Part shown: positions 1-64,000 of the stretch, piece after piece | Numbering within the stretch: position 1 is the stretch's first letter | Layout of the letters: each line of letters opens with the position of its first letter | Assembly (NCBI GenBank): GCA_047967505.1 | Contig: CM106538.1 | From: Dipteris shenzhenensis | Lineage: Eukaryota | Length of the DNA stretch: 64,000 nt | Direction: 5' to 3' (one strand) | Notes under the pieces: generated by a model | What the model was told of the DNA's origin: nothing | Databases searched by the model: none | The model's input: the letters and a program-made list of their open reading frames with translations, nothing else | Program-made: the position numbers and the translations under genes

Positions 1-526
1 TGAAAAATCAGTACGAGATCACGAATAAGACATGGATTCAAAATCTGGAGACTCAACTCATGAACGAGAAACTGTCTGAGTCTGAAACGACAGAGAATGT
101 AAGGTCTTTCCACATATTCTTAAGAATGAAAATTTTGGCCTTATGTTGGCAAGTCTATGGAATGAGGTAAGGCCAAAGTCTCTGGTACGGTGCATTAGGT
201 CTTGATTAATTCTTCTTTAGGCTTAAATATTTAATGCATTAACTTCACGACTATTATTTATGCTTGAACTTGTAATGTATTAATTTCATGACTTAGGATT
301 TTATGAAGTTATATCTAAAATGTCCCAAATTTAATGGAAATTAATATCCTACATAACACAACAAAGTATTATCATATCCTTTCCCAAAATCAATGCTACC
401 TAGCAACTCTCCTGGCATTTTCACTGCCTTGCATTTGAGTTAGCTATGATGAAAAATGTTGCCTGCCTTTGGAATCTCTTAGAGTTACCGTTAGCATGAT
501 CTAATTTCATGTACCCCAAAACTTGA

Positions 527-1012
527 GACTTGGAGATTCCCATATCACACCAGCGGTAGCTATCTTGTCCACTCTCAATGCTAGTAAGAGCTAGGCCCCA
601 TAGACCGATAAAAGAAGTCCTTTTAGAGGTTCAATTTTTTCCCTCCGTCTTCTGCAGGCCCCATGATAAAATAGGATATATTCATCACCCTATATTTAAT
701 GCAAGAATTGACACAACTTTTTTGGACTTGACTATGTAGTTTACATCTCAAACTTGGTGCTAAAATTGTAGACTGGGAGATTCCCATATCACACCAACGG
801 TAGCTATCTTGTCCACTCTCAAGACTAGTAAGAGACGGTCCCCATAGACCGGTAAAAGAAGTCTTTTTGGAGGTTCAATTTTTTGCATCCGTCTTCTCCG
901 GTCCCATGACGGAATAGGATATATTCACCACCCTACATTTAATGCAAGAATTGAAAACTTTTTTTCGACATGACTATGCAGCTTACATCCCAAAATTGGT
1001 GCTAAAATTGCA
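527..1012. repeat. Two-copy tandem duplication, period ~244 bp
   Basis: GACT(T/G)GGAGATTCCCATATCACACCA...GGTGCTAAAATTG starts at 527 and again at 771; the copies are colinear with scattered substitutions. Confidence 0.9.
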
Positions 1013-1111
1013 TACCAGGCATCTCCATTTGCCGGGGTGGTGTCCCTAGCAACCCCTTGGACTTGCTCTATTTGTCTAGTTGTGTCTCTCCACAAAAATC
1101 GGAGTGGAGCC

Positions 1112-1871
1112 TATTTTCCCCATCTAGTAAAACTATATGCATCAATATGTATGTATGTATGCATGCATGCATGCATCCATGTATGTATGTACACACACAC
1201 ACACATGTATGTATGTATGTGTACTAAAACTACTAAAACTATATGCATCAAATAATGTTGTTGATCAATTTTTGGCATACCCCACCAAAATCAAGACCCC
1301 CATTGCAAAGAAAGGTAAGGAACACAAGTGCTTGTTCTTATGCTCATGAGACAACAAAATGCAAGACATAGGCAACCAATGGGGTCTTACTTTTGATGTT
1401 TGTATGTATGTATGTATATATGTATGTACATACATACATGCATACATATGTTGCCAATGGGGTCCTAGTTTTGAGGCCTAAATGCATGAAATAGACAGCG
1501 CGTTAACGCGCTCCCTATTTTAGGAATTTAGGCCCTAAAAGTAGTACCCCGTATCTTTGGACGTGCATATCCAAATGGGGTCATGTCATATATCAAATAG
1601 AATCCATGGCAAGATCCAATTTAGATGGTTTTCATGTCCATTTTCTCCATCAACTAAAACTATATTCATCAAATTATGTTGTTGATCAATTTTTGGCATA
1701 CCCCCCAAAAATCAAGACTCCCATTGCAAAGAAAGGTAAAGAACACAAGTGCTTGTTCTTATGCTCATGAGACAACAAAATGCATGACATGGGAAACCAA
1801 TGGGGTCTTACTTTTGATGTTTGTATGTATGTATGTATGTATATATATGCAGGTACATACATACATACATC

Positions 1872-1907
<36 letters not shown>

Positions 1908-2581
1908 TATGTTGATGCATATATGTATATATTGATGTATATATTGATGCATACAATTTTGATATATGGAGAAAATAGACATGAAAATCATCTAAATTGG
2001 CTCTTGCCATTTGATTTGATATATGACATGACCCCATTTGGATTTGTAAGTCCAAAGATACGGGGTCCTACTTTTAGGGCCTGAATGCTTGAAATAGGCA
2101 GCGCGTTAACGCGCTGCCTATTTCATGCATTTAGGCCTCAAAAGTAGGACCCAATTGGCAACACAATGGGATCCTACTTTTGAGGCCTAAATGCATGAAA
2201 TAGGGAGTGCGTTAACGCGCTGCCTATTTTAGGCATTTAGGCCCTAAAAGTAGCACCCCGCATATTTGGACTTGCATATCCAAATGGGGTCATGTCATAT
2301 ATCAAATCGAATGGCAAGATCCAATTTAGATGGTTTTCATGTCCATTTTCTCCATCAACTAAAACGATATTCATCAAATAATGTTGTTTATCAATTTTTA
2401 GCATACCTCCCCCAAAATCAAGTCCCCCATTGCAAAGAAAGGTAAGGAACACAAGTGCTTGTTCTTATGCTCATGAGACAACAAAATGCATGAAATAGGC
2501 AACCAATGGGGTCCTAATTTTGCTGTATGTATGTAATTATGTATATACGTATGTATATACATACATATATACCTATATGTG

Positions 2582-2627
<46 letters not shown>

Positions 2628-2655
2628 TGTGTATGTATGTATGTATGTATGTATG

Positions 2656-2724
<69 letters not shown>

Positions 2725-3378
2725 ATATGTTGATGTATATATGTATATATTGATGCATATAATTTTGATATATGGAGAAAATGGACATGAAAACCATCTA
2801 AATTGGCTCTTGTCGTTCGATTTGATATATGACATGATCCCATTTGGATTTGTAAGTCCAAAGATATGGGGTCCTACTTTTAGGGCCTGAATGCCTAAAA
2901 TAGGCAGCGCATTAACGCGCTACCTATTTCATGCATTTAGGCCTCAAAAGTAGGACCCCATTGGCAACACAATGGGGTCCTAGTTTTGAGGCCTAAATGC
3001 ATGAAATAGACAGCGCGTTAACGCGCTGCCTATTTTAGGGATTCAGGCCCTAAAAGTAGTACCCCGTATCTTTGGACTTGCATATCCAAATGGGGTCATG
3101 TCATATATCAAATCGAATGGCAAGATCCAATTTAGATGGTTTGCATGTCCATTTTCTCCATCAACTAAAACTATATTCATCAAATAATGTTGTTGATCAA
3201 TTTTTGGCATACCCCCCCAAAATCAAGACCCCCATTGCAAAGAAAGGTAAAGACCACAAGTGCTTGTTCTTATGCTCATGAGACAACAAAATGCATGACC
3301 ACGGAAACCAATGGGGTCTTACTTTTGATGTTTGTATGTATGTATGTATATATATGCATGTACATACATACATACATC

Positions 3379-3415
<37 letters not shown>

Positions 3416-4022
3416 ATGTTGATGCATATATGTATATATTGATGCATACAATTTTGATATATGGAGAAAATGGACATGAAAACCATCTAAACTGGCTCTT
3501 GCTGTTTGATTTGATATATGACATGACCCCATTTGGATATGCAAGTCCAAAGATACGGGGTCCTACTTTTAGGGCCTGAATGCCTGAAATAGGCAGCGCG
3601 TTAATGCGCTCCCTATTTCATGCATTTAGGCCTCAAAAGTAGGACCCCATTGGTGTTAGCGCGTTAACGCGCTGCCTATTTCAGGCATTCAGGCCCTAAA
3701 AGTAGGACCCCGTATCTTTGGACTTGCATATCCAAATGGGGTCATGTCATATATCAAATCGAACGGCAAGATCCACTTTAGATGGTTTTCATGTCCATTT
3801 TCTCCATCAACTAAAACTATATTCATCAAATAATGTTGTTGATCAATTTTTGGCATACCCCCCCAAAATCAAGTCCCCCATTGCAAAGAAAGGCAAAGAA
3901 CACAAGTGCTTGTTCTTATGCTCATGAGACAACAAAATGCATGACATGGGAAACCAATGGGGTCTTAGTTTTGATGTTTGTATGTATGTATGTATGTATA
4001 TATATGCATGTACATACATACA

Positions 4023-4088
<66 letters not shown>

Positions 4089-4738
4089 TGTATGTATGTA
4101 TATGTTGATGCATATATGTATATATTGATGTATATATTGATGCATACAATTTTGATATATGGAGAAAATGGTCATGAAAATCATCTAAATTGGCTCTTGT
4201 TGTTTGATTTGATATATGACATGACCCCATTTAGATTTGTAAGTCCAAATATATGGGGTCCTACTTTTAGGGCCTGAATGCCTGAAATAGGCAGCACGTG
4301 TGACACGCTGCCTTTTTCATGCATTTAGGCCTCAAAAGTAGGACCCCATTGTGTTGCCAATGGGGTCCTACTTTTGAGGCCTAAATGCATGAAATAGGCA
4401 GCGCATTAACGCACCGCCTATTTTAGGCATTCAGACCCTAAAAGTAGCACCCTGTATCTTTGGACTTGTATATCCGAGTGGGGTCATGTCATATATCAAA
4501 TCGAATGGCAAGATCCAATTTAGATGGTTTTCATGTCCATTTTCTCCATCAATTAAAACTATATTCATCAAATAATGTTGTTTATCAATTTTTGGCATAC
4601 CCCCCCCCAAAATCAAGACCCCCATTTTGTTGTATGTATGTATGTGTATATGTATGTATATACATACATATATATCTATATGTGTATATATATGTGTGTG
4701 TGTGTGTGTGTTTGTGTGTATACACACACACATGTATG

Positions 4739-4774
<36 letters not shown>

Positions 4775-5455
4775 CATACATATGTATATATTGATGCATA
4801 TATTGATGCATATCTTGATGTATATATTTATGCATATAGTTTTGATTGATGGAGAAAATAGGCATGAAAACCATCTAAATTGGCTCTTGCCGTTCGATTT
4901 GATATAGGACATGATCCCATTGGGATTTGTAAGTCCAAAGATACGGGGTCCTACTTTTAGGGCCTGAATTCCTAAAATAGGTAGCTTGTCAATGTGCTAC
5001 CTATTTCGTGCATTTAGGCCTCAAAAGTAGGACCTCATTTGGTCCTACATGGGGTCCTACTTTTGAGGCCTAAATGTATGAAATAGGCAACGCATTGATG
5101 CGCTGCCTATTTCAGGCATTCAAGCCCTAAAAGTAAGACTCCGTATCTTTGGAATTACAAATCCAAATGGGATCATGTCATACATCAAATCAAATGGCAA
5201 GAGCCAATTTAGATATTTTCATGCCTATTTTATCGATTTAATAAAACTATATGCATCAAATAATGTTGTTTATTAATTTTTGGCATACACCCCCAAAATC
5301 AAGACCCCCATTGGAAAGAAAGGTAAGGAACACAAGTGCTTGTTCTTATGTTCAGGAGACATTAAAAAAGAGGCGTGCTAGCCCAAAAATGGCAGCGCAT
5401 CAATGCGCTATCATTTTTGGATTGGCAGGTCTCTTTTTGTTGTCTCACGAGCATA
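1112..5455. repeat. Tandem array of foldback (long inverted-arm) units with microsatellite cores
   Basis: Units at ~1456-2156, 2165-2962, 2971-3652, 3658-4350 and 4359-5040, plus partial units at both ends. Each has ~200-bp arms that are reverse complements (GTATCTTTGGACTTGCATATCCAAATGGGGTCATGTCATATATC / GATATATGACATGACCCCATTTGGATTTGTAAGTCCAAAGATAC). Each arm ends in a ~90-bp palindrome centred on GCGCGTTAACGCGC. Cores contain (TATG)n/(TACA)n/(TA)n/(TG)n. Confidence 0.9.
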
Positions 5456-5881
5456 CATATGGAGGTTATTATACAATATAACTAAGAAGTAGTATTGAAG
5501 GGCATACATATGGGGCCTCATGATGTCTCTGGATACAGAATATGAGATTGCTTGATGCTTGGATTGCAGCTGGAAATGTTGCGTGGGCAAAGCCACTATA
5601 TGCCTCAAGTGTTGGAAATTGATGTATGGCTCAAGTGCTAGAATGTGCAAATCATGGCCAAAATCAAGACCCCTTAGAGATTCCATGAGGGCTATCCTTT
5701 TACTACTACACACGTCACCTTTAGTCGAGGGCAGAACCATTCGTCATCATAGGCAGCAAGTTCATGGGACCCCATCCCATGATCCAAGGCATTATTCAAA
5801 GACAAAGTATTTTTGACCATTCCCAAATTGAGTTTGCCAATTCCTTATCTGATTGATTTCATTTACTGGACTTGCAATGCT

Positions 5882-5998
5882 TGCAAAGCCCTTGCTTAAG
5901 CTTGAATGAGCCTCTTGATTTTGGGGGTATAATGGTCAAAAATGGCTTAACACGCCCAAAATCAAGAGGCTCATTCAAGCTTAAGCAAGGGATTTGCA
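5882..5998. repeat. Inverted repeat, ~44-bp arms, 29-nt loop
   Basis: TGCAAAGCCCTTGCTTAAGCTTGAATGAGCCTCTTGATTTTGGG (5882-5925) vs CCCAAAATCAAGAGGCTCATTCAAGCTTAAGCAAGGGATTTGCA (5955-5998), one mismatch. Confidence 0.9.
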
Positions 5999-6194
5999 GG
6001 TCTTGTTTTTGGGTGGCAAAAGCACGAAAAATGACAGTGCATTAAGGTGTTGCCATTCTTATGCTTCCCCCCTCCAAAAACAAGACCCCCAAGCTATTCA
6101 TTGGAGACACCAAAATGAGGAGAAGGATGACGTGAGGAGTAGAGGAGCTGGCCAATGAGGGGAGGGACAGCCTTGGAATTGCCAGCAACAAGCA

Positions 6195-6270
6195 TGATGC
6201 AAGGAGGTGAGAAGGCAAAGAAGCAAGGAGGTGAGGAGGTGAGGAAGCAAGGAGGCGAGGAGGCAAGAGG
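6195..6270. repeat. Purine-rich degenerate 9-bp tandem repeat
   Basis: GCAAGGAGG/TGAGAAGGC/AAAGAAGC/AAGGAGGTGAGGAGGTGAGGAAGCAAGGAGG run. Confidence 0.6.
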
Positions 6271-8372
6271 TAGTCTTGAAGGGCAACAAGAGGGTGGAGG
6301 TGGCCGAAAGAGTAAGCAGGAAAGGGAGGGATGGAGATTGCTTGTAGGAAATGCTTGGATTAATGCTACAAATGCCATTTTTTTGTTTGTGTTTTGCAGC
6401 ATGAAATTTTTATGGCATTTTTCTTTTAAAAAATACAACATTGTTGTGATTAATTGCGCTACAAACAACTCAAGCGGTAAAGCACCATGGATTAAAACAA
6501 CAATATACATCACAAATGGATGCATACACTCATATACATCACCGATGGATGCATACACTTATACTCACATCAATTTCCAATATTGTATTAGATGGACCCT
6601 TAGCATATATGTGTGCATAGAAGACCATTTCCTACATTGATCCCTGATTTCATAGTTAAATTATTCCCTTTCTCACATGCTAACATGTGAAGATTTAATG
6701 TACATGCATTATGGGCACATTATATTGCAGTTTATGACTAACTTTTTTTATGAATGCATGATACTTGTATATGTCAAGGAAGGTATATCATCATTTTTGA
6801 ATGACAAGATTACTCTATGCTCCATTTTATCCTATATTAGAAACTATGATCACTAGATATTACATAAATGTATTGCTCCATTATATCCTATACTAAAAAC
6901 TATTTTGACCCAAATACATAATGCCAATTGAGGTTAGTACTCATGACAAGTGATGAAAACAATCTAATGGTATGAATGAGATCTTATAAATTTTGGATAT
7001 ATAATATGGGTACTATGTTGATTGAGCTATTTTTCTAAGGGAATATTTTCAACTTAATTACTAAATACATACTTACAATGGTGACCTGATTCCCATCTAT
7101 ATGTATAATCAAGTTTTACTTTGTGTTAAAAAAAAAGCTTTTGCATAAGGTTAAAATTCGAATAGTATTTATATTTGTTTAGGACTACCCATTGAGCTGG
7201 TTCCTATCCTTATATTGAACATGATAATGTTCATAAAGATTTTATGAATACAAATAGATAGCATTGGCTCTCTTTTTTTAGTGGTTGGGAATGAACCCTA
7301 AAACGACTATGTATTCCCTTATTTGTAGCATGGAAGTGATCATGGTAGAGTGGCATAATCCCTATTTTTCTTTTTTCATAGGTTTTTTTGCTACTCATGG
7401 TTGGCGGATACACCACGGCATAGATCCAAATAGATATTTGGTTTTTTGCTTCAACTTGCTTGACTAGACTTTCCTTGATGATTGTTCGATTGTGCATCAT
7501 GAGTAGCCACTGGCTTAATTGATGCATTAAGTGCAATGTTTTCCTTAAAGTTTTTCATACTACAGGATACAAGTTTGCTTATAGGGGTGGAAATAGAAGC
7601 TTGTTAACGCCTAGTGCATATTTTTCATTAGATGCAGCAGGATACTAGTTACAGAGTGTCAGCCAATTATTTCACTTGAATCATGCTCCTCTTATGCTTG
7701 AGTTTGTGGTCACGTATTGAGTTTAACATAATAGTCTACAGGATACTGGATGAGCATTCAACATAGTGGTTAGATGCATTCATTTCTAGTTCCGATAGAA
7801 CTATCATTCAGACATTGGTCATAATAGAGTCATAATAGAAGTATGGAGGGCTAAAATCCTTTTTTGGCTCCCTAAGTCTTTAAAAGCATGGTATTGTCCA
7901 GATTACATAGGTATTTTCACTAAGCAAAATTAATCCTTATGATGAAAATGTGTTTTTTTTCTTTTGACATAGTTAGTTCTGTTTCCATGTTTTTGGATCG
8001 AATGTATGGATGATCTTCTGCAAGCATAAAAGACATGATATGTATATGTAGCACATGATCATGTTTACATATTTTTAGTCATATATTCTACCTTGTGATC
8101 TATCATTATCTTGCTGTGTGGATGTTCAATCTGAGTAGTGTTTGCTTTTTTTATCATAAATTTTATGTATTGTTATGTCTCTACCTCTCCACAACGACTC
8201 AAATTGATAGTATGGGGATGAAAGATAAGTTAATTGTGAGTTTCAGGCATGACTTCATGGTTGGAATATGTTTAATTTGCTTATGATCACATGAATTGTT
8301 CCAATGATATTGAGGGGAATAAGATGTTGGATGAGGTTCTCGCTCGCTTGAAACCTATTTAATCTTGCTCGC

Positions 8373-10956
8373 TTATTTGGGGCTGCTCGCTTTTCTCCAC
8401 TCACTTTTTGGTAATCCTCCATCAAACCCATCATGTGAGCTGACAAATGACAAAAAACAGAAGGTCTCAGACAAACCCTTTTGTGCACTATCCGATTCAT
8501 GGATAACACCCACAAACCTTCTATGCCAAAATTGAGCCTCTATCATTGCTTCCTTGAGATTTACCATCTCTATCATTGTCATAAATGATAGCAATACATA
8601 CTGTGACGGAGTGGCAATGGTCTCCATCAAGCCACAGAGCAACTTCTTGAAGGCATCCTTATCCCAACACATGGCTTTGGCAGATCCCTCTGAGGTGTCA
8701 AGCACACACAAGCTGATTAGAAGTTGTTCCTTGGAGTGACGTGTTAGAAAGCTCTCCCCCTCCATCTCCATGTTCACTTGAATAATTGTCCAAGGAAAAC
8801 AAGACTGCGATGTAGACTTGTTACCCTCTATTGAACTAATCACCCAATCAACATAGATTGACGCGGCTTCTGGGAAATCAGGTGTGGACTTGCCAACTTG
8901 CAACTTCTCTTTGACCCATGACTCACATGAACCCTTGAAGCTCTGATAAACAATTGAATCAATTTTGAAGTAATTTGCAAGGGTATCCCATGTTTGATGT
9001 TGGGGCAAAAGGTGACGTGAGTTGAACTCCTTAATGAGCACTTCTTTCAAGGCTCTATCATGCTTAATCTCCATTGCCCGTTGAGACATTTCAATGGAGT
9101 CCTTGTCTTTTCTTGACTTGACCAAGACTATTTCTTTAGACTCAATCTCTGCTTGAAGTGCACGTACATCTTCGTCTTCCAATCCTAGCAGACACCTCAT
9201 ATATGTTATTGTAGGATTTCGACCCTCAATATCACCCTGCTTCACCAATGTCAAAATCCTAATCCATTGTTCATAGATGTCATCATCGTATGTGACCATG
9301 TGCGTGTCCTTGGTAGCAAAGTTTGGGCCCATCGATACGCTTGCAACTCCTACAAAATTCTATATAAAAAAATCAAAATCATCTTAGACATTCTTCTAAT
9401 CCAAATCATGTAATAGAGATAATAATGACACTAGTGCGATTCTCCCATTACCATGTCAAAAGCATGACTTGGTAACTAGAAGAATGGCACTAGTGCCATT
9501 CTCACATCAGGGAATTGACACTACTATCATTTCTTTTACAAAGCCATAAACATTCTTGAAATAAAAAATGCATACAAAACAAAGTTTATTACTCACATCC
9601 CAACTTTGTCGATCTTTATGCCCTTTGACAAGGCCTTGGGCTGGTTTCTTTGGTTGTCCGAATGCAATCCACTGCGCCCTTAGTGTTGTAAGATATCGAT
9701 ATATGGTTGATTTTTCAAAACGGTATGTGCCTCCATGTTGGCCATTGATGATATCTTACAACTTGCTTCAACTGGTGCATTGACAACAATTCTTGCCTTC
9801 CTCCATGTATAGAAACCTTTTTGTTGATTGAAGGCTTCTCCACGTGCTTTAGTTATAAACATCCTTGTAGCATAAATCGAATGGTGCCTTGCGAGAATCC
9901 AATAATTATACTCCTTTAACTTTTCCACCTTTATCTCTTCCTTGCACATCGGAGTATTTGTGCCTGTGTGGTAAGGCATAAGATATGCACATGTTGTAGG
10001 AGGTCGTGCATTCATTGCAAAACTCTTGACCAAGTCACTGACATAGCTGAGGGTCAATGTCCTGTACACATATTGGCTTGGTGCTCTAAAGCAATTCATC
10101 ATTGGGATCAACACCTCAAACTCCAAACCAAATGGGAAGTACTCTACGTACTCCATCAAGCCTGTCATACTTGTGTCCTTCCTTTCCAATTTCTTTTGTA
10201 GTGACTTAAAGTCAACATCTGGCTAGATTTTCTTATACAGGATGATAGTTGCTTCAGATGATTTCTCACCTTGTCTTGTTATATGTGTCTCACCACTCCC
10301 CATTGCATCACCTTCACTTCCAGCTCCATCAGTGACTATTCCCGTACCTCCTTGTTTTCCTCCTAAAGTTGTCTTTTTGTCTTTAGCCTCCAGTTTATCC
10401 CCAATGCTTGTTTTTCCATCTGACCTTATTTCCTTCTCACCTATTGTTTCCTCCTCATCGGTCTCTCTAGCCTTCTCTTTCAATGTGTTCTGAGACACTT
10501 GAGAGCTTGATCCCTCAACATCACTTTTCTTGGTTCTTTTCGAAACTTTTCTACTCTTTTTTATATCTTGCTTTATCCCTTTTGTTACCAAATCAAAGCT
10601 CTCTAATATCTGTTGGTTGGTATAATTTTTTGGCTCATTAATCCAACCCCTAGATATCATCGTGTCCTCCCCAGTAGCATTCATCCTCGCATGATCAAGA
10701 CAAGTAGGATCCAATTGATACACATTGCCTCCTAATGTATGAATTTTGAGACAAGGAACGTTGTCTTTCTCGGTATCCTCCATCTCTTTAACTTGTCCAA
10801 CATCTTCAAAAGTTGTTCCTTGGATGTTCACAAAACAATGCACTTTATGGAGTTCTTGGAGTTCGTTATTGTATATATCCAAAAACCATCCTCTTCCAGA
10901 ACTAACTCCATCATAAACTGACACCTCTCGAACTTTCTCTTTCCCTTGCTAGCCAT
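8373..10956 (-). pseudogene. Disrupted two-exon gene (~780 codons restored); putative ParB/Srx-like domain plus possible degenerate N4/N6 DNA methyltransferase-like C-terminal region
   Basis: Three track ORFs (10924-10223, 10189-9680, 9332-8373) join into one reading. ATG at 10956 gives MASKGKEKV if 1 nt is restored. The TAG at 10225-10223 is in frame with the next ORF. A 1-nt frameshift at ~9682 restores LQHLRAQWIAFGQPKKP...SWD. A phase-0 intron 9596-9360 then joins to NFVGVASVSMGPNF. ParB-like: YRTLTLSYVSDLVKSF...YWILARHHSIYA. MTase-like: LLISLCVLDTSEG...WDKDAFKKLL...YVLLSF...SETFCFLSF. Gene structure is well supported; domain identity is by eye only. Confidence 0.7.
9360..9596 (-). other. 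Predicted GT-AG intron (237 bp) of the disrupted gene
   Basis: Donor GAT|GTGAGT at 9596 and T-rich acceptor TTTTTTTATATAG| ending at 9360; splicing keeps the frame; AT-rich. Confidence 0.75.
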
Positions 10957-11162
10957 TCTTGCAATGTTCTGTTAACAAAAGAACCAAGGACACAATGAAA
11001 TGTATAATATAAAATCATAACTGTAGTAGGAAATATTACAACCACAATGCAACTTCTATTAACAAACTAACCAAGGCGAAGCAACTTATATATGCATTAT
11101 GAAAAACTACACCAACACAGTAAGCAAATATACACAATATCAAAGTTAAGATGGTTATAATA

Positions 11163-11392
11163 AAGAATGGTATTCGTGCCATTCTCCAACATAATATGAT
11201 GTTAGAAGAGTGTCACAAATGCCATTGAACACATGGATTGTGGGTTTGTTCAAAACGGCACAAGTGCCATCCTCCGTGAGAGTTTGAGGATAATGCCACT
11301 GGTGCCATCCTCCATGATGTTAAGGAGAATGGTAGAAGTTCAATTCATCACATGGATTGCAGAGAATCAGAGAATGGCACCAGTGCCATTCT
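11163..11392. repeat. Degenerate ~40-bp-spaced copies of the GAATGGCAC-NN-GTGCCATTC palindrome (proto-satellite)
   Basis: Motif copies near 11163, 11208, 11253, 11288, 11326 and a perfect-armed AGAATGGCAC-CA-GTGCCATTCT at 11371-11392. Confidence 0.7.
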
Positions 11393-11459
11393 ACTTATGT
11401 GAAGGTTATCACATGAGAGTTTTCTCACCTGACCTTCTAGAGAAGGGCACTGATGCTAA

Positions 11460-14400
11460 TAAGAATGCACATGTGATTTTAGGCTTCTCAATGCCATTTT
11501 CTAGGGCCTAATAAGAGACTAGCACCATTGCCATTCTCCACTTGTACAAATGTCTACCCTACTATTCTAGGAGGGGTACTCTAGGAGAGTGATGTCCAAT
11601 TCCAATCCACATGTGAGTTTTATGATCTCAGTGTGATTATGTAGGTTTCAGCATGAGATTGGCATCACTCCCATTCTCCACGAGTGGTAGTCTAGACATT
11701 CCACTAATTATATTGGCTACAGTAGGATAATGGCAAAAGTGCCAATGCACATGTGAGTTTGGAATTCCTTGTGCATGTTTTCAAGTCATGGTATGAGATT
11801 GGCACCATTGCCATTCTCCACAGAGATTGACACAAATCCATATGATCTCTACACAGCAGAGATAGTGATCACTACATAAAAGAATGCACATGTGAGTTTA
11901 GGCTTCTCAATGCCATTTTGATGGGCCTAATAAGAGATTGCCACCACTGCCATTCTCCACTTGTACAAATGTTTACCCTACTATTGTAGGAGGGGTATTC
12001 GAGTGATCATAGGAGAGTGGTGTCTGATTCCAATCCAAATGTGAGTTTGATGATCTTAATGTCATTATATAGTTGCCATCATGAGATTGGCATCACTGCC
12101 ATTCCCCACTAGTGATAGTCTAGACAAACTAAACCTATAGATTGACATTCCAGGGCCTAATAAGAGATTGACACAATTCCATATGATCTCTACACAGCGG
12201 AGACAGTGATCAATACATAGAAGAATGCACATGTGAGTTTAGGATTCTCAATGCCATTTCTTAGGGCCAGCATGAGTTTGGCATCACTGCCATTCTCCAC
12301 TAGTGGTAATCTAGACAAACTAAACCTATAGATTAACATTCCACTAATTTTATTGGCTGCAATAGGATAATGGCAAAAGTGCCAATGCACATGTGAGTTT
12401 AGGATTCCTTGTGCATGTTTTCAGGTCATGGTATGCGTTTGGCACCACTACCATTCTCCACTGGTGGCATTCTCCATAGAGATTGACACAAATCCATATG
12501 ATCTCTATACAGCGGAGACAGTGATCACTACATAGAAGAATGCACATGTGAGTTTAGGCTTCTCAATGCCATTTCTTAGGCCTAATAAGAGATTGGCACC
12601 ACTACCATTCTCCACCTGTACAAATGTTTACCCTATTATTCTAGGAGGGGTATTCCAGTGATCATAGGAGAGTGGTGTCCGATTCCATTCCACATGTGAG
12701 TTTGATGATCTCAGTGTCATTATGTAGTTGCCAGCATGAGATCGGCATCACTGCCATTCTCTGCTAGTGGTAATTTAGACAAACTAAACCTATAGATTCA
12801 CATTCCACTAATTTTATTGGCTGTAGTAGGATAATGGTCAAAGTTCAAATGCACATGTGGGTTTAGGATTCCTTGTGCATGTTTTCAGGTCATGGTATGA
12901 GATTAGCACCACTGCCATTCTCCACTGGTGGCATTCTTCACAGAGATTGACACAATTCCATATGATCTCTACACAGTGGAGACAGTGATCACTACATAGA
13001 AGAATGCACATTTGAGTTTAGGATTCCTTGTGCATGTTTTCAGGTCATGGTATGAGATTGGCACCACTGCCATTCTCCTCCATAGAGATTGACACAAATC
13101 CATATGATCTCTGCACATGTGCGTTTAGGCTTCTCAATGCCATTTCTTAGGGCCTGATGGCACCACTGCGATTCTCGACTTGTACAAATGTTTACGCTAC
13201 TATTCTAGGAGGGGTTCCAGTGATCATAGGAGAGTGGTGTCCTATGCCATTCCACATGTGAGTTTGATGATCTCAGAGATTGACACAATTCCATATGATC
13301 TCTACAGAGTGGAGACAGTGATCACTACATAGAAGAATGCACATGTGAGTTTAGGATTCTTTGTGCATGTTTTTAGGTCATGGTATGAGATTGGCACCAG
13401 TACCATTCTCCACTGGTGGCATTCTCCACAGAGATTGACATAATTCCATATGATCTCTACATAGTGGAGACAGTGATCACCACATAGAAGAATGCACATG
13501 TGAGTTTAGGATTGCTTGTGCATGTTTTCAGGTCATGGAATGAGATTGGCACCACTACCATTCTCCACTGGTGGCATTCTCCATAGAGATTGACACAATT
13601 CCATATGATCTCTACATAGCGGAGACAGTGATCACTACATAGAGGAATGCACATGTGAGTTTAGGATTCCTTGTGCATGTTTTCAGGTCATGGTATGAGA
13701 TTGGCACCACTGCCATTCTCAACTGGTGGTATTCTCCATAGAGATTGACACAAATCCATATGATCTCTGCACATGTGAGTTAGGCTTCTCAATGCCATTT
13801 CTTAGGGCCTAATAAGAGATTGGCACCACTGCCATTCTCCACTTGTACAAATGTTTACCCTACCATTCTAGGAGGGGTATTCTAGTGATCATAGAAGAGT
13901 GGCATCCTATTCCATTCCACATGTGAGTTTGATGATCTCAGTGTGATTATGTAGTTGCCAACATGAGATTGGCATCACTGCCATTCTCCGCTAGTGGTAA
14001 TGTAGACAAATTGCACCTATAGATTGACATTCCACTAATTTTATTGGCTACAAAAGGATAATGGCAAAAGTGAGTTTAGGATTCCTTGTGCATGTTTTCA
14101 AGTCATGGTATGAGATTGGCACCACCGCCATTCTCCACTGGTGGCATTCTCCCCAGAGATTGACACAATTCCATATGATCTCTACACAGTGGAGATAGTG
14201 ATCACTACATAGAAGAATGCACATGTGAGTTTTGGCTTCTCAATGCCATTTCTTAGGGCCTGATAAGAGATTGGCACCACTGCCATTCTCCACTTGTAGA
14301 AATGTTTACCCTACTATTCGAGGAGGGGTCTTCCAGTGATCATAGGAGAGTGGTGTCCGATTCCATTCCACACTAGTGGTAGTCTAGACAGCATGAGATT

Positions 14401-17400
14401 GGCATCACTGCCATTCTCCGCTAGTGGGAATCTAGACAAACTGAACCTATAGATTGACATTCCACTAATTTTATTGGCTGCAGTAGGATAATGGCAAAAG
14501 TGCCAATGCACATGTGAGCTTAGGATTCCTTGTGCATGTTTTCAGGTCATGTTATGAGATTGGCACCACTACCATTCTCCACTAGGTGCATTCTCCACAA
14601 AGATTGACACATTTCCATATGATCTCTACTCAGCGGAGACAGTGATCACTACATAGAAGAATGCACATGTGAGTTTAGGCTTCTCAATGCCATTTCTTAG
14701 GGCCTAATAAGAGATTGGCACCACTGCCATTCTCCACTTGTACAAATGTTTACCCTACTATTCTAGGAGGGGTATTCCAGTGATCATAGGAGAGTGGTGT
14801 CCGATCCCAGTCCAAACGTGAGTTTGATGATCACAATGTCATTATATAGCTGCCATCATGAGATTGGCATCACTGCCATCCCCCACTAGTGGTAGTCTAG
14901 ACAAAATAAACCTATAGATTGACATTCCAGGGCCTAATAAGAGATGGACACAATTCCATCTGATCTCTACATCACGGAGACAGTGATCACTACATAGATT
15001 AATGCACATGTGAGCTTAGGATTCTCAATGCCATTTCTTAGGGCAAGCATGAGATTGGCATCATTGCCATTCTTTGCTAGTGGTAATCTAGACAAACTGA
15101 ACCTATAGATTGACATTCCACTAATTTTATTAGCTGCAATAGGATAACGGCAAAAGTACCAATGCACATGTGAGTTTAGGATTCCTTGTGCATGTTTTCA
15201 GGTCATGGTATGAGATTGACAGCACTGCCATTCTCCAATTCTATAGATTGACATTCCAGGGCCTAATAAGAGATTGACACAATTGCATATGATCTCTACA
15301 CAGCGGAGACAGTGATCACTACATAGAAGAATGCACATGTGAGTTTAGGATTCTCAATGGCATTTCTTAGGGCAAGCATGAGATTGGCATCACTACCATT
15401 CTCCGCTAGTGGTAATCTAGAAAAACTAAACCTATAGATTGACATTCCACTAATTTTATTGGCTACAATAGGATAATGGCAAAAGTGCCAATGCACATGT
15501 GAGTTTAGGATTCCTGGTGCATGTTTTCAGGTCATGGTATGAGATTGGCACCACTGCCATTCTCCACTGGTGGGATTCTCCAGACAGATTGACACAATTC
15601 CATATGATCCCTACACATCGAAGACTGTGATCACTACATAGAAGAATGCACATCACCACTAGTGTAGAATGGCAGTAGGATAATGCCAAAAGTGCCAATG
15701 CATGTTTTCAGGTCATGGTATGAGATTGGCACCACTGCCATTCTCCATAGAGATTTGTATCAATCGTTGTGGAGAATCCATAGAAGAATGCACATGTCAG
15801 TTTACGCTTCTCAAGCCATTTCTTAGGGCCTAATAAGAGATTGGCACCACTGCCATTCTCCACTTGTACAAATGTTTACCCTACTATTCTAGGAGGGGTA
15901 TTCTAGTGATCATAGAAGAGTGGTGTCCGATTCCATTCCACATGTGAGTTTGATGATCTCAATGACATTATGTAGTTGCCAGCATGAGATCGGCATCACT
16001 GCCATTCTCCACTAGTGGTAATCTAGTCAAAATAAACTTATGAATTGACATTCCACTAATTTTATTGGCTGCAGTAGGATAATGGCAAAAGTACAAATGC
16101 ACATGTGAGTTTAGGATTCCTTGTGCATGTTTTCACGTCATGGTATGAGATTGGCACCACTGCCATTCTCCACTGGTGGCATTCTCCATAGAGATTGGCA
16201 CAAATCCATATGATCTCTACAAAGGGGAGACAATGATCACTACATAGAAGAATGCACATGTGAGTTTAGGCTTCTTAATGCCATTTATTAGGGCCTAATA
16301 AGAGATTGGCACCACTTCCATTCTCCACTTGTACAAATGTTTACCCTACTATTCTAGGAGGGGTATTCTAGTGATCATAGGAGAGTGGTGTCCGATTCCA
16401 ATCCAAATGTGAGTTTGATGATCTCAATGTCATTATATAGTTACCAGCATGAGATTGGCATCACTGCCATTCCCCGCTAGTGCTAGTCTAGACAAACTAA
16501 ACCTATAGATTGACATTCCAAGGCCTAATAAGAGATTGACACAATTGCATATGATCTCTACATAGCGGAGACAGTGATCACTACATAGAAGAATGCACAT
16601 GTGAGTTTAGGATTCTCAATGCCATTTCTTAGGGCAATGATTAGATTGGCATCACTGCCATTTTCCGCTAGTGGTTATCTAGACAAACTAAACCTATAGA
16701 TTGACATTCCACTAATTTTATTGGCTACAGTAGGATAATGGCAAAAGTGCCAATGCACATGTGAGTTTAGGATTCCTTGTGCATGTTTTCACGTCATGGT
16801 ATGAGATTGGCACCACTGCCATTCTCCACTGGTTGCATTCTCCAGAGAGATTGACACAAATCCATATGATCTCTACACATCGAAGACTCTGATCACTACA
16901 TAAAAGAATGCACATTACCACTAGCGGAGAATGGCAGTAGGATAATGGCAAAGGTGCCAATGCACATGTGAGTTTAGGATTCCTTGTGCATGTTTTTAGG
17001 TCATGGTATGACATTGGCATCACTGCCATTCTCCACTGGTGGCATTCTCCACAGAGATTTACACAAATCCATATGATCTCTACACAGTGGAGACAGTGAT
17101 CACTACATAGAAGAATGCACATGTGAGTTTGGGCTTCTCCATGCCATTTATTAGAGCCTAATAAGGAGATTGGCACCACTACCATTCTCCACTTGTAGAA
17201 ATGTTTACCCTACTATTCTAGGAGGGGTATTCCTATGCTAATCCAAATGTGAGTTTGATGATCTCAATGTCATTATGTAGTTGCCAGCATGAGATTGGCA
17301 TCACTGCCATTCCCCACTAGTGGTAGTCTAGACAAACTAAACCTATAGATTGACATTCCAGGGCCTAAAAGAGATTGACACAATTCCATATGATCTCTAC

Positions 17401-19589
17401 ACAGTGGAGACAGTGATCATTACATAGAAGAATGCACATGTGAGTTTAGGATTCTCAATGCCATTTCTTAGGGCAAGCGTGAGATTGGCATCACTACCAA
17501 TCTCCGCTAGTGGTAATCTATACAAACTAAACCTATAGATTGACATTCCACTAATTTTATTAGCTGCAGTAGGATAATGGCAAAAGTGCCAATGCACATG
17601 TGAGTTTAGGATTCCTTGTGCATGTTTTGAAGTCGTGGTATGAGATTGGCACCACTGTCATTCTCCACAGAGATTGACACAATTCCATATGATCTCTACA
17701 CAGCAGAGACAGTGTTCACTACATAGAAGAATGCACGTGTGAGTTTAGGCTTCTTAATGCCATTTTCTAGGGCCTAATAAGAGCTTGGCACCACTGCCAT
17801 TCTCCACTTGTACAAATGTTTACCCTACTATTCTAGGAGTGGTATTCCGGTGATCATAGGAGAGTGGTGTCCAATTCAAATCCAAATCTGAGTTTCATGA
17901 TCTCAATGTCATTATATAGTTGCGAGCATGAGATTGGCATCACTGCCATTCCCCACTAGTGGTAGTCTAGACAAACTCAACCTATAGATTGACATTCCAG
18001 GGCCTAAAATTTAGGATTCTCAATGCCATTTCTTAGGGCAAGCATGAGATTGGCATCACTGCCATTCTCTGCTAGTGGTAATCTAGACAAACTAGACCTA
18101 TAGATTGATGTTTACCCTACTATTCTAGAAGGGGTATTCCAGTGATCATAGGAGAGTGGTGTCCGATTCCAATCCAAATGTGAGTTTGATGATCTCAATC
18201 TCATTATATAGTTACCAACATGAGATTGGCATCACTACTATTCCCCACTAGTAGTCTAATTTTATTGGCATTCTCCACACAGATTGACACAATTCCATAT
18301 AATCTCTACACAGTGGAGATAGTGATCACTACATAGAAGAATGCACATGTGAGTTTAGGCTTCTCAATGCCATTTCTTAGGGCCTAATAAGAGATTGGTA
18401 CCACTACCATTCTCCACTTGTACAAATGTTTACCCTACTATTCTAGGAGGGGTATTCCAGTGATCATAGGAGAGTGGTGTCCGATTCCAATCCACATGTG
18501 AGTTTGATGATCTCAGAGATTGACACAATTCCATATGATCTCTACATAGCAGAGACAGTGATCACTACATAGAAGAATGCACATGTCAGTTTCAGATTCC
18601 TTGTGCATGTTTTCAGGTCATGGTATGAGATTGGTACCACTACCATTCTCCAGAGAGATTGACACAACTCCATATGATCTCTGCACAGCGGAGATAGTGA
18701 TCACTACATAGAAGAATGCACATGTGAGTTTAGGATTTCTTATGCATGTTTTCAGGTCATGATATGAGATTGGCACCACTACCATTCTCCACAGAGATTG
18801 ACACAATTCCATATGATCTCTACATAGCAGAGACAGTGATCACTACATAGAAGAATGCACATGTGAGTTTAGGATTCTCAATGGCATTTCTTAGGGCAAG
18901 CATGAGATTGGCATCACTCCCATTCTCCGCTAGTGGTAATCTAGACAAACTAAACCTATAGATTGACATTCCACTAATTTTATTGGCTGCAGTAGGATAA
19001 TGGCAAAAGTACCAATGCACATGTGAGTTTAGGATTCCTTGTGCATGTTTTCAGGTCATGGTATGAGATTGGCACCACTACCATTCTCCAGTGGTGGCAT
19101 TCTCCACAAAGATTGACACAATTCCATATGATCTCTACACATTGGAGACTGTGATCACTACATAGAAGAATGCACATTACCACTAGCGGAGAATGGCAGT
19201 AGGATAATGCCAAAAGTGCCAATGCATGTTTTCAGGTCATGGTATGAGATTGGCACCACTGCCATTCTCCACAGAGATTTGTGTCAATCTCTGTGGAGAA
19301 TACATAGAAGAATGCACATGTCAGTTTACGTTTCTCAATGCCATTTCTTAGGGCCTAATAAGAGATTGGCACCACTGACATTCTCCACTTGTACAAATGT
19401 TTACCCTACATGAGATTGGCATCACTGCCATTCCCCACTAGTGGTAGTCTAGACAAACTAAACCTATAGATTGACATTCCAGGGCCTAAAAGAGATTGAC
19501 ACAATTCCATATGATCTCTACACAGAGGAGACAGTGATCTTTACATAGAAGAATGCACATGTGAGTTTAGGATTCTCAATGCCATTTCT
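11460..19589 (+). repeat. Satellite array block 1 (155-bp period; + defined as GAGATTGGCACCACTGCCATTCTCC on the top strand)
   Basis: Three monomer types share two boxes, GAGATTGGCA(C/T)CACTGCCATTCTCC and CACATGTGAGTTT. 155-bp offset between 13302 and 13457; 465-bp trimer between 15864 and 16329. Confidence 0.95.
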
Positions 19590-20851
19590 GTGAACCATTC
19601 CTGATGATTTGTCATATGAGATGATGCACCGCTGTCGATGTACCAAGGATCCTGTTCCACTTGGTCGACTTGATAGCTAAAATCCTCTTTGGGATTGAAA
19701 TCAGTGTCTAGGTGCATTGTATCAGTCTGATGCAATTCTTCACTTGCAAGAAACATATTGCCATGTTCATTTGCAAAATGACTGTGACTAGAATGTCCAC
19801 CACGATGATTTCCTCTTCCTCGGGAATTCCCTCGATTACTGCTGGATTGATTGCCTTGATCATACTGCTTCTTGCGGCAATCTCTTTCATAGTGTCCAAA
19901 CTTGTGATAGTAGTTGCACTGGATGTTTGACACATTGGTGGATGCATTCCCTCGTCCTTGAAATCTTCCTCGGTTGGAATGATTTCCTCTTTGCTGATTC
20001 TGATGTTGCTGAGGATGATGCTGATGCTGATGTTGATTTTGACTTTGATTTTGTTGATGATAACCACTTTTCTGATATGATCTACCTCTGTTTCTACCTT
20101 TGCCTCTGCTTCTATCTGAAGCTGTGAATGCTTGATCATTAGAATGACCTTTACGTGCTTGAATGGCCTGAGTCCTAAGTTCTTCACCAAGTAGAACTGA
20201 CTGAAGTCCTTCTAGTGTTGGAATTTGCCGTTGGATGGCAATACTCTGGACTAGATTCTCATATCCTTTTCCTAGTCCATTCAGCATTACTTGAACCATT
20301 TCTGCGGGATTCATAGTCTCTCCTGCTGCTGCAAGTTGATTGTTGTAGTCTTTGATGCAGAGTACATAAGCATGACCGGTTTCACTGCTGTTGCGGAAAC
20401 TCTGGTTGATCTGGTTTCTCAGGGTGAGAATCCTGGACGTGTTCTTGGACTCATAGAGAGCTACGAACATATCCCATGCTTCTTTTGATGTCTTGACTGT
20501 GTTGAGCTGTTCTAGCATGACATCTTGCACATTCTGCTTGATCAGGTGATAGGCATACTTGTCTTTCTTATCCCATTCTACTTGAGCTCGGGCAATGGTA
20601 GGATCTGCTACTGGTGCGGAAACTGTTTGTGTAGATGTAGATCCCGATGTAGATCCCGTTGCTGGTGTTGTGACAACAGATGGAGTAGAGCTACTGGTGG
20701 CTGGATCGACCAATGGTCTAGGTATAGATCCATCGACATACTCCCATTTGTCCTGAAGCACAAGAATGGTCTCCATTCGATATTTCCATGTACCATAATT
20801 GGAGTTGTCTAACTTAGCAGATGCCTCTAGATTGAGGTTGCTAGTCGACAT
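19590..20851 (-). pseudogene. gag: Copia Gag plus N-terminus of aspartic protease (truncated)
   Basis: MSTSNLNLEASAKLDNSNYGTWKYRME; UBN2-type Gag; degenerate knuckle CNYYHKFGHYERDC; WYIDSGASSHMT; the frame runs out into satellite (stop at 19541). Confidence 0.9.
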
Positions 20852-21634
20852 GGTGCAAACAATGTACTCAAAAAGTGTCCTAGAAAACTCTGTATGAATC
20901 AACTGCAAATACACTGAAGATGCCAAGTGAAATCTCTGTACCGTCGGTGAAGATAGAACTGCAGTAAATAAGATCTGACCTGTGTTACAAGGCTTGTGGC
21001 AATGATGCCGGGAATAGCCAAGAGGCTTTACAAGGCTAAAAAATGATGTGCACGATGCCGTGAGATAGCCAAATAGGCTTTACAATGGTGGCATGTGTGT
21101 GTGAAATCAAATGATATCTGCCCACTAAATCAATCTGCAATGCCTCTGAACTCTGAAGTCTGCTCACTGAACTGATGAACGTAAGGTTTCAGGTAATGTA
21201 ATGATGTGAAATCGGATGTGAGCGTATGGACTGACTCCGAGTAGGTACTAGTTGGGAATTTCGGGCATGGCTTAGATTGGCAACTTGGGGAAATTCAAAG
21301 CGTCCCCTCTATGGCGATCTAGTCTACTCTGATCTAGATCTAAACCAACTGTCGATCGATGAAAGAACAGCAAATAATTCCTTTTCTTTTGTTCTTTTTA
21401 AGTGCTGGGTCAGATGCATCGATGTAGAGGCAAATGTGCGTGAAGGAAGTGGTTTTGTCGGCGAGGCACAAATGTGAGTGTAACTTGCGCCGAAATGTGT
21501 GTGTGATGTAACGAGCACGTAGAGCACAAAAAAACGAGCGACTTTTCTTTTTGGAGCACCCTCAAATTCTTCCTGAATCAAGAGATATGACTTGATCTAG
21601 GTGGAGGGGCAAAAGGAGTGCAAATGGTGCTCAA

Positions 21635-22125
21635 TGATGATGTGTCACTGTGAGTCACATGCAGTGATGATGTGGCATTGTGCTTAGCAAGAGGTGTGCC
21701 AGTGAAGCTCTGTGCTGAGGTGGTAGGAGTGTGCACATGCAGTGTGTGCACAGTGTGCTTGGCAAGGGACTGTGCCTACAGAGGGTCAGTGCTGACTGGA
21801 CTCTGCTGAGGTGGCACTGCTGAGTTGGCACAGATGATGTCAATAGGGTGACGGGGCAATGCTGACATGGGATTGATGACATGTCCCTGATGATGTGGTA
21901 GGTGACGTGGCAGTCGGTGATGATGTGGCAGTCGATGATGATGTGGCCTGATGACATGGATTGTTGACGTGTCAATGCTGATGTGGTAGTGTGGATAGGG
22001 TGATGACATGGCAATGATGATGTGGCAGAGGATAAGACAGCTACACGTGGCACATCCGAGTGCCTGATGATGTGGCAATTGGAGATAAGGTTGCCACGTG
22101 GCAAAACTCTATCTGCCACATGTCG
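21635..22125. repeat. Dispersed GATGATGTGGCA / ACGTGGC motif cluster in the leader of element 1
   Basis: About ten GATGATGTGG-like copies (e.g. 21666, 21889, 21919, 22016, 22066) and GCCACGTGGC at 22093-22102. Confidence 0.7.
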
Positions 22126-23359
22126 AAATGCGAGGCACCAGAATCTATCCAAGATTCTGATGGAATCTTGGAGATTTCGTCGTCTTCTCCGTTGATGGAG
22201 GCAGCCGGGCACTGGCCGTCGAGGTGCCTTCGGAGGTGGTTGTGAAGCCGTCAGGCTTGTGGCTATGCAGTCCCGTTTGGAGAGGCTGTCGATCGGAGAT
22301 GAAGAAGGTGCTAGGCGCTGGTCCGTCGTGATCGTTGATGGGATGAGGCATTGGCGACGCTATGGAAGCCCGTTGGTGGAGTTGCTGGTGCTGTGGGGAG
22401 CCACTTTGTGAAGCGGGTTGGAGAGCTCTCAGACAGCATTGCTAGAGCCTGTAGAGCCCGTGGAAGAGGAGGCTGGGCCAGAGCGTTGCTCTTTGGTTTG
22501 GGAGTCGAAGGTTCGCTATGGAGCAGCCCGATTGTTCGAAGGTCGTTGGTGTTGTTGATGCATTTAGCACCTCTCCAGATGCTCTTTGTTGCATAGATGG
22601 CTCGTTGTTAGGAGCAGTCGCCTTGCTTGTCGTAGAAGACAAGCAAGTCTTGGGTTTGTTAAAGGAGACCTTCGGGTTGACATGACTTTAGTAGCCAGAC
22701 TTGCTGCGCTCTATCTTGCTCTTCGCCATGAGGGGCTCCTCCAAAGTCATGGTAGGAAGGAGGATTCACAGTGGGCGTCGATGGCAGTGGAGGTCACCTT
22801 ACTACATGAGTGCTATGCATGAGCTTTGCACTGGTCCGCCTTCGCTCATGAGCTCATGCTGCAGTCCGTTGAAGAGCGTTCGTTTGGAGCCTTGGAGCTG
22901 TTTGTTGAAGGCTCTGGCGGATGAAGCTGTGTGGACTTGGAGGAGTCGAAGCAATTGGAGCTCTCCAGTTACATGAGAGACTTGGAGTCTCACAGGACTT
23001 GAGCTCCAAACATAACTCTTTCTCTTCTCTCTTCGAAGAGAGATCTTACTAAAGCTTTACTTGTTCTTTGCAGAGATAAGACTCCCTATCTTTCCTTTCT
23101 TACTCCAAGTACAAAGGAAGCAGAACACTCTCTCTCACCGTAGATCTCTCAATCTTTCAAGAATAGAATTCTCTCGCAGAAGAACGAAAATCTTTCACAA
23201 ACTCTTGAAGGAGATGAACAGAAATATCTCACCAAATGGACGGAATTTTCTCTCAACGGAAGTGAAGGGAAGGATCTCACAATCACTCAAGAGAACTCTC
23301 AATCTCACAATCTCTCTCACACTCTCAAGAATCTCAATGTCTCAGCGGAAGACAAGGAA

Positions 23360-23371
23360 GCTCTGATACCA
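23360..23371 (-). other. Primer-binding site (tRNA-iMet) of element 1
   Basis: TGGTATCAGAGC on the minus strand directly after the LTR end. Confidence 0.95.
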
Positions 23372-23628
23372 TGACAAAATATGAAGAGGGGAGAGGAGAA
23401 GAGTGGAGATGAGGAGAGAGGGCACAGCTAGAGAGCACACCACAAATGACTAACTGTACACTAGAATTAGTTGAAAAAATAGAATATATACAAACCCTTT
23501 TAGGGTTAGGGTTAGGGAATCTAACCCTTTCCTTTATAGCACTCTATAAGGTTAGTGCTATGCACATATGATCACGTGATGGTGCTATGCACACATGATC
23601 ACATGATGTTGAGCGTGAACTCTCAACA
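23372..23628 (-). repeat. 5' LTR of element 1 (257 bp)
   Basis: Minus strand starts TGTTGAGA and ends TTTGTCA; bounded by satellite and PBS; contains (TTAGGG)3 at 23500-23517 and a 27-bp tandem pair at 23555-23608. Confidence 0.85.
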
Positions 23629-24756
23629 AGTGTTGCCAATCTCATACCATGACCTGAAAACATGCACAAGGAATCCTAAACTCACATGTGCATTGGCACT
23701 TTTTCCATTATCCTATTGCAGCCAATAAAATTAGTGGAATGTCAATCTATAGGTTCAGTTTGTCTAGATTACCACTAGCAGAGAATGGTAGTGGTGCCAA
23801 TCTCTTATTAGGCCCTAAGAAATGGCATTGAGAAGCCTAAAGTCACATGTGTAGAGATCATACGGATTTGTGTCAATCTCTATGGAGAATGCGACCAGTG
23901 GAGAATGGCAGTGGTGCCAATCTCATACCATGACCTGAAAACATACACAAGGAATCCTAAACTCACATGTGCATTCTTCTATGCAGTGATCACTGTCTCC
24001 GCTGTGTAGAGATCATATGGAATTGTGTCAATCTCTATGGAGAATGCACCAGTAGAGAATGGCAGTGGTGCCAATCTCATACCATGACCTAAAAACATGC
24101 ATAAGGAATCCTAAACTCACATGTGCATTTGCACTTTTGCTATTATCCTACTGCAGCCAATAAAATTAGTGGAATGTCAATCTATAGGTTTAGTTTGTCT
24201 AGATTACCACTAGCAGAGAATGGCAGTGATGCCAATCTCATGCTGGCAACTACATAATGACACTGAGATCATCAAACTCACATGTGGAATAGAATCGAAC
24301 ACCACTCACATGTGCCAATCTCATGCCTCCTAGAATAATAGGGTAAACATTTGTACAAGTTGAGAATGGCAGTGGTGCCAATAGGCCTAAGAAATGGCAT
24401 TGAGAAGCCTAAACTCACATCTGCATTCTTCTATGTAGTGATCACTATCTCCGCTATGTAGGGATCATATGGATTTGTGTCAATCTCTGTGGAGAATGCC
24501 ACCAGTGGAGAATGGCAGTGGTGCCAATCTCATACCATGACCTGAAAACATGCACAAGGAATCCTAAACTCACATGTGCATTGGCACTTTTGCCATTATC
24601 CTACTGCCATTCTCCGCTAGTGGTAATATGCATTCTCCTATGTAGTGATCATTGTCTCCGCTGTGTAGAGATCATATGGATTTGTGTCAATCTCTATGGA
24701 GAGTGCCACCAGTGGAGAATGGCAGTGGTGCCAATCTCATACCATGACCTGAAAAC
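23629..24756 (-). repeat. Satellite block 2 (inverted)
   Basis: GGAGAATGGCAGTGGTGCCAATCTC on the top strand. Confidence 0.95.
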
Positions 24757-27700
24757 TGTGGGGGTTAAAGGTCACTGTGCCTTTACCCCGGTTATGTACA
24801 ATACTCAAACACATATATAAATGAATGAAAAAGAAGATTAGGGTGGTTCTGCACCCACCAAACTTGTCTGGCTCTGTGTCTCTCTCTCCTTCTTCCATCC
24901 TTGCTTCCGTTGAGAGCTCTCTCAACTGTTTTCAAAGAAAAAGTCGTTTTTTGAGCTTTTCCATGTTCCGTTCGATGACAGAGACTCCATATTGACTTGT
25001 AGAGGCAACTATTGCTTACTTTTGGTGTCCACATTACTTCAGGAGCTTGGAAACACCTTCATTCTTGAATCTGAGATCATTTCAGTGGATTTCTGACTCA
25101 CTGTGTCAGTTCCTACGTTTTTTGCCCGGGTGTTGGAACTCAAGTTTGGAGCAACCATTTGCAGATCTGTCAGTTCTGGTGGACTCAAGAGGTCCTAAAA
25201 CTTCTATGTTGCTCATCATTCGCACTCTGGTGGAGTTTACAAACAGCTCTGTTTCAAAAAACGTTTTTCAGCCCGTGTGTTGGACCCAGTGATTGAGACC
25301 ACGGTTTCCAAAACCGTCTGTCCCATTATTGCGTTCCGGACGCCCAAAAACCCCTACCTGTCAGTTCTTGCGCAATTCGGTGGAGGATTTTCAGAGTTAT
25401 AGATCTCTATGTATTCGATTTCGTCTCTCTGTTATGCATTTTTCATTCTAAGGTTTTGAAACCTTAGATTTATGCCACATGGCAGTGGATAAGTGTTGAC
25501 TCCCATTTCTCACTCATCGGCGGTTGGGATTTTGGAGTTCTGGCAGAAGAGAGATATTTGCAGATTTTCTTGCTCATTCCGATTATGCAATGGCGCCCAT
25601 GTTTTGAGGCATCTCAGGTTCTATTTTCAGTAGCGCTCATTACCGTGGGACTATGATTTCTTGAGCATACCTTATGCAGATCACTCTGGTTGCAGTTTGA
25701 GCAGTGTGCGCTCATTCGTGGTGTGCATTGGGTTGCAGTGGATGATTTATAGGCCATTTGGATGCATTGCGGTCCTTATTGGATGCGCTGATAGGCCCAA
25801 ATTGCCTTGTGGGATGCTATTTTTATGGACGCTTTGCACATGGATGCTATTTTAAGCTGAGGGACAGCTTTGACACATTGCAGGTGATGCACTGATAGTG
25901 CTATGCTCTCTTGGATGAGATATTATTGATGCATGCGCCAGTGGACGGTGTTTATGCTTGAGTCATTTGGCACTTATTGGCATTTTCGTTTGGGCCAGAT
26001 TTGCTCATATGGATGCATAGTATATGCACATGAGTCAGATGCATCTTTTGATGCTTTGAGCTTTGAATTTTGGTGATATTTCACTCTATTGTGGCATACA
26101 CATTTGGGTGCACCTAGTATTTGGTGTGATTCTCTCTTGAGGCACTAGCATTTGGGATTTTGCTTTATTTGCATCATGGCATCCTCTTCCACGTCTGAAA
26201 AGGAGTTTTTCAGCATTAAAAAGTTTGATGGGACAAACTTTTCTTTGTGGAAAGAACAAATAAGGAATGTGCTTATTCAAAAGAAGCAGATTAAACCCTT
26301 GGCAGTGATTGAAGCTAAGCTTGGAAATATGTCTGAGGATGATTGGAATGAGTTGGATGCATTAGCAAAGTCTACTATTAGACTTCATCTTGTAGAGTCT
26401 GTTTATTTCACAGTAGTAAATGAGCAGACTACGGAAGATTTGTGGAAGAAACTGTGTGCCACTTATGAGAAGGAAACCGCCTCTAATAAAGTTTACCTCA
26501 TGAAGAGGTTGTTTGAGCTGCAGATGAAGGAAGGGGTCTCCATTGCTTCTCACTTGAATGAATTCAATATTATTTTCAGCCAGCTTCAGGCTCAGAAAAT
26601 GAATTTTGATGCGGAGACTAAGGCAATATTTCTCTTATGTTCATTGCCATCCTCATGGGATACCTTCCGTACAGCTGTCAGTAACTCTGCACCTGGTGGA
26701 GTACTGAAATTTGATGATGTTGTGGGTAGCTTGTTGGCCGAGGAGATTAGACGGAAGTCTATGGATGGCAACAAGCAAGATGCAGCCTTAAATGTGCAAA
26801 GGGGTAGATCACAGTTCAGGGGGAAGTCCCAAGAAAGAGGGAAGTCTCGTAGCAAAATCCAGGGCACGGAACATTGAGTGTTACCATTGTGGCAAGAAGG
26901 GCCATATGAAAAAGGATTGCTACAAGCTGAAAAGAGAGCAAAAGGATAAGAAAAAGAATGCAAATTGGGGTGCAAATAAAAAGGAAGAGAGTCCAAGGGA
27001 CGACAAAGGAAAAGTGAAGATCGAGGAGATCAATGCAGTCACACATGATAGTGACAATGATGTTCTCTTCATGTCTACTTTATCTGCAGAGTTGCTTACC
27101 ACTTCAGATGATGCATATTCCCAGGATTGGATTTTGGATTCTGGTGCTTCATTCCATGTTACTCCCCATAGGGAATGGTTCTCCACTTATGACAGTGGAA
27201 AGACAGGTTGTGTGCATCTTGGAAATGACTATGCATGTGACATAGTGGGAGCAGGTGACATAAAGTTTTTTTTTGCAAATGGGTCTGCATTTGTTTTGAA
27301 ACATGTGAGACATGTGCCTAAGCTGACCAAGAGTCTTATTTCAGTGGGTCAACTAGATGATGCTGGTTTTCACACCACTTTTGGCTTTTAGAGTTGGAAA
27401 ATTAAGAAGGGCTCTATGCTTTTGGCCAGGGGTGCCAAGTGTGGGACTTTGTATCCCTTATATGTATCAGGGGTATTTGATCATGTTGTTGCAATAATCG
27501 AGCAGCCAAGCACTTCTTTGTGGCATTGCAGGTTGGGGCACATGAGCCAGAATGGAATGAAACTCTTATGCCGTTTGGGTTATGTACCACATTTGAGTTT
27601 CTCTGATTTTGAATTTTGTGAGCATTGTCTCTATGGGAAGCAGACTAAATCAGCCCATAAAAGAAGGGGAAAGAAAGAGTTTGAAAAGCTTGACTTGGTG

Positions 27701-29446
27701 CATTCAGATGTATGTGGTCCCATGCCTACATGGTCATTAGGCGGGGCTGAATACTATGTGACATTCATTGATGATGCAACTAGGAAAATGTGGGCTTATG
27801 CTATAGCTCGGAAGAGTGATGTGTTCCAGGTATTTCAGAAATGGCTGGCCTTGGTTGAGAATCAGTCAGGTAGAATGCTTAAATGCCTACGGACTGACAA
27901 TGGTGGAGAGTATCTCTCTCATGACTTTCAGCATTTCTGTGATACACGTGGGATTAAGAGGGAGCTCACATCCCCTCGTACTCTAGAGCAAAATCCAGTT
28001 GCAGAAAAGATGAACCGTACCATTCAAGAAAGGTTGCAACGCATGCTTTCCAATGCAAGTCTTTGGGCTGAGGCAATGAAAACTGCAGTGCATGTGATCA
28101 ATAGATCACCTAGTAAGAGTTTGGATGGTGGTATTCCTGAAGAGGCATGGAGTGGCAAGAAGCCCTCTTACTCTGATTTGCGTATATTTGGGTGTGAGGC
28201 ATATGCACATGTGCCAAAAGAGCTTCGAAAGAAGCTAGATCCTAAGTCTAGGAAATGCATCTTTCTGGGTTATGGTGAAAGTGGAGAGATGGGCTATCGT
28301 CTCTGGGATCCAAAAGCAAAGAAGATCATACGTAGCCATGATGTGGTCTTCAATGAGAAGAAGATGCATAAGGCACCCATGAGGGATGTGGAAATGAGGA
28401 GAACCACTTTCCAGGATGTGAATCCACCTGCATATGTTGATAGACAGCAAGCTATCCATGCACCAAATGTGCAAGAAATGGTACAACCAAGTACTCCCAT
28501 AGGTATACAATCAAGGGTAGATGATGGATCATCTATTGGTGGAAATGATGAGCCAAATGTGGCTGATATGCAAGTGGGACAGCAAGCTGAAATGCCCTTG
28601 AGAAGATCATCTAGAGTGTCTAGACCGCCTGATAGGTTTGTTCCAGGGGTAGACTATGTGATGCTTACTGATTGCGGGGAGCCTTCTTGCTACAAAGAGG
28701 CTATGATGCGTGAGGATCAATGCAAGTGGGAGTATGCTATGCAATCAGAGATGAGTTCACTTATGAAGAATAAGACTTGGGACTTGGTTTCTTTGCCACA
28801 TGGAAAGAAAGCATTGCCATGTAAATGGGTCTACAAAATGAAGGTCACAAGTGATGATGTGCCTAGGTACAAGGCCCGTTTGGTTGCTAAAGGGTTCAAG
28901 CAAGAGAAGGGTGTGGACTTTGATGAGATATTCTCTCCAGTTGTGAAGATGACCACACTTAGATGCATGCTTGGACTAGTGGCAGTAGAGGATATGGAGC
29001 TTATGCAAATGGATGTCAAGACAACTTTCTTGCATGGGGATTTGCATGAGGAAATTTACATGGTGCAGCCGGAAGGCTTTGAAGAAAAGGGCAAAGAGCA
29101 TTTAGTTTGCAAGCTGAAGAAGAGTCTCTATGGTCTTAAGCAAGCACCTAGAGAATGGTATCAGAAGTTTGATGCTTTCATTCAGTCCCAGGGTTTTAGA
29201 AGGAGTGAAATTGATCACTGCCTCTACACTAAAAGGGCTAAGGATAATAGCCTGATAATCTTGGCACTATATGTGGATGATATGCTATTGGCTAGCAAGA
29301 ATACTTATGAGCTAGATGCATTAAAGGCCAAGTTGCATGAGGCCTTTGATATGAAGGATTTGGGACTTGCAGGTCATATTCTTGGTATGTGCATCACGCG
29401 TGATCAGAGTAGGAAACTCCTTTGGCTTTCACAAAAAGAGTATGTT
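24757..29446 (+). mobile_element. Ty1/Copia element 2 (Tnt1/Tork-like motifs), PBS deleted, 3'-truncated within RT
   Basis: Short LTR 24757-24924 (TGTGG...CTCA) homologous to 43578-43748; gag-PR-INT-RT order; ends at LSQKEYV and joins satellite. Confidence 0.92.
26176..29446 (+). pseudogene. gag-pol: Copia Gag-Pol polyprotein, disrupted and truncated
   Basis: KFDGTNFSLWK; CYHCGKKGHMKKDC; WILDSGASFH; WHCRLGH..CEHC; VHSDVCGP; RTDNGGEY; YKARLVAKGF; LYVDD. Frameshift at ~26854-26857, stop at 27389-27391, no RNase H. Confidence 0.93.
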
Positions 29447-30268
29447 ACCACTAGTGGGGAATGGTAGTGATGCCAATCTCATGCTGGCAACTATATAATG
29501 ACATTGAGATCATCAAACTCACATTTGCATTGGAATCGGACACCACTCTCCTATGATCACTAGAATACCCCTCCTAGAATAGTAGGCTAAACATTTGTAC
29601 AAGTGGAGAATGGCAGTGGTGCCAATCTCTTATTAGGCCCTAATAAATGGCATTGAGAAGCCTAAACTCACATGTGCATTCTTCTATGTAGTGATGACTG
29701 TCTCCACTTTGTAGAGATCATATGGATTTGTGTCAATCTGTGTGGAGAATGCCAGTAGTGGAGAATGGCAGTGGTGCCAATCTCATACCATGATGTGAAA
29801 ACATGCACAAGCAATCCTAAACTCACATGTGCATTTGTACTTTTGCCATTATCCTACTGCAGCGAATAAAATTAGTGGAATGTCAATCTATAGGTTTAGT
29901 TTGTCTAGATTACCACTAGTGGAGAATGGCAGTGATGCCAATCTCATGCTGGCAACTACATAATTTCATTGAGATCATCAAACTGACATGTGGAATGGAA
30001 TCGGACACCACTCTTCTATGATCACTAGAATACCCCTCCTAGAATAGTAGGGTAAACATTTGTACAATTGGAGAATGGCATGTGGTGCCAATCTCTTATT
30101 AGGCACTAAGAGATGGCATTGAGAAGCATAAACTGACATGTGCATTCTTCTATGTATTCTCCATAGAGATTGACACAAATCTCTATGGAGAATGGCAGTG
30201 GTGCCAATCTCATACCATGACCTGAAAACATGCGTTGGCACTTTTGCCATTATCCTACTACCATTCTC
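29447..30268 (-). repeat. Satellite block 3 (inverted)
   Basis: Reverse-complement monomers. Confidence 0.95.
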
Positions 30269-30938
30269 ACAAGGACATTAAAATATTGGCTCATTATGAG
30301 AAACCTCATCATGGCCATATAGAAATATATAGAGGAGTGTAGAATTTGCAAATAGGAGAGCAAGCATCTTGAGCCACTATCAATATTGTCACATCCAAAT
30401 GAAAAAAATCATTCTTTTAATAAAAAGTGGTCATATCCCCCAGGCACTTGCTATGGTTTGTTACATCCATATGTATAAGAGTGTTCTATTCAAAAGCAGC
30501 CATAATTTTTTGTATATCAATCCAATTTTCTTCTCCATCGTCAATAAAATGTACTACGAACTTTCCGATATACGGACGTAGTAAATCGTTCATAAGCATG
30601 ACGAAGGTCGCTGGAGCATTGGTAAGTCCGAAGGGCATTACCAAAAACTCATAATGACCAGTGTAGAGAGGTGAACCTTTTAGATGCAAACTTGTCCATT
30701 TTCCTTCATTTGTATCCAAAGTAATTACAAATTTATGACCCCCTTAACTTGTGATTGATTGTTGAAGGTCTTCTACATTGAATTTGAACATTTGGAGTTA
30801 TAGCGCAAAAGTTATAGCTATTTTACTATTCTCTTAATATTCCATGCAATTAAGTTCTATTACTTGTATATATGTTTTTGTAAAATTAATTTAGGAAAAT
30901 ATAATGAATATTTCAATGTGACAATTTAGGCCATTCAG
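30269..30938. other. Non-satellite patchwork island at an orientation switch
   Basis: 670 bp unrelated to the satellite; flanks are in opposite orientation; no LTR, TIR or TSD seen. Confidence 0.8.
30537..30662 (-). pseudogene. Ty3/Gypsy-type reverse transcriptase fragment (42 codons)
   Basis: [42 protein letters not shown] is the canonical Gypsy RT segment; similarity stops abruptly on both sides. Confidence 0.88.
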
Positions 30939-31277
30939 TACATAGAAGAATGCACATGTGAGTTTAGGATTCTCAATGCCATTTCTTAGGGCAAGCATGA
31001 GATTGGCATCACTGCCATTCTCCGCTAGTGGTAATCTAGACAAACTAAACCTATAGATTGACATTCCACTAATTTTATTGGCTCCAGTAGCATAATGGCA
31101 AAAGTACCAATGCACATGTGAGTTTAGGATTCCTTGTGCATGTTTTCAGGTCATGGTATGAGATTGGCACCACTGCCATTCTCGACTGGTGGCATTCTCC
31201 AGAGAGATTGACACAATTCCATATGATCTCTACACATCGAAGACTGTGATCACTACATAAAAGAATGCACATTACCA
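30939..31277 (+). repeat. Satellite block 4 (short, forward)
   Basis: About two forward monomers between two filler islands. Confidence 0.9.
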
Positions 31278-31356
31278 AACCTCATCCCAGACCCTGTGAA
31301 GATAAGTAACCGTCTGGAAGATGGCATCAACCTGAAGTGGTGTCATGGCAACTTTG

Positions 31357-34300
31357 CCACTGTGTAGAGATCATATGCAATTGTGTCAATCTCTTATTAG
31401 GCCCTGGAATTTCAATCTATAGGTTTAGTTTGTCTAGACTACCACTAGTGGGGAATGGCAGTGATGCCAATCTCATGCTGGCAACTATATAATGACATTG
31501 AGATCATCATACTCACATTTGGATTGGAATAGGACACCACTCTCCTATGATCACTAGAATACCCCTCCTAGAATAGTAGGGTAAACATTTGTATAAGTGG
31601 AGAATGGAAGTGGTGCCAATATCTTATTAGGCCTTAATAAATGGCATTAATAAGCCTAAACTCACATGTGCATTCTTCTACGTAGTGATCACTGTCTCCA
31701 CTTTGTAGAGATCATATGGATTTGTGTCAATCTCTGTGGAGAATGCCACCAGTGGAGAATGGCAGTGGTGCCAATCTCATACCATGACGTGAAAACATGC
31801 ACAAGGAATCCTAATCTCACATGTGCATTTGTACTTTTGCCATTATCCTACTGTACCCATAAAATTAGTGGAATGTCAATCTATAAGTCTAGTTTGTCTA
31901 GATTACCACTAGTGGAGAATGGGAGTGATGCCAATCTCACACTGGCAACTACATAATGTCACTGAGATCATCAAACTCACATGTGGAATGGAATCAAACA
32001 CCACTCTTCTATGATCACTAGAATACCCCTCCTAGAATAGTAGGGTAAACATTTGTACAAGTGGAGAATGGTAGTGGTGCCAATCTCTTATTAAGCCCTA
32101 AGAAATGGCATTGAGAAGCGTAAACTAACATGTGCATTCTTCTGTGTATTCTCCACAGAGATTGACACAAATCTCTGTGGAGAATGGCAGTGGTGCCAAT
32201 CTCATACCATGACCTGAAAACATGCAATTGCACTTTTGGCATTATCCTACTGCCATTCTTCGCTAGTGGTAATGTGCATTATTCTATGTAAGGATCACAG
32301 TCTCCAATGTGTAGATTTCATATGCAATTGTGTCAATCTCTGTGGAGAATGCCACCACTGCAGAATGGTAATGGTGCCAATCTCATACCATGACCTTAAA
32401 ACATGCACAAGGAATCCTAAACTCACATGTGCATTGGTACTTTTGCCATTATCCTACTGCAGCCAATAAAATTAGTGGAATGTCAATCTATAGATTTAGT
32501 TTGTCTAGATTACCACTAGCGAAGAATGGCAGTGATGCCAATCTCATGCTTGCCCTAAGAAATGGCATTGAGAATCCTAAACTCACATGTGCATTATTCT
32601 ATGTAGTGATCACTGTCTACGCGATGTAGAGATCAGATGGAATTGTGCCAATCTCTTATTAGGCCCTGGAATGTCAATCTATAGGTTTAGTTTTTCTGGA
32701 CTACCACTAGTGGGGATAGGCAGTGATGCCAATCTCATGATGGCAACTATATGATGACATTGTGATCATCAAACTCACGTTTGGATTGGGATCGGACACC
32801 ACTCTCCTATGATGACTAGAATACCCCTCCTAGAATAGTAGGGTAAACACTTGTACAAGTGGAGAATGGCAGTGGTGCCAATCTCTTATTAGGCCCTAAG
32901 AAATGGCATTCAGAAGCCTAAACTCACATGTGAATTCTTCTATGTAGTGATCACCGTCTCCACTGTGTAGAGATCATATGGAATTGTGTCAATCTCTGTG
33001 GAGAATGCCGCCAGTGGAGAATGGCAGTGGTGCTAATCTCATAACATGACCTGAAAACATGCACAAGGAATCCTAAACTCACATGTGCATTGGCACTTTT
33101 GCCATTATCCTACTGCAGCCAATAAAATTAGTGGAATGTCAATCTATAGGTTCAGTTTGTCTAGATTCCCACTAGCGGAGAATGGTAGTGATGCCAATCT
33201 CATGCTGTCTAGACTACCACTAGTGTGGAATGGAATCAGACACCACTCTCCTATGATCACTGGAAGACCCCTCCTAGAATAGTAGGGTAAACATTTGTAC
33301 AAGTGGAGAATGGCAATGGTGCCAATCTCTTATTAGGCCCTAGGAAATGGCATTGAGAAGCCAAAACTCACATGTGCATTCTTCTATGTAGTGATCACTG
33401 TCTCCGCTATGGAGAGATCATATGGAATTGTGTCAATCTCTGTGGAGAATGCCACCAATGGAGAATGGCGGTGGTGCCAATCTTATACCATGACCTGAAA
33501 ACATGCACAAGGAATCCTAAACTCACATGTGCATTGGCACTTTTGCCATTATCCTACTGCAGCCACTAAAATTAGTGGAATGTCAATCTGTAGGTGTAGT
33601 TTGTCTAGATTACCACTAGCGGAGAATGGCAGTGATGCCAATCTCATGTTGGCAACTACATAATGACACTGAGATCATCCAACTCACATCTGGAATGGAA
33701 TAGGACACCACTCCTATGATCATTGGAATACCCCTCCTATAATGGTAGGGTAAACATTTGTACAAGTGGAGAATGGCAGTGGTGCGAATCTCTTATTAGG
33801 CCCTAAGAAATGGCATTGAGAAGCCTAAACTCACATGTGTGGAGATCATATGGATTTGTGTCAATCTCTTTGGAGAATGCCACCAATTGAGAATGGCAGT
33901 GGTGCCAATCTCATACCATGACCTGACAACATGCACAAGGAATCCTAAACTCACATGTGCATTCCTCTATGTAGTGATCACTGTCTCCGCTGTGTAGAGA
34001 TCATATGGAATTTTGTCAATCTCTGAGATCATCAAACTCACATGTGGAATGGATTAGGACACCACTCTCCTATGATCATTGGAACCCCTCCTATAATAGT
34101 AGGGTAAACATTTGTACAAGTGGAGAATGGCAGTGGTGCCAATCTCTTATCAGGCCCTAAGAAATAGCATTGAGAAGCCTAAACTCACATGTGCAGAGAT
34201 CATATGGATTTGTGTCAATCTCTGTGGAGGAGAATGGCAGTGGTGCCAATCTCATACCATGACCTGACAACATGCACAAGGAATCCTAAACTCACATGTG

Positions 34301-35580
34301 CATTCCTCTATGTAGTGATCACTGTCTCTGCTGTGTAGAGATCATATAGAATTGTGTCAATCTCTGTGGAGAATGCCACCAGTGGAGAATGGTAATGGTG
34401 CCAATCTCATTCCATGCCTGAAAACATGCACAAGCAATCCTAATCTCACATGTGCATTCTTCTATGTAGTGATCACTGTCTCCACTGTGTAGAGATCATA
34501 TGGAATTTTGTCAATCTCTATGGAGAATGCCACTAGTGGAGAATGGTAGTGGTGCCAATCTCGTACCATGACCTGAAAACATGCACAAGGAATCCTAAAC
34601 TCACATGTGCATTCTTCTATGTAGTGATCACTGTCTCCGCTGTGTAGAGATCATATGGAATTGTGTCAATCTCTGAGATCATAAAACTCACATGTGGAAT
34701 GGATTAGGACACCACTCTCCTATGATCATTGGAACCCCTCCTATAATAGTAGGGTAAACATTTGTACAAGTGGAGAATGGCAGTGGTGCCAATCTCTTAT
34801 CAGGCTTTAAGAAATAGCATTGAGAAGCCTAAACTCACATGTGCAGAGATGATATGGATTTGTGTCAATCTCTGTGGAGGAGAATTGCAGTGGTGCCAAT
34901 CTCATACCATGACCTGAAAACATGCACAAGGAATCCTAAACTCAAATGTGCATTCTTCTATGTAGTAAAAACTGTCTTCGCTGTGTAGAGATCATATGGA
35001 ATTGTGTCAATCTCTGTGGAGAATGCCACCATTGGAGAATGGCAGTGGTGCCAATCTCACACCATGAGCTGAAAACATGCACAAGGAATCCTAAACTCAC
35101 ATGTGCATTAGCACTTTTGCCATTATCCTACTGCCATTCTCCGCTAGTGGTAATGTGCATTCTCCTATCTAGTGATCACTGTCTCCATCATATAAATTTG
35201 TGTCAATCTCTGTGGACAATGCCACCAGTGGAGAATGGGAGTGGTGCCAATCTCATACCATGTCCTGAAAGCATGCACAAGGAATCCTAAACTCACATGT
35301 GCATTGGCACTTTTGCCATTATCCTACTGCCATTCTCCGCTAGTGGTAATGTGCATTCTTCTATGTAGTGATCACAGTCTTCGATGTGTAGAGATCATAT
35401 GGAATTGTGTCAATCTCTCTGGAGAATGCCACCAGTGGAGAATGGCAATGGTGCCAATCTCATACCATGACATTAAAACATGCACACGGAATCCTAAACT
35501 CACATTGCATTGGTACTTTTGCCATTATCCTACTGTAGCAAATAAAATTAGTGGAATGTCTATCTATAGGTTTAGTTTGT
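31357..35580 (-). repeat. Satellite block 5 (inverted)
   Basis: Reverse-complement monomers; preceded by a 79-bp non-satellite filler at 31278-31356. Confidence 0.95.
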
Positions 35581-36491
35581 AGTAGTCTAGACAAACTAAA
35601 CCTCTAGATTGACATTCCAGGGCCTAATAAGAGATTGACACAATTGCATATGATCTCTACACAGGGGAGACAGTGATCACTACATAGAAGAATGCACATG
35701 TGAGTTTAGGATTCTCAATGCCATTCTCCCCTAGTGGTAATCTTAGGGCAAGCATGAGATTGGCATCACTACCATTCTCCGCTAGTGGTAATCTAGACAA
35801 ACTAAACCTATAGATTGACATTCCACTAATTTTATTGGCTGCAGTAGGATAATGGCAAAAGTGCCAATGCACATGTGAGTTTAGGATTCCTTGTGCATGT
35901 TTTCAGGTCATGGTATGAGATTGGCACCACTGCCATTCTCCACTGGTGGCATTCTCCATAGAGATTGACACAATTCCATATGATCTCTACATAGAGGAGA
36001 TAGTGATCACTACATAGAAGAATGCACATGTGAGTTTAGGCTTCTCAATGCTATTTTCTAGGGCCTAATAAGAGATTGGCACCACTGCCATTCTCCACTT
36101 GTACAAATGTTTACCCTACTGTTCTAGGAGTGGTATTCCAGTGATCATAGGAGAGTGGTGGCCGATTCAAATCCAAATGTGAGTTTGATGATCTCAATGT
36201 CATTATATAGTTGCGAGCATGAGATTGGCATCACTGCCATTCCCCACTAGTGGTAGTCTAGACAAACTAAACCTATAGATTGACATTCCAGGGCCTAATA
36301 AGAGATTGACACAATTCCATGTGATCTCTACACACTGGAGACAGTGATCACTACATAGAAGAATGCACATGTGAGTTTAGGATTCTCAATGCCATTTCTT
36401 AGGGCCTAATAAGAGATTGGCACCACTGCCATTCTTTGTTAGTGGTAATCTAGATAAACTAAACCTATAGATTGATGTTTACGCTACTATT
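35581..36491 (+). repeat. Satellite block 6 (forward)
   Basis: Begins at a foldback junction with block 5. Confidence 0.93.
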
Positions 36492-39150
36492 TATTGGTAA
36501 ACTGAAAGGAAAGGAAAGAGTGGACACAAACTCAGAATACTTGCATTACTTGCTTGTAGAATGAAGAAGAGTGAGGTCCTTAAGTAGGCACCTCATACAT
36601 GCTCACTGACATCACTGATGACTTCAGAGCTCCACAATCATCTCCTCAATCTGCTCCTAGATTCTCTCAATCATCCTATGTGGCTCTCCACCACCTAACT
36701 GTGCTTGTGGGCACCTAACTGTGCCTCTAGCACTCACACATAGAAACCAAGGTGTGCCTGATGCATGCACCTTGAGATATCCCATCAAACCCCCCCTCAA
36801 GGGAATGCCTCAGGCTATGTCAAGGATACATCTAGTCTCATAGTTTCTCATGCCATCTCATGGTGGTCAAGGATAAATCTATGGCTAGGTTCTCATGCTA
36901 GCAAGGGTTCCCATGGGTGTAAGGTAAACAAAAGGGATACAAAAAGACCTTCCAATGGTTATCTCCCCTGCATGTACATGCACACAATGTCTGCAAGAGG
37001 TACCATGGAGCAAAACATACACATGGCCTACATCATAAGGTGACCAGAGGTGTTTACAAAACACACAAAACACAATAATTTATTTCATTCATTTTGGAGG
37101 ACTATCCAGGCTGAGTACCTTGACATAAAAAGAGAGATCTGGAGCATACATAGAGATGTTTTAAAATGCATAATCTTCAAAGGATGCCTCATCTTGTGGA
37201 GGCTCATCAACTGAAAGTAGATTTGATTTTTCTGTCTTTGCTTTGGCTCTGCAAAACTTCTCATTATGGTTGTTCTTGCCACAGTGCTTGCATGGATTAA
37301 TTTTGAAGCAGTCCTTTGAAAGGTGATTTGTCTTTCCACAGTGATTGCAAGGGGTATACTTGCCCTTCTGGACTTTTATAGCATAAACAGTGTCATTGCC
37401 TTTCCTGAGCTCCATATGCCTTTCTTCTTCTTGGAGAGCAGAGATAATACCTTCAAGATTAGGATTAGGAAGATTTTTCAAAGTGGTAACTATGTGATCA
37501 TAATCTTCAGGCATACTCTTAAGTAACACTGCCATAGCATCATCTGGAGTGATAGGAGAATTGATAGAAGCTAATTGAGTCATAAGACTCTGCATATAGT
37601 TGACATGAGCTGCCAAAGTAGTACCACTAACCATCTTCAATTCAAAGAAAGAGATTTTAAGTGATAGTTTAGAGATGTGAGAGCTAGCACCAAAAATCAT
37701 GTCAAGCTTCTGCCAAGCTTCTGAAGGAGACTCCAAGTCAGAGATATGGTGAATATAATCATCTCCTAAAGCAAGAGCAATGATACCATATGCTTTTTCT
37801 TCTCTAGCTGGATCCCTTGAGGATTCTCCAGCATTGGAGGCCGTAGAAGAAGCGGTAGGAGTCGGTTTGACAAGTCCCCATAAGTTCTCCCTCATCAATG
37901 CAAATTTCACCTTCATCTGCCATGTGTGGAAGCCCTTTCCATTGAACTTCTCTAGATTCAATAGGGTAGCCATGAGAGGGTCTAACCCAGATATTGGGCA
38001 GTGTCTATCTCTCTTACAAGGCAAAAAAATAACTGAAAGACTTCCAAAATATGAGCACTTGATGTAGCAAAGACTAGTGACCAATATTCAATCAATGATG
38101 CTTCTGCTTACATGCTTCATAGAAGTGGCTAAAATGAATACTTTCCAATCAAAACCAGGTCTAGCAATTCAAAACAAAACTGAAGCCACACTTGTACTGA
38201 AGTTATTGAAAGTTTCAAAAAACCAGAAATGCTAGAGTAGCATTTTATGTAGCATCATCTTCAAAAACTTGTCCAAAACTATCAAAACTAAAAGGCTGAA
38301 CTTGGAGGGCTTGTAGCTCACTCTTCAAAGCAAGGAAAAGAGGGCTTTCTGAAGCAAAATAAAGCTCATATACCAGAGAGGGTCCAGCATAGAGGTTGGA
38401 CGAAATGGTGTGCACTTTTGCCCGAGAGAGTTGCTACAGGCTGAACCTGAGTTTTGATGATTTCTCCCTCGTTACTAAACCAAATGAGCTGAAAAATGGC
38501 TCAAAATCTTTGTCTTGAGGTCGCCCATCTACTCCTAAGAGGGCTCAGGCAAGGGCTCAGGCAATGGCAAAGCAGGCAGGGAGTATTGAGCAGTATAAGA
38601 AATGGTGAACAATGCGCTGTTTGGGGAATGGCAGCCACCACAGACGTTTTTTCTTCAATTTCTTGCAGGTGGAAGTTCGCCCATACTAGAGGAGTTTCTA
38701 GCTCAGAGGGTTTGGGCAATGGTCGTTTGTAGGTGGAGAACCAAGCTCTCAAAGATTTTGGGAAGAAAGAGGAAAATGGAGAAGAAGAAGATGAAGAAGA
38801 AGAAGATGATGTGGTAGAAATGGGCTCAAGGGGGATCAAAGGGCTCTGATACCATGTTGGTAAACTGAAAGGAAAGGAAAGAGTGGACACAAACTCAGAA
38901 TACTTGCATTACTTGCTTGTAGAATGAAGAAGAGTGAGGTCCTTAAGTAGGCACCTCATACATGCTCACTGACATCACTGATGACTTCAGAGCTCCACAA
39001 TCATCTCCTCAATCTGCTCCTAGATTCTCTCAATCATCCTATGTGGCTCTCCACCACCTAACTATGCTTGTGGGCACCTAACTGTGCCTCTAGCACTCAC
39101 ACATAAAAACCAAGGTGTGCCTGAGGCATACACCTTGAGATATCCCATCA
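36492..39150 (-). mobile_element. Gag-only non-autonomous LTR retrotransposon (TR-GAG-like), 2659 bp, complete
   Basis: 296-bp LTRs at 36492-36787 and 38855-39150 (5 differences by eye); 5-bp TSD CTATT (36487-36491, 39151-39155); PBS TGGTATCAGAGC 38854-38843; PPT TTGAGGGGGGG ~36800-36790; no pol. Confidence 0.93.
37161..37973 (-). CDS. gag: Copia-type Gag, 270 aa, two CCHC zinc knuckles
   Basis: MATLLNLEKFNGKGFHTWQMKVK; LLKSMPEDYDHIVTTL; CNHCGKTNHLSKDC and CKHCGKNNHNEKFC; uninterrupted with its own stop. Confidence 0.88.
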   Translation of the reverse strand: MATLLNLEKFNGKGFHTWQMKVKFALMRENLWGLVKPTPTASSTASNAGESSRDPAREEKAYGIIALALGDDYIHHISDLESPSEAWQKLDMIFGASSHISKLSLKISFFELKMVSGTTLAAHVNYMQSLMTQLASINSPITPDDAMAVLLKSMPEDYDHIVTTLKNLPNPNLEGIISALQEEERHMELRKGNDTVYAIKVQKGKYTPCNHCGKTNHLSKDCFKINPCKHCGKNNHNEKFCRAKAKTEKSNLLSVDEPPQDEASFEDYAF

Positions 39151-42100
39151 CTATTCTAGGAGGGGTATTCCACTGATCATAGGAGAGTGGTGTCCGATTC
39201 CAATCCAAATGTGAGTTTGATGATCTCAATGTCATTATATAGTTACCAGCATGAGATTGGCATCACTGCCATTCCCCACTAGTGGTAGTCTAATTTTATT
39301 GGCATTCTCCATAGAGATTGACACAATTCCATATGATCTCTACACAGCGGAGACAGTGATCACTACATAGAAGAATGCACATGTGAGTTTAGGCTTCTTA
39401 ATGCCATTTCTTAGGGTCTAATAAGAGATTGGCATCACTGCCATTCTCCACTTGTACAAATGTTTACCTACTATTCTAGGAGTGGTATTCCAGTGATCAT
39501 AGGAGAGTGGTGTCCGATTCAAATCCAAATGTGAGTTTGATGATCTCAATTTCATTATATAGTTGCGAGCATGAGATTGGCATCACTACCATTCCCCACT
39601 AGTGGTAGTATAGACAAACTAAATGTATAGATTGACATTCCAGGGCCTAATAAGAGATTGACACAAATCCATGTGATCTCTACACAGCGGAGACAGTGAT
39701 CACTACATAGAAGAATGCACATGTGAGTTTAGGATTCTCAATGCCATTTGTTAGGGCAAGCATGAGATTGGCATCACTGCCATTCTCCGTTAGTGGTAAT
39801 CTAGACCGTTAGTGGTAATCTAGACAAACTAAACCTATAGATTGATGTTTACCCTACTATTCTAGGAGGGGTATTCCACTGATCATAGGAGAGTGGTGTC
39901 CGATTCCAATCCAAATGTGAGTTTGATGATCTCAACGTCATTATATAATCACCAGCATGAGATTGGCATCACTGCCATTCCCCACTAGTGGTAGTCTAAT
40001 TTTATTGGCATTCTCCATAGAGATTGACACAATTCCATATGATCTCTACACAGTGGAGACAGTGATCACTACATAGAAGAATGCACATGTGAGTTTAGGC
40101 TTCTCAATGCCATTTCTTAGGGCCTAATAAGAGATTGGTAGCACTGCCATTCTCCACTTGTACAAATGTTTACTCTACTATTCTAGCAGGGGTATTCCAG
40201 TGATCATAGGAGAGTGGTGTCCGCTTCCAATTCCAATCCACATGTAAGTTTGATGATCTCAGAGATTGACACAATTCCATATGATCTCTACACAGCAGAG
40301 ACAGTGATCACTACATAGAAGAATGCACATCTCAGTTTCGGATTCCTTGTGCATATTTTCAAGTCATGGTATGAGATTGGCACCACTACCATTCTCCATA
40401 GAGATTGCCACATCTCCATATGATTTCTACACAGCGGAGATAGTGATCACTACGTATAAGAATGCACATGTGAGTTTAAGATTCCTTGTGCATGTTTTCA
40501 GGTCATGGTATGAGATTAGCACCACTGCCATTCTCCACATAGATTTGTGTCAATCTCTGTGGAGAATACATAGAAGAATGCACATGCAAGTTTGGGCTTC
40601 TCAATGCCATTTCTTAGGGCCTAATAAGAGATTGGCACCACTTCCATTCTCCACTTGTACAAATGTTTACCCTACTATTCTAGGAGGGGTATTCCACTGA
40701 TCATAGGAGAGTGGTGTTCGATTCCATTCCACATGTGAGTTTAGGATTCCTTGTGCATGTTTTTAGGTCATGGTATGAGATTGGCACCATTGCCATTCTC
40801 CACTGGTGGCATTCTCCACAGAAATTGACACAATTCCATATGATCTCTACATAGCAGAGACAATGATCACTACATAGAAGAATGCACATGTGAGTTCAGG
40901 CTTCTCAATGCCATTTTTTAGGGCCTAATAAGAGATTGGCACCACTGCCATTCTCCACTTGTACAAATGTTTACCCTACTATTCCAGCAGGGGTATTCCA
41001 GTGATCATAGGAGAGTGGTGTCCGATTCCAATCCACATGTGAGTTTGATGATCTCAGAGATTGACACAATTCCATATGATCTCTACATAGCAGAGTCAAT
41101 GATCACTACATAGAAGAATGCACATGTGAGTTTAGGATTCCTTGTGCATGTTTTCAGGTCATGGTATAAGATTGGCACCACTACCATTCTCCACTGGTGG
41201 CATTTTCCGCAGAGATTGCCACAATTCCATATGATCTCTACACAGCGGAGACAGTGATCACTACATAGAAGAATGCACATGTGTGTTTAAGATTTTTTAT
41301 GCATGTTTTTAGGTCATGGTATGAGATTGGCACCGCTACCATTCTCCTTTGGTGGAATTCTCCACAGAGAATGACACAATTCCATATGATCTCTACACAG
41401 TGGAGACAGTGATCACTACATAGAACAATGCACATGTGAGTTTAGGATTCCTTGTGCATGTTTTCAAGTCATGGTATGAGATTGGCACCACTGCCATTCT
41501 CCACTGGTGGCATTCTCCACAGAGATTGACACAAATCCATATGATCTCTGCACATGTGAGTTTAGGCTTCTCAATGCCATTTCTTAGGGCCTAATAAGAG
41601 ATTGGCACCACTGCCATTCTCCACTTGTACAAATGTTTACCCTACTATTCTAGGAGGGGTATTAGAGTGATCATAGGAGAGTGGTGTCCTATTCCATTCC
41701 ACATGTGAGTTTGATGATCTCAGTGTCATTATGTAGTTACCAACATGAGATTGGCATCACTGCCATTCTCCGCTAGTGGTAATCTAGACAAACTGAACCT
41801 ATAGATTGACATTTCACTAATTTTATTAGCTGCAGTAGGATAATGGCAAAAGTGCCAATGCACATGTGAGTTTAGGATTCCTTGTGCATGTTTTGAGGTC
41901 ATGGTATGAGATTGGCACCAATGCCATTCTCCACAGAGATTGACACAATTCCATATGTTCTCTACATAGCGGAGATAGTGATCACTACATAGAAAAATGC
42001 ACATGTGAGTTTAGGCTTCTCAATGCCATTTCTTAGGGCCTAATAAGAGATTGGCATTATTGCCATTCTCCACTTGTACAAATGTTTACCCTACTATTCT

Positions 42101-43577
42101 AGGTGGGGTATTCCAGTGATCATAGGAGAGTGGTGTCCGATTCCAATCCAAACATGAGTTTGATGATCTCAATGTCATTATATAGCTGCCAGCATGAGAT
42201 TGGCGTCACTGCCATTCCCCACTAGTGGTAGTCTAGACAAACTATAACTATAGATTGAAATTCCAGGGCCTAATAAGAGATTGACACAATTCCATATGAT
42301 CTCTACACAGCGGAGATAGTGATCACTACATAGAAGAATGCACATGTGAGTTTAGGATTCTCAATGCCATTTCTTAGGGCCAGCATGAGTTTGGCATCAC
42401 TCCCATTCTCCGCTAGTGGTAATCTAGACAAACTAAACCTATAGATTGACATTCCACTAATTTTATTGGCTGCAGTAGGATAATGGCAAAACTGCCAATG
42501 CACATGTGAGTTTAGGATTCCTTGTGCATGTTTTCAGGTCATGGTATGAGATTGGCACCACTGCCTTTCTCCACTGGTGGCATTCTCCACAGAGATTGAC
42601 ACAATTCTATATGATGCATACACAGCAAAGACAGTGATCACTATACAGTGATCACTACATAGAAGAATGCACATTACCACTAGCGGAGAATGGCAGTAGG
42701 GTAATGGTAAAAGTGCGAATGCACATGTGAGTTTAGGATTCCTTGTGCATGTTCTCCACAGAGATTGACACAAATCCATATGATCTCTACACATGTGAGT
42801 TTAGGCTTCTCAATGCCATTTTCTAGGGCCTAATAAGAGATTGGCACCACTGCCATTCTCCACTTGTACAAATGTTTACCCTACTATTCTAGGAGTGGTA
42901 TTCCAGTGATCATAGGATAGTGGTGTCCGATTCAAATCCACATGTGAGTTTGATGATCTCAGTGTCATTTTGTAGGTGCCAGAGTTTGGCATCACTGCCA
43001 TTCTCCACTAGTGGTAGCCTATACAAACTAAACCTATAGATTGACATTCCACTAATTTTATTGGCTGCAGTAGGATAATGGCATAAGTGCCAATGCAGAT
43101 GTGAGTTTAGGATTCCTTGTGCATGTTTTTAGGTCATGGTATGAGATTGGCACCACTGCCATTCTCCACTGGTGGCATTCTCCACAGAGATTGACACAAT
43201 TCCATATGATCTCTACACAGCGGAGACAATGATCACTACATAGAAGAATGCACATGTGAGTTTAGGCTTCCCAATGCCATTTCTTAGGGCCTAATAAGAG
43301 ATTGGCACCACTGCCATTCTCCACTTGTACAAATGTTTACCCTACTATTCTAGGAGGGGTATTCTAGTGATCATGGGGGAGTGGTGTCCGATTCAAATCC
43401 ACATGTGAGTTTAATGATCTTAGTGTCATTATGTAGGTGCCAGCATGAGTTTGGCATCACTACCATTCTCCACTAGTGGTAGTCTAGACAAACTAAACCT
43501 ATAGATTGACATTCCACTAATTTTATTGGATGCACATGTGAGTTTAGGCTTCACAGTGCAATTTTCTAGGGCCTAAT
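39151..43577 (+). repeat. Satellite block 7
   Basis: Forward monomers; 155-bp offset between 41083 and 41238. Confidence 0.95.
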
Positions 43578-45566
43578 TATGGAGGTTAAAGGTCATTGTG
43601 CCTTTACCTTGGTTATGTACAATACTCAAACACATATATAAATGAATGAAAAAGAAGATTAGGGTGGTTCTGCACCCACCAAAACTTGTGTGGCTCTCTG
43701 TCTCTCTCTCTCCTTGTTCCGTTCTTGCTTCCGTTGAGAGCACTCTCAACTGGTATCAGAGCGCGAGTGATCTAGCTGAGCATGTGTGAATGCTTGGAAG
43801 CTCAGCAGCTCTATGGGAGGAAGGAGAAGCTCTGTGGGAAGCTTTGTGGGTGACTTTACTTGCATCCGAGTGTGTAGAGACCTTGGAGGAACCTTTGGAA
43901 AAGTCACTTTGGTTTTGTGAAGTGGTTTTGAGAGCCTGTTAATTGTTTTTAAAAAAAAAGTCATTTTTTGATCTTTTCCCTGTTCCATATTGACTTATAG
44001 AGGCAACTATTGCTTGCTTTTGGTATCCACTTCACTTCAGGAGCTTGGAAACACCTTCATTCTTGAATCTGGGATCATTTCATTGGATTTCTGACTCACT
44101 GTGTCAGTTTCTATGTTTTTTGCCCGGGTGTTGAAACTCAAGTTTGGAGCAACCATTTGCAGATCTATCAGTTCCAGTGGACTCAAGAGGTCCTAAAACT
44201 TCTATGTTGCTCAACATCATTCGCACTCTGTTGGAGTTTACAAACAGCTCTATTTCCAAAAACGTTTTTCAGTCTGTGTGTTGGACCCAGTGATTGAGAC
44301 CACGGTTTCCAAAACCGTCTGTCCCATTGCATTTCGGACGCCTAAAAACCCCTACCTGTCAGTTCTTGTACAATTCGGTGGAGGATTTTCAGAGTTATAG
44401 ATCTCTGTTTATTCGATTTCATCTCTCTATTATGCATTTTTCATTCTAAGGTTTTGAAACCTTAGATTTATGCCACATGGCAGTGGATAAGTGTTGACTC
44501 CCATTTCTCATTCATCGGTTGGGATTTTGGAGTTCTGGCAGAAAAGAGATATTTGCATATTTTCTTACTGATTCCGATTATGCAATGGCGCCCATGTTTT
44601 GAGGCATCTCAGGTTCTATTTTCAGTAGCGCTCATTACCGTGGGACTATGATTTCTTGAGCATACCTTATGCAGATCACTCTGGTTGCAGTTTGAGCAGT
44701 GTATGCTCATTCGTGGTGTGCATTGGGTTGCAGTGGATGATTTATAGGCCATTTGGATGCATTGCGGTCCTTATTGGATGCACTGATAGGCCCAAATTGC
44801 CTTATGGGATGCTATTTTTTATGGACGCTTTGCACATGGATTCTATTTTATGCTGAGGGACAGCTTTGACACATTGCAGGTGATGCATTGATAGTGCTAT
44901 GCTCTCTTGGATGAGATATTATTAATGCATATGCCAGTGGACAGTGTTTATGCTTGAGTCATTTGGCACTTATTGGCATTTTGGATTGCCATTGCAGTTG
45001 GCATTTTCTTTTGGGCCAGATTTGCTCATATGGATGCATAGTATATGCACATGAGTCAGATGCATCTTTTGATGCTTTGAGCTTTGAGTTTTGGTGATAT
45101 TTCACTCTAATGTGGCATACACATTTGGGTGCACCTGGTATTTGGTGTGATTCTCTCTTGTATGCACTAGCATTTGGGATTTTGTTTTATTTGCATTATG
45201 GCATCCTCTTCCATGTCTAAAAAGGAGTTTTTCAACATTAAAAAGTTTGATGGGAAAAACTTTTCTTTGTGGAAAGGACAAATAAGGGATGTGCCTATTC
45301 AAAAGAAGCAGATTAAACCCTTGGTAGGGATTGAAGCTAAGCTTGCAAATATGTCAGAGGATGATTCAAATGAGTTGGATGCATTAGCAAAGTCTACTAT
45401 TAAACTTCATCTTGCATATTCAGTTTATTTCACAGTAGTAAATGAGCAGACTACGGAAGATTTGTGGAAGAAACTGTGTGCCACTTATGAGAAGGAAACT
45501 GCCTCTAATAAAGTTTACCTCATGAAGAGGTTGTTTGAGCTGCAGATGAAGGAGGATGCATCAATT
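43578..45566 (+). mobile_element. Copia element 4, same family as element 2, truncated within gag
   Basis: LTR 43578-43748, PBS TGGTATCAGAGC 43751-43762, leader colinear with 24930-26175, gag from ATG 45198 to about MKEDASI; ~35 bp of filler, then satellite. Confidence 0.92.
45198..45566 (+). pseudogene. gag: Truncated Copia Gag
   Basis: MASSSMSKKEFFNIKKFDGKNFSLWK...ETASNKVYLMKRLFELQMKE, nearly identical to the Gag of element 2. Confidence 0.88.
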
Positions 45567-45600
45567 TTACGAGCAAAAACCTATGAGCAGGTTTATCCAA

Positions 45601-46901
45601 GCGTGTTTTCAGGTCATGGTATAAGATTGGCACCACCGCCATTCTCCACTGGTGGCATTCTCCACAGAGATAGTGATCACTACATAGAAGAATGCACATG
45701 TGAGTTTTGGCTTCTCAATGCCATTTCTTAGGGCCTAATAAGAGATTGGCACCATTGCCATTCTCCACTTGTACAAATGTTTACCCTACTATTCTAGGAG
45801 GGGTCTTCCAGTGATCATAGGAGAGTGGTGTCCGATTCCATTCCACACTAGTGGTAGTCTAGACAGCATGAGATTGGCATCACTGCCATTCTCCGCTAGT
45901 GGGAATCTAAAAAAACTGAACCTATAGATTGACATTCCACTAATTTTATTGGCTGCAGTAGGATAATGGCAAAAGTGCCAATGCACATGTGAGTTTAGGA
46001 TTCCTTGTGCATGTTCTCAGGTCATGTTATGAGATTGGCACCACTACCATTCTCCACTGGGTGCATTCTCCACAAAGATTGACACATTTCCATATGATCT
46101 CTACTCAGTGGAGATAGTGATCACTACATAGAAGAATGCACATGTGAGTTTAGGCTTCTCAATGCCATTTCTTAGGGCCTAATAAGAGATTGGCACCACT
46201 ACCATTCTCCACTTGTACAAATGTTTACCCTACTATTCTAGGAGGGGTATTCCAGTGATCATAGGAGAGTGGTGTCCGATCCCAGTCCAAATGTGAGTTT
46301 GATGATCACAATGTCATTATATAGTTGCCATCATGAGATTGGCATCACTGCCATCCCCCACTAGTGGTAGTCTAGACAAACTAAACCTATAGATTGACAT
46401 TCTAGGGCCTAATAAGAGATTGACACAATTCCATCTGATCTCTACATCGCGGAGACAGTGATCACTACATAGATTAATGCACATGTGAGCTTAGGATTCT
46501 CAATGCCATTTCTTAGGGCAAGCATGAGATTGGCATCACTGCCATTCTCTGCTAGTGGTAATCTAGACAAACTAAACCTATAGATTGACATTCCACTAAT
46601 TTTATTGGCTGCAATAGGATAACGGCAAAAGTACCAATGCACATGTGAGTTTAGGATTCCTTGTGCATGTTTTCAGGTCATGGTATGAGATTGACACCAC
46701 TGCCATTCTCCAGTGGTATAGATTGACATTCCAGGGCCTAATAAGAGATTGACACAATTGCATATGATCTCTACACAGTGGAGACAGTGATCACTACATA
46801 GAAGAATGCACATGTGAGTTTAGGATTCTCAATGCCATTTCTTAGGGCAAGCATGAGATTGGCATCACTACCATTCTCCACTAGAGGTAATCTAGAAAAA
46901 C
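45601..46901 (+). repeat. Satellite block 8
   Basis: Forward monomers, paralogous to ~14100-15425. Confidence 0.95.
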
Positions 46902-47147
46902 CTCGGGGGGGTCACTCATCATATGTAACCCTATCACGTGAGTTCAACAGAAGGATATTTTTTATTTCTAAAATTTACAGAAATAAATATACATAAGGGA
47001 CTATTTAAAATAGTTTTGGAAAAAATTTACAGATTTGTATAGAAAAGAGGTACATTTTATTAATGAAAAATTTACAGATAAGGGATTTTAGAAATAGGCC
47101 TTGAACGCACGTGGTATAGAGGGCTTATACATAGTGACCCCCCCGAG
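46902..47147. mobile_element. MITE / non-autonomous DNA transposon, 246 bp, 15-bp TIRs, 8-bp TSD
   Basis: CTCGGGGGGGTCACT (46902-46916) / AGTGACCCCCCCGAG (47133-47147); TSD AGAAAAAC at 46894-46901 and 47148-47155; AT-rich non-coding interior; empty paralogous site at ~15419. Confidence 0.93.
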
Positions 47148-50100
47148 AGAAAAACTAAACCTATAGATTGACATTCCACTAATTTTATTGGCTACAATAG
47201 GATAATGGCAAAAGTGCCAATGCACATGTGAGTTTAGCATTCCTTGTGCATGTTTTCAGGTCATGGTATGAGATTGGCACCACTGCCATTCTCCACTAGT
47301 GGCAATCTCCAGACAGATTGACACAATTCCATATGATCCTTACACATCGAAGACTGTGATCACTACATAGAAGAATGCATATTACCACTAGCGGAGAATG
47401 GTAGTAGGATAATGCCAAAAGTTCCAATGCATGTTTTTACGTCATGGTATGAGATTGGCACCATTTCCATTCTCCACAGCGATTTGTGTCAATCGCTATG
47501 GAGAATACATAGAAGAATACACATGTCAATTTACGCTTCTCAATGCCATTTCTTAGGGCCTAATAAGAGATTGGCACCACTGCCATTCTCCACTTGTACA
47601 AATGTTTACCCTACTATTCTAGGAGGGGTATTCTAGTGATCATAGAAGAGTGGTGTCCGATTCCATTCCACATGTGAGTTTGATGATCTCAATGAGATTA
47701 TGTAGTTGCCAGCATGAGATTGGCATCACTGCCATTCTCCACTAGTGGTAATCTAGACCAAAAAAACCAATAGATTGACATTCCATTAATTTTATTAGCT
47801 GCAGTAGGATAATGGCAAAAGTACAAATGCACATGTGAGTTTAGGATTCCTTGTGCATTTTTTCACGTCATGGTATGAGATTGGCACCACTGCCATTCTC
47901 CACTGGTGGCATTCTCCATAGAGATTGACACAAATCCATATGATCTTTACAAAGCGGAGACAATGATCACTACATAGAAGAATGCACATGTGAGTTTAGG
48001 CTTCTTAATGTCATTTATTAGGGCCTAATAAGAGATTGGCACCACTGCCATTCTCCACTTGTACAAATGTTTACGCTACTATTCTAGGAGGGGTATTCTA
48101 GTGATCATAGGAGAGTGGTGCCCGATACCAATCCAAATGTGAGTTTGATGATCTCAATGTCATTATATAGTTACCAGCATGAGATTGGCATGACTGCCAT
48201 TCCCCACTAGTGCTAGTCTAGACAAACTAAACCTATAGATTGACATTCCAAGGCCTAATAAGAGATTGACACAATTGCATATGATCTCTACACAGCGGAG
48301 ACAGTGATCACTACATAGAAGAATGCACATGTGAGTTTAGGATTCTCAATGCCATTTCTTAGGGTAAGCATGAGATTGGCATCACTGCCATTCTCCGCTA
48401 TTTGTAATCTAGACAAACTAAACCTATAGATTGACATTCCACTAATTTTATTGGCTACAGTAGGATAATGGCAAAAGTGCAAATGCACATGTGAGTTTAG
48501 GATTCCTTGTGCATGTTTTCAGGTCATGGTATGAGATTGGCACCACTGCCATTCTCAACTGGTGGCATTCTCCAGAGACATTGACACAAATCCATATGAT
48601 CTCTACACATCGAAGACTGTGATCACTACATAAAAGAATGCACATTACCACTAGCGGATAATGGCAGTAGGATAATGGCAAAGGTGCCAATGCACATGTG
48701 AGTTTAGGATTCCTTGTGCATGTTTTTAGGTCATGGTATGAGATTGGCACCACTGCCATTCTCCACTGGTGGCATTCTCCACAGAGATTTACACAAATCC
48801 ATATGATCTCTACACAGCGGAGATAGTGATCACTACATAGAAGAATGCACATGTGCGTTTAGGCTTCTCAATGCCATTTCTTAGGCCTTACTAGAGATTG
48901 GCACCACTGCCATTCTCCACCTGTACAAATGTTTACCCTACTATTCTAGGAGGGGTATTCCAGTGATCATAGGAGAGTGGTGTCTGATTCTATTTCACAT
49001 GTGAGTCTGATGATCTCATTGTCATTATGTAGTTGCCAGTATGAGATTGGCATCACTGCCATTCTCTGCTAGTGGTAATCTAGACAAACTAAACCTATAG
49101 ATTGACATTCCACTAATTTTATTGGCTGCAGTAGGATAATGGCAAAAGTGCAAAAGTGCAAATGCACATGTGAGTTTAGGATTCCTTGTGCATGTTTTTA
49201 GGTAATGGTATGAGATTGGCACCATTGCCATTCTCCACTGGTGGCATTCTCCACAGAGATTGACACAATTCCATATGATCTCTACACAGTGGAGACAGTG
49301 ATCACTACATAGAAGAATGCACGTGTGAGTTTAGGATTCCTTGTGTATGTTTTCAAGTCATGGTATGAGATTGGCACCACTGCCATTCTCCACTGGTGGC
49401 ATTCTCCATAGAGATTGTCACAAATCCATATGATCTTTGCACATGTGACTTTAGGCTTCTCAATGCCATTTCTTAGGGCCTAATAAGAGATTGGCACCAC
49501 TGCCATTCTCCACTTGTACAAATGTTTACCCTACTATCCTAGGAGGGGTATTCTAGTGATCATAGGAGAGTGGTGTCCTATTCCATTCCACATGTGAGTT
49601 TGATGATCTCAGTTTCATTATGTAGTTGCCAGCATGAGATTGGCATCACTGCCATTCTCTGCTAGTGGTAGTCTAGACAAACTGAACCTATAGATTGACA
49701 TTCCACTAATTTGATTGGCTGCAATAGGATAATGGAAAAAGTGCCAATGCACATGTGAGTTTAGGATTCCTTGTGCATGTTTTCACGTCATGGTATAAGA
49801 TTGGCACCACTGCCATTCTCCACTGGTGGCATTTTCCACAGAGATTAACACAATTCCATATGATCTCTACACAGCAGAGACAGTGATCACTACATAGAAG
49901 AATACACATGTGAGTTTAGGCCTCTCAATGCCATTTCTTAGGGCCTGATAAGAGATTGGCACCACTACCATTCTCCACTTGTACAAATGTTTATCATACT
50001 ACTGTAGGAGGGGTATTCTAGTGATCATAGGAGAGTGGTGTCCGATTCCAATCCAAATTTGAGTTTGATGATCTCAATGTCATTATATAGTTGCCAGCAT

Positions 50101-53100
50101 GAGATTGGCATCACTGCCATTCCCCACTAGTGGTAGTCTAGACAAACTAAACCTATAGATTGACATTCTAGGGCCTAATAAGAGATTGACACAATTCCAT
50201 ATGATCTCTACACAGCGGAGATAGTGATCACTATAGAGAAGAATACACATGTGAGTTTAGGATTCTCAATGCCATTTCTTAGGGCAAGCATGATGTTGGC
50301 ATCATTGCCATTCTCCGCTAGTGGTAATCTAGACAAACTAAACCTTTAGATTGACAATCCACTAATTTTATGGCTGCAATAGGATAATGGCAAAAGTGCC
50401 AATGCACATGTGAGTTTAGGATTCCTTGTGCATGTTTTCAGGTCATGGTATGAGATTGGCACCAGTGCCATTCTCCACTGGTGGAATTCTCCTCAGAGAT
50501 TGACACAATTCCATATGATCTCTACATAGCGGAGATAGTGATCACTACATAGAAGAATGTACATTACCACTAGCGGAGAATGGTAGTAGGATAATGGAAA
50601 AAGTGCCAATGCACATGTGAGTTTAGGATTCCTTGTGCATGTTTTCAGGTCATGGTATGAGATTGGCACCACTGCCATTCTCCACTAGTGGCATTCTCCA
50701 CAAAGATTGACACAATACCATATGACCTCTACACAGCGGAGACAGTGATCATTACATAGAAGAATGCACATGTGAGTTTAGGCTTCTCCATGCCATTTAT
50801 TAGAGCCTAATAAGAGATTGGCACCACTGCCATTCTCCACTTGTACAAATGTTTGCCCTACAATTCTAGGAGGGGTATTCCTATGCCAATCCAAATGTGA
50901 GTTTGATGATCTGAATGTCATTATGTAGTTGCCAGGCTAAGATTGGGATCACTGCCATTCCCCACTAGTGGTAGTCTAGACAAACTAAACCTATAGATTG
51001 ACATTCCAGGGCCTAAAAGACATTGACACAATTCCATATGATCTCTACACAGCGGAGACAGTGATCATTACATAGAAGAATGCACATGTGAGTTTAGATT
51101 CTCAATGCCATTTCTTAGGGCAAGCATGAGATTGGCATCACTACCATTCTCCGCTAGTGGTAATCTAGACAAACTAAACCTATAGATTGACATTCCACTA
51201 ATTTTATTGGCTGGAGTAGGATAATGGCAAAAGTGCCAATGCACATGTGAGTTTAGGATTTCTTGTGCATGTTTTCAGGTCATGGTATGAGATTGGCACC
51301 ACTGCCATTCTCCACAGAGATTGACACAATTCCATATGATCTCTACACAGCAGAGACATTGATCACTACATAGAAGAATGCACGTGTGAGTTTAGGCTTC
51401 TTAATGCCATTTTCTAGGGCCTAATAAGAGATTAGCACCACTGCCATTCTCCGCTTGTACAAATTTTTACCCTACTATTCTAGGAGTGGTATTCCAGTGA
51501 TCATAGGAGAGTGGTGTCCAATTCAAATCCAAATCTAAGTTTCAATGTCATCATATAGTTGCGAGCATGAGATTAGCATCACTGCCATTCCCCACTAGTG
51601 GTAGTCTAGACAAACTAAACCTATAGATTGACATTCCAGGTCCTAAAATTTAGGATTCTCAATGCCATTTTTTAGGGCAAGCATGATATTGGCATCAATG
51701 CCATTCTCTGCTACTGGCAATCTAGACAAACTAAACCTATAGATTGATTTTTACCCTACTATTCTAGGAGGGGTATTCCAGTGATCATAGGAGAGTGTTG
51801 TCTGATTCCAATCCAAATGTGAGTTTGATGATCTCAATCTCATTATATAGTTACCAGCATGAGATTGGCATCACTGCCATTCCCGACTAGTAGTCTAATT
51901 TTATTGGCATTCTCCACAGAGATTGACACAATTCCATATAATCTCTACACAGCGGAGACAGTGATCACTACATAGAAGAATGCACATGTGAGTTTAGGCT
52001 TCTCAATGCCATTTCTTAGGGCCTAATAAGAGATTGGTACCACTGCCATTCTCCACTTGTACAAATGTTTACCCTACTATTCTAAGAGGGGTATTGCAGT
52101 GATCATAGGAGAGTGGTGTCTGATTCCAATCCACATGTGAGTTTGATGATCTCAGAGATTGACACAATTCCATATGATCTCTACACAGCAGAGACAGTGA
52201 TCACTACATAGAAGAATGCACATGTCAATTTCGGATTCCTTGTGCATGTTTTCAGGTCATGGTATGAGATTGGCACCACTACCATTCTCCAGAGAGATTG
52301 ACACATCTCCATATGATCTCTACACAGCAGAGATAGTGATCACTACATAGAAGAATGCACATGTGAGTTTAGGATTTCTTGTGCATGTTTTCAGGTCATG
52401 GTATGAGATTGGCACCACTACCATTCTCCACTGGTGGCATTCTCCATAGAGATTAACACAATTCCATATGATCTCTACACAGCAGAGATAGTGATCACTA
52501 CATAGTAGAATGCACATGTGAGTTTAGGATTCCTTGTGGATGTTTTCAGGTCATGGTATCAGATTGGCACCACTGCCATTCTCCACTGGTGGCATTCTCC
52601 ACAGAGATTGACACAATTCGATATGATCTCTACACAGCAGAGACAGTGATCATTACATACAAGAATGCACATGTGAGTTTAGGATTCCTTGTGCATGTCT
52701 TCAGGTCATGGTATGAGATTGGCACCACTGCCATTCTCCATAGAGATTTGTGTCAATCTCTGTGGAGAATACATAGAAGGATGCACATGCGAATTTGGGC
52801 TTCTCAATGCCATTTCTTAGGGCGTAATAAGAGATTCGCACCACTGCCATTCTCCACTTGTACAAATGTTTACCCTACTATTCTAGGAGGGGTATTCCAG
52901 TGATCATAGGAGAGTGGTGTCCGATTCCATTCCACATGTGAGTTTGATGATCTCAGTGACATTATGCAGTTCCTAGCATGAGATTGGCATCACTGCCATT
53001 CTCCACTAGTGGTAATCTAGACAAACTAAACCTATATATTAACATTCCACTAATTTTATTGGCTGCAGTAGGATAATGGCAAAAGTGCAAATGCACATGT

Positions 53101-55947
53101 GAGCTTAGGATTCCTTGTGCATGTTTTCAGGTCATGGTATGAGATTGGCACCACTGCCATTCTCCACTGGTGGCATTCTCCACAGAAATTAACACAATTC
53201 CATATGATCTCTACATAGCGGAGACAGTGATCACTACATAGAAGAATGCACATGTGAGTTCAGGCTTCTCAATGCCATTTCTTAGGGCCTAATAAGAGAT
53301 TGGCACCACTGCCATTCTCCACTTGTACAAATTTTTACCCTACTATTCTAGGAGGGGTATTCCAGTGATCATAGGAGAGTGGTGTCCGATTCTAATCCAC
53401 ATGTGAGTTTGATGATCTCAGAGATTGACACAATTCCATATGATCTCTACATAGCAGAGACAGTGATCACTAGATCGAAGAATGCACATGTGAGTTTAGG
53501 ATTCCTTGTGCATGTTTTCAGGTCATGGTATGAGATTGGCACCACTACCATTCTCCACTGGTGGCATTCTCCACAGAGATTGACACAATTCCATATGATC
53601 TCTACACAGTGGAGACAGTGATCACTACATAGAAGAATGCACATGTGTGTTCAAGACTCCTTGTGCATGTTTTCAGGTCATGGTATGAGATTGGCACCAC
53701 TACCATTCTCCACTGGTGGTATTCTCCACAGAGATTGACACAATTCCATCTGATCTCTACATCATGGAGACAGTGATCACTACATAGAATAATGCACATG
53801 TGAGCTTAGGATTCTCAATGCCATTTCTTAGGGCAAGCATGAGATTGGCATCACTACCATTATCCGCTAGTGGTAATCTAGACAAACTAAACCTATAGAT
53901 TGACATTCCACTAATTTTATTAGCTGCAGTAGGATAATGGCAAAAGTACCAATGCACATGTGAGTCTAGGATTGCTTGTGCATGTTTTCAGGTCATGGTA
54001 TGAGATTGGCACCACTACCATGCTCTAGTGGTGGCATTCTCCACAGAGATTGACACAATTCCATATGATCTCTACACATTGTAGACTGTGATCACTACAT
54101 AGAAGAATGCACATTACCACTAGCGGAGAATGGCAGTAGGATAATGTTAAAAGTGCCAATGCATGTTTTCAGGTCATGGTATGAGATTGGCACCACTGCC
54201 ATTCTCCACAGAGATTTGTGTCAATCTCTGTGGAGAATCCATAGAAGAATGCACATGTCAGTTTACGCTTCTCAATGCCATTTCTTAGGGCCTAATAAGA
54301 GATTGGCACCACTGCTATTCTCCACTTGTACAAATGTTTACCCTACTATTCTAGGAGGGGTATTCTAATGATCATAGAAGAGGGGTGTCCGATTCCATTC
54401 CACATGTGAGTTTGATGATCTCAGTGACATTATGTAGTTAGCAGCATGAGATTGGCATCACTACCATTCTCCACTAGTGGTAATCTAGAAAAACTAAACC
54501 TGTAGATTGACATTCCACTAATTTTATTGGCTGCAGTAGGATAATGGCAAAAGTACAAATGCACATGTGAGTTTAGGATTGCTTGTGCATGTTTTCACGT
54601 CATGGTATGAGATTGGCACCACTACCATTCTCCACTGGTGGAATTCTCCATAGAGATTGACACAAATCCATATGATCTCTACAAAGCGGAGACAGTGATC
54701 ACTACATAGAAGAATGCACATGTGAGTTTAGGCTTCTCAATGCCATTTATTAGGGCCTAATAAGAGATTGGCACCACTTCCATTCTCCACTTGTACAAAT
54801 GTTTACCCTACTATTCTAGGAGGGGTATTCTAGTGATCATAGGAGAGTGGTGTCCGATTCCAATCCAAATGTGAGTTTGATGATCTCAATGTCATTATTT
54901 AGTTGCCAGCATGAGATTGGCATCACTGCCATTCCCCACTAGTGGTAGTCTAGACAAACTAAGCGTATAGATTGATATTCCAGGGCCTAATAAGAGATTG
55001 ACACAATTGCATATGATCTCTACACAGGGGAGACAGTGATCACTACATAGAAGAATGCACATGTGAGTTTAGGATTGTCAATGCCATTCTCCCCTAGTGG
55101 TAATCTAGACAAACTAAACCTATAGATTGACATTCCACTAATTCTATTGGCTAGAGTAGGATAATGGCAAAAGTACCAATGCAATGTGAGTTTAGGATTT
55201 CTTGTGCATGTTTTAATGTCATCGTATGAGATTGGCACCACTGCCATCCTCCACTGGTGGCATTCTCCAGAGAGATTGACACAATTCCATATGATCTCTA
55301 CACATCGAAGACTGTGATCACTACATAGAAGAATGCACATTACTACTAGCGGAGAATGGCAGTAGGATAATGGCAAAAGTGCCAATGCACATGTGAGTTT
55401 AGGATTCCTTCTACATGTTTTCAGGACATGGTATGAGATTGGCACCACTGCCATTCTCCATTGGTGGCATTCTCCACAGAGATTGACACAAATCCATATG
55501 ATCTCTCCATAGCGGATTGGCACCACTCCCATTCTCCACTGGTGGCATTCTCCACAGAGATTGACACAAATCCATATGATCTCTACATAGCAGAGATAGT
55601 GATCACTACATAGGAGAATGCACATTACCACTAGCAGAGAATGGTAGTAGGATAATGGCAAAAGTGCCAATGCACATGTGAGTTTAGGATTCCTTGTGCA
55701 TGTTTTCAGGTCATGGTGTGAGATTGGCACCACTGCCATTCTCCACTGGTGGCATTCTCCACAGAGATTAACACAATTCCATATGATCTCTACACAGCGA
55801 AGACAGTGATCACTACATAGAAGAATGCACATTTGAGTTTAGGATTCCTTGTGCATGTTTTTAGGTCATGGTATGAGATTGGCACCACTGCCATTCTCCT
55901 CCACAGAGATTGACACAAATCCATATGATCTCTGCACATGTGAGTTT
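47148..55947 (+). repeat. Satellite block 9
   Basis: Forward monomers; 155-bp offsets at 53447/53602/53757. Confidence 0.95.
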
Positions 55948-58900
55948 TGTTGAGATATCAAGCTCTATCCCCGACATATCTCCTGGATGACTATCATTTA
56001 TGTCACCGCCTATGTTAGTTGTACTCGTGGTGTAGTTAGACTACCACGTATGTTTTTGGTTTGGGTTCACATATGAACCATGTATTCTAGGTTTTGACAT
56101 ATAGGGTATTTCCCTCTTCTATTGTATTGTTGTTGTGTGCAAAAGTGAAGAAAGGCTTCACCCTCCAACCTTGTGTCCTCTCTCTATTGTATGTTGTGAA
56201 GAAAGCTGAACTTGAGTCTCCTATCTCTCTCCCTTATTCTTTACATGGTATCAGAGCCTTGTTCGTGGTAAGGAGCTCAAGAAAGCAAGCCAAGTTTGTG
56301 GTGTCCTGGTAAGAGGACCAGTGTTGCTTTCCTATTTCGAGTTTGGGAGCAAATCTCTGCAGGTAGCACAGCCAGAAGTGCAGGAGTGCACTGTTTCAGA
56401 TTGAGAGGCCCTTCGCGGTGTGACTTTATTTTTTTGATTTGAGGCCGTTTCGGGGCCCGTTTTGAAGGCAGAAGTTCTTCGCAGGCACTCAGAAAAAAGG
56501 CCCTGTTTTTCGCTGTGCGACCACTGTGCGGCTAGTCAGTGGAAAGGTGCCACAGAAATTGCATCGTATGCCTGTGTGCAGAGATATTGGGAGTTGCAGA
56601 TTCATGCCTGTTGCCTGTTGATGCAAAATCGTCACTAGGAAGTGACTGTGTGGTGAAATACCACTTTCGTCAGTGTTGCAGATCTGTCCCTGTGAGGCTT
56701 TTCGCAGAAGTTTTGCTATTTGCCCTTGTGAGGCATTTGCTGTGTTTACAGGTTGCTGTTGCAATTCGTGATTTGTAAAATGTCTGAGAATCTATCTACC
56801 ATTGTCAGTGAGAAGCTTGACAAGAACAACTTCCAAGCATGGAAGTTCAGGATGACAAACTTCCTTATGGGAAAGGGAGTTTGGGAGTACATCAGTGGTG
56901 AAACTACAGAACCAGTTCTGGGTGCTGCTCCCACTCCTGCTGAATTGAAGGCCTTTAAAGAATGGCATGAAAAAGCCAGAAAATGCCTGTATTGGCTGTC
57001 TGTTAGCATTTTAGATTCTATGATTGTGCATATACAGGATGTAGAGACGCCTAAGGAGGCATGGGATACATTGGTGAAGCTGTATAGCACAAATACCAAA
57101 GCACGAAAGATGCAGCTAAAGCAGGAGTTGCACAATGTGCAAAGGAAAAATATGAATATAAATGAGTATTCCTTGAAGGTGAAAGGCCTTGCAGATTCTC
57201 TTGCCTCCATTGGAGCACCTGTTGATGATGAGGACTTAGTGTCCGTGACCTTGAATGGTCTTGGGAAAGATTATGCACAGTTTCGGACATCCATTGGAGT
57301 CCGTGAAACATTTCCTGATTTTCAGGAACTTATTGCTCTCTTGCTAAGTGAAGAGCAAAGGAATGGTGGTCCAGCCACCTCAACTTCTCAAGAGACTGCT
57401 TTCTACTCGAATACAGGTAGAGGCAGGGGTAGAGGAAGAGGCCATTTTGGTGGCCGTGCAGGAAATCAGAACCAGCAGCAACAACAGGAAAACCAGTCCT
57501 ATGGAGGGGGACGTGGTAGTTCTAGAGGTAGGGGGAGCCAAAGAGGCCGTGGTTCATGGCAAAGGAACCAGCAAGTAAATAGCAGCATAGAATGCTATTA
57601 TTGTGGAAAGCCTGGACACAAGGAGAATACATGCTATAAAAAACAGAACGACATCAAAAGTGGGAAGTTGCAGCAAAGCAACTATGCATCATCAAGTGGG
57701 CATGGTGACGACAGAAATAAGCACCTTTTTGTGATGCAGCATATGGTTAACTCCATGTCAGGAGATGCTGCAGCTTGCAATGATGTTTGGTATGTTGATT
57801 CAAGTGCCTCTAACCACATGACCAGTCATGGTGAGTGGTTTCATGATGTTAGAAATTTGGATAAGCCAGGTTATGTTGAAACAGGTGATGATACTGCGCA
57901 CCCAATTACGCAGGTTGGTAAAGTGCCATTGGCTATGCAGGATGGCAAAACGAAGTACTTGGCAGATGTACTTCATGTTCCAAAAATCACTAAGAACCTG
58001 GTTTCAGTTGGCCAGATGGTTGAGCAAGGTCTGCAGGTTAGATTTAATCTTGATGGATGCTTTGTTGAGGACTTGAAAAATAAGTGCCGCTTGGTTGCGA
58101 AAGGCAACAAAAATGGCAGAATGTTCACCTTGGATGTTGATATGCCTGAGGTGAAAGCTGCTATGTTTGCGCATGGGAGAGGTGTCATTGCAGATATTGA
58201 GATATGGCACAAGCGGATTGGGCACGTGAATATACAAAGGCTGAAATCTATGCAAACGAAAAACATTGTTGCAGGTTTGCCTAAATTCAGAGTTGAGGGA
58301 ATGCAAAAGGTATGTGAAGCATGCCAAATGGGTAAGCAGGCCAGACATGCATTTCCCAAAAATGCTAAGGTGAGCAGAAGACCTTTGGAAGTGATCCATT
58401 CAGATGTTTGGACAACCAAAGCTGCTTCTATTGGTGGATGCCATTATTATGTGACGTTTATTGATGACTACACTAGGAAGGTGTGGATTTACTTTATGAA
58501 GCACAAAAGTGAAGTGTTCAGCCATTTCAAGGCTTTTAAGGCCATGGTTGAAAAAGAGAAAGGTGTGCATATTAAAGTGCTAAGATCTGATGGAGGGGGA
58601 GAGTACTTTTCAGAAGAATTTTGTGAATATCTGAAAGAACAGGGAATTCAAAGGAAGTACTCATGCAGGTCTACCCCTCATCAGCAGAATGGGGTTGCAG
58701 AAAGGAAGAACAGGCATATTGCAGAAGTAGGACGGGCGATCCTAAATGAGAAAAACATGCCTGATTATTTTTGGGCTGAAGCAGTAGCAACTGCTGTTTA
58801 TATTATGAACAGAACCCCCACTGCAGCTGTCCATGGCATGACGCCTGAAGAAATGTATACAGGCCAAAAACCAGATATTTCTCACTTGAAGGTATTTGGT

Positions 58901-61393
58901 TGCATAGCTTATGTTCATGTTCCTGATGAGAAGAGAACAAAGCTGGATCCAAAGGCAGAAAAATGCATCTTTATTGGATATGCTCAGTACCAGAAAGGGT
59001 ATCGCTATTATAACCCTTCCACCCGCAAAATGCAAGTGAGCAGAGATGTTGTTTTTGATGAAATGAGCAGCTGGTATGCACCAACTGTTATGGTAGGAGA
59101 TGCAGATGCAGGAAATGGGAATGCTGCAATAAATGCAGAGCAGCAATCTCAAGCCTTGAGTGGACCCAGAGAGTCCTCTACTAGTGGATCTAATGCATGG
59201 ACAGGGAGATTGAGATCTAGTGAATCGTCACATGGCAGTCCTGATAGTGTTGTGCAGGTATCACATAAGGGAAAAGAAAAAGTGGACCATGCTCCAGTGT
59301 TTGATGTGTCTGCTGGTAGCTCTCATGTTGATGGAGAGTCAAGTGGCTCTGAAATGAGCCTTGATGAGGAACTTGGGATTCCTTCTGTTGTTACACCTGG
59401 TGCAAGGAAAAGCAGGCATGATTTAAAGACTCCTGCAACTGATCCAGTTGTACGGAGGTCCACTCGTATTAAGTATCCAGTTGACAGGCTGAGATATGAT
59501 GGGTATACAGCACATCACTATGCTTATATGTTCAAGGTTCTAGAGGAGCCAGAGCCCACATGTTTTGAGGATGCAGTAGGGCATAAAAATTGGGAAGCAG
59601 CTATGGATGAAGAGATGGCTGCCTTGGATGCAAACCACACTTGGGATTTGATGCCTTTGCCTCATGATAAGAAGGCTATTGGCTGCAAGTGGGTTTACAA
59701 AGTAAAGCACAATGCTGATGGGTCTGTTAGCAGGTACAAGGCAAGATTGGTTGCCAAAGGTTTTGCACAGACATATGGAATTGACTATGAGGAAACTTTC
59801 AGCCCAGTTGCAAGGATGGCAACCGTGAGAGCAGTAATTGCTATGGCTGCTACAAAGGGATGGTCTTTGCATCAGATGGATGTGAAAAATGCCTTCTTGC
59901 ATGGTGATTTGCAGGAAGAGGTTTATATGATGCAGCCAGAAGGTTATGAGGATAATTCACACCCCGATTTTGTATGCAGGTTGCGCAAAGCCTTGTATGG
60001 CTTAAAACAGGCGCCGAGGGCATGGTCAGACAAGATAGGGCAATATCTTGTCACTATTGGATTTCAGATTTCCAATTCAGATTTTTCACTTTATGTGAAA
60101 AGGACAAACAGAGGGATTGTGCTTATAGTCATCTATGTTGATGACTTGATTATTACAGGTGATAGTGATGCAGACATTAATGAAGTGAAGCTGCTGTTGA
60201 AGCAGAAATTTGAGATGAAGGATTTGGGAGAGCTGCGTTACTTCTTGGGCATTGAGGTTATTAGATCCCCGAGTGGGATATGGCTGTTACAAAGGCAATA
60301 CGGTTTGGACATGCTGTCCAAATATGGGATGACAGGCTGTAAGCCTATTTCTGCTCCATTGGAGCAGAATGTGAAGCTCAATGCAGAGACAGGTGAGCTT
60401 CTTGAAGATATTACTATGTACAGGTGCATAGTAGGTAGCTTGATTTACATGACTATAACCAGACCAGATTTGAGCTATGCTGTGGGGCTGGTGAGTCAGT
60501 TTATGCAGGCACCGAGGAAGCCACATTTGGATGCGGCTAGGCGCATACTGCAGTATGTGAAGTCCACATTGCATTATGGACTGTTTTATGAAGCTGGGTG
60601 TGCATTACAGGTACATGGATACACAGATGCTGACTGGGCTGGTAGTGTCTCAGATAGGAGATCTACTAGTGGTTTTATGTTTTCCCTTGGGAGTGGTGCC
60701 ATCAGTTGGAGCAGCAAGAAGCAGCCAACAGTTGCCTTGTCAAGCACAGAGGCTGAGTACAGGGGTGCAGCAATGGCTGCATGTGAGGTAGCTTGGTTAC
60801 GGAAGCTACTTGCAGATATGGGACAGTCAGTTCATGCAGCAGTTGTCATTCATTGTGACAACATTAGCAGCATCATGCTTGCTAATAACCCAGTTTATCA
60901 TGCTAGAACGAAGCACATTGAGGTGCATTATCACTTTGTGAGAGAGAAGGTTCTAGCTGGTGAGATTGATCTTGTCTATGTCAGCACTGAGGAGCAGGTG
61001 GCTGATATCTTTACGAAGGCATTGGGTACCGAGAAGCTTCGCAGATTTAGGAGCTTGCTTGGTGTACGTGAGATGGATTTGAGCTTGAGGGGGAGTGTTG
61101 AGATATCAAGCTCTATCCCCGACATATCTCCTGGATGACTATCATTTATGTCACTGCCTATGTTAGTTGTACTCGTGGTGTAGTTAGACTACCACGTATG
61201 TTTTTGGTTTGGGTTCACATATGAACCACGTATTCTAGGTTTTGACATATAGGGTATTTCCCTCTTCTATTGTATTGTTGTTGTGTGCAAAAGTGAAGAA
61301 AGGCTTCACCCTCCAACCTTGTGTCCTCTCTCTATTGTATGTTGTGAAGAAAGCTGAACTTGAGTCTCCTATCTCTCTCCCTTATTCTTTACA
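55948..61393 (+). mobile_element. Full-length Ty1/Copia LTR retrotransposon (element 5), 5446 bp
   Basis: 298-bp LTRs 55948-56245 and 61096-61393 (TG..CA, 2 differences by eye); TSD AGTTT (55943-55947, 61394-61398); PBS 56246-56257; PPT TGAGGGGGAG 61086-61095; single open polyprotein. Confidence 0.98.
56780..61138 (+). CDS. gag-pol: Copia Gag-Pol polyprotein, 1452 aa (Gag, protease, integrase, RT, RNase H)
   Basis: EKLDKNNFQAWK; CYYCGKPGHKENTC; WYVDSSASNHMT; WHKRIGH..CEAC; IHSDVW/RSDGGGEY/NGVAERKNR; YKARLVAKGF; IYVDD; DADWAG..TEAEY..ADIFTK. The stop lies inside the 3' LTR. Confidence 0.97.
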   Translation: MSENLSTIVSEKLDKNNFQAWKFRMTNFLMGKGVWEYISGETTEPVLGAAPTPAELKAFKEWHEKARKCLYWLSVSILDSMIVHIQDVETPKEAWDTLVKLYSTNTKARKMQLKQELHNVQRKNMNINEYSLKVKGLADSLASIGAPVDDEDLVSVTLNGLGKDYAQFRTSIGVRETFPDFQELIALLLSEEQRNGGPATSTSQETAFYSNTGRGRGRGRGHFGGRAGNQNQQQQQENQSYGGGRGSSRGRGSQRGRGSWQRNQQVNSSIECYYCGKPGHKENTCYKKQNDIKSGKLQQSNYASSSGHGDDRNKHLFVMQHMVNSMSGDAAACNDVWYVDSSASNHMTSHGEWFHDVRNLDKPGYVETGDDTAHPITQVGKVPLAMQDGKTKYLADVLHVPKITKNLVSVGQMVEQGLQVRFNLDGCFVEDLKNKCRLVAKGNKNGRMFTLDVDMPEVKAAMFAHGRGVIADIEIWHKRIGHVNIQRLKSMQTKNIVAGLPKFRVEGMQKVCEACQMGKQARHAFPKNAKVSRRPLEVIHSDVWTTKAASIGGCHYYVTFIDDYTRKVWIYFMKHKSEVFSHFKAFKAMVEKEKGVHIKVLRSDGGGEYFSEEFCEYLKEQGIQRKYSCRSTPHQQNGVAERKNRHIAEVGRAILNEKNMPDYFWAEAVATAVYIMNRTPTAAVHGMTPEEMYTGQKPDISHLKVFGCIAYVHVPDEKRTKLDPKAEKCIFIGYAQYQKGYRYYNPSTRKMQVSRDVVFDEMSSWYAPTVMVGDADAGNGNAAINAEQQSQALSGPRESSTSGSNAWTGRLRSSESSHGSPDSVVQVSHKGKEKVDHAPVFDVSAGSSHVDGESSGSEMSLDEELGIPSVVTPGARKSRHDLKTPATDPVVRRSTRIKYPVDRLRYDGYTAHHYAYMFKVLEEPEPTCFEDAVGHKNWEAAMDEEMAALDANHTWDLMPLPHDKKAIGCKWVYKVKHNADGSVSRYKARLVAKGFAQTYGIDYEETFSPVARMATVRAVIAMAATKGWSLHQMDVKNAFLHGDLQEEVYMMQPEGYEDNSHPDFVCRLRKALYGLKQAPRAWSDKIGQYLVTIGFQISNSDFSLYVKRTNRGIVLIVIYVDDLIITGDSDADINEVKLLLKQKFEMKDLGELRYFLGIEVIRSPSGIWLLQRQYGLDMLSKYGMTGCKPISAPLEQNVKLNAETGELLEDITMYRCIVGSLIYMTITRPDLSYAVGLVSQFMQAPRKPHLDAARRILQYVKSTLHYGLFYEAGCALQVHGYTDADWAGSVSDRRSTSGFMFSLGSGAISWSSKKQPTVALSSTEAEYRGAAMAACEVAWLRKLLADMGQSVHAAVVIHCDNISSIMLANNPVYHARTKHIEVHYHFVREKVLAGEIDLVYVSTEEQVADIFTKALGTEKLRRFRSLLGVREMDLSLRGSVEISSSIPDISPG

Positions 61394-64000
61394 AGTTTAG
61401 GGTTCTCAAGGCTATTTCTTAGGGCCTGATAAGAGATTGGCACCACTGCCATTCTCCTTTGTACAAATGTTTACCCTACTATTCCAGGAGGGGTTCCAAT
61501 CATCATAGGAGAGTGGTGTCCTAATCCATTCCACATGTGAGTTTGATGATCTCAGAGATTGAAACAATTCCATATGATCTCTACACAGCGGAGACAGTGA
61601 TCACTATATAGAAGAATGCACATGTGAGTTTAGGATTCCTTGTCCATGTTTTCAGGTCATGGTATGAGATTGGCACCACTACCATTCTCCACTAGTGGCA
61701 TTCTCCATAGAGATTGACAAAATTCCATATGATCTCTACACAGTGGAGACAGTGATCACTACATCGAAGAATGCACATGTGAGATTAGGATTGCTTGTGC
61801 ATGTTTTCAGGTCATGGAATGAGATTGGCACCATTACCATTCTCCACTGGTGGCATTCTCCACAGAGATTGACACAATTCTATATGATCTGTACACAGCG
61901 GAGACAGTGATCACTACATAGAGGAATGCACATGTGAGTTTAGGATTCCTTGTGCATGTTGTCAGGTCATGGTATGAGATTGGCACCACTGCCATTCTCA
62001 ACTGGTGGCATTCTCCATAGAGATTTACACAAATCCATATGATCTCTGCACATGTGAGTTTAGGCTTCTCAATGCCATTTCTTAGGGCCTAATAAGAGAT
62101 TGGCACCACTGCCATTCTCCACTTGTACAAATGTTTACCCTACCATTCTGAGAGGTATTCCAATGATCATAGGAGAGTGGTGTCCTATTCCATTCCACAT
62201 GTGAGTTTGATGATCTCAGTGTCATTATGTAGTTGCCAACATGAGATTGGCATCACTGCCATTCTCCGCTAGTGGTAATCTAGACAAACTACACCTATAG
62301 ATTGACATTCCACTAATTTTATTGGCTGCAGTAGGATAATGGCAAAAGTGCCAATGCACATGTGAGTTTAGGATTCCTTGTGCATGTTTTTAGGTCATGG
62401 TATAAGATTGGCACCACCGCCATTCTCCATTGGTGGCATTCTCCACAGAGATTGACACAATTCCATATGATCTCTCCATAGCGGAGACAGTGATCACTAC
62501 ATAGAAGAATGCACATGTGAGTTTTGGCTTCTCAATGCCATTTCTTAGGGCCTAATAAGAGATTGGCACCACTGCCATTCTCCACTTGTACAAATGTTTA
62601 CCCTACTATTCTAGGAGGGGTCTTCCAGTGATCATAGGAGAGTGGTGTCCGATTCCATTCCACACTAGTGGTAGTCTAGACAGCATGAGATTGGCAAGCA
62701 TGAGATTGGCATCACTGCCATTCTCCGCTAGTGGGAATCTAGACAAACTGAACCTATAGATTGACATTCCACTAATTTTATTGGCTGCAGTAGGATAATG
62801 GAAAAAGCGCCAATGCACATGTGAGTTTAGGATTCGTTGTGCATGTTTTCAGGTCATGTTATGAGATTGGCACCACTGCCATTCTCCACTGGTGGCATTC
62901 TCCACAGAGATTGACACAATTCCATATGATCTCTACTCAGTGGAGACAGTGATCACTACATAGAAGAATGCACATGTGAGTTTCGGCTTCTCAATGCCAT
63001 TTCTTAGGGCCTAATAAGAGATTGGCACCACTGCCATTCTCCACTTGTACAAATGTTTACCCTACTATTCTAGGATGGGTATTCCAGTCATCATAGGAGA
63101 GTGGTGTCCGATCCCAATCCAAACGTGAGTTTGATGATCACAATGTCATCATATAGTTGCCATCATGAGATTGGCATCACTGCCATTCCCCACTAGTGGT
63201 AGTCCAAACAAACTAAACCTATAGATTGACATTCCAGGGCCTAATAAGAGATTGACACAATTATATCTGATCTCTACATCGCGTAGACAGTGATCACTAC
63301 ATAGAATAATGCACATGTGAGTTTAGGATTCTCAATGCCATTTCTTAGGGCAAGCATGAGATTGGCATCATTGCAATTCTCCGCTAGTGGTAATCTAGAC
63401 AAACTAAACCTATAGATTGACATTCCACTAATTTTATTGGCTGCAGTAGGATAATGGCAAAAGTACCAATGCACATGTGAGTTTAGGATTCCTTGTGCAT
63501 GTTTTCAGGTCATGGTATGAGATTGGCATTCTCCACAGATATTGACACAAATCCATATGATCCCTACAAAGTGGAGACAGTGATCACTACATAGAAGAAT
63601 GCACATGTGAGTTTAGGCTTCCCAATGCCATTTATTAGGGCCTAATGAGAGATTGGCACCACTGCCATTCTCCACTTGTACAAATGTTTACCCTACTATT
63701 CTAGGAGGGGTATTCTAGTGATCATAGGAGAGTGGTGTCCGATTCCAATCCAAATGTGAGTTTGATGATCTCAATGTCATTATATAGTTGCCAGCATGAG
63801 ATTGGCATCACTGCCATTCCCCACTAGTGGTAGTCTAGATAATCTAAACCTATAGATTGACATTCCAGGGCCTAATAAGAGATTGACACAATTGCATATG
63901 ATCTCTACACGGTGGAGACAGTGATCACTACATAGAGGAATGCACATGTGAGCTTAGGATTCTCAATGCCATTTCTTAGTGCAAGCATGAGATTTGCATC
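61394..64000 (+). repeat. Satellite block 10 (continues past the window end)
   Basis: Forward monomers. Confidence 0.95.

Follow-up and report, generated by a model that had tools for sequence, protein, structure and literature searches.

A decayed gene with predicted ParB/Srx and methylase-like folds beside a satellite-like array in the fern Dipteris shenzhenensis

Introduction

A 64,000-nt stretch of DNA from Dipteris shenzhenensis (contig CM106538.1 of assembly GCA_047967505.1; hereafter the window) holds three open reading frames on its minus strand between positions 8373 and 10956. The locus raises the question of whether these frames are remnants of a single gene, and if so, what protein that gene encoded and what kind of genetic element it belonged to. 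Fusions of ParB with a methylase typically occur in phages and on other mobile DNA. It is a recent finding that giant transposons of brown, red and green algae carry bacterial-type ParB-methylase proteins as accessory genes, and the combination of ParB with a methylase had previously been reported mainly in these algal elements.

Results

Gene layout and splicing

The original prediction treated the three ORFs (Table 1) as pieces of one spliced gene of about 780 codons, and this reading held up. The repaired pieces of 245, 180, 28 and 328 codons amount to about 781, and the relatives P0061, P0057, P0014, P0007 and P0047 are collinear with them, single family proteins spanning all three ORFs. 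The 328-aa ORF has 56 relatives at E<=1e-3 (best 5e-58) and so is not a chance ORF. With the extra base found in the X1 contig (see below), the N-terminus reads MASKGKRKVREVSV.. and parallels those of relatives such as P0077 (MASKNKVARVPVSV..). The N-terminal domain is recognizable in the window by the landmarks WFLDIY..FEDVGQ..DTMISRGW, and the homologous part of the relative P0082 is predicted to have a PH-like fold (Z ~5 in a structure search on its model).

The intron that had been proposed between 9596 and 9360 was likewise borne out. It has canonical ends, follows the codons TGG GAT (W D) and shares its donor position with relatives: a GT lies at the matching place in at least ten of them, and relatives of ~400 aa terminate at the donor position in WD followed by VS or YD followed by VS. 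A second locus, L001, carries an intact two-exon gene with the intron at the same place as in the window. No contig from the three public runs joined across the junction and no spliced read was found, the third run (X3) being RNA only by guess.

Downstream of the intron, the start of exon 2 corresponds to a part of the P0002 model with helices at residues 17-169; an ESM atlas search with the homologue of this helical part returned nothing usable. In tblastn searches the homology ended at 8394-8424 for 19 of 19 query proteins, and these family proteins found neither downstream exons nor a NIF domain in the window below 8394. Because homology ends at 8418, the 15 codons that precede the stop at 8373 lie outside the family protein. 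The half of the methylase-like domain that carries motif X and motif I is missing from the window copy, as is everything further C-terminal.

Table 1. Features of the gene and its surroundings in the window
Feature	Position	Strand	Remarks
ORF 1	10223-10948	minus	241 aa; ORF list
ORF 2	9680-10222	minus	180 aa; ORF list
ORF 3	8373-9359	minus	328 aa; ORF list
Probable start codon ATG	10954..10956	minus	parallel to relatives' N-termini
Exon 1, first part: predicted PH-like N-terminal domain and basic low-complexity linker	10226..10953	minus	tblastn with P0060, P0057, P0014; alignment A3
Frameshift 1, 1 nt	~10933/10932	minus	one extra base behind 10932 in X1 contig
In-frame stop TAG	10223..10225	minus	CAG (Gln) in X1, X2, X3 (10225 A>G)
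Region of predicted ParB/Srx-fold domain	9683..10222	minus	38% identity to P0082 residues 174-356, E 5e-34
Degenerate signature motif YWILARHHS	9878..9904	minus	relatives YWI[IL][DS]GQHS; alignment A3
Frameshift 2, 1 nt, in Leu codon of H-L-R-A-Q-W	9681..9683	minus	extra base behind 9682 in X1, X2
Exon 1 end (RAQWIAFGQPKKPAQGLVKGHKDRQSWD)	9597..9680	minus	alignment; tblastn with P0007, P0057, P0061
Phase-0 GT..AG intron, 237 nt	9360..9596	minus	GT at 9596-9595, AG at 9361-9360
Exon 2 start: helical region between ParB/Srx and MTase-like cores	8841..9359	minus	homologous to P0002 residues 1-175
Predicted MTase-like Rossmann core, strands beta4-beta7 only (motifs IV-VIII)	8418..8840	minus	aligns to P0002 residues ~176-306
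Motif-IV-like strand and loop ISLCVLDTSEG	8685..8717	minus	Asp codon 8699-8697; without PP[YFW]
Non-homologous tail to stop	8373..8417	minus	past breakpoint 8418; tblastn
Seven copies of 22-nt palindrome AGAATGGCAC-NN-GTGCCATTCT	11164..11537		spacing 36-145 nt, just upstream of gene
Satellite-like array, interrupted by Copia elements	11461..64000		units ~155, 450, 650 nt with AATGGCA-NNN-GTGCCAAT

Lesions of the window copy

The window copy was compared with contigs of three public runs (X1, X2 and X3) that are 95-99% identical to it. The in-frame TAG of the original prediction is present in the window, and the close copies read CAG there. As for the two proposed 1-nt frameshifts, the one near 9682 was confirmed by the extra base in X1 and X2, the window reading CAC TAA GGG at the 9683/9682 shift where relatives have H-L-R-A-Q-W (..ILKHLRAQ..). 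The one placed near 10946 had to be relocated by 14 nt, to 10933/10932, a position shared by the ATG frame (ORF 10828-10971) and ORF 10223-10948. Both frameshifts could be assembly errors.

Substitutions have also reached the signature motif. In the X1 copy the codons are GGG (9889-9887) and CAG (9886-9884), giving AGQHS against ARHHS in the window; because X1 carries GGG, the guess that the AGG codon of the window is a mutated GGG was a good one. Among 35 listed differences of the window, 28 are non-synonymous, 6 synonymous and 1 a stop, and the window has T/A where X1 has C/G at 33 places, with the reverse at 11. Below 8418 the X1 and X3 contigs continue unlike the window, both with the same loose end, and several diverged copies of the family are present in each of X1-X3. 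Since the close copies are free of the lesions and run past 8418, we conclude that the window copy is a dead, decayed and 3'-truncated pseudogene.

ParB/Srx-fold domain

The landmarks YFPFGL..CAYLMP..YWILARHHS..RKARIVVNAP..QPYIDILQH mark the ParB/Srx region in the window. AlphaFold models were made of relatives and not of the window protein, with pLDDT 68.9 for the ParB half and 82.5 for the methylase-like half. When residues 200-347 of the P0082 model were searched against 48,161 chains (VIA), the top 8 rows were all ParB/Srx proteins: PadC (Z 9.4, 100 aligned residues, rmsd 3.1), KorB (Z 9.0, 94 residues), SerK (Z 8.4, 99 residues), AtSrx (Z 7.3), pNOB8 ParB-N (Z 7.2), SbnI (Z 6.8), Atu1540 (Z 6.1) and human Srx (Z 5.7). 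Foldseek likewise placed ParB, Noc or SbnI in all of its top 7 positions for P0082 at probability 0.95-0.99, with weak E-values (0.08-0.3, and 0.08-0.9 for ParB-type matches overall), and Srx was also among the matches. The ParB/Srx core suspected from the window sequence was in this way recovered on the model of a relative, in the region homologous to 9683-10222, and we hold that the N-terminal half of intact relatives has a predicted ParB/Srx fold.

The signature of this fold is a strand-Gly-helix element of the DGxHR / GxxR type. In the relatives the near-invariant [D/S]GQHS lies on strand 283-287, G288 and helix 289-300 of the P0082 model, but has Ser at the Arg position, and GQH or NQH was present in all 29 proteins matched by pattern. 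Sequence profiles gave little: Pfam ParBc (PF02195) had no match at E<=10 in the 23 members of alignment A3 or in the window ORF, and sub-threshold signals came from Pfam DUF6551 (E 0.01, over the signature motif of P0059) and from the PHROGs entry phrog_1033, ParB-like (E 0.03-0.07, in 2 of 4 intact N-halves).

Methylase-like second exon

The P0002 model (pLDDT 82.5, pTM 0.75) gave 42 Foldseek matches at E<=1e-3, the best being CcrM (1.7e-6) and others including HpyAVI, RsrI, N4CMT, PvuII and MboIIA. VIA aligned it with TTHA0409 (Z 14.7 over 193 aa), CcrM (13.8 over 202 aa) and altogether 20 beta-class entries (Z 11.9-14.7 over 179-217 residues), with MT-A70 enzymes at ~10. The strand order of the model is the circularly permuted one of the beta class, with motifs IV-VIII followed by X and then I-II. 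From these models, we hold that the second exon of intact relatives is predicted to form a beta-class N6A/N4C DNA-methyltransferase fold.

The original prediction of a dead beta-class enzyme was correct as to the fold, on the P0002 model and for the region homologous to 8418-8840, and wrong in taking the erosion of DPPY for a local event. In P0002, IGLCVLD forms strand 204-210, and the loop that follows reads xT[E/H]G.. in the family (DTSEG in the window). Whereas the conserved Asp is kept in 38 of 40 informative rows, the catalytic PP[YFWH] after it is kept in none, so the catalytic loop was lost family-wide and not by decay of the window copy. A relative with a canonical DPPY loop was found neither among the 56 relatives nor among the 12 matches of a further search. 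Most of 34 rows have motif I in the form [VL][IV]D.[FY][SGA].G (FSNG, FSLG, FSGG, FGDG), the first Gly of FxGxG being mostly missing. Since this D.[FY]..G element is kept, the domain may still bind SAM or have a non-canonical activity.

Here too sequence searches were nearly silent. Pfam N6_N4_Mtase (PF01555) had no match at E<=10 in the 24 members of alignment A4 or the window ORF, and one of the 24 members matched Pfam ADDT (the amino acid:DNA transferase family) weakly and below the cut-off (E 5e-4). Pfam returned 0 families at E<=1 for four window ORFs and nothing consistent at E<=10 for 6 proteins and all members of A3 and A4. Searches of PDB sequences with phmmer and hmmsearch gave 0 matches or E ~0.8, the family profile aligning its motif X/I to TQKP..VLDFFAGSG of M.RsrI at E 0.81. 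In the ESM atlas the best score (0.86) went to unnamed clusters, an N6_N4_Mtase cluster ranking 11th with 0.80. As no Pfam, PHROG or PDB-sequence match was significant, both domain identities rest on the AlphaFold models of relatives.

The family and its NIF-like domain

An exhaustive search found 56 relatives, the named ones solely from the fern Adiantum nelumboides. This species has more than 25 family proteins, with copies 72-94% identical to P0014 and many carrying internal deletions or truncations; judging by its sequences, the family is multi-copy and recently amplified. Its full architecture comprises a PH-like N-terminal domain, a basic linker and the predicted ParB/Srx fold, then the phase-0 intron, the helical region and the predicted beta-class MTase fold. 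In one subfamily these parts are supplemented by an acidic linker and an NIF/FCP1-like domain. The family pattern found no relatives in 2.9 million viral contigs, the prokaryotic genomes searched held none, and a metagenome scan yielded just 3 short related loci. In a literature search that lay mostly outside subscription journals, no such family turned up for ferns or any other land plants.

Pfam NIF (PF03031) scored above its gathering threshold in 13 relatives (E 1e-8 to 6e-17), including P0003, P0007, P0047, P0063, P0064, P0066, P0067, P0068, P0069, P0072 and P0073. In phosphatases of the NIF/FCP1-SCP-like type the domain opens with a catalytic DxDx(T/V). At profile positions 1-10 this motif was present in 0 of 9 relatives, eight having ..IILSLCGLL.. 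and one ..VILDLNGLL.. instead.

Repeats around the gene

The flanks had been described as transposon-like repeats; they are actually a satellite-like array with nested Copia elements. The palindromes at 11164-11537 merge gradually into this array, and the intron holds two more 22-nt palindromes, at 9422-9443 and 9481-9502. Over the window the palindrome core has 400 strand-hits against 0.52 expected. Short-repeat arrays adjoin the gene in all 3 of the loci having a 5' flank: L003 has 4 copies of TGGCC-N4-GGCCA upstream of the gene, and in L001 a direct-repeat core occurs 15 times, distributed over both flanks (0 expected in either case), the array of L001 being direct and not palindromic. Arrays of this sort are common in repeat-rich genomes, and three loci are few.

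Among the 31 window ORFs of at least 130 aa, the 12 scanned held no transposase domain besides Copia. Around the gene (5200-11600, enclosing the 5.4-11.4 kb island), no terminal inverted repeat, LTR or target-site duplication stood out, and the ORFs of 5300-8420 look non-coding or of low complexity. That the gene was cargo of a large mobile element is plausible on circumstantial grounds: the family is multi-copy, it was recently amplified, and parallels from algae have been published.

Discussion

The locus is a decayed copy of a two-exon gene of a fern family, with predicted ParB/Srx and methylase folds; we think that the methylase fold is probably non-catalytic and that the gene likely served as an accessory of a mobile element. 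Its protein may go back to a ParB-methylase fusion of prokaryotes or phages, and the ParB/Srx module would be the part whose motifs are still constrained. It would not be a conventional amino-methyltransferase and more likely binds DNA or chromatin, in which case its candidate binding sites are the short and often palindromic repeat arrays adjoining the gene. The family may act as a selfish, amplifying gene and is most likely an accessory gene of the kind found in giant algal transposons. The conserved intron, a trait of ordinary host genes, counts against the mobile reading, and so does the failure to find a transposase, terminal inverted repeat, LTR or target-site duplication around the gene.

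The fern-type family brings together three folds derived from enzymes (ParB/Srx, beta-class methylase and NIF), two of which, ParB/Srx and methylase, go without Pfam recognition, while the methylase-like and NIF-like domains are devoid of canonical catalytic motifs. Were the family mobile, this class of transposon accessory would reach vascular plants, and it could be tested whether a DNA-binding protein is connected with the satellite adjoining its gene. Were it a host family, it would illustrate how a methylase gained by horizontal transfer can become a pseudo-enzyme.

That second possibility, which we consider rather unlikely, is domestication: a ParB-methylase gene acquired long ago came to serve the host by binding chromatin or satellites, and it spread by ordinary segmental or tandem duplication as a non-mobile multigene family, the window copy being a pseudogene stranded in heterochromatin. 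It would account for the simple two-exon structure with its conserved intron, the eukaryotic-type PH-like and NIF-like additions and the lack of any transposase or termini seen, and the motif kept across divergent members implies selection on the protein. Against it speak the more than 25 predicted proteins of one fern, many of them 72-94% identical and many deleted or truncated, the several diverged copies in each of the three runs, the C-to-T-type decay typical of silenced repeats, and the embedding of copies in repeat arrays at three unrelated loci. A more specific version of the selfish gene seems unlikely to us: a land-plant system resembling ParB/parS, in which the protein binds its own flanking repeats and gene and array co-amplify as a selfish unit. 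The non-catalytic methylase module would then be the DNA-gripping part and the 50-kb satellite would have grown out of the binding-site array, the gene both seeding and riding it. Half-sites of the repeats are alike at the three loci, being TGGCAC (palindromic) in the window, TGGCC (palindromic) at L003 and TGGAC (direct) at L001.

We also rate as quite unlikely a catalytically active methylase-like domain that works through a non-canonical site, methylating N6A/N4C of DNA or RNA or making another DNA-modifying transfer, and so marking the element's own DNA. The fold is intact and modelled with high confidence, 38 of 40 rows retain the strand-4 Asp, most retain D.[FY]..G at motif I, and there is the single weak ADDT match (1 of 24, E 5e-4, below cut-off); the algal transposon proteins are predicted to be active MTases (PMC12477816). 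Against activity, none of the 40 rows has PP[YFWH], FxGxG has mostly lost its first Gly, and 24 members give no Pfam N6_N4_Mtase signal at E<=10; inactive MTase-like domains have precedents in a transposon (DIRS1) and in a partner subunit (METTL14), as set out in PMC4738411. That the window gene is intact, its two frameshifts and stop being assembly or sequencing errors, we regard as very unlikely. The contigs of the three runs are undamaged at exactly the three lesion sites, and single-base indels are a common type of error, but the contigs differ from the window at ~2% of other positions as well (37 differences in 1,598 nt), so they represent other copies or alleles. Moreover, the signature motif is hit by two substitutions, non-synonymous changes are in excess, the sequence breaks structurally at 8418 and the C-terminal exons are nowhere in the window. 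Least credible of all is that a giant virus or other viral element with a ParB-methylase gene integrated and left this remnant. The association of such fusions with phages and mobile DNA speaks for it, as do the phage ParB-Tls loci described in PMC4738411. The 2.9 million viral contigs held no relative, no viral hallmark genes were found in the window, and the spliceosomal intron is conserved, all of which argues against a viral origin.

Compared with known systems, the mobile-element accessory that we favour is closest to the algal transposons. The Ectocarpus giant transposon Sola1-1_Ec32 carries an accessory gene with ParB-like and DNA-methyltransferase domains (PMC12477816). The resemblance extends to one long eukaryotic protein joining a ParB-like and a bacterial-type N4C/N6A methylase domain, and to a multi-copy, repeat-associated gene proposed to bind and mark its own element. 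However, the Sola1-1_Ec32 gene sits inside a defined transposon with a transposase, whereas no defined element is at hand for the fern-type family, and its domains are recognizable by sequence, whereas neither the ParB nor the methylase part of the family has a Pfam match. The family has moreover lost the catalytic loop and gained PH-like and NIF-like domains; the algal accessory proteins were not among the 56 relatives found. Red-algal Plavaka elements (10.1101/2025.02.11.637652) encode PAG2 (an N6A methylase with SET) and PAG3 (a ParB N-domain with a 2OG oxygenase), with tandem inverted-repeat arrays adjoining the ParB gene. They share with the window a ParB-type domain and inverted repeats beside the gene (here seven palindromes upstream and two in the intron). 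They differ in having ParB and methylase on separate proteins with other partner domains, where the two are fused here, and in their arrays, that of the window having expanded to a 50-kb satellite.

The prokaryotic beta-class enzymes CcrM, M.RsrI, M1.HpyAVI, TTHA0409 and M.PvuII have the same fold and the same circular permutation (strand 4-7 half, motif X helix, motif I/II), but the fern-type family is only 9-14% identical to them, lacks the (D/N/S)PP(Y/F/W) loop and has a weakened FxGxG. Prokaryotic and phage fusions likewise place a ParB/Srx domain N-terminal to the methylase; unlike them, the family has spliceosomal introns and eukaryotic accessory domains. For a methylase fold kept without catalytic residues, the DIRS1 MTase domain and METTL14 are the nearest parallels (PMC4738411), one a transposon protein of the PCIF1-like clade and the other a non-catalytic partner of the MT-A70 clade, neither having a ParB domain. 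The same review counts few eukaryotic adenine methylases in land plants. The bdelloid rotifer N4CMT (8s9m/8s9n/8s9o) offers a eukaryotic, horizontally acquired beta-class amino-methyltransferase fold. By its entry title it is a solved DNA cytosine-N4 methyltransferase, whereas the fern-type family is without the catalytic loop and carries a ParB/Srx domain; N4CMT is nevertheless among the best structural matches to P0002 (E 1.5e-5, Z 11.9-12.9).

Results and discussion

The three minus-strand open reading frames from which the original prediction assembled a gene are the remains of one spliced gene (Table). All three were recovered by the ORF listing, the in-frame TAG and the phase-0 intron that it had proposed were both seen in the sequence, and the joined reading, put at ~780 codons, came to ~781. 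The upstream frameshift was likewise present, although it had been placed at ~10946 and lies slightly downstream, within the same frame overlap. Counterparts of all window ORFs occur, in order, on one polypeptide in five related predicted proteins (P0014, P0057, P0061, P0047 and P0007), in which neither the two frameshift sites nor the intron position interrupts the reading; the contiguity of the ORFs in relatives, on which the prediction depended, is therefore borne out. At least 10 predicted proteins of ~400 aa from other assemblies end in ...WD|VS or ...YD|VS, which indicates read-through of a GT donor positioned as in the window. An intact version is carried by the metagenome contig L001, in which exon 1 ends in ...AGWD and is followed by a short intron and then by a 470-codon frame to the stop.

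Table. Positions of the features of the window
Feature	Position	Strand	Source or remark
ORF, 241 aa	10223-10948	minus	ORF listing
ORF, 180 aa	9680-10222	minus	ORF listing
ORF, 328 aa	8373-9359	minus	ORF listing
ATG	10956-10954	minus	sequence
In-frame TAG	10225-10223	minus	sequence
First frame change	~10933/10932	minus	within overlap of two frames
Second frame change	9683/9682	minus	window CAC TAA GGG vs family H-L-R-A-Q-W
GT..AG intron, 237 nt, phase 0	9596-9360	minus	sequence; after W-D codons
Satellite-like array, ~50 kb	11461-64000	both	units ~155, 450 and 650 nt sharing AATGGCA-NNN-GTGCCAAT
Second, unrelated tandem array	1455-5361		~700-nt units, 214-434-nt inverted repeats
Copia polyprotein ORF, uninterrupted, 1,468 aa	56732-61138	plus	gag, Pol_BBD, integrase, RVT_2

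When 1.84 billion representative proteins were searched exhaustively with HMMER, the 328-aa ORF had 56 relatives at E<=1e-3, eight of them at E<=1e-30 (best 5e-58, 37% identity). Two of the 56 matches, P0031 and P0045, are long repetitive proteins and were treated as spurious. The family is multi-copy. Members that carry a species name, annotated as 'hypothetical proteins', come solely from the fern Adiantum nelumboides; they number more than 25, and the copies in this one fern are 72-94% identical. Three Adiantum predicted proteins (P0006, P0016 and P0059) combine family sequence with retroelement pieces (RT_RNaseH_2, Pol_BBD and a CCHC knuckle), which points to nested insertion or to fused gene models in DNA rich in repeats.

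Sequence methods by themselves were uninformative about function. The window ORFs matched no Pfam family at E<=1; at E<=10, searches with 23 and 24 family members gave no consistent Pfam match, and family profiles compared with PDB sequences gave no match or, at best, an E of 0.8. Therefore, two intact relatives were folded with family alignments. The model of the N-terminal half (P0082, 401 aa; mean pLDDT 68.9, 80-94 inside domains) comprises a beta-rich N-domain (~12-136) and an alpha/beta domain (~200-347). The latter is predicted to adopt the ParB/Srx fold, as had been suspected from the window sequence: in a search of 48,161 chains that did not depend on Foldseek, the top 8 were all ParB/Srx-fold proteins aligned over ~200-347, namely PadC (Z 9.4), KorB (9.0), the serine kinase SerK (8.4), Arabidopsis sulfiredoxin (7.3), pNOB8 ParB-N (7.2), SbnI (6.8), Atu1540 (6.1) and human sulfiredoxin (5.7). 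With Foldseek, the ParB, Noc, SbnI and Srx proteins came up again; the E-values were weak (0.08-0.9), the probabilities 0.95-0.99. The near-invariant family motif Y.YWI[IL][D/S]GQHSI.AA[KR] forms strand 283-287, Gly288 and helix 289-300 of the model, and sits where we take the DGxHR/GxxR signature of the ParB/Srx superfamily to lie, with Ser in place of the signature Arg. The window ORF at 9683-10222 is 38% identical to the ParB/Srx region of P0082. The N-domain resembles PH/PTB-type folds (Z ~5), merely a common arrangement.

The second exon, modelled in P0002 (468 aa, pLDDT 82.5, pTM 0.75), is predicted to have a beta-class methylase fold, in agreement with the methyltransferase fold first proposed. 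Foldseek gave 42 matches at E<=1e-3, and all leading ones were beta-class N6-adenine/N4-cytosine DNA methyltransferases; they included CcrM (1.7e-6), M1.HpyAVI, M.RsrI, rotifer N4CMT, a Type III Mod subunit, TTHA0409, M.PvuII, MboIIA and BceJIV. When the Foldseek list was realigned with VIA-align, 20 beta-class entries had Z of 11.9-14.7 over 179-217 aligned residues, and MT-A70 enzymes ranked below them at Z ~10. The strand order of the model (IGLCVLD 204-210, three strands, a long helix 335-354, MVIDVF 360-365, EVICLV 380-385) fits the beta-class permutation. The family profile kk.lik.lI..fc.ed.vvldvfs.nG falls at the expected place on M.RsrI TQKP..VLDFFAGSG, with an E of 0.8 that is not significant alone.

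The catalytic loop has been lost throughout the family. Among 85 family rows aligned to the profile, 40 were informative for motif IV, and 38 of these retain the terminal Asp of strand 4. None of the 40 follows it with PP[YFWH]; in its place stand xT[E/H]G and similar loops, DTSEG in the window. Motif I retains D.[FY]..G, usually without the first Gly. No relative with a canonical loop was found among the 56 HMMER relatives or in a further relative search. Thus, the 'dead' state belongs to the family as a whole: the original prediction was right that DPPY is lost, but not that it eroded in this copy.

The window copy is itself broken, truncated and dead. Contigs of three public sequencing runs (X1, X2 and X3) hold copies 95-99% identical to it (compared over 8200-11200), with one extra base behind 9682 in X1 and X2 and one behind 10932 in X1. 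At 10225 all three have A>G, giving coding-strand CAG where the window has TAG. The window AGG had been suspected of being a mutated GGG, and X1 does have GGG at 9889-9887, followed by CAG at 9886-9884, so that it reads AGQHS where the window reads ARHHS. Among 35 listed differences between the window and the run contigs (37 more exist), 28 replace a residue, 6 leave it unchanged and 1 is a stop. Against X1, the window has T/A opposite C/G at 33 places and the reverse at 11, a bias expected from decay by deamination of methylated cytosines, given the direction of change that we infer. The X1 and X3 contigs diverge from the window at 8418, sharing one loose end, and homology to all 19 family proteins ends at the same point (tblastn; 8394-8424). 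Because relatives extend ~160 residues further, the window copy is cut short or interrupted there; tblastn with the 19 proteins found no further exon anywhere in the window. The window ORF matches P0002 residues 1-306 alone, and therefore the motif X/I/II half is missing altogether. One contig of X3, a presumed RNA run, skips exactly 108 nt of the helical region at 8786-8893 (36 codons, in frame; ends TT..GC), and could be a deletion-variant copy, not a canonical intron.

Repeat arrays adjoin the gene, which lies on an island (5.4-11.4 kb) that is unique within the window. The satellite on its 5' side is repeatedly broken by Copia elements, of which the one with the uninterrupted polyprotein ORF may be young; the other copies are fragmented. 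A 22-nt palindrome, AGAATGGCAC-NN-GTGCCATTCT, has seven copies a short way upstream of the ATG (11164-11537) and two in the intron, and the satellite is full of core variants (400 strand-hits vs 0.52 expected). None of the relatives' loci contains this palindrome in its exact form; they carry different arrays. In L001, arrays built of a ~50-55-nt unit whose core is TTGGACAAGTGGTGGACC enclose the gene on both sides (1-500 and 3376-4265); the core has 15 matches in a single orientation, where 0 were expected, and both contig ends lie in array. L003, another metagenome locus of the family, has four TGGCC-TTGR-GGCCA copies within 450 nt upstream of the start (170-410; 0 expected), in ~46-nt tandem units. 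Arrays are thus present at each of the three loci for which 5' flank of at least 500 nt is available; this is a small sample, from genomes of a kind in which repeats are common. The L003 half-site resembles TGGCAC of the window and TGGAC of L001. In the unrelated array at 1455-5361, a 106-nt near-palindromic sub-unit includes GCAGCGCGTTAACGCGCTGC. ORFs on both strands at 6094-6640 overlie a purine-rich AGGAGG/AAGCAAGG micro-repeat (6202-6271); Pfam gave no match for 6143-6640, and these long ORFs are probably non-coding.

For comparison, the Plavaka accessory genes PAG2 (N6A methylase and SET) and PAG3 (ParB N-domain and 2OG oxygenase) are the subject of a Bostrychia preprint; tandem inverted-repeat arrays adjoin PAG3, and self-binding is proposed (10.1101/2025.02.11.637652). 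In their review, Iyer, Zhang and Aravind derive several eukaryotic methylase clades from phage ParB-terminase loci, record that DIRS1 elements and METTL14 contain inactive methylase domains, and credit land plants with few N6A methylases (PMC4738411). The protein of the present family is probably a DNA or chromatin binder whose ancestor was a ParB-methylase fusion of prokaryotes or phages; it would act on the neighbouring repeats, and the family would spread as a selfish element or together with one. The chief alternative, which is less probable, would be a host gene family that has been domesticated. Around the window gene, the analysis detected neither a transposase nor a TIR, LTR or target-site duplication. 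Full-text literature searches turned up no account of a comparable family, whether in ferns or in other land plants; supplements to the papers cited here might name more taxa. The family revealed by this dead locus seems undescribed in vascular plants.

Finally, one subfamily (P0003, P0007, P0047, P0063-P0069, P0072 and P0073) continues into an acidic linker and then a Pfam NIF domain (E 1e-8 to 6e-17, above cut-off). Where the canonical DxDxT would stand, at the start of the domain, 8 relatives have ILSLCG and 1 has ILDLNG. L001 represents a complete form without NIF, of ~840 aa. In P0003, P0059 and P0064, the NIF-like domain is followed by a conserved tail with ..YGQ.P...GH.L...V...W.. and ..EL..LA..LG......K...I.., the last part of which looks to us like a SAP-type DNA-binding motif.

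Follow-up and report, generated by a model that had tools for sequence, protein, structure and literature searches.

In the 64,000 nucleotides of Dipteris shenzhenensis DNA analysed here (the window), a satellite begins beside a decayed gene, and related short boxes are found in both. We consider it probable that an array of such boxes is an ancestral, self-associated part of the gene family, that the boxes are putative binding sites, and that the array expanded here into the satellite. We show here the architecture of the locus, the co-variation of box and protein, the predicted folds and the decay of the gene copy. Distant relatives each carry an array of their own in the same place, which makes protein and repeats appear matched to each other. 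The boxes would be cognate sites to which the encoded protein binds, as a dimer where they are palindromic, and binding may serve autoregulation, nucleation of a protein-DNA complex, or both, as in KorB/OB or ParB/parS. Protein and box would co-diverge. In the lineage of the window the tandem 5' array would have been amplified into a satellite that retains the box as its most conserved block, and the gene copy at the array edge would have decayed later.

A decayed gene beside a box-bearing satellite

The gene is best explained as a decayed copy, of which the 5' half is left, from an unnamed gene family of land plants with ParB-like and methyltransferase-like domains. It lies on the minus strand, with its ATG at 10956-10954 (Table 1). 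Judged from its sequence this copy is a pseudogene, with two 1-bp frameshifts (gaps at 10932 and 9682) and one in-frame TAG stop (10225-10223) in exon 1; related contigs have an extra base at both gaps and read CAG at 10225. Its 3' end is probably truncated as well. Exon 2 aligns just to residues 2-269 of the 470 of relative L003 and therefore probably breaks off near 8418, where contigs from sequencing runs X1 and X3 diverge from the window. A related X1 contig remains alike up to 11134. Among the contigs of runs X1-X4, none is spliced across the intron and none runs from the gene into the satellite, those of X1 ending at 11134 and 9248/9539. Neither a second gene copy nor a NIF phosphatase gene was found within the window. 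The initial annotation had taken the flank upstream of the gene for a 5' intron, and the spacer is indeed probably the end of a 5'-UTR intron: its acceptor-like element precedes the ATG by 12 nt, and a pyrimidine tract with AG is found 2-21 nt before the ATG in 7/7 loci that hold this region.

Table 1. Coordinates of the gene, box and satellite features in the window.
Feature	Position	Strand	Description
Exon 2	8376..9359	-	helical region and first part of the beta-class methyltransferase-like domain; tblastn, alignment A3
Intron	9360..9596	-	237 nt, GTGAGT...AG; position conserved across the family
Exon 1	9597..10956	-	PH-like N-domain, K-rich linker, ParB/Srx-fold domain (predicted)
Spacer, array to start codon	10957..11162	-	splice-acceptor-like TTTTGTTAACAG at 10980-10969
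Decayed proximal array	11163..11460	.	six palindromic boxes and interspersed CACATG(G/A)GA, period ~119 bp
Upstream boxes	11164-11185, 11206-11229, 11252-11273, 11290-11311, 11326-11349, 11371-11392
Satellite	11461..64000	.	~139-161-bp monomers in higher-order units; TRF, anchor spacing
First three monomers	11461..11880	+	more diverged than monomers inside the array
Satellite blocks	11464-19590, 35577-36477, 39202-43577, 45589-55932, 61394-64000	+
Satellite blocks, mostly this strand	23629-24758, 29438-30238, 31367-35305	-

The perfect 22-bp palindrome AGAATGGCAC-TA-GTGCCATTCT noted earlier in the intron is present at 9481-9502. One of the two degenerate neighbours described with it, at ~9424, is a second, weaker box (9422-9443, 4 mismatches to the 22-mer); the other, at ~9512, is weak (near 9512-9535), being missed at <=4 mismatches and visible only inside an nhmmer envelope. 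Upstream of the gene, about six copies at intervals of ~40 bp had been described, and six boxes are found there, spaced by 36-46 bp. Four of them (starting at 11164, 11252, 11290 and 11371) are recovered at <=4 mismatches, and the two at 11206-11229 and 11326-11349 are visible only as weaker repeats; nhmmer E values across this proximal array range from 1.4e-5 to 0.065. A chance origin of the boxes was rejected, as no box turned up when the 4461-nt gene segment was shuffled 200 times. The window holds no boxes 3' of the gene.

The satellite starts at 11461/11464 and is distributed over at least 52 kb of the window, broken up by Ty1/copia and other insertions; its blocks in Table 1 are 223 merged nhmmer hits. 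The majority of monomers measure 139-161 bp, and every monomer carries the core box GAGATTGGCAC-CA-CTGCCATTCTC; on the plus strand GAGATTGGCA occurs 132 times and TGCCATTCTC 96 times. Among the monomer blocks not used for anchoring, the box is the most conserved one: consensus positions 50-78 are mostly conserved at >=0.9, and the mean for the 108 monomers is 0.73. The box thus exceeds the rest of the monomer in conservation, as expected of a CENP-B-type box. A profile of these 108 monomers matches at 11366-11454 in the flank (E 1.4e-5) and at 9512-9429 in the intron (E 2.4e-5), and it has no significant match in 1-9400 (best E 0.087). There are 139 occurrences of the shared core A[AT]TGGCA-N4-TGCCA[AT]T, none of them in 1-8000. 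These comparisons support a relation between gene-side and satellite boxes beyond chance, in agreement with the initial annotation. That annotation had also seen the flank grading into the array. The diverged first monomers are there: the best other copy matches 0.79-0.94 of their 140 nt, compared with ~0.93-1.00 further in. Upstream of 11461, just box-sized matches are left. The change from flank to satellite at 11461 is a step with a decayed fringe and no smooth gradient.

A gene family with its own box arrays

Relatives with 28-43% identity are encoded at eight metagenome loci (L001-L008), seven of them from one metagenome assembly; the contigs are short (1.2-7.5 kb). The only named relatives are from a fern, Adiantum nelumboides, and a liverwort, Calypogeia fissa. 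The initial annotation had held that its reading would fall if paralogues lacked the palindromes. The loci do not refute it: in seven of the eight, distinct repeated boxes occupy equivalent positions, with three further sequence types beyond that of the window (4, 5, 13, 2, 6, 6 and 4 boxes, 40 in total); shuffled loci gave a mean count of <=0.01 (200 shuffles). The eighth, L004, is without boxes and holds only 96 nt of 5' sequence. All 46 boxes, the six of the window included, are non-coding and lie before the ATG, within the conserved intron or past the stop. In the relatives they sit just upstream of the conserved splice acceptor and ATG. Boxes are also present in the intron of L005 and L007, and the intron of L001-L004 and L006 has none.

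Box length in the family is 20-24 bp, and the boxes are palindromic in three of the four subfamilies; that of the L003 subfamily is a direct, non-palindromic motif. Each of the four box types is confined to the loci of its own subfamily without any crossing, and the subfamilies are separate protein clades. The paralogues L005-L008 are only 72-80% identical in coding DNA and retain the same palindrome, often perfect, despite non-coding DNA that cannot be aligned. The closest box-bearing relatives of the window gene, L001 and L002 (42-43%; L002 is itself decayed, with frameshifts), have the core ATGGC-N6-GCCAT in common with it. Because the subfamily-specific boxes of seven of the eight relatives share their positions, we regard the box array as an ancestral part of the family that co-varies with the protein. 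Already in the relatives the boxes stand in tandem units of 55-131 bp. About nine 100-bp units in L006 (1-900) run off the contig, and the contigs of L001, L003 and L008 likewise begin inside arrays. Arrays exist in graded states, from one bounded at 370 bp (L007) through kilobase tandems that leave the contig to the satellite of at least 52 kb in the window.

The encoded protein is predicted to combine a PH-like domain, a ParB/Srx-fold domain and a beta-class DNA-methyltransferase-like domain. The ParB-like character proposed earlier is borne out at the level of the predicted alpha/beta fold, with moderate structural scores. Pfam (PF02195) and NCBIfam searches of the window ORFs and the relatives returned no ParB-family match, and PHROGs gave faint matches only (phrog_1033, 'ParB-like partition protein', E 0.072). 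Pfam, NCBIfam and PADLOC supply no family name. There was likewise no match in a PDB sequence search with a single protein or a profile, in a word-based protein search with exon 2, or in a search of alignment A2 against longer proteins (1314-3750 aa only). ParB CTPases have an arginine-rich GxxRxxA nucleotide-binding motif. This motif is absent here: most of the 29 rows of A2 read YWI(I/L)(S/D)GQHS(I)xAAK, and the window copy reads YWILARHHS (~9863-9904), with ARHHS at the position of the CTP motif. An intact relative is predicted to adopt the circularly permuted beta-class methyltransferase fold. Beta-class enzymes have a catalytic motif IV, (D/N/S)PP(Y/F/W). Such a DPPY motif is absent from the family: of the 17 rows of alignment A4, 16 cover the position, and these read (I/L)GLCVLDxT(K/E) with no PP(Y/F). 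Pfam PF01555 gave no match. In the region of SAM motif I, (L/V)(V/I)DxF(G/S)DG and ...CLVE are conserved, a partial likeness to FxGxG plus an acidic residue after strand 2; this part is missing from the window copy. Because both the CTP and the DPPY motif are absent, neither classic ParB nor methyltransferase activity can be assumed from these sequences, and an active methyltransferase targeting the boxes was rejected on the latter ground. With this family, plant genomes gain a DNA-methyltransferase-like domain that is probably prokaryote-derived and catalytically altered.

Origin of the satellite

The initial annotation saw in this locus either the birthplace of the satellite or a relic of the element that seeded it. 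An origin of the satellite from a chance palindrome in the intron is not supported, since the 5' tandem box array is old and family-wide, and the relic fits better than the birthplace because the gene copy is a pseudogene. A dead copy therefore cannot act on the array at present. The direction from array to satellite would follow from the phylogenetic breadth of the boxes. The reverse, a satellite unrelated to the gene whose motifs spread into it, with the upstream boxes as array fringe and the intron boxes as a stray fragment, is improbable in our view. Array edges normally contain older, diverged monomers, the flank has the ~119-bp periodicity and CACATG motifs seen in monomers, and the satellite starts sharply at 11461. 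However, the different boxes of distant relatives occupy the same two places, before the acceptor and ATG and in the same intron, and box types never cross subfamilies. Moreover, a contig from run X2 covers the intron to 9489, box region included, with 8 differing letters. Still less probable is that the boxes act as RNA, with intronic hairpins giving rise to small RNA or controlling splicing without being bound by the encoded protein. Boxes within both the probable 5'-UTR intron and the intron that follows exon 1, and single strands that fold well (z-scores -3.9 to -6.5), would suit such a role, but very short loops and 9-13-bp stems make poor precursors, the L003 box is not palindromic, and L003 also has an array past the stop codon, as L006 has one between genes. 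An Rfam search of 7000-14000 gave no match, and co-variation with the protein clade would not be expected of such an RNA.

A somewhat stronger competitor, although we think it unlikely, is that gene and arrays form a DNA transposon or other mobile element, with the boxes as subterminal repeats for the element protein and the satellite as a transposon-derived amplification. Such tandem amplification is known for CACTA, hAT and MITE families. The family is multi-copy with decayed members (the window gene, L002), and boxes that differ by subfamily are what transposons and their ends typically show. In L003, alone among the loci, arrays of 95%-identical 107-nt units flank the gene on both sides; in L006 and in an Adiantum gene model the gene is linked to that of a NIF phosphatase, as though it were cargo. 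There is also a weak hAT dimerisation match in P0032 (E 3e-4, below the cut-off), and the protein Atlas points, as a lead only, to fungal DUF3723 (scores 0.88-0.92), a Starship accessory gene. On the other hand, neither Pfam nor the folds reveal a transposase, recombinase or nuclease domain, and neither terminal inverted repeats nor target duplications came to light, in short contigs on which no element ends could be defined. The L003 arrays are in direct orientation, the window gene has none on its 3' side, and the paralogues are old by their DNA identity (71-80%). Despite deep divergence the family has kept two intron positions and the layout of acceptor and ATG, as a resident gene would. 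An ancestral box array that belongs to the gene and expanded here into a satellite remains our preferred explanation.

Comparison with known systems

According to a 2025 survey of the ParB fold, sulfiredoxin is its main eukaryotic member (PMC12704722). We found no report in the literature of a eukaryotic ParB-fold protein with cognate DNA sites, nor of a satellite derived from a gene's cis-element array, and a literature search for the satellite or box strings found no paper. If the protein binds its box, no earlier eukaryotic example of a ParB-fold protein with cognate DNA sites would be known, as far as our searches show, and the locus would also be a case of a satellite grown from a gene's own cis-element array. 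An unnamed gene family with a defined 20-24-bp box per subfamily is a concrete, testable pair for two long-standing questions about satellites: their origin, and the persistence in some of them of a conserved box for protein binding.

In En/Spm, TnpA-binding motifs form the subterminal repeats of a transposon. Like satellites derived from such repeats, the plant locus has short motifs near the gene 5' end and in the first intron that would have been amplified into tandem arrays; in contrast, no transposase, terminal inverted repeats or motifs on the 3' side were seen at the window locus. Fusions of ParB domains with DNA methyltransferases occur in bacteria and phages, CcrM, M.RsrI and M.PvuII are beta-class N6A/N4C enzymes, and one eukaryotic example, N4CMT of rotifers, was acquired from bacteria. 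The plant fusion would likewise be of prokaryotic origin; compared with the beta-class enzymes, the family reads LCVLDxT in place of (D/N/S)PP(Y/F/W), lacks PF01555, has introns and resides in plants.

ParB/parS and KorB/OB of plasmid RK2 each pair a bacterial DNA binder of the ParB family with palindromic sites. The plant gene differs from them in being eukaryotic, nuclear and intron-bearing and in having no Pfam ParB match, and its family has (D/S)GQHS instead of the arginine-rich CTP motif. The protein adds PH-like and methyltransferase-like domains, and the candidate sites lie in tandem arrays, up to a satellite. No ParA-type partner was seen in the relative loci (contigs of 1.2-7.5 kb), where the neighbour in L006 is the NIF phosphatase gene. 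The ParB/parS analogy drawn in the initial annotation remains a putative one. It is tempting, if rather speculative, to suggest that ParB/parS or KorB/OB has a nuclear counterpart in land plants (ferns, liverworts): a ParB-fold/methyltransferase-like protein, encoded by a gene with introns and derived from prokaryotes or phages, that may recognise subfamily palindromes at its own gene, with arrays that could run away into megabase-class satellites. If so, the satellite would bring its own binding protein, able to nucleate chromatin and to silence or segregate the array. A further parallel is CENP-B, which binds the CENP-B box of alpha satellite. In both cases a short box is conserved within the monomers of a large satellite, and here, too, a dedicated sequence-specific protein with foreign or selfish roots plausibly reads it. 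Unlike CENP-B, however, the candidate protein has a different fold, its gene lies at the edge of its own array, and such an array is family-wide a part of the gene.

The window's gene and its boxes

The box, a repeated element of 20-24 bp that is palindromic in most subfamilies, occurs beside the gene, in its intron and in the satellite monomers. As the initial annotation had described, the intron holds a perfect 22-bp palindrome (9481-9502) with degenerate neighbours: one at 9422-9443, with 4 mismatches, and a third that is weak. The roughly six upstream copies, some 40 bp apart, that it also reported are found at 11164-11392 with a spacing of 36-46 bp; four of the six were recovered at <=4 mismatches, two only as weaker repeats. 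None of 200 shuffles yielded any box. The 8 bases with which the box half-site AGAATGGCAC begins also form the start-codon context AGAATGGC (10950-10959), possibly by coincidence.

The gene itself is dead. In coded public sequencing runs, contigs that are about 97% similar have one extra base each at 10932 and 9682, read CAG for the window's TAG at 10225-10223, and part from the window sequence at 8418. Exon 2 aligns to residues 2-269 only, of 470 in a relative, and the family signature (D/S)GQHS reads ARHHS. A contig of one such run, X3, joins two gene-type boxes (window 9480-9502 and 11369-11393) 3 nt apart. Word depth in X3 is 87-116 for contigs with two adjacent boxes versus 3-5 for gene contigs (depth cannot rank copy number), which may indicate that a related organism has a high-copy repeat rich in boxes.

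Coordinates of gene and satellite features in the window, and of a gene neighbouring a relative
Feature	Position	Strand	Remark
Start codon ATG	10956-10954	-	12 nt after acceptor-like TTTTGTTAACAG
Exon 1	to 9597	-	then GTGAGT donor
Intron	9360-9596	-	237 nt
Exon 2	9359 to 8376	-	
Complex satellite	11461 to window end		monomers mostly 139-161 bp, higher-order units ~285-460 bp
Ty1/copia-type ORF inserted in satellite	19541-21079	-	gag with zinc knuckle or gag-integrase-reverse transcriptase type
Ty1/copia-type ORF inserted in satellite	26149-29467	+	gag with zinc knuckle or gag-integrase-reverse transcriptase type
Further non-satellite islands	36478-39201, 43578-45588, 55933-61393		
NIF (CTD-phosphatase-like) gene, locus L006	4992-7108		Pfam E 2e-16

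Boxes and arrays at the loci of relatives

A scan of metagenome contigs gave eight loci (L001-L008) on short contigs, seven from one assembly, with relatives at 28-43% identity. Seven of the eight carry repeated boxes of their own; at the eighth, L004, the contig includes only 96 nt on the 5' side. The boxes of L001 (4 copies) and L002 (5 copies) are palindromes resembling CCCTATGGCC-N4-6-GCCATAGGG; L003 has a direct motif, TTGGACAAGTGGTGGACCTTG, in 13 copies (4 upstream, 9 past the stop codon), and L005-L008 GCTCAAACTTAAGTTTGAGC in 2, 6, 6 and 4 copies. The shuffle mean for these loci was <=0.01, and all 46 boxes, the window's 6 included, are non-coding. Box types were never found in loci of another subfamily and track the protein clades of the tree, a descriptive comparison only, in which kin share labels and L004 is labelled by kinship. 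The ATGGC-N6-GCCAT core of the window's satellite is common to L001 and L002, the closest box-bearing relatives. Because the L005-L008 paralogues keep the palindrome, often perfect, despite coding DNA just 72-80% identical and unalignable non-coding DNA, the comparison points to selection on the box. L002 looks decayed too: its ATG frame reaches a stop after 12 codons (607-645) and a frameshift lies near the end of exon 1 (~1830-1880), five upstream boxes being retained nonetheless.

The relatives' loci share the window's layout, the array ending ~50-250 bp upstream of the ATG, and a pyrimidine tract plus AG lies 2-21 nt before the ATG in all seven loci covering that region. The intron after exon 1 has the same position, between W(D/K) and GT, in 8/8 sequences covering the junction (window, L001-L007); it contains boxes in the window, L005 and L007, and none in L001-L004 and L006. 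About nine 100-bp tandem units at L006 (1-900) run off the contig, the contigs of L001, L003 and L008 also start within their arrays, and the L007 array is bounded (355-721). A second short array of L006 (4593-4847), with two more boxes of the same palindrome, precedes the neighbouring NIF gene, and one gene model from Adiantum has the ParB-like family joined to a NIF phosphatase domain; the two may have been conserved as a gene pair served by the same boxes. At L003, arrays of the same direct box lie on both sides of the gene (2-500 and 3382-4262) and include 107-nt units, 95% identical and ~3.7 kb apart; either the array encloses the gene, or it is the whole gene-plus-array unit that recurs in tandem.

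The satellite and its origin

The window DNA is plant-like (GC ~0.37-0.47, Ty1/copia ORFs present). Within it the satellite profile has 223 matches, in blocks of both orientations broken by insertions, and segment 7000-11460 is unique. Monomers at 23629-35511 are mostly opposite in orientation to the blocks on both sides, and therefore reflect a large inversion in the array or assembly from inverted segments. Two copies of a ~100-nt unit, itself a long hairpin-like, MITE-like inverted repeat (2062-2258, 2866-3065), sit among (TGTA)n and (TATG)n microsatellites (1146-4838).

Aligned with the box at 11370-11393, the satellite core GAGATTGGCAC-CA-CTGCCATTCTC mismatches at 2 of 24 positions. In a comparison of monomer types, no block outside those used for anchoring is better conserved than the box. 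A 108-monomer profile matches both the flank and the intron (E 1.4e-5 and 2.4e-5, respectively); nothing in 1-9400 reaches significance (best E 0.087). A shared core, A[AT]TGGCA-N4-TGCCA[AT]T, has 139 occurrences in the window, 0 of them in 1-8000. The first three monomers diverge more than interior ones, in line with the diverged array start noted initially.

Judged from sequence, the gene family has long carried, as an integral part, a tandem array of clade-specific boxes. Since the satellite shares the box and occupies the exact place of the family's 5' array, the link between gene and satellite proposed in the initial annotation, with its weaker alternative, a 'relic of the element that seeded it', is supported; its placing of the birthplace at this locus and of the seed in the intron palindrome is not. 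Most simply, the window's satellite would be the family's 5' array, amplified. The converse, a satellite that came first and leaked motifs into the gene, was to be recognized by paralogues lacking palindromes; this refuting condition, when applied, did not overturn the proposed link, and the converse is weakened by the relatives with their own boxes. A mobile element with subterminal repeats is possible: the family is multi-copy with decayed copies, L003 has arrays on both sides and a second gene is linked, but no transposase and no ends of an element turned up, and the family's introns are conserved. An RNA-hairpin role is unlikely because the L003 box is non-palindromic and arrays are also intergenic.

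The encoded protein and known systems

Sequence searches of Pfam, NCBIfam, PADLOC and PDB gave no match for the gene family. Run exhaustively against 1.84 billion representatives, HMMER recovered 50 relatives (E<=0.001). Those named by their sources are limited to hypothetical proteins from Adiantum nelumboides, a fern, and an unnamed product from Calypogeia fissa, a liverwort. AlphaFold models from family alignments have three parts, with moderate structural scores for the ParB domain; the methyltransferase-like domain retains a motif-I-like DxFxDG and lacks a DPPY-type catalytic motif. Given these predicted folds and motifs, the label 'ParB-like' is good for the fold, not for the sequence family. 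Iyer et al. (2016; PMC4738411) report phage loci in which methyltransferases are linked to ParB, and some algae and chytrids that have ParB-HTH fusions. In the literature searched, we found no report of a ParB-like protein in eukaryotes that has palindromic sites.

ParB-methyltransferase fusions are common in bacteria and phages, and the family's protein resembles them. On the simplest reading the boxes are putative cognate sites of the encoded protein, and the palindromes suggest that it may bind as a dimer. KorB acts on OB operators and ParB on parS; the proposed pairing of protein and box would resemble both.
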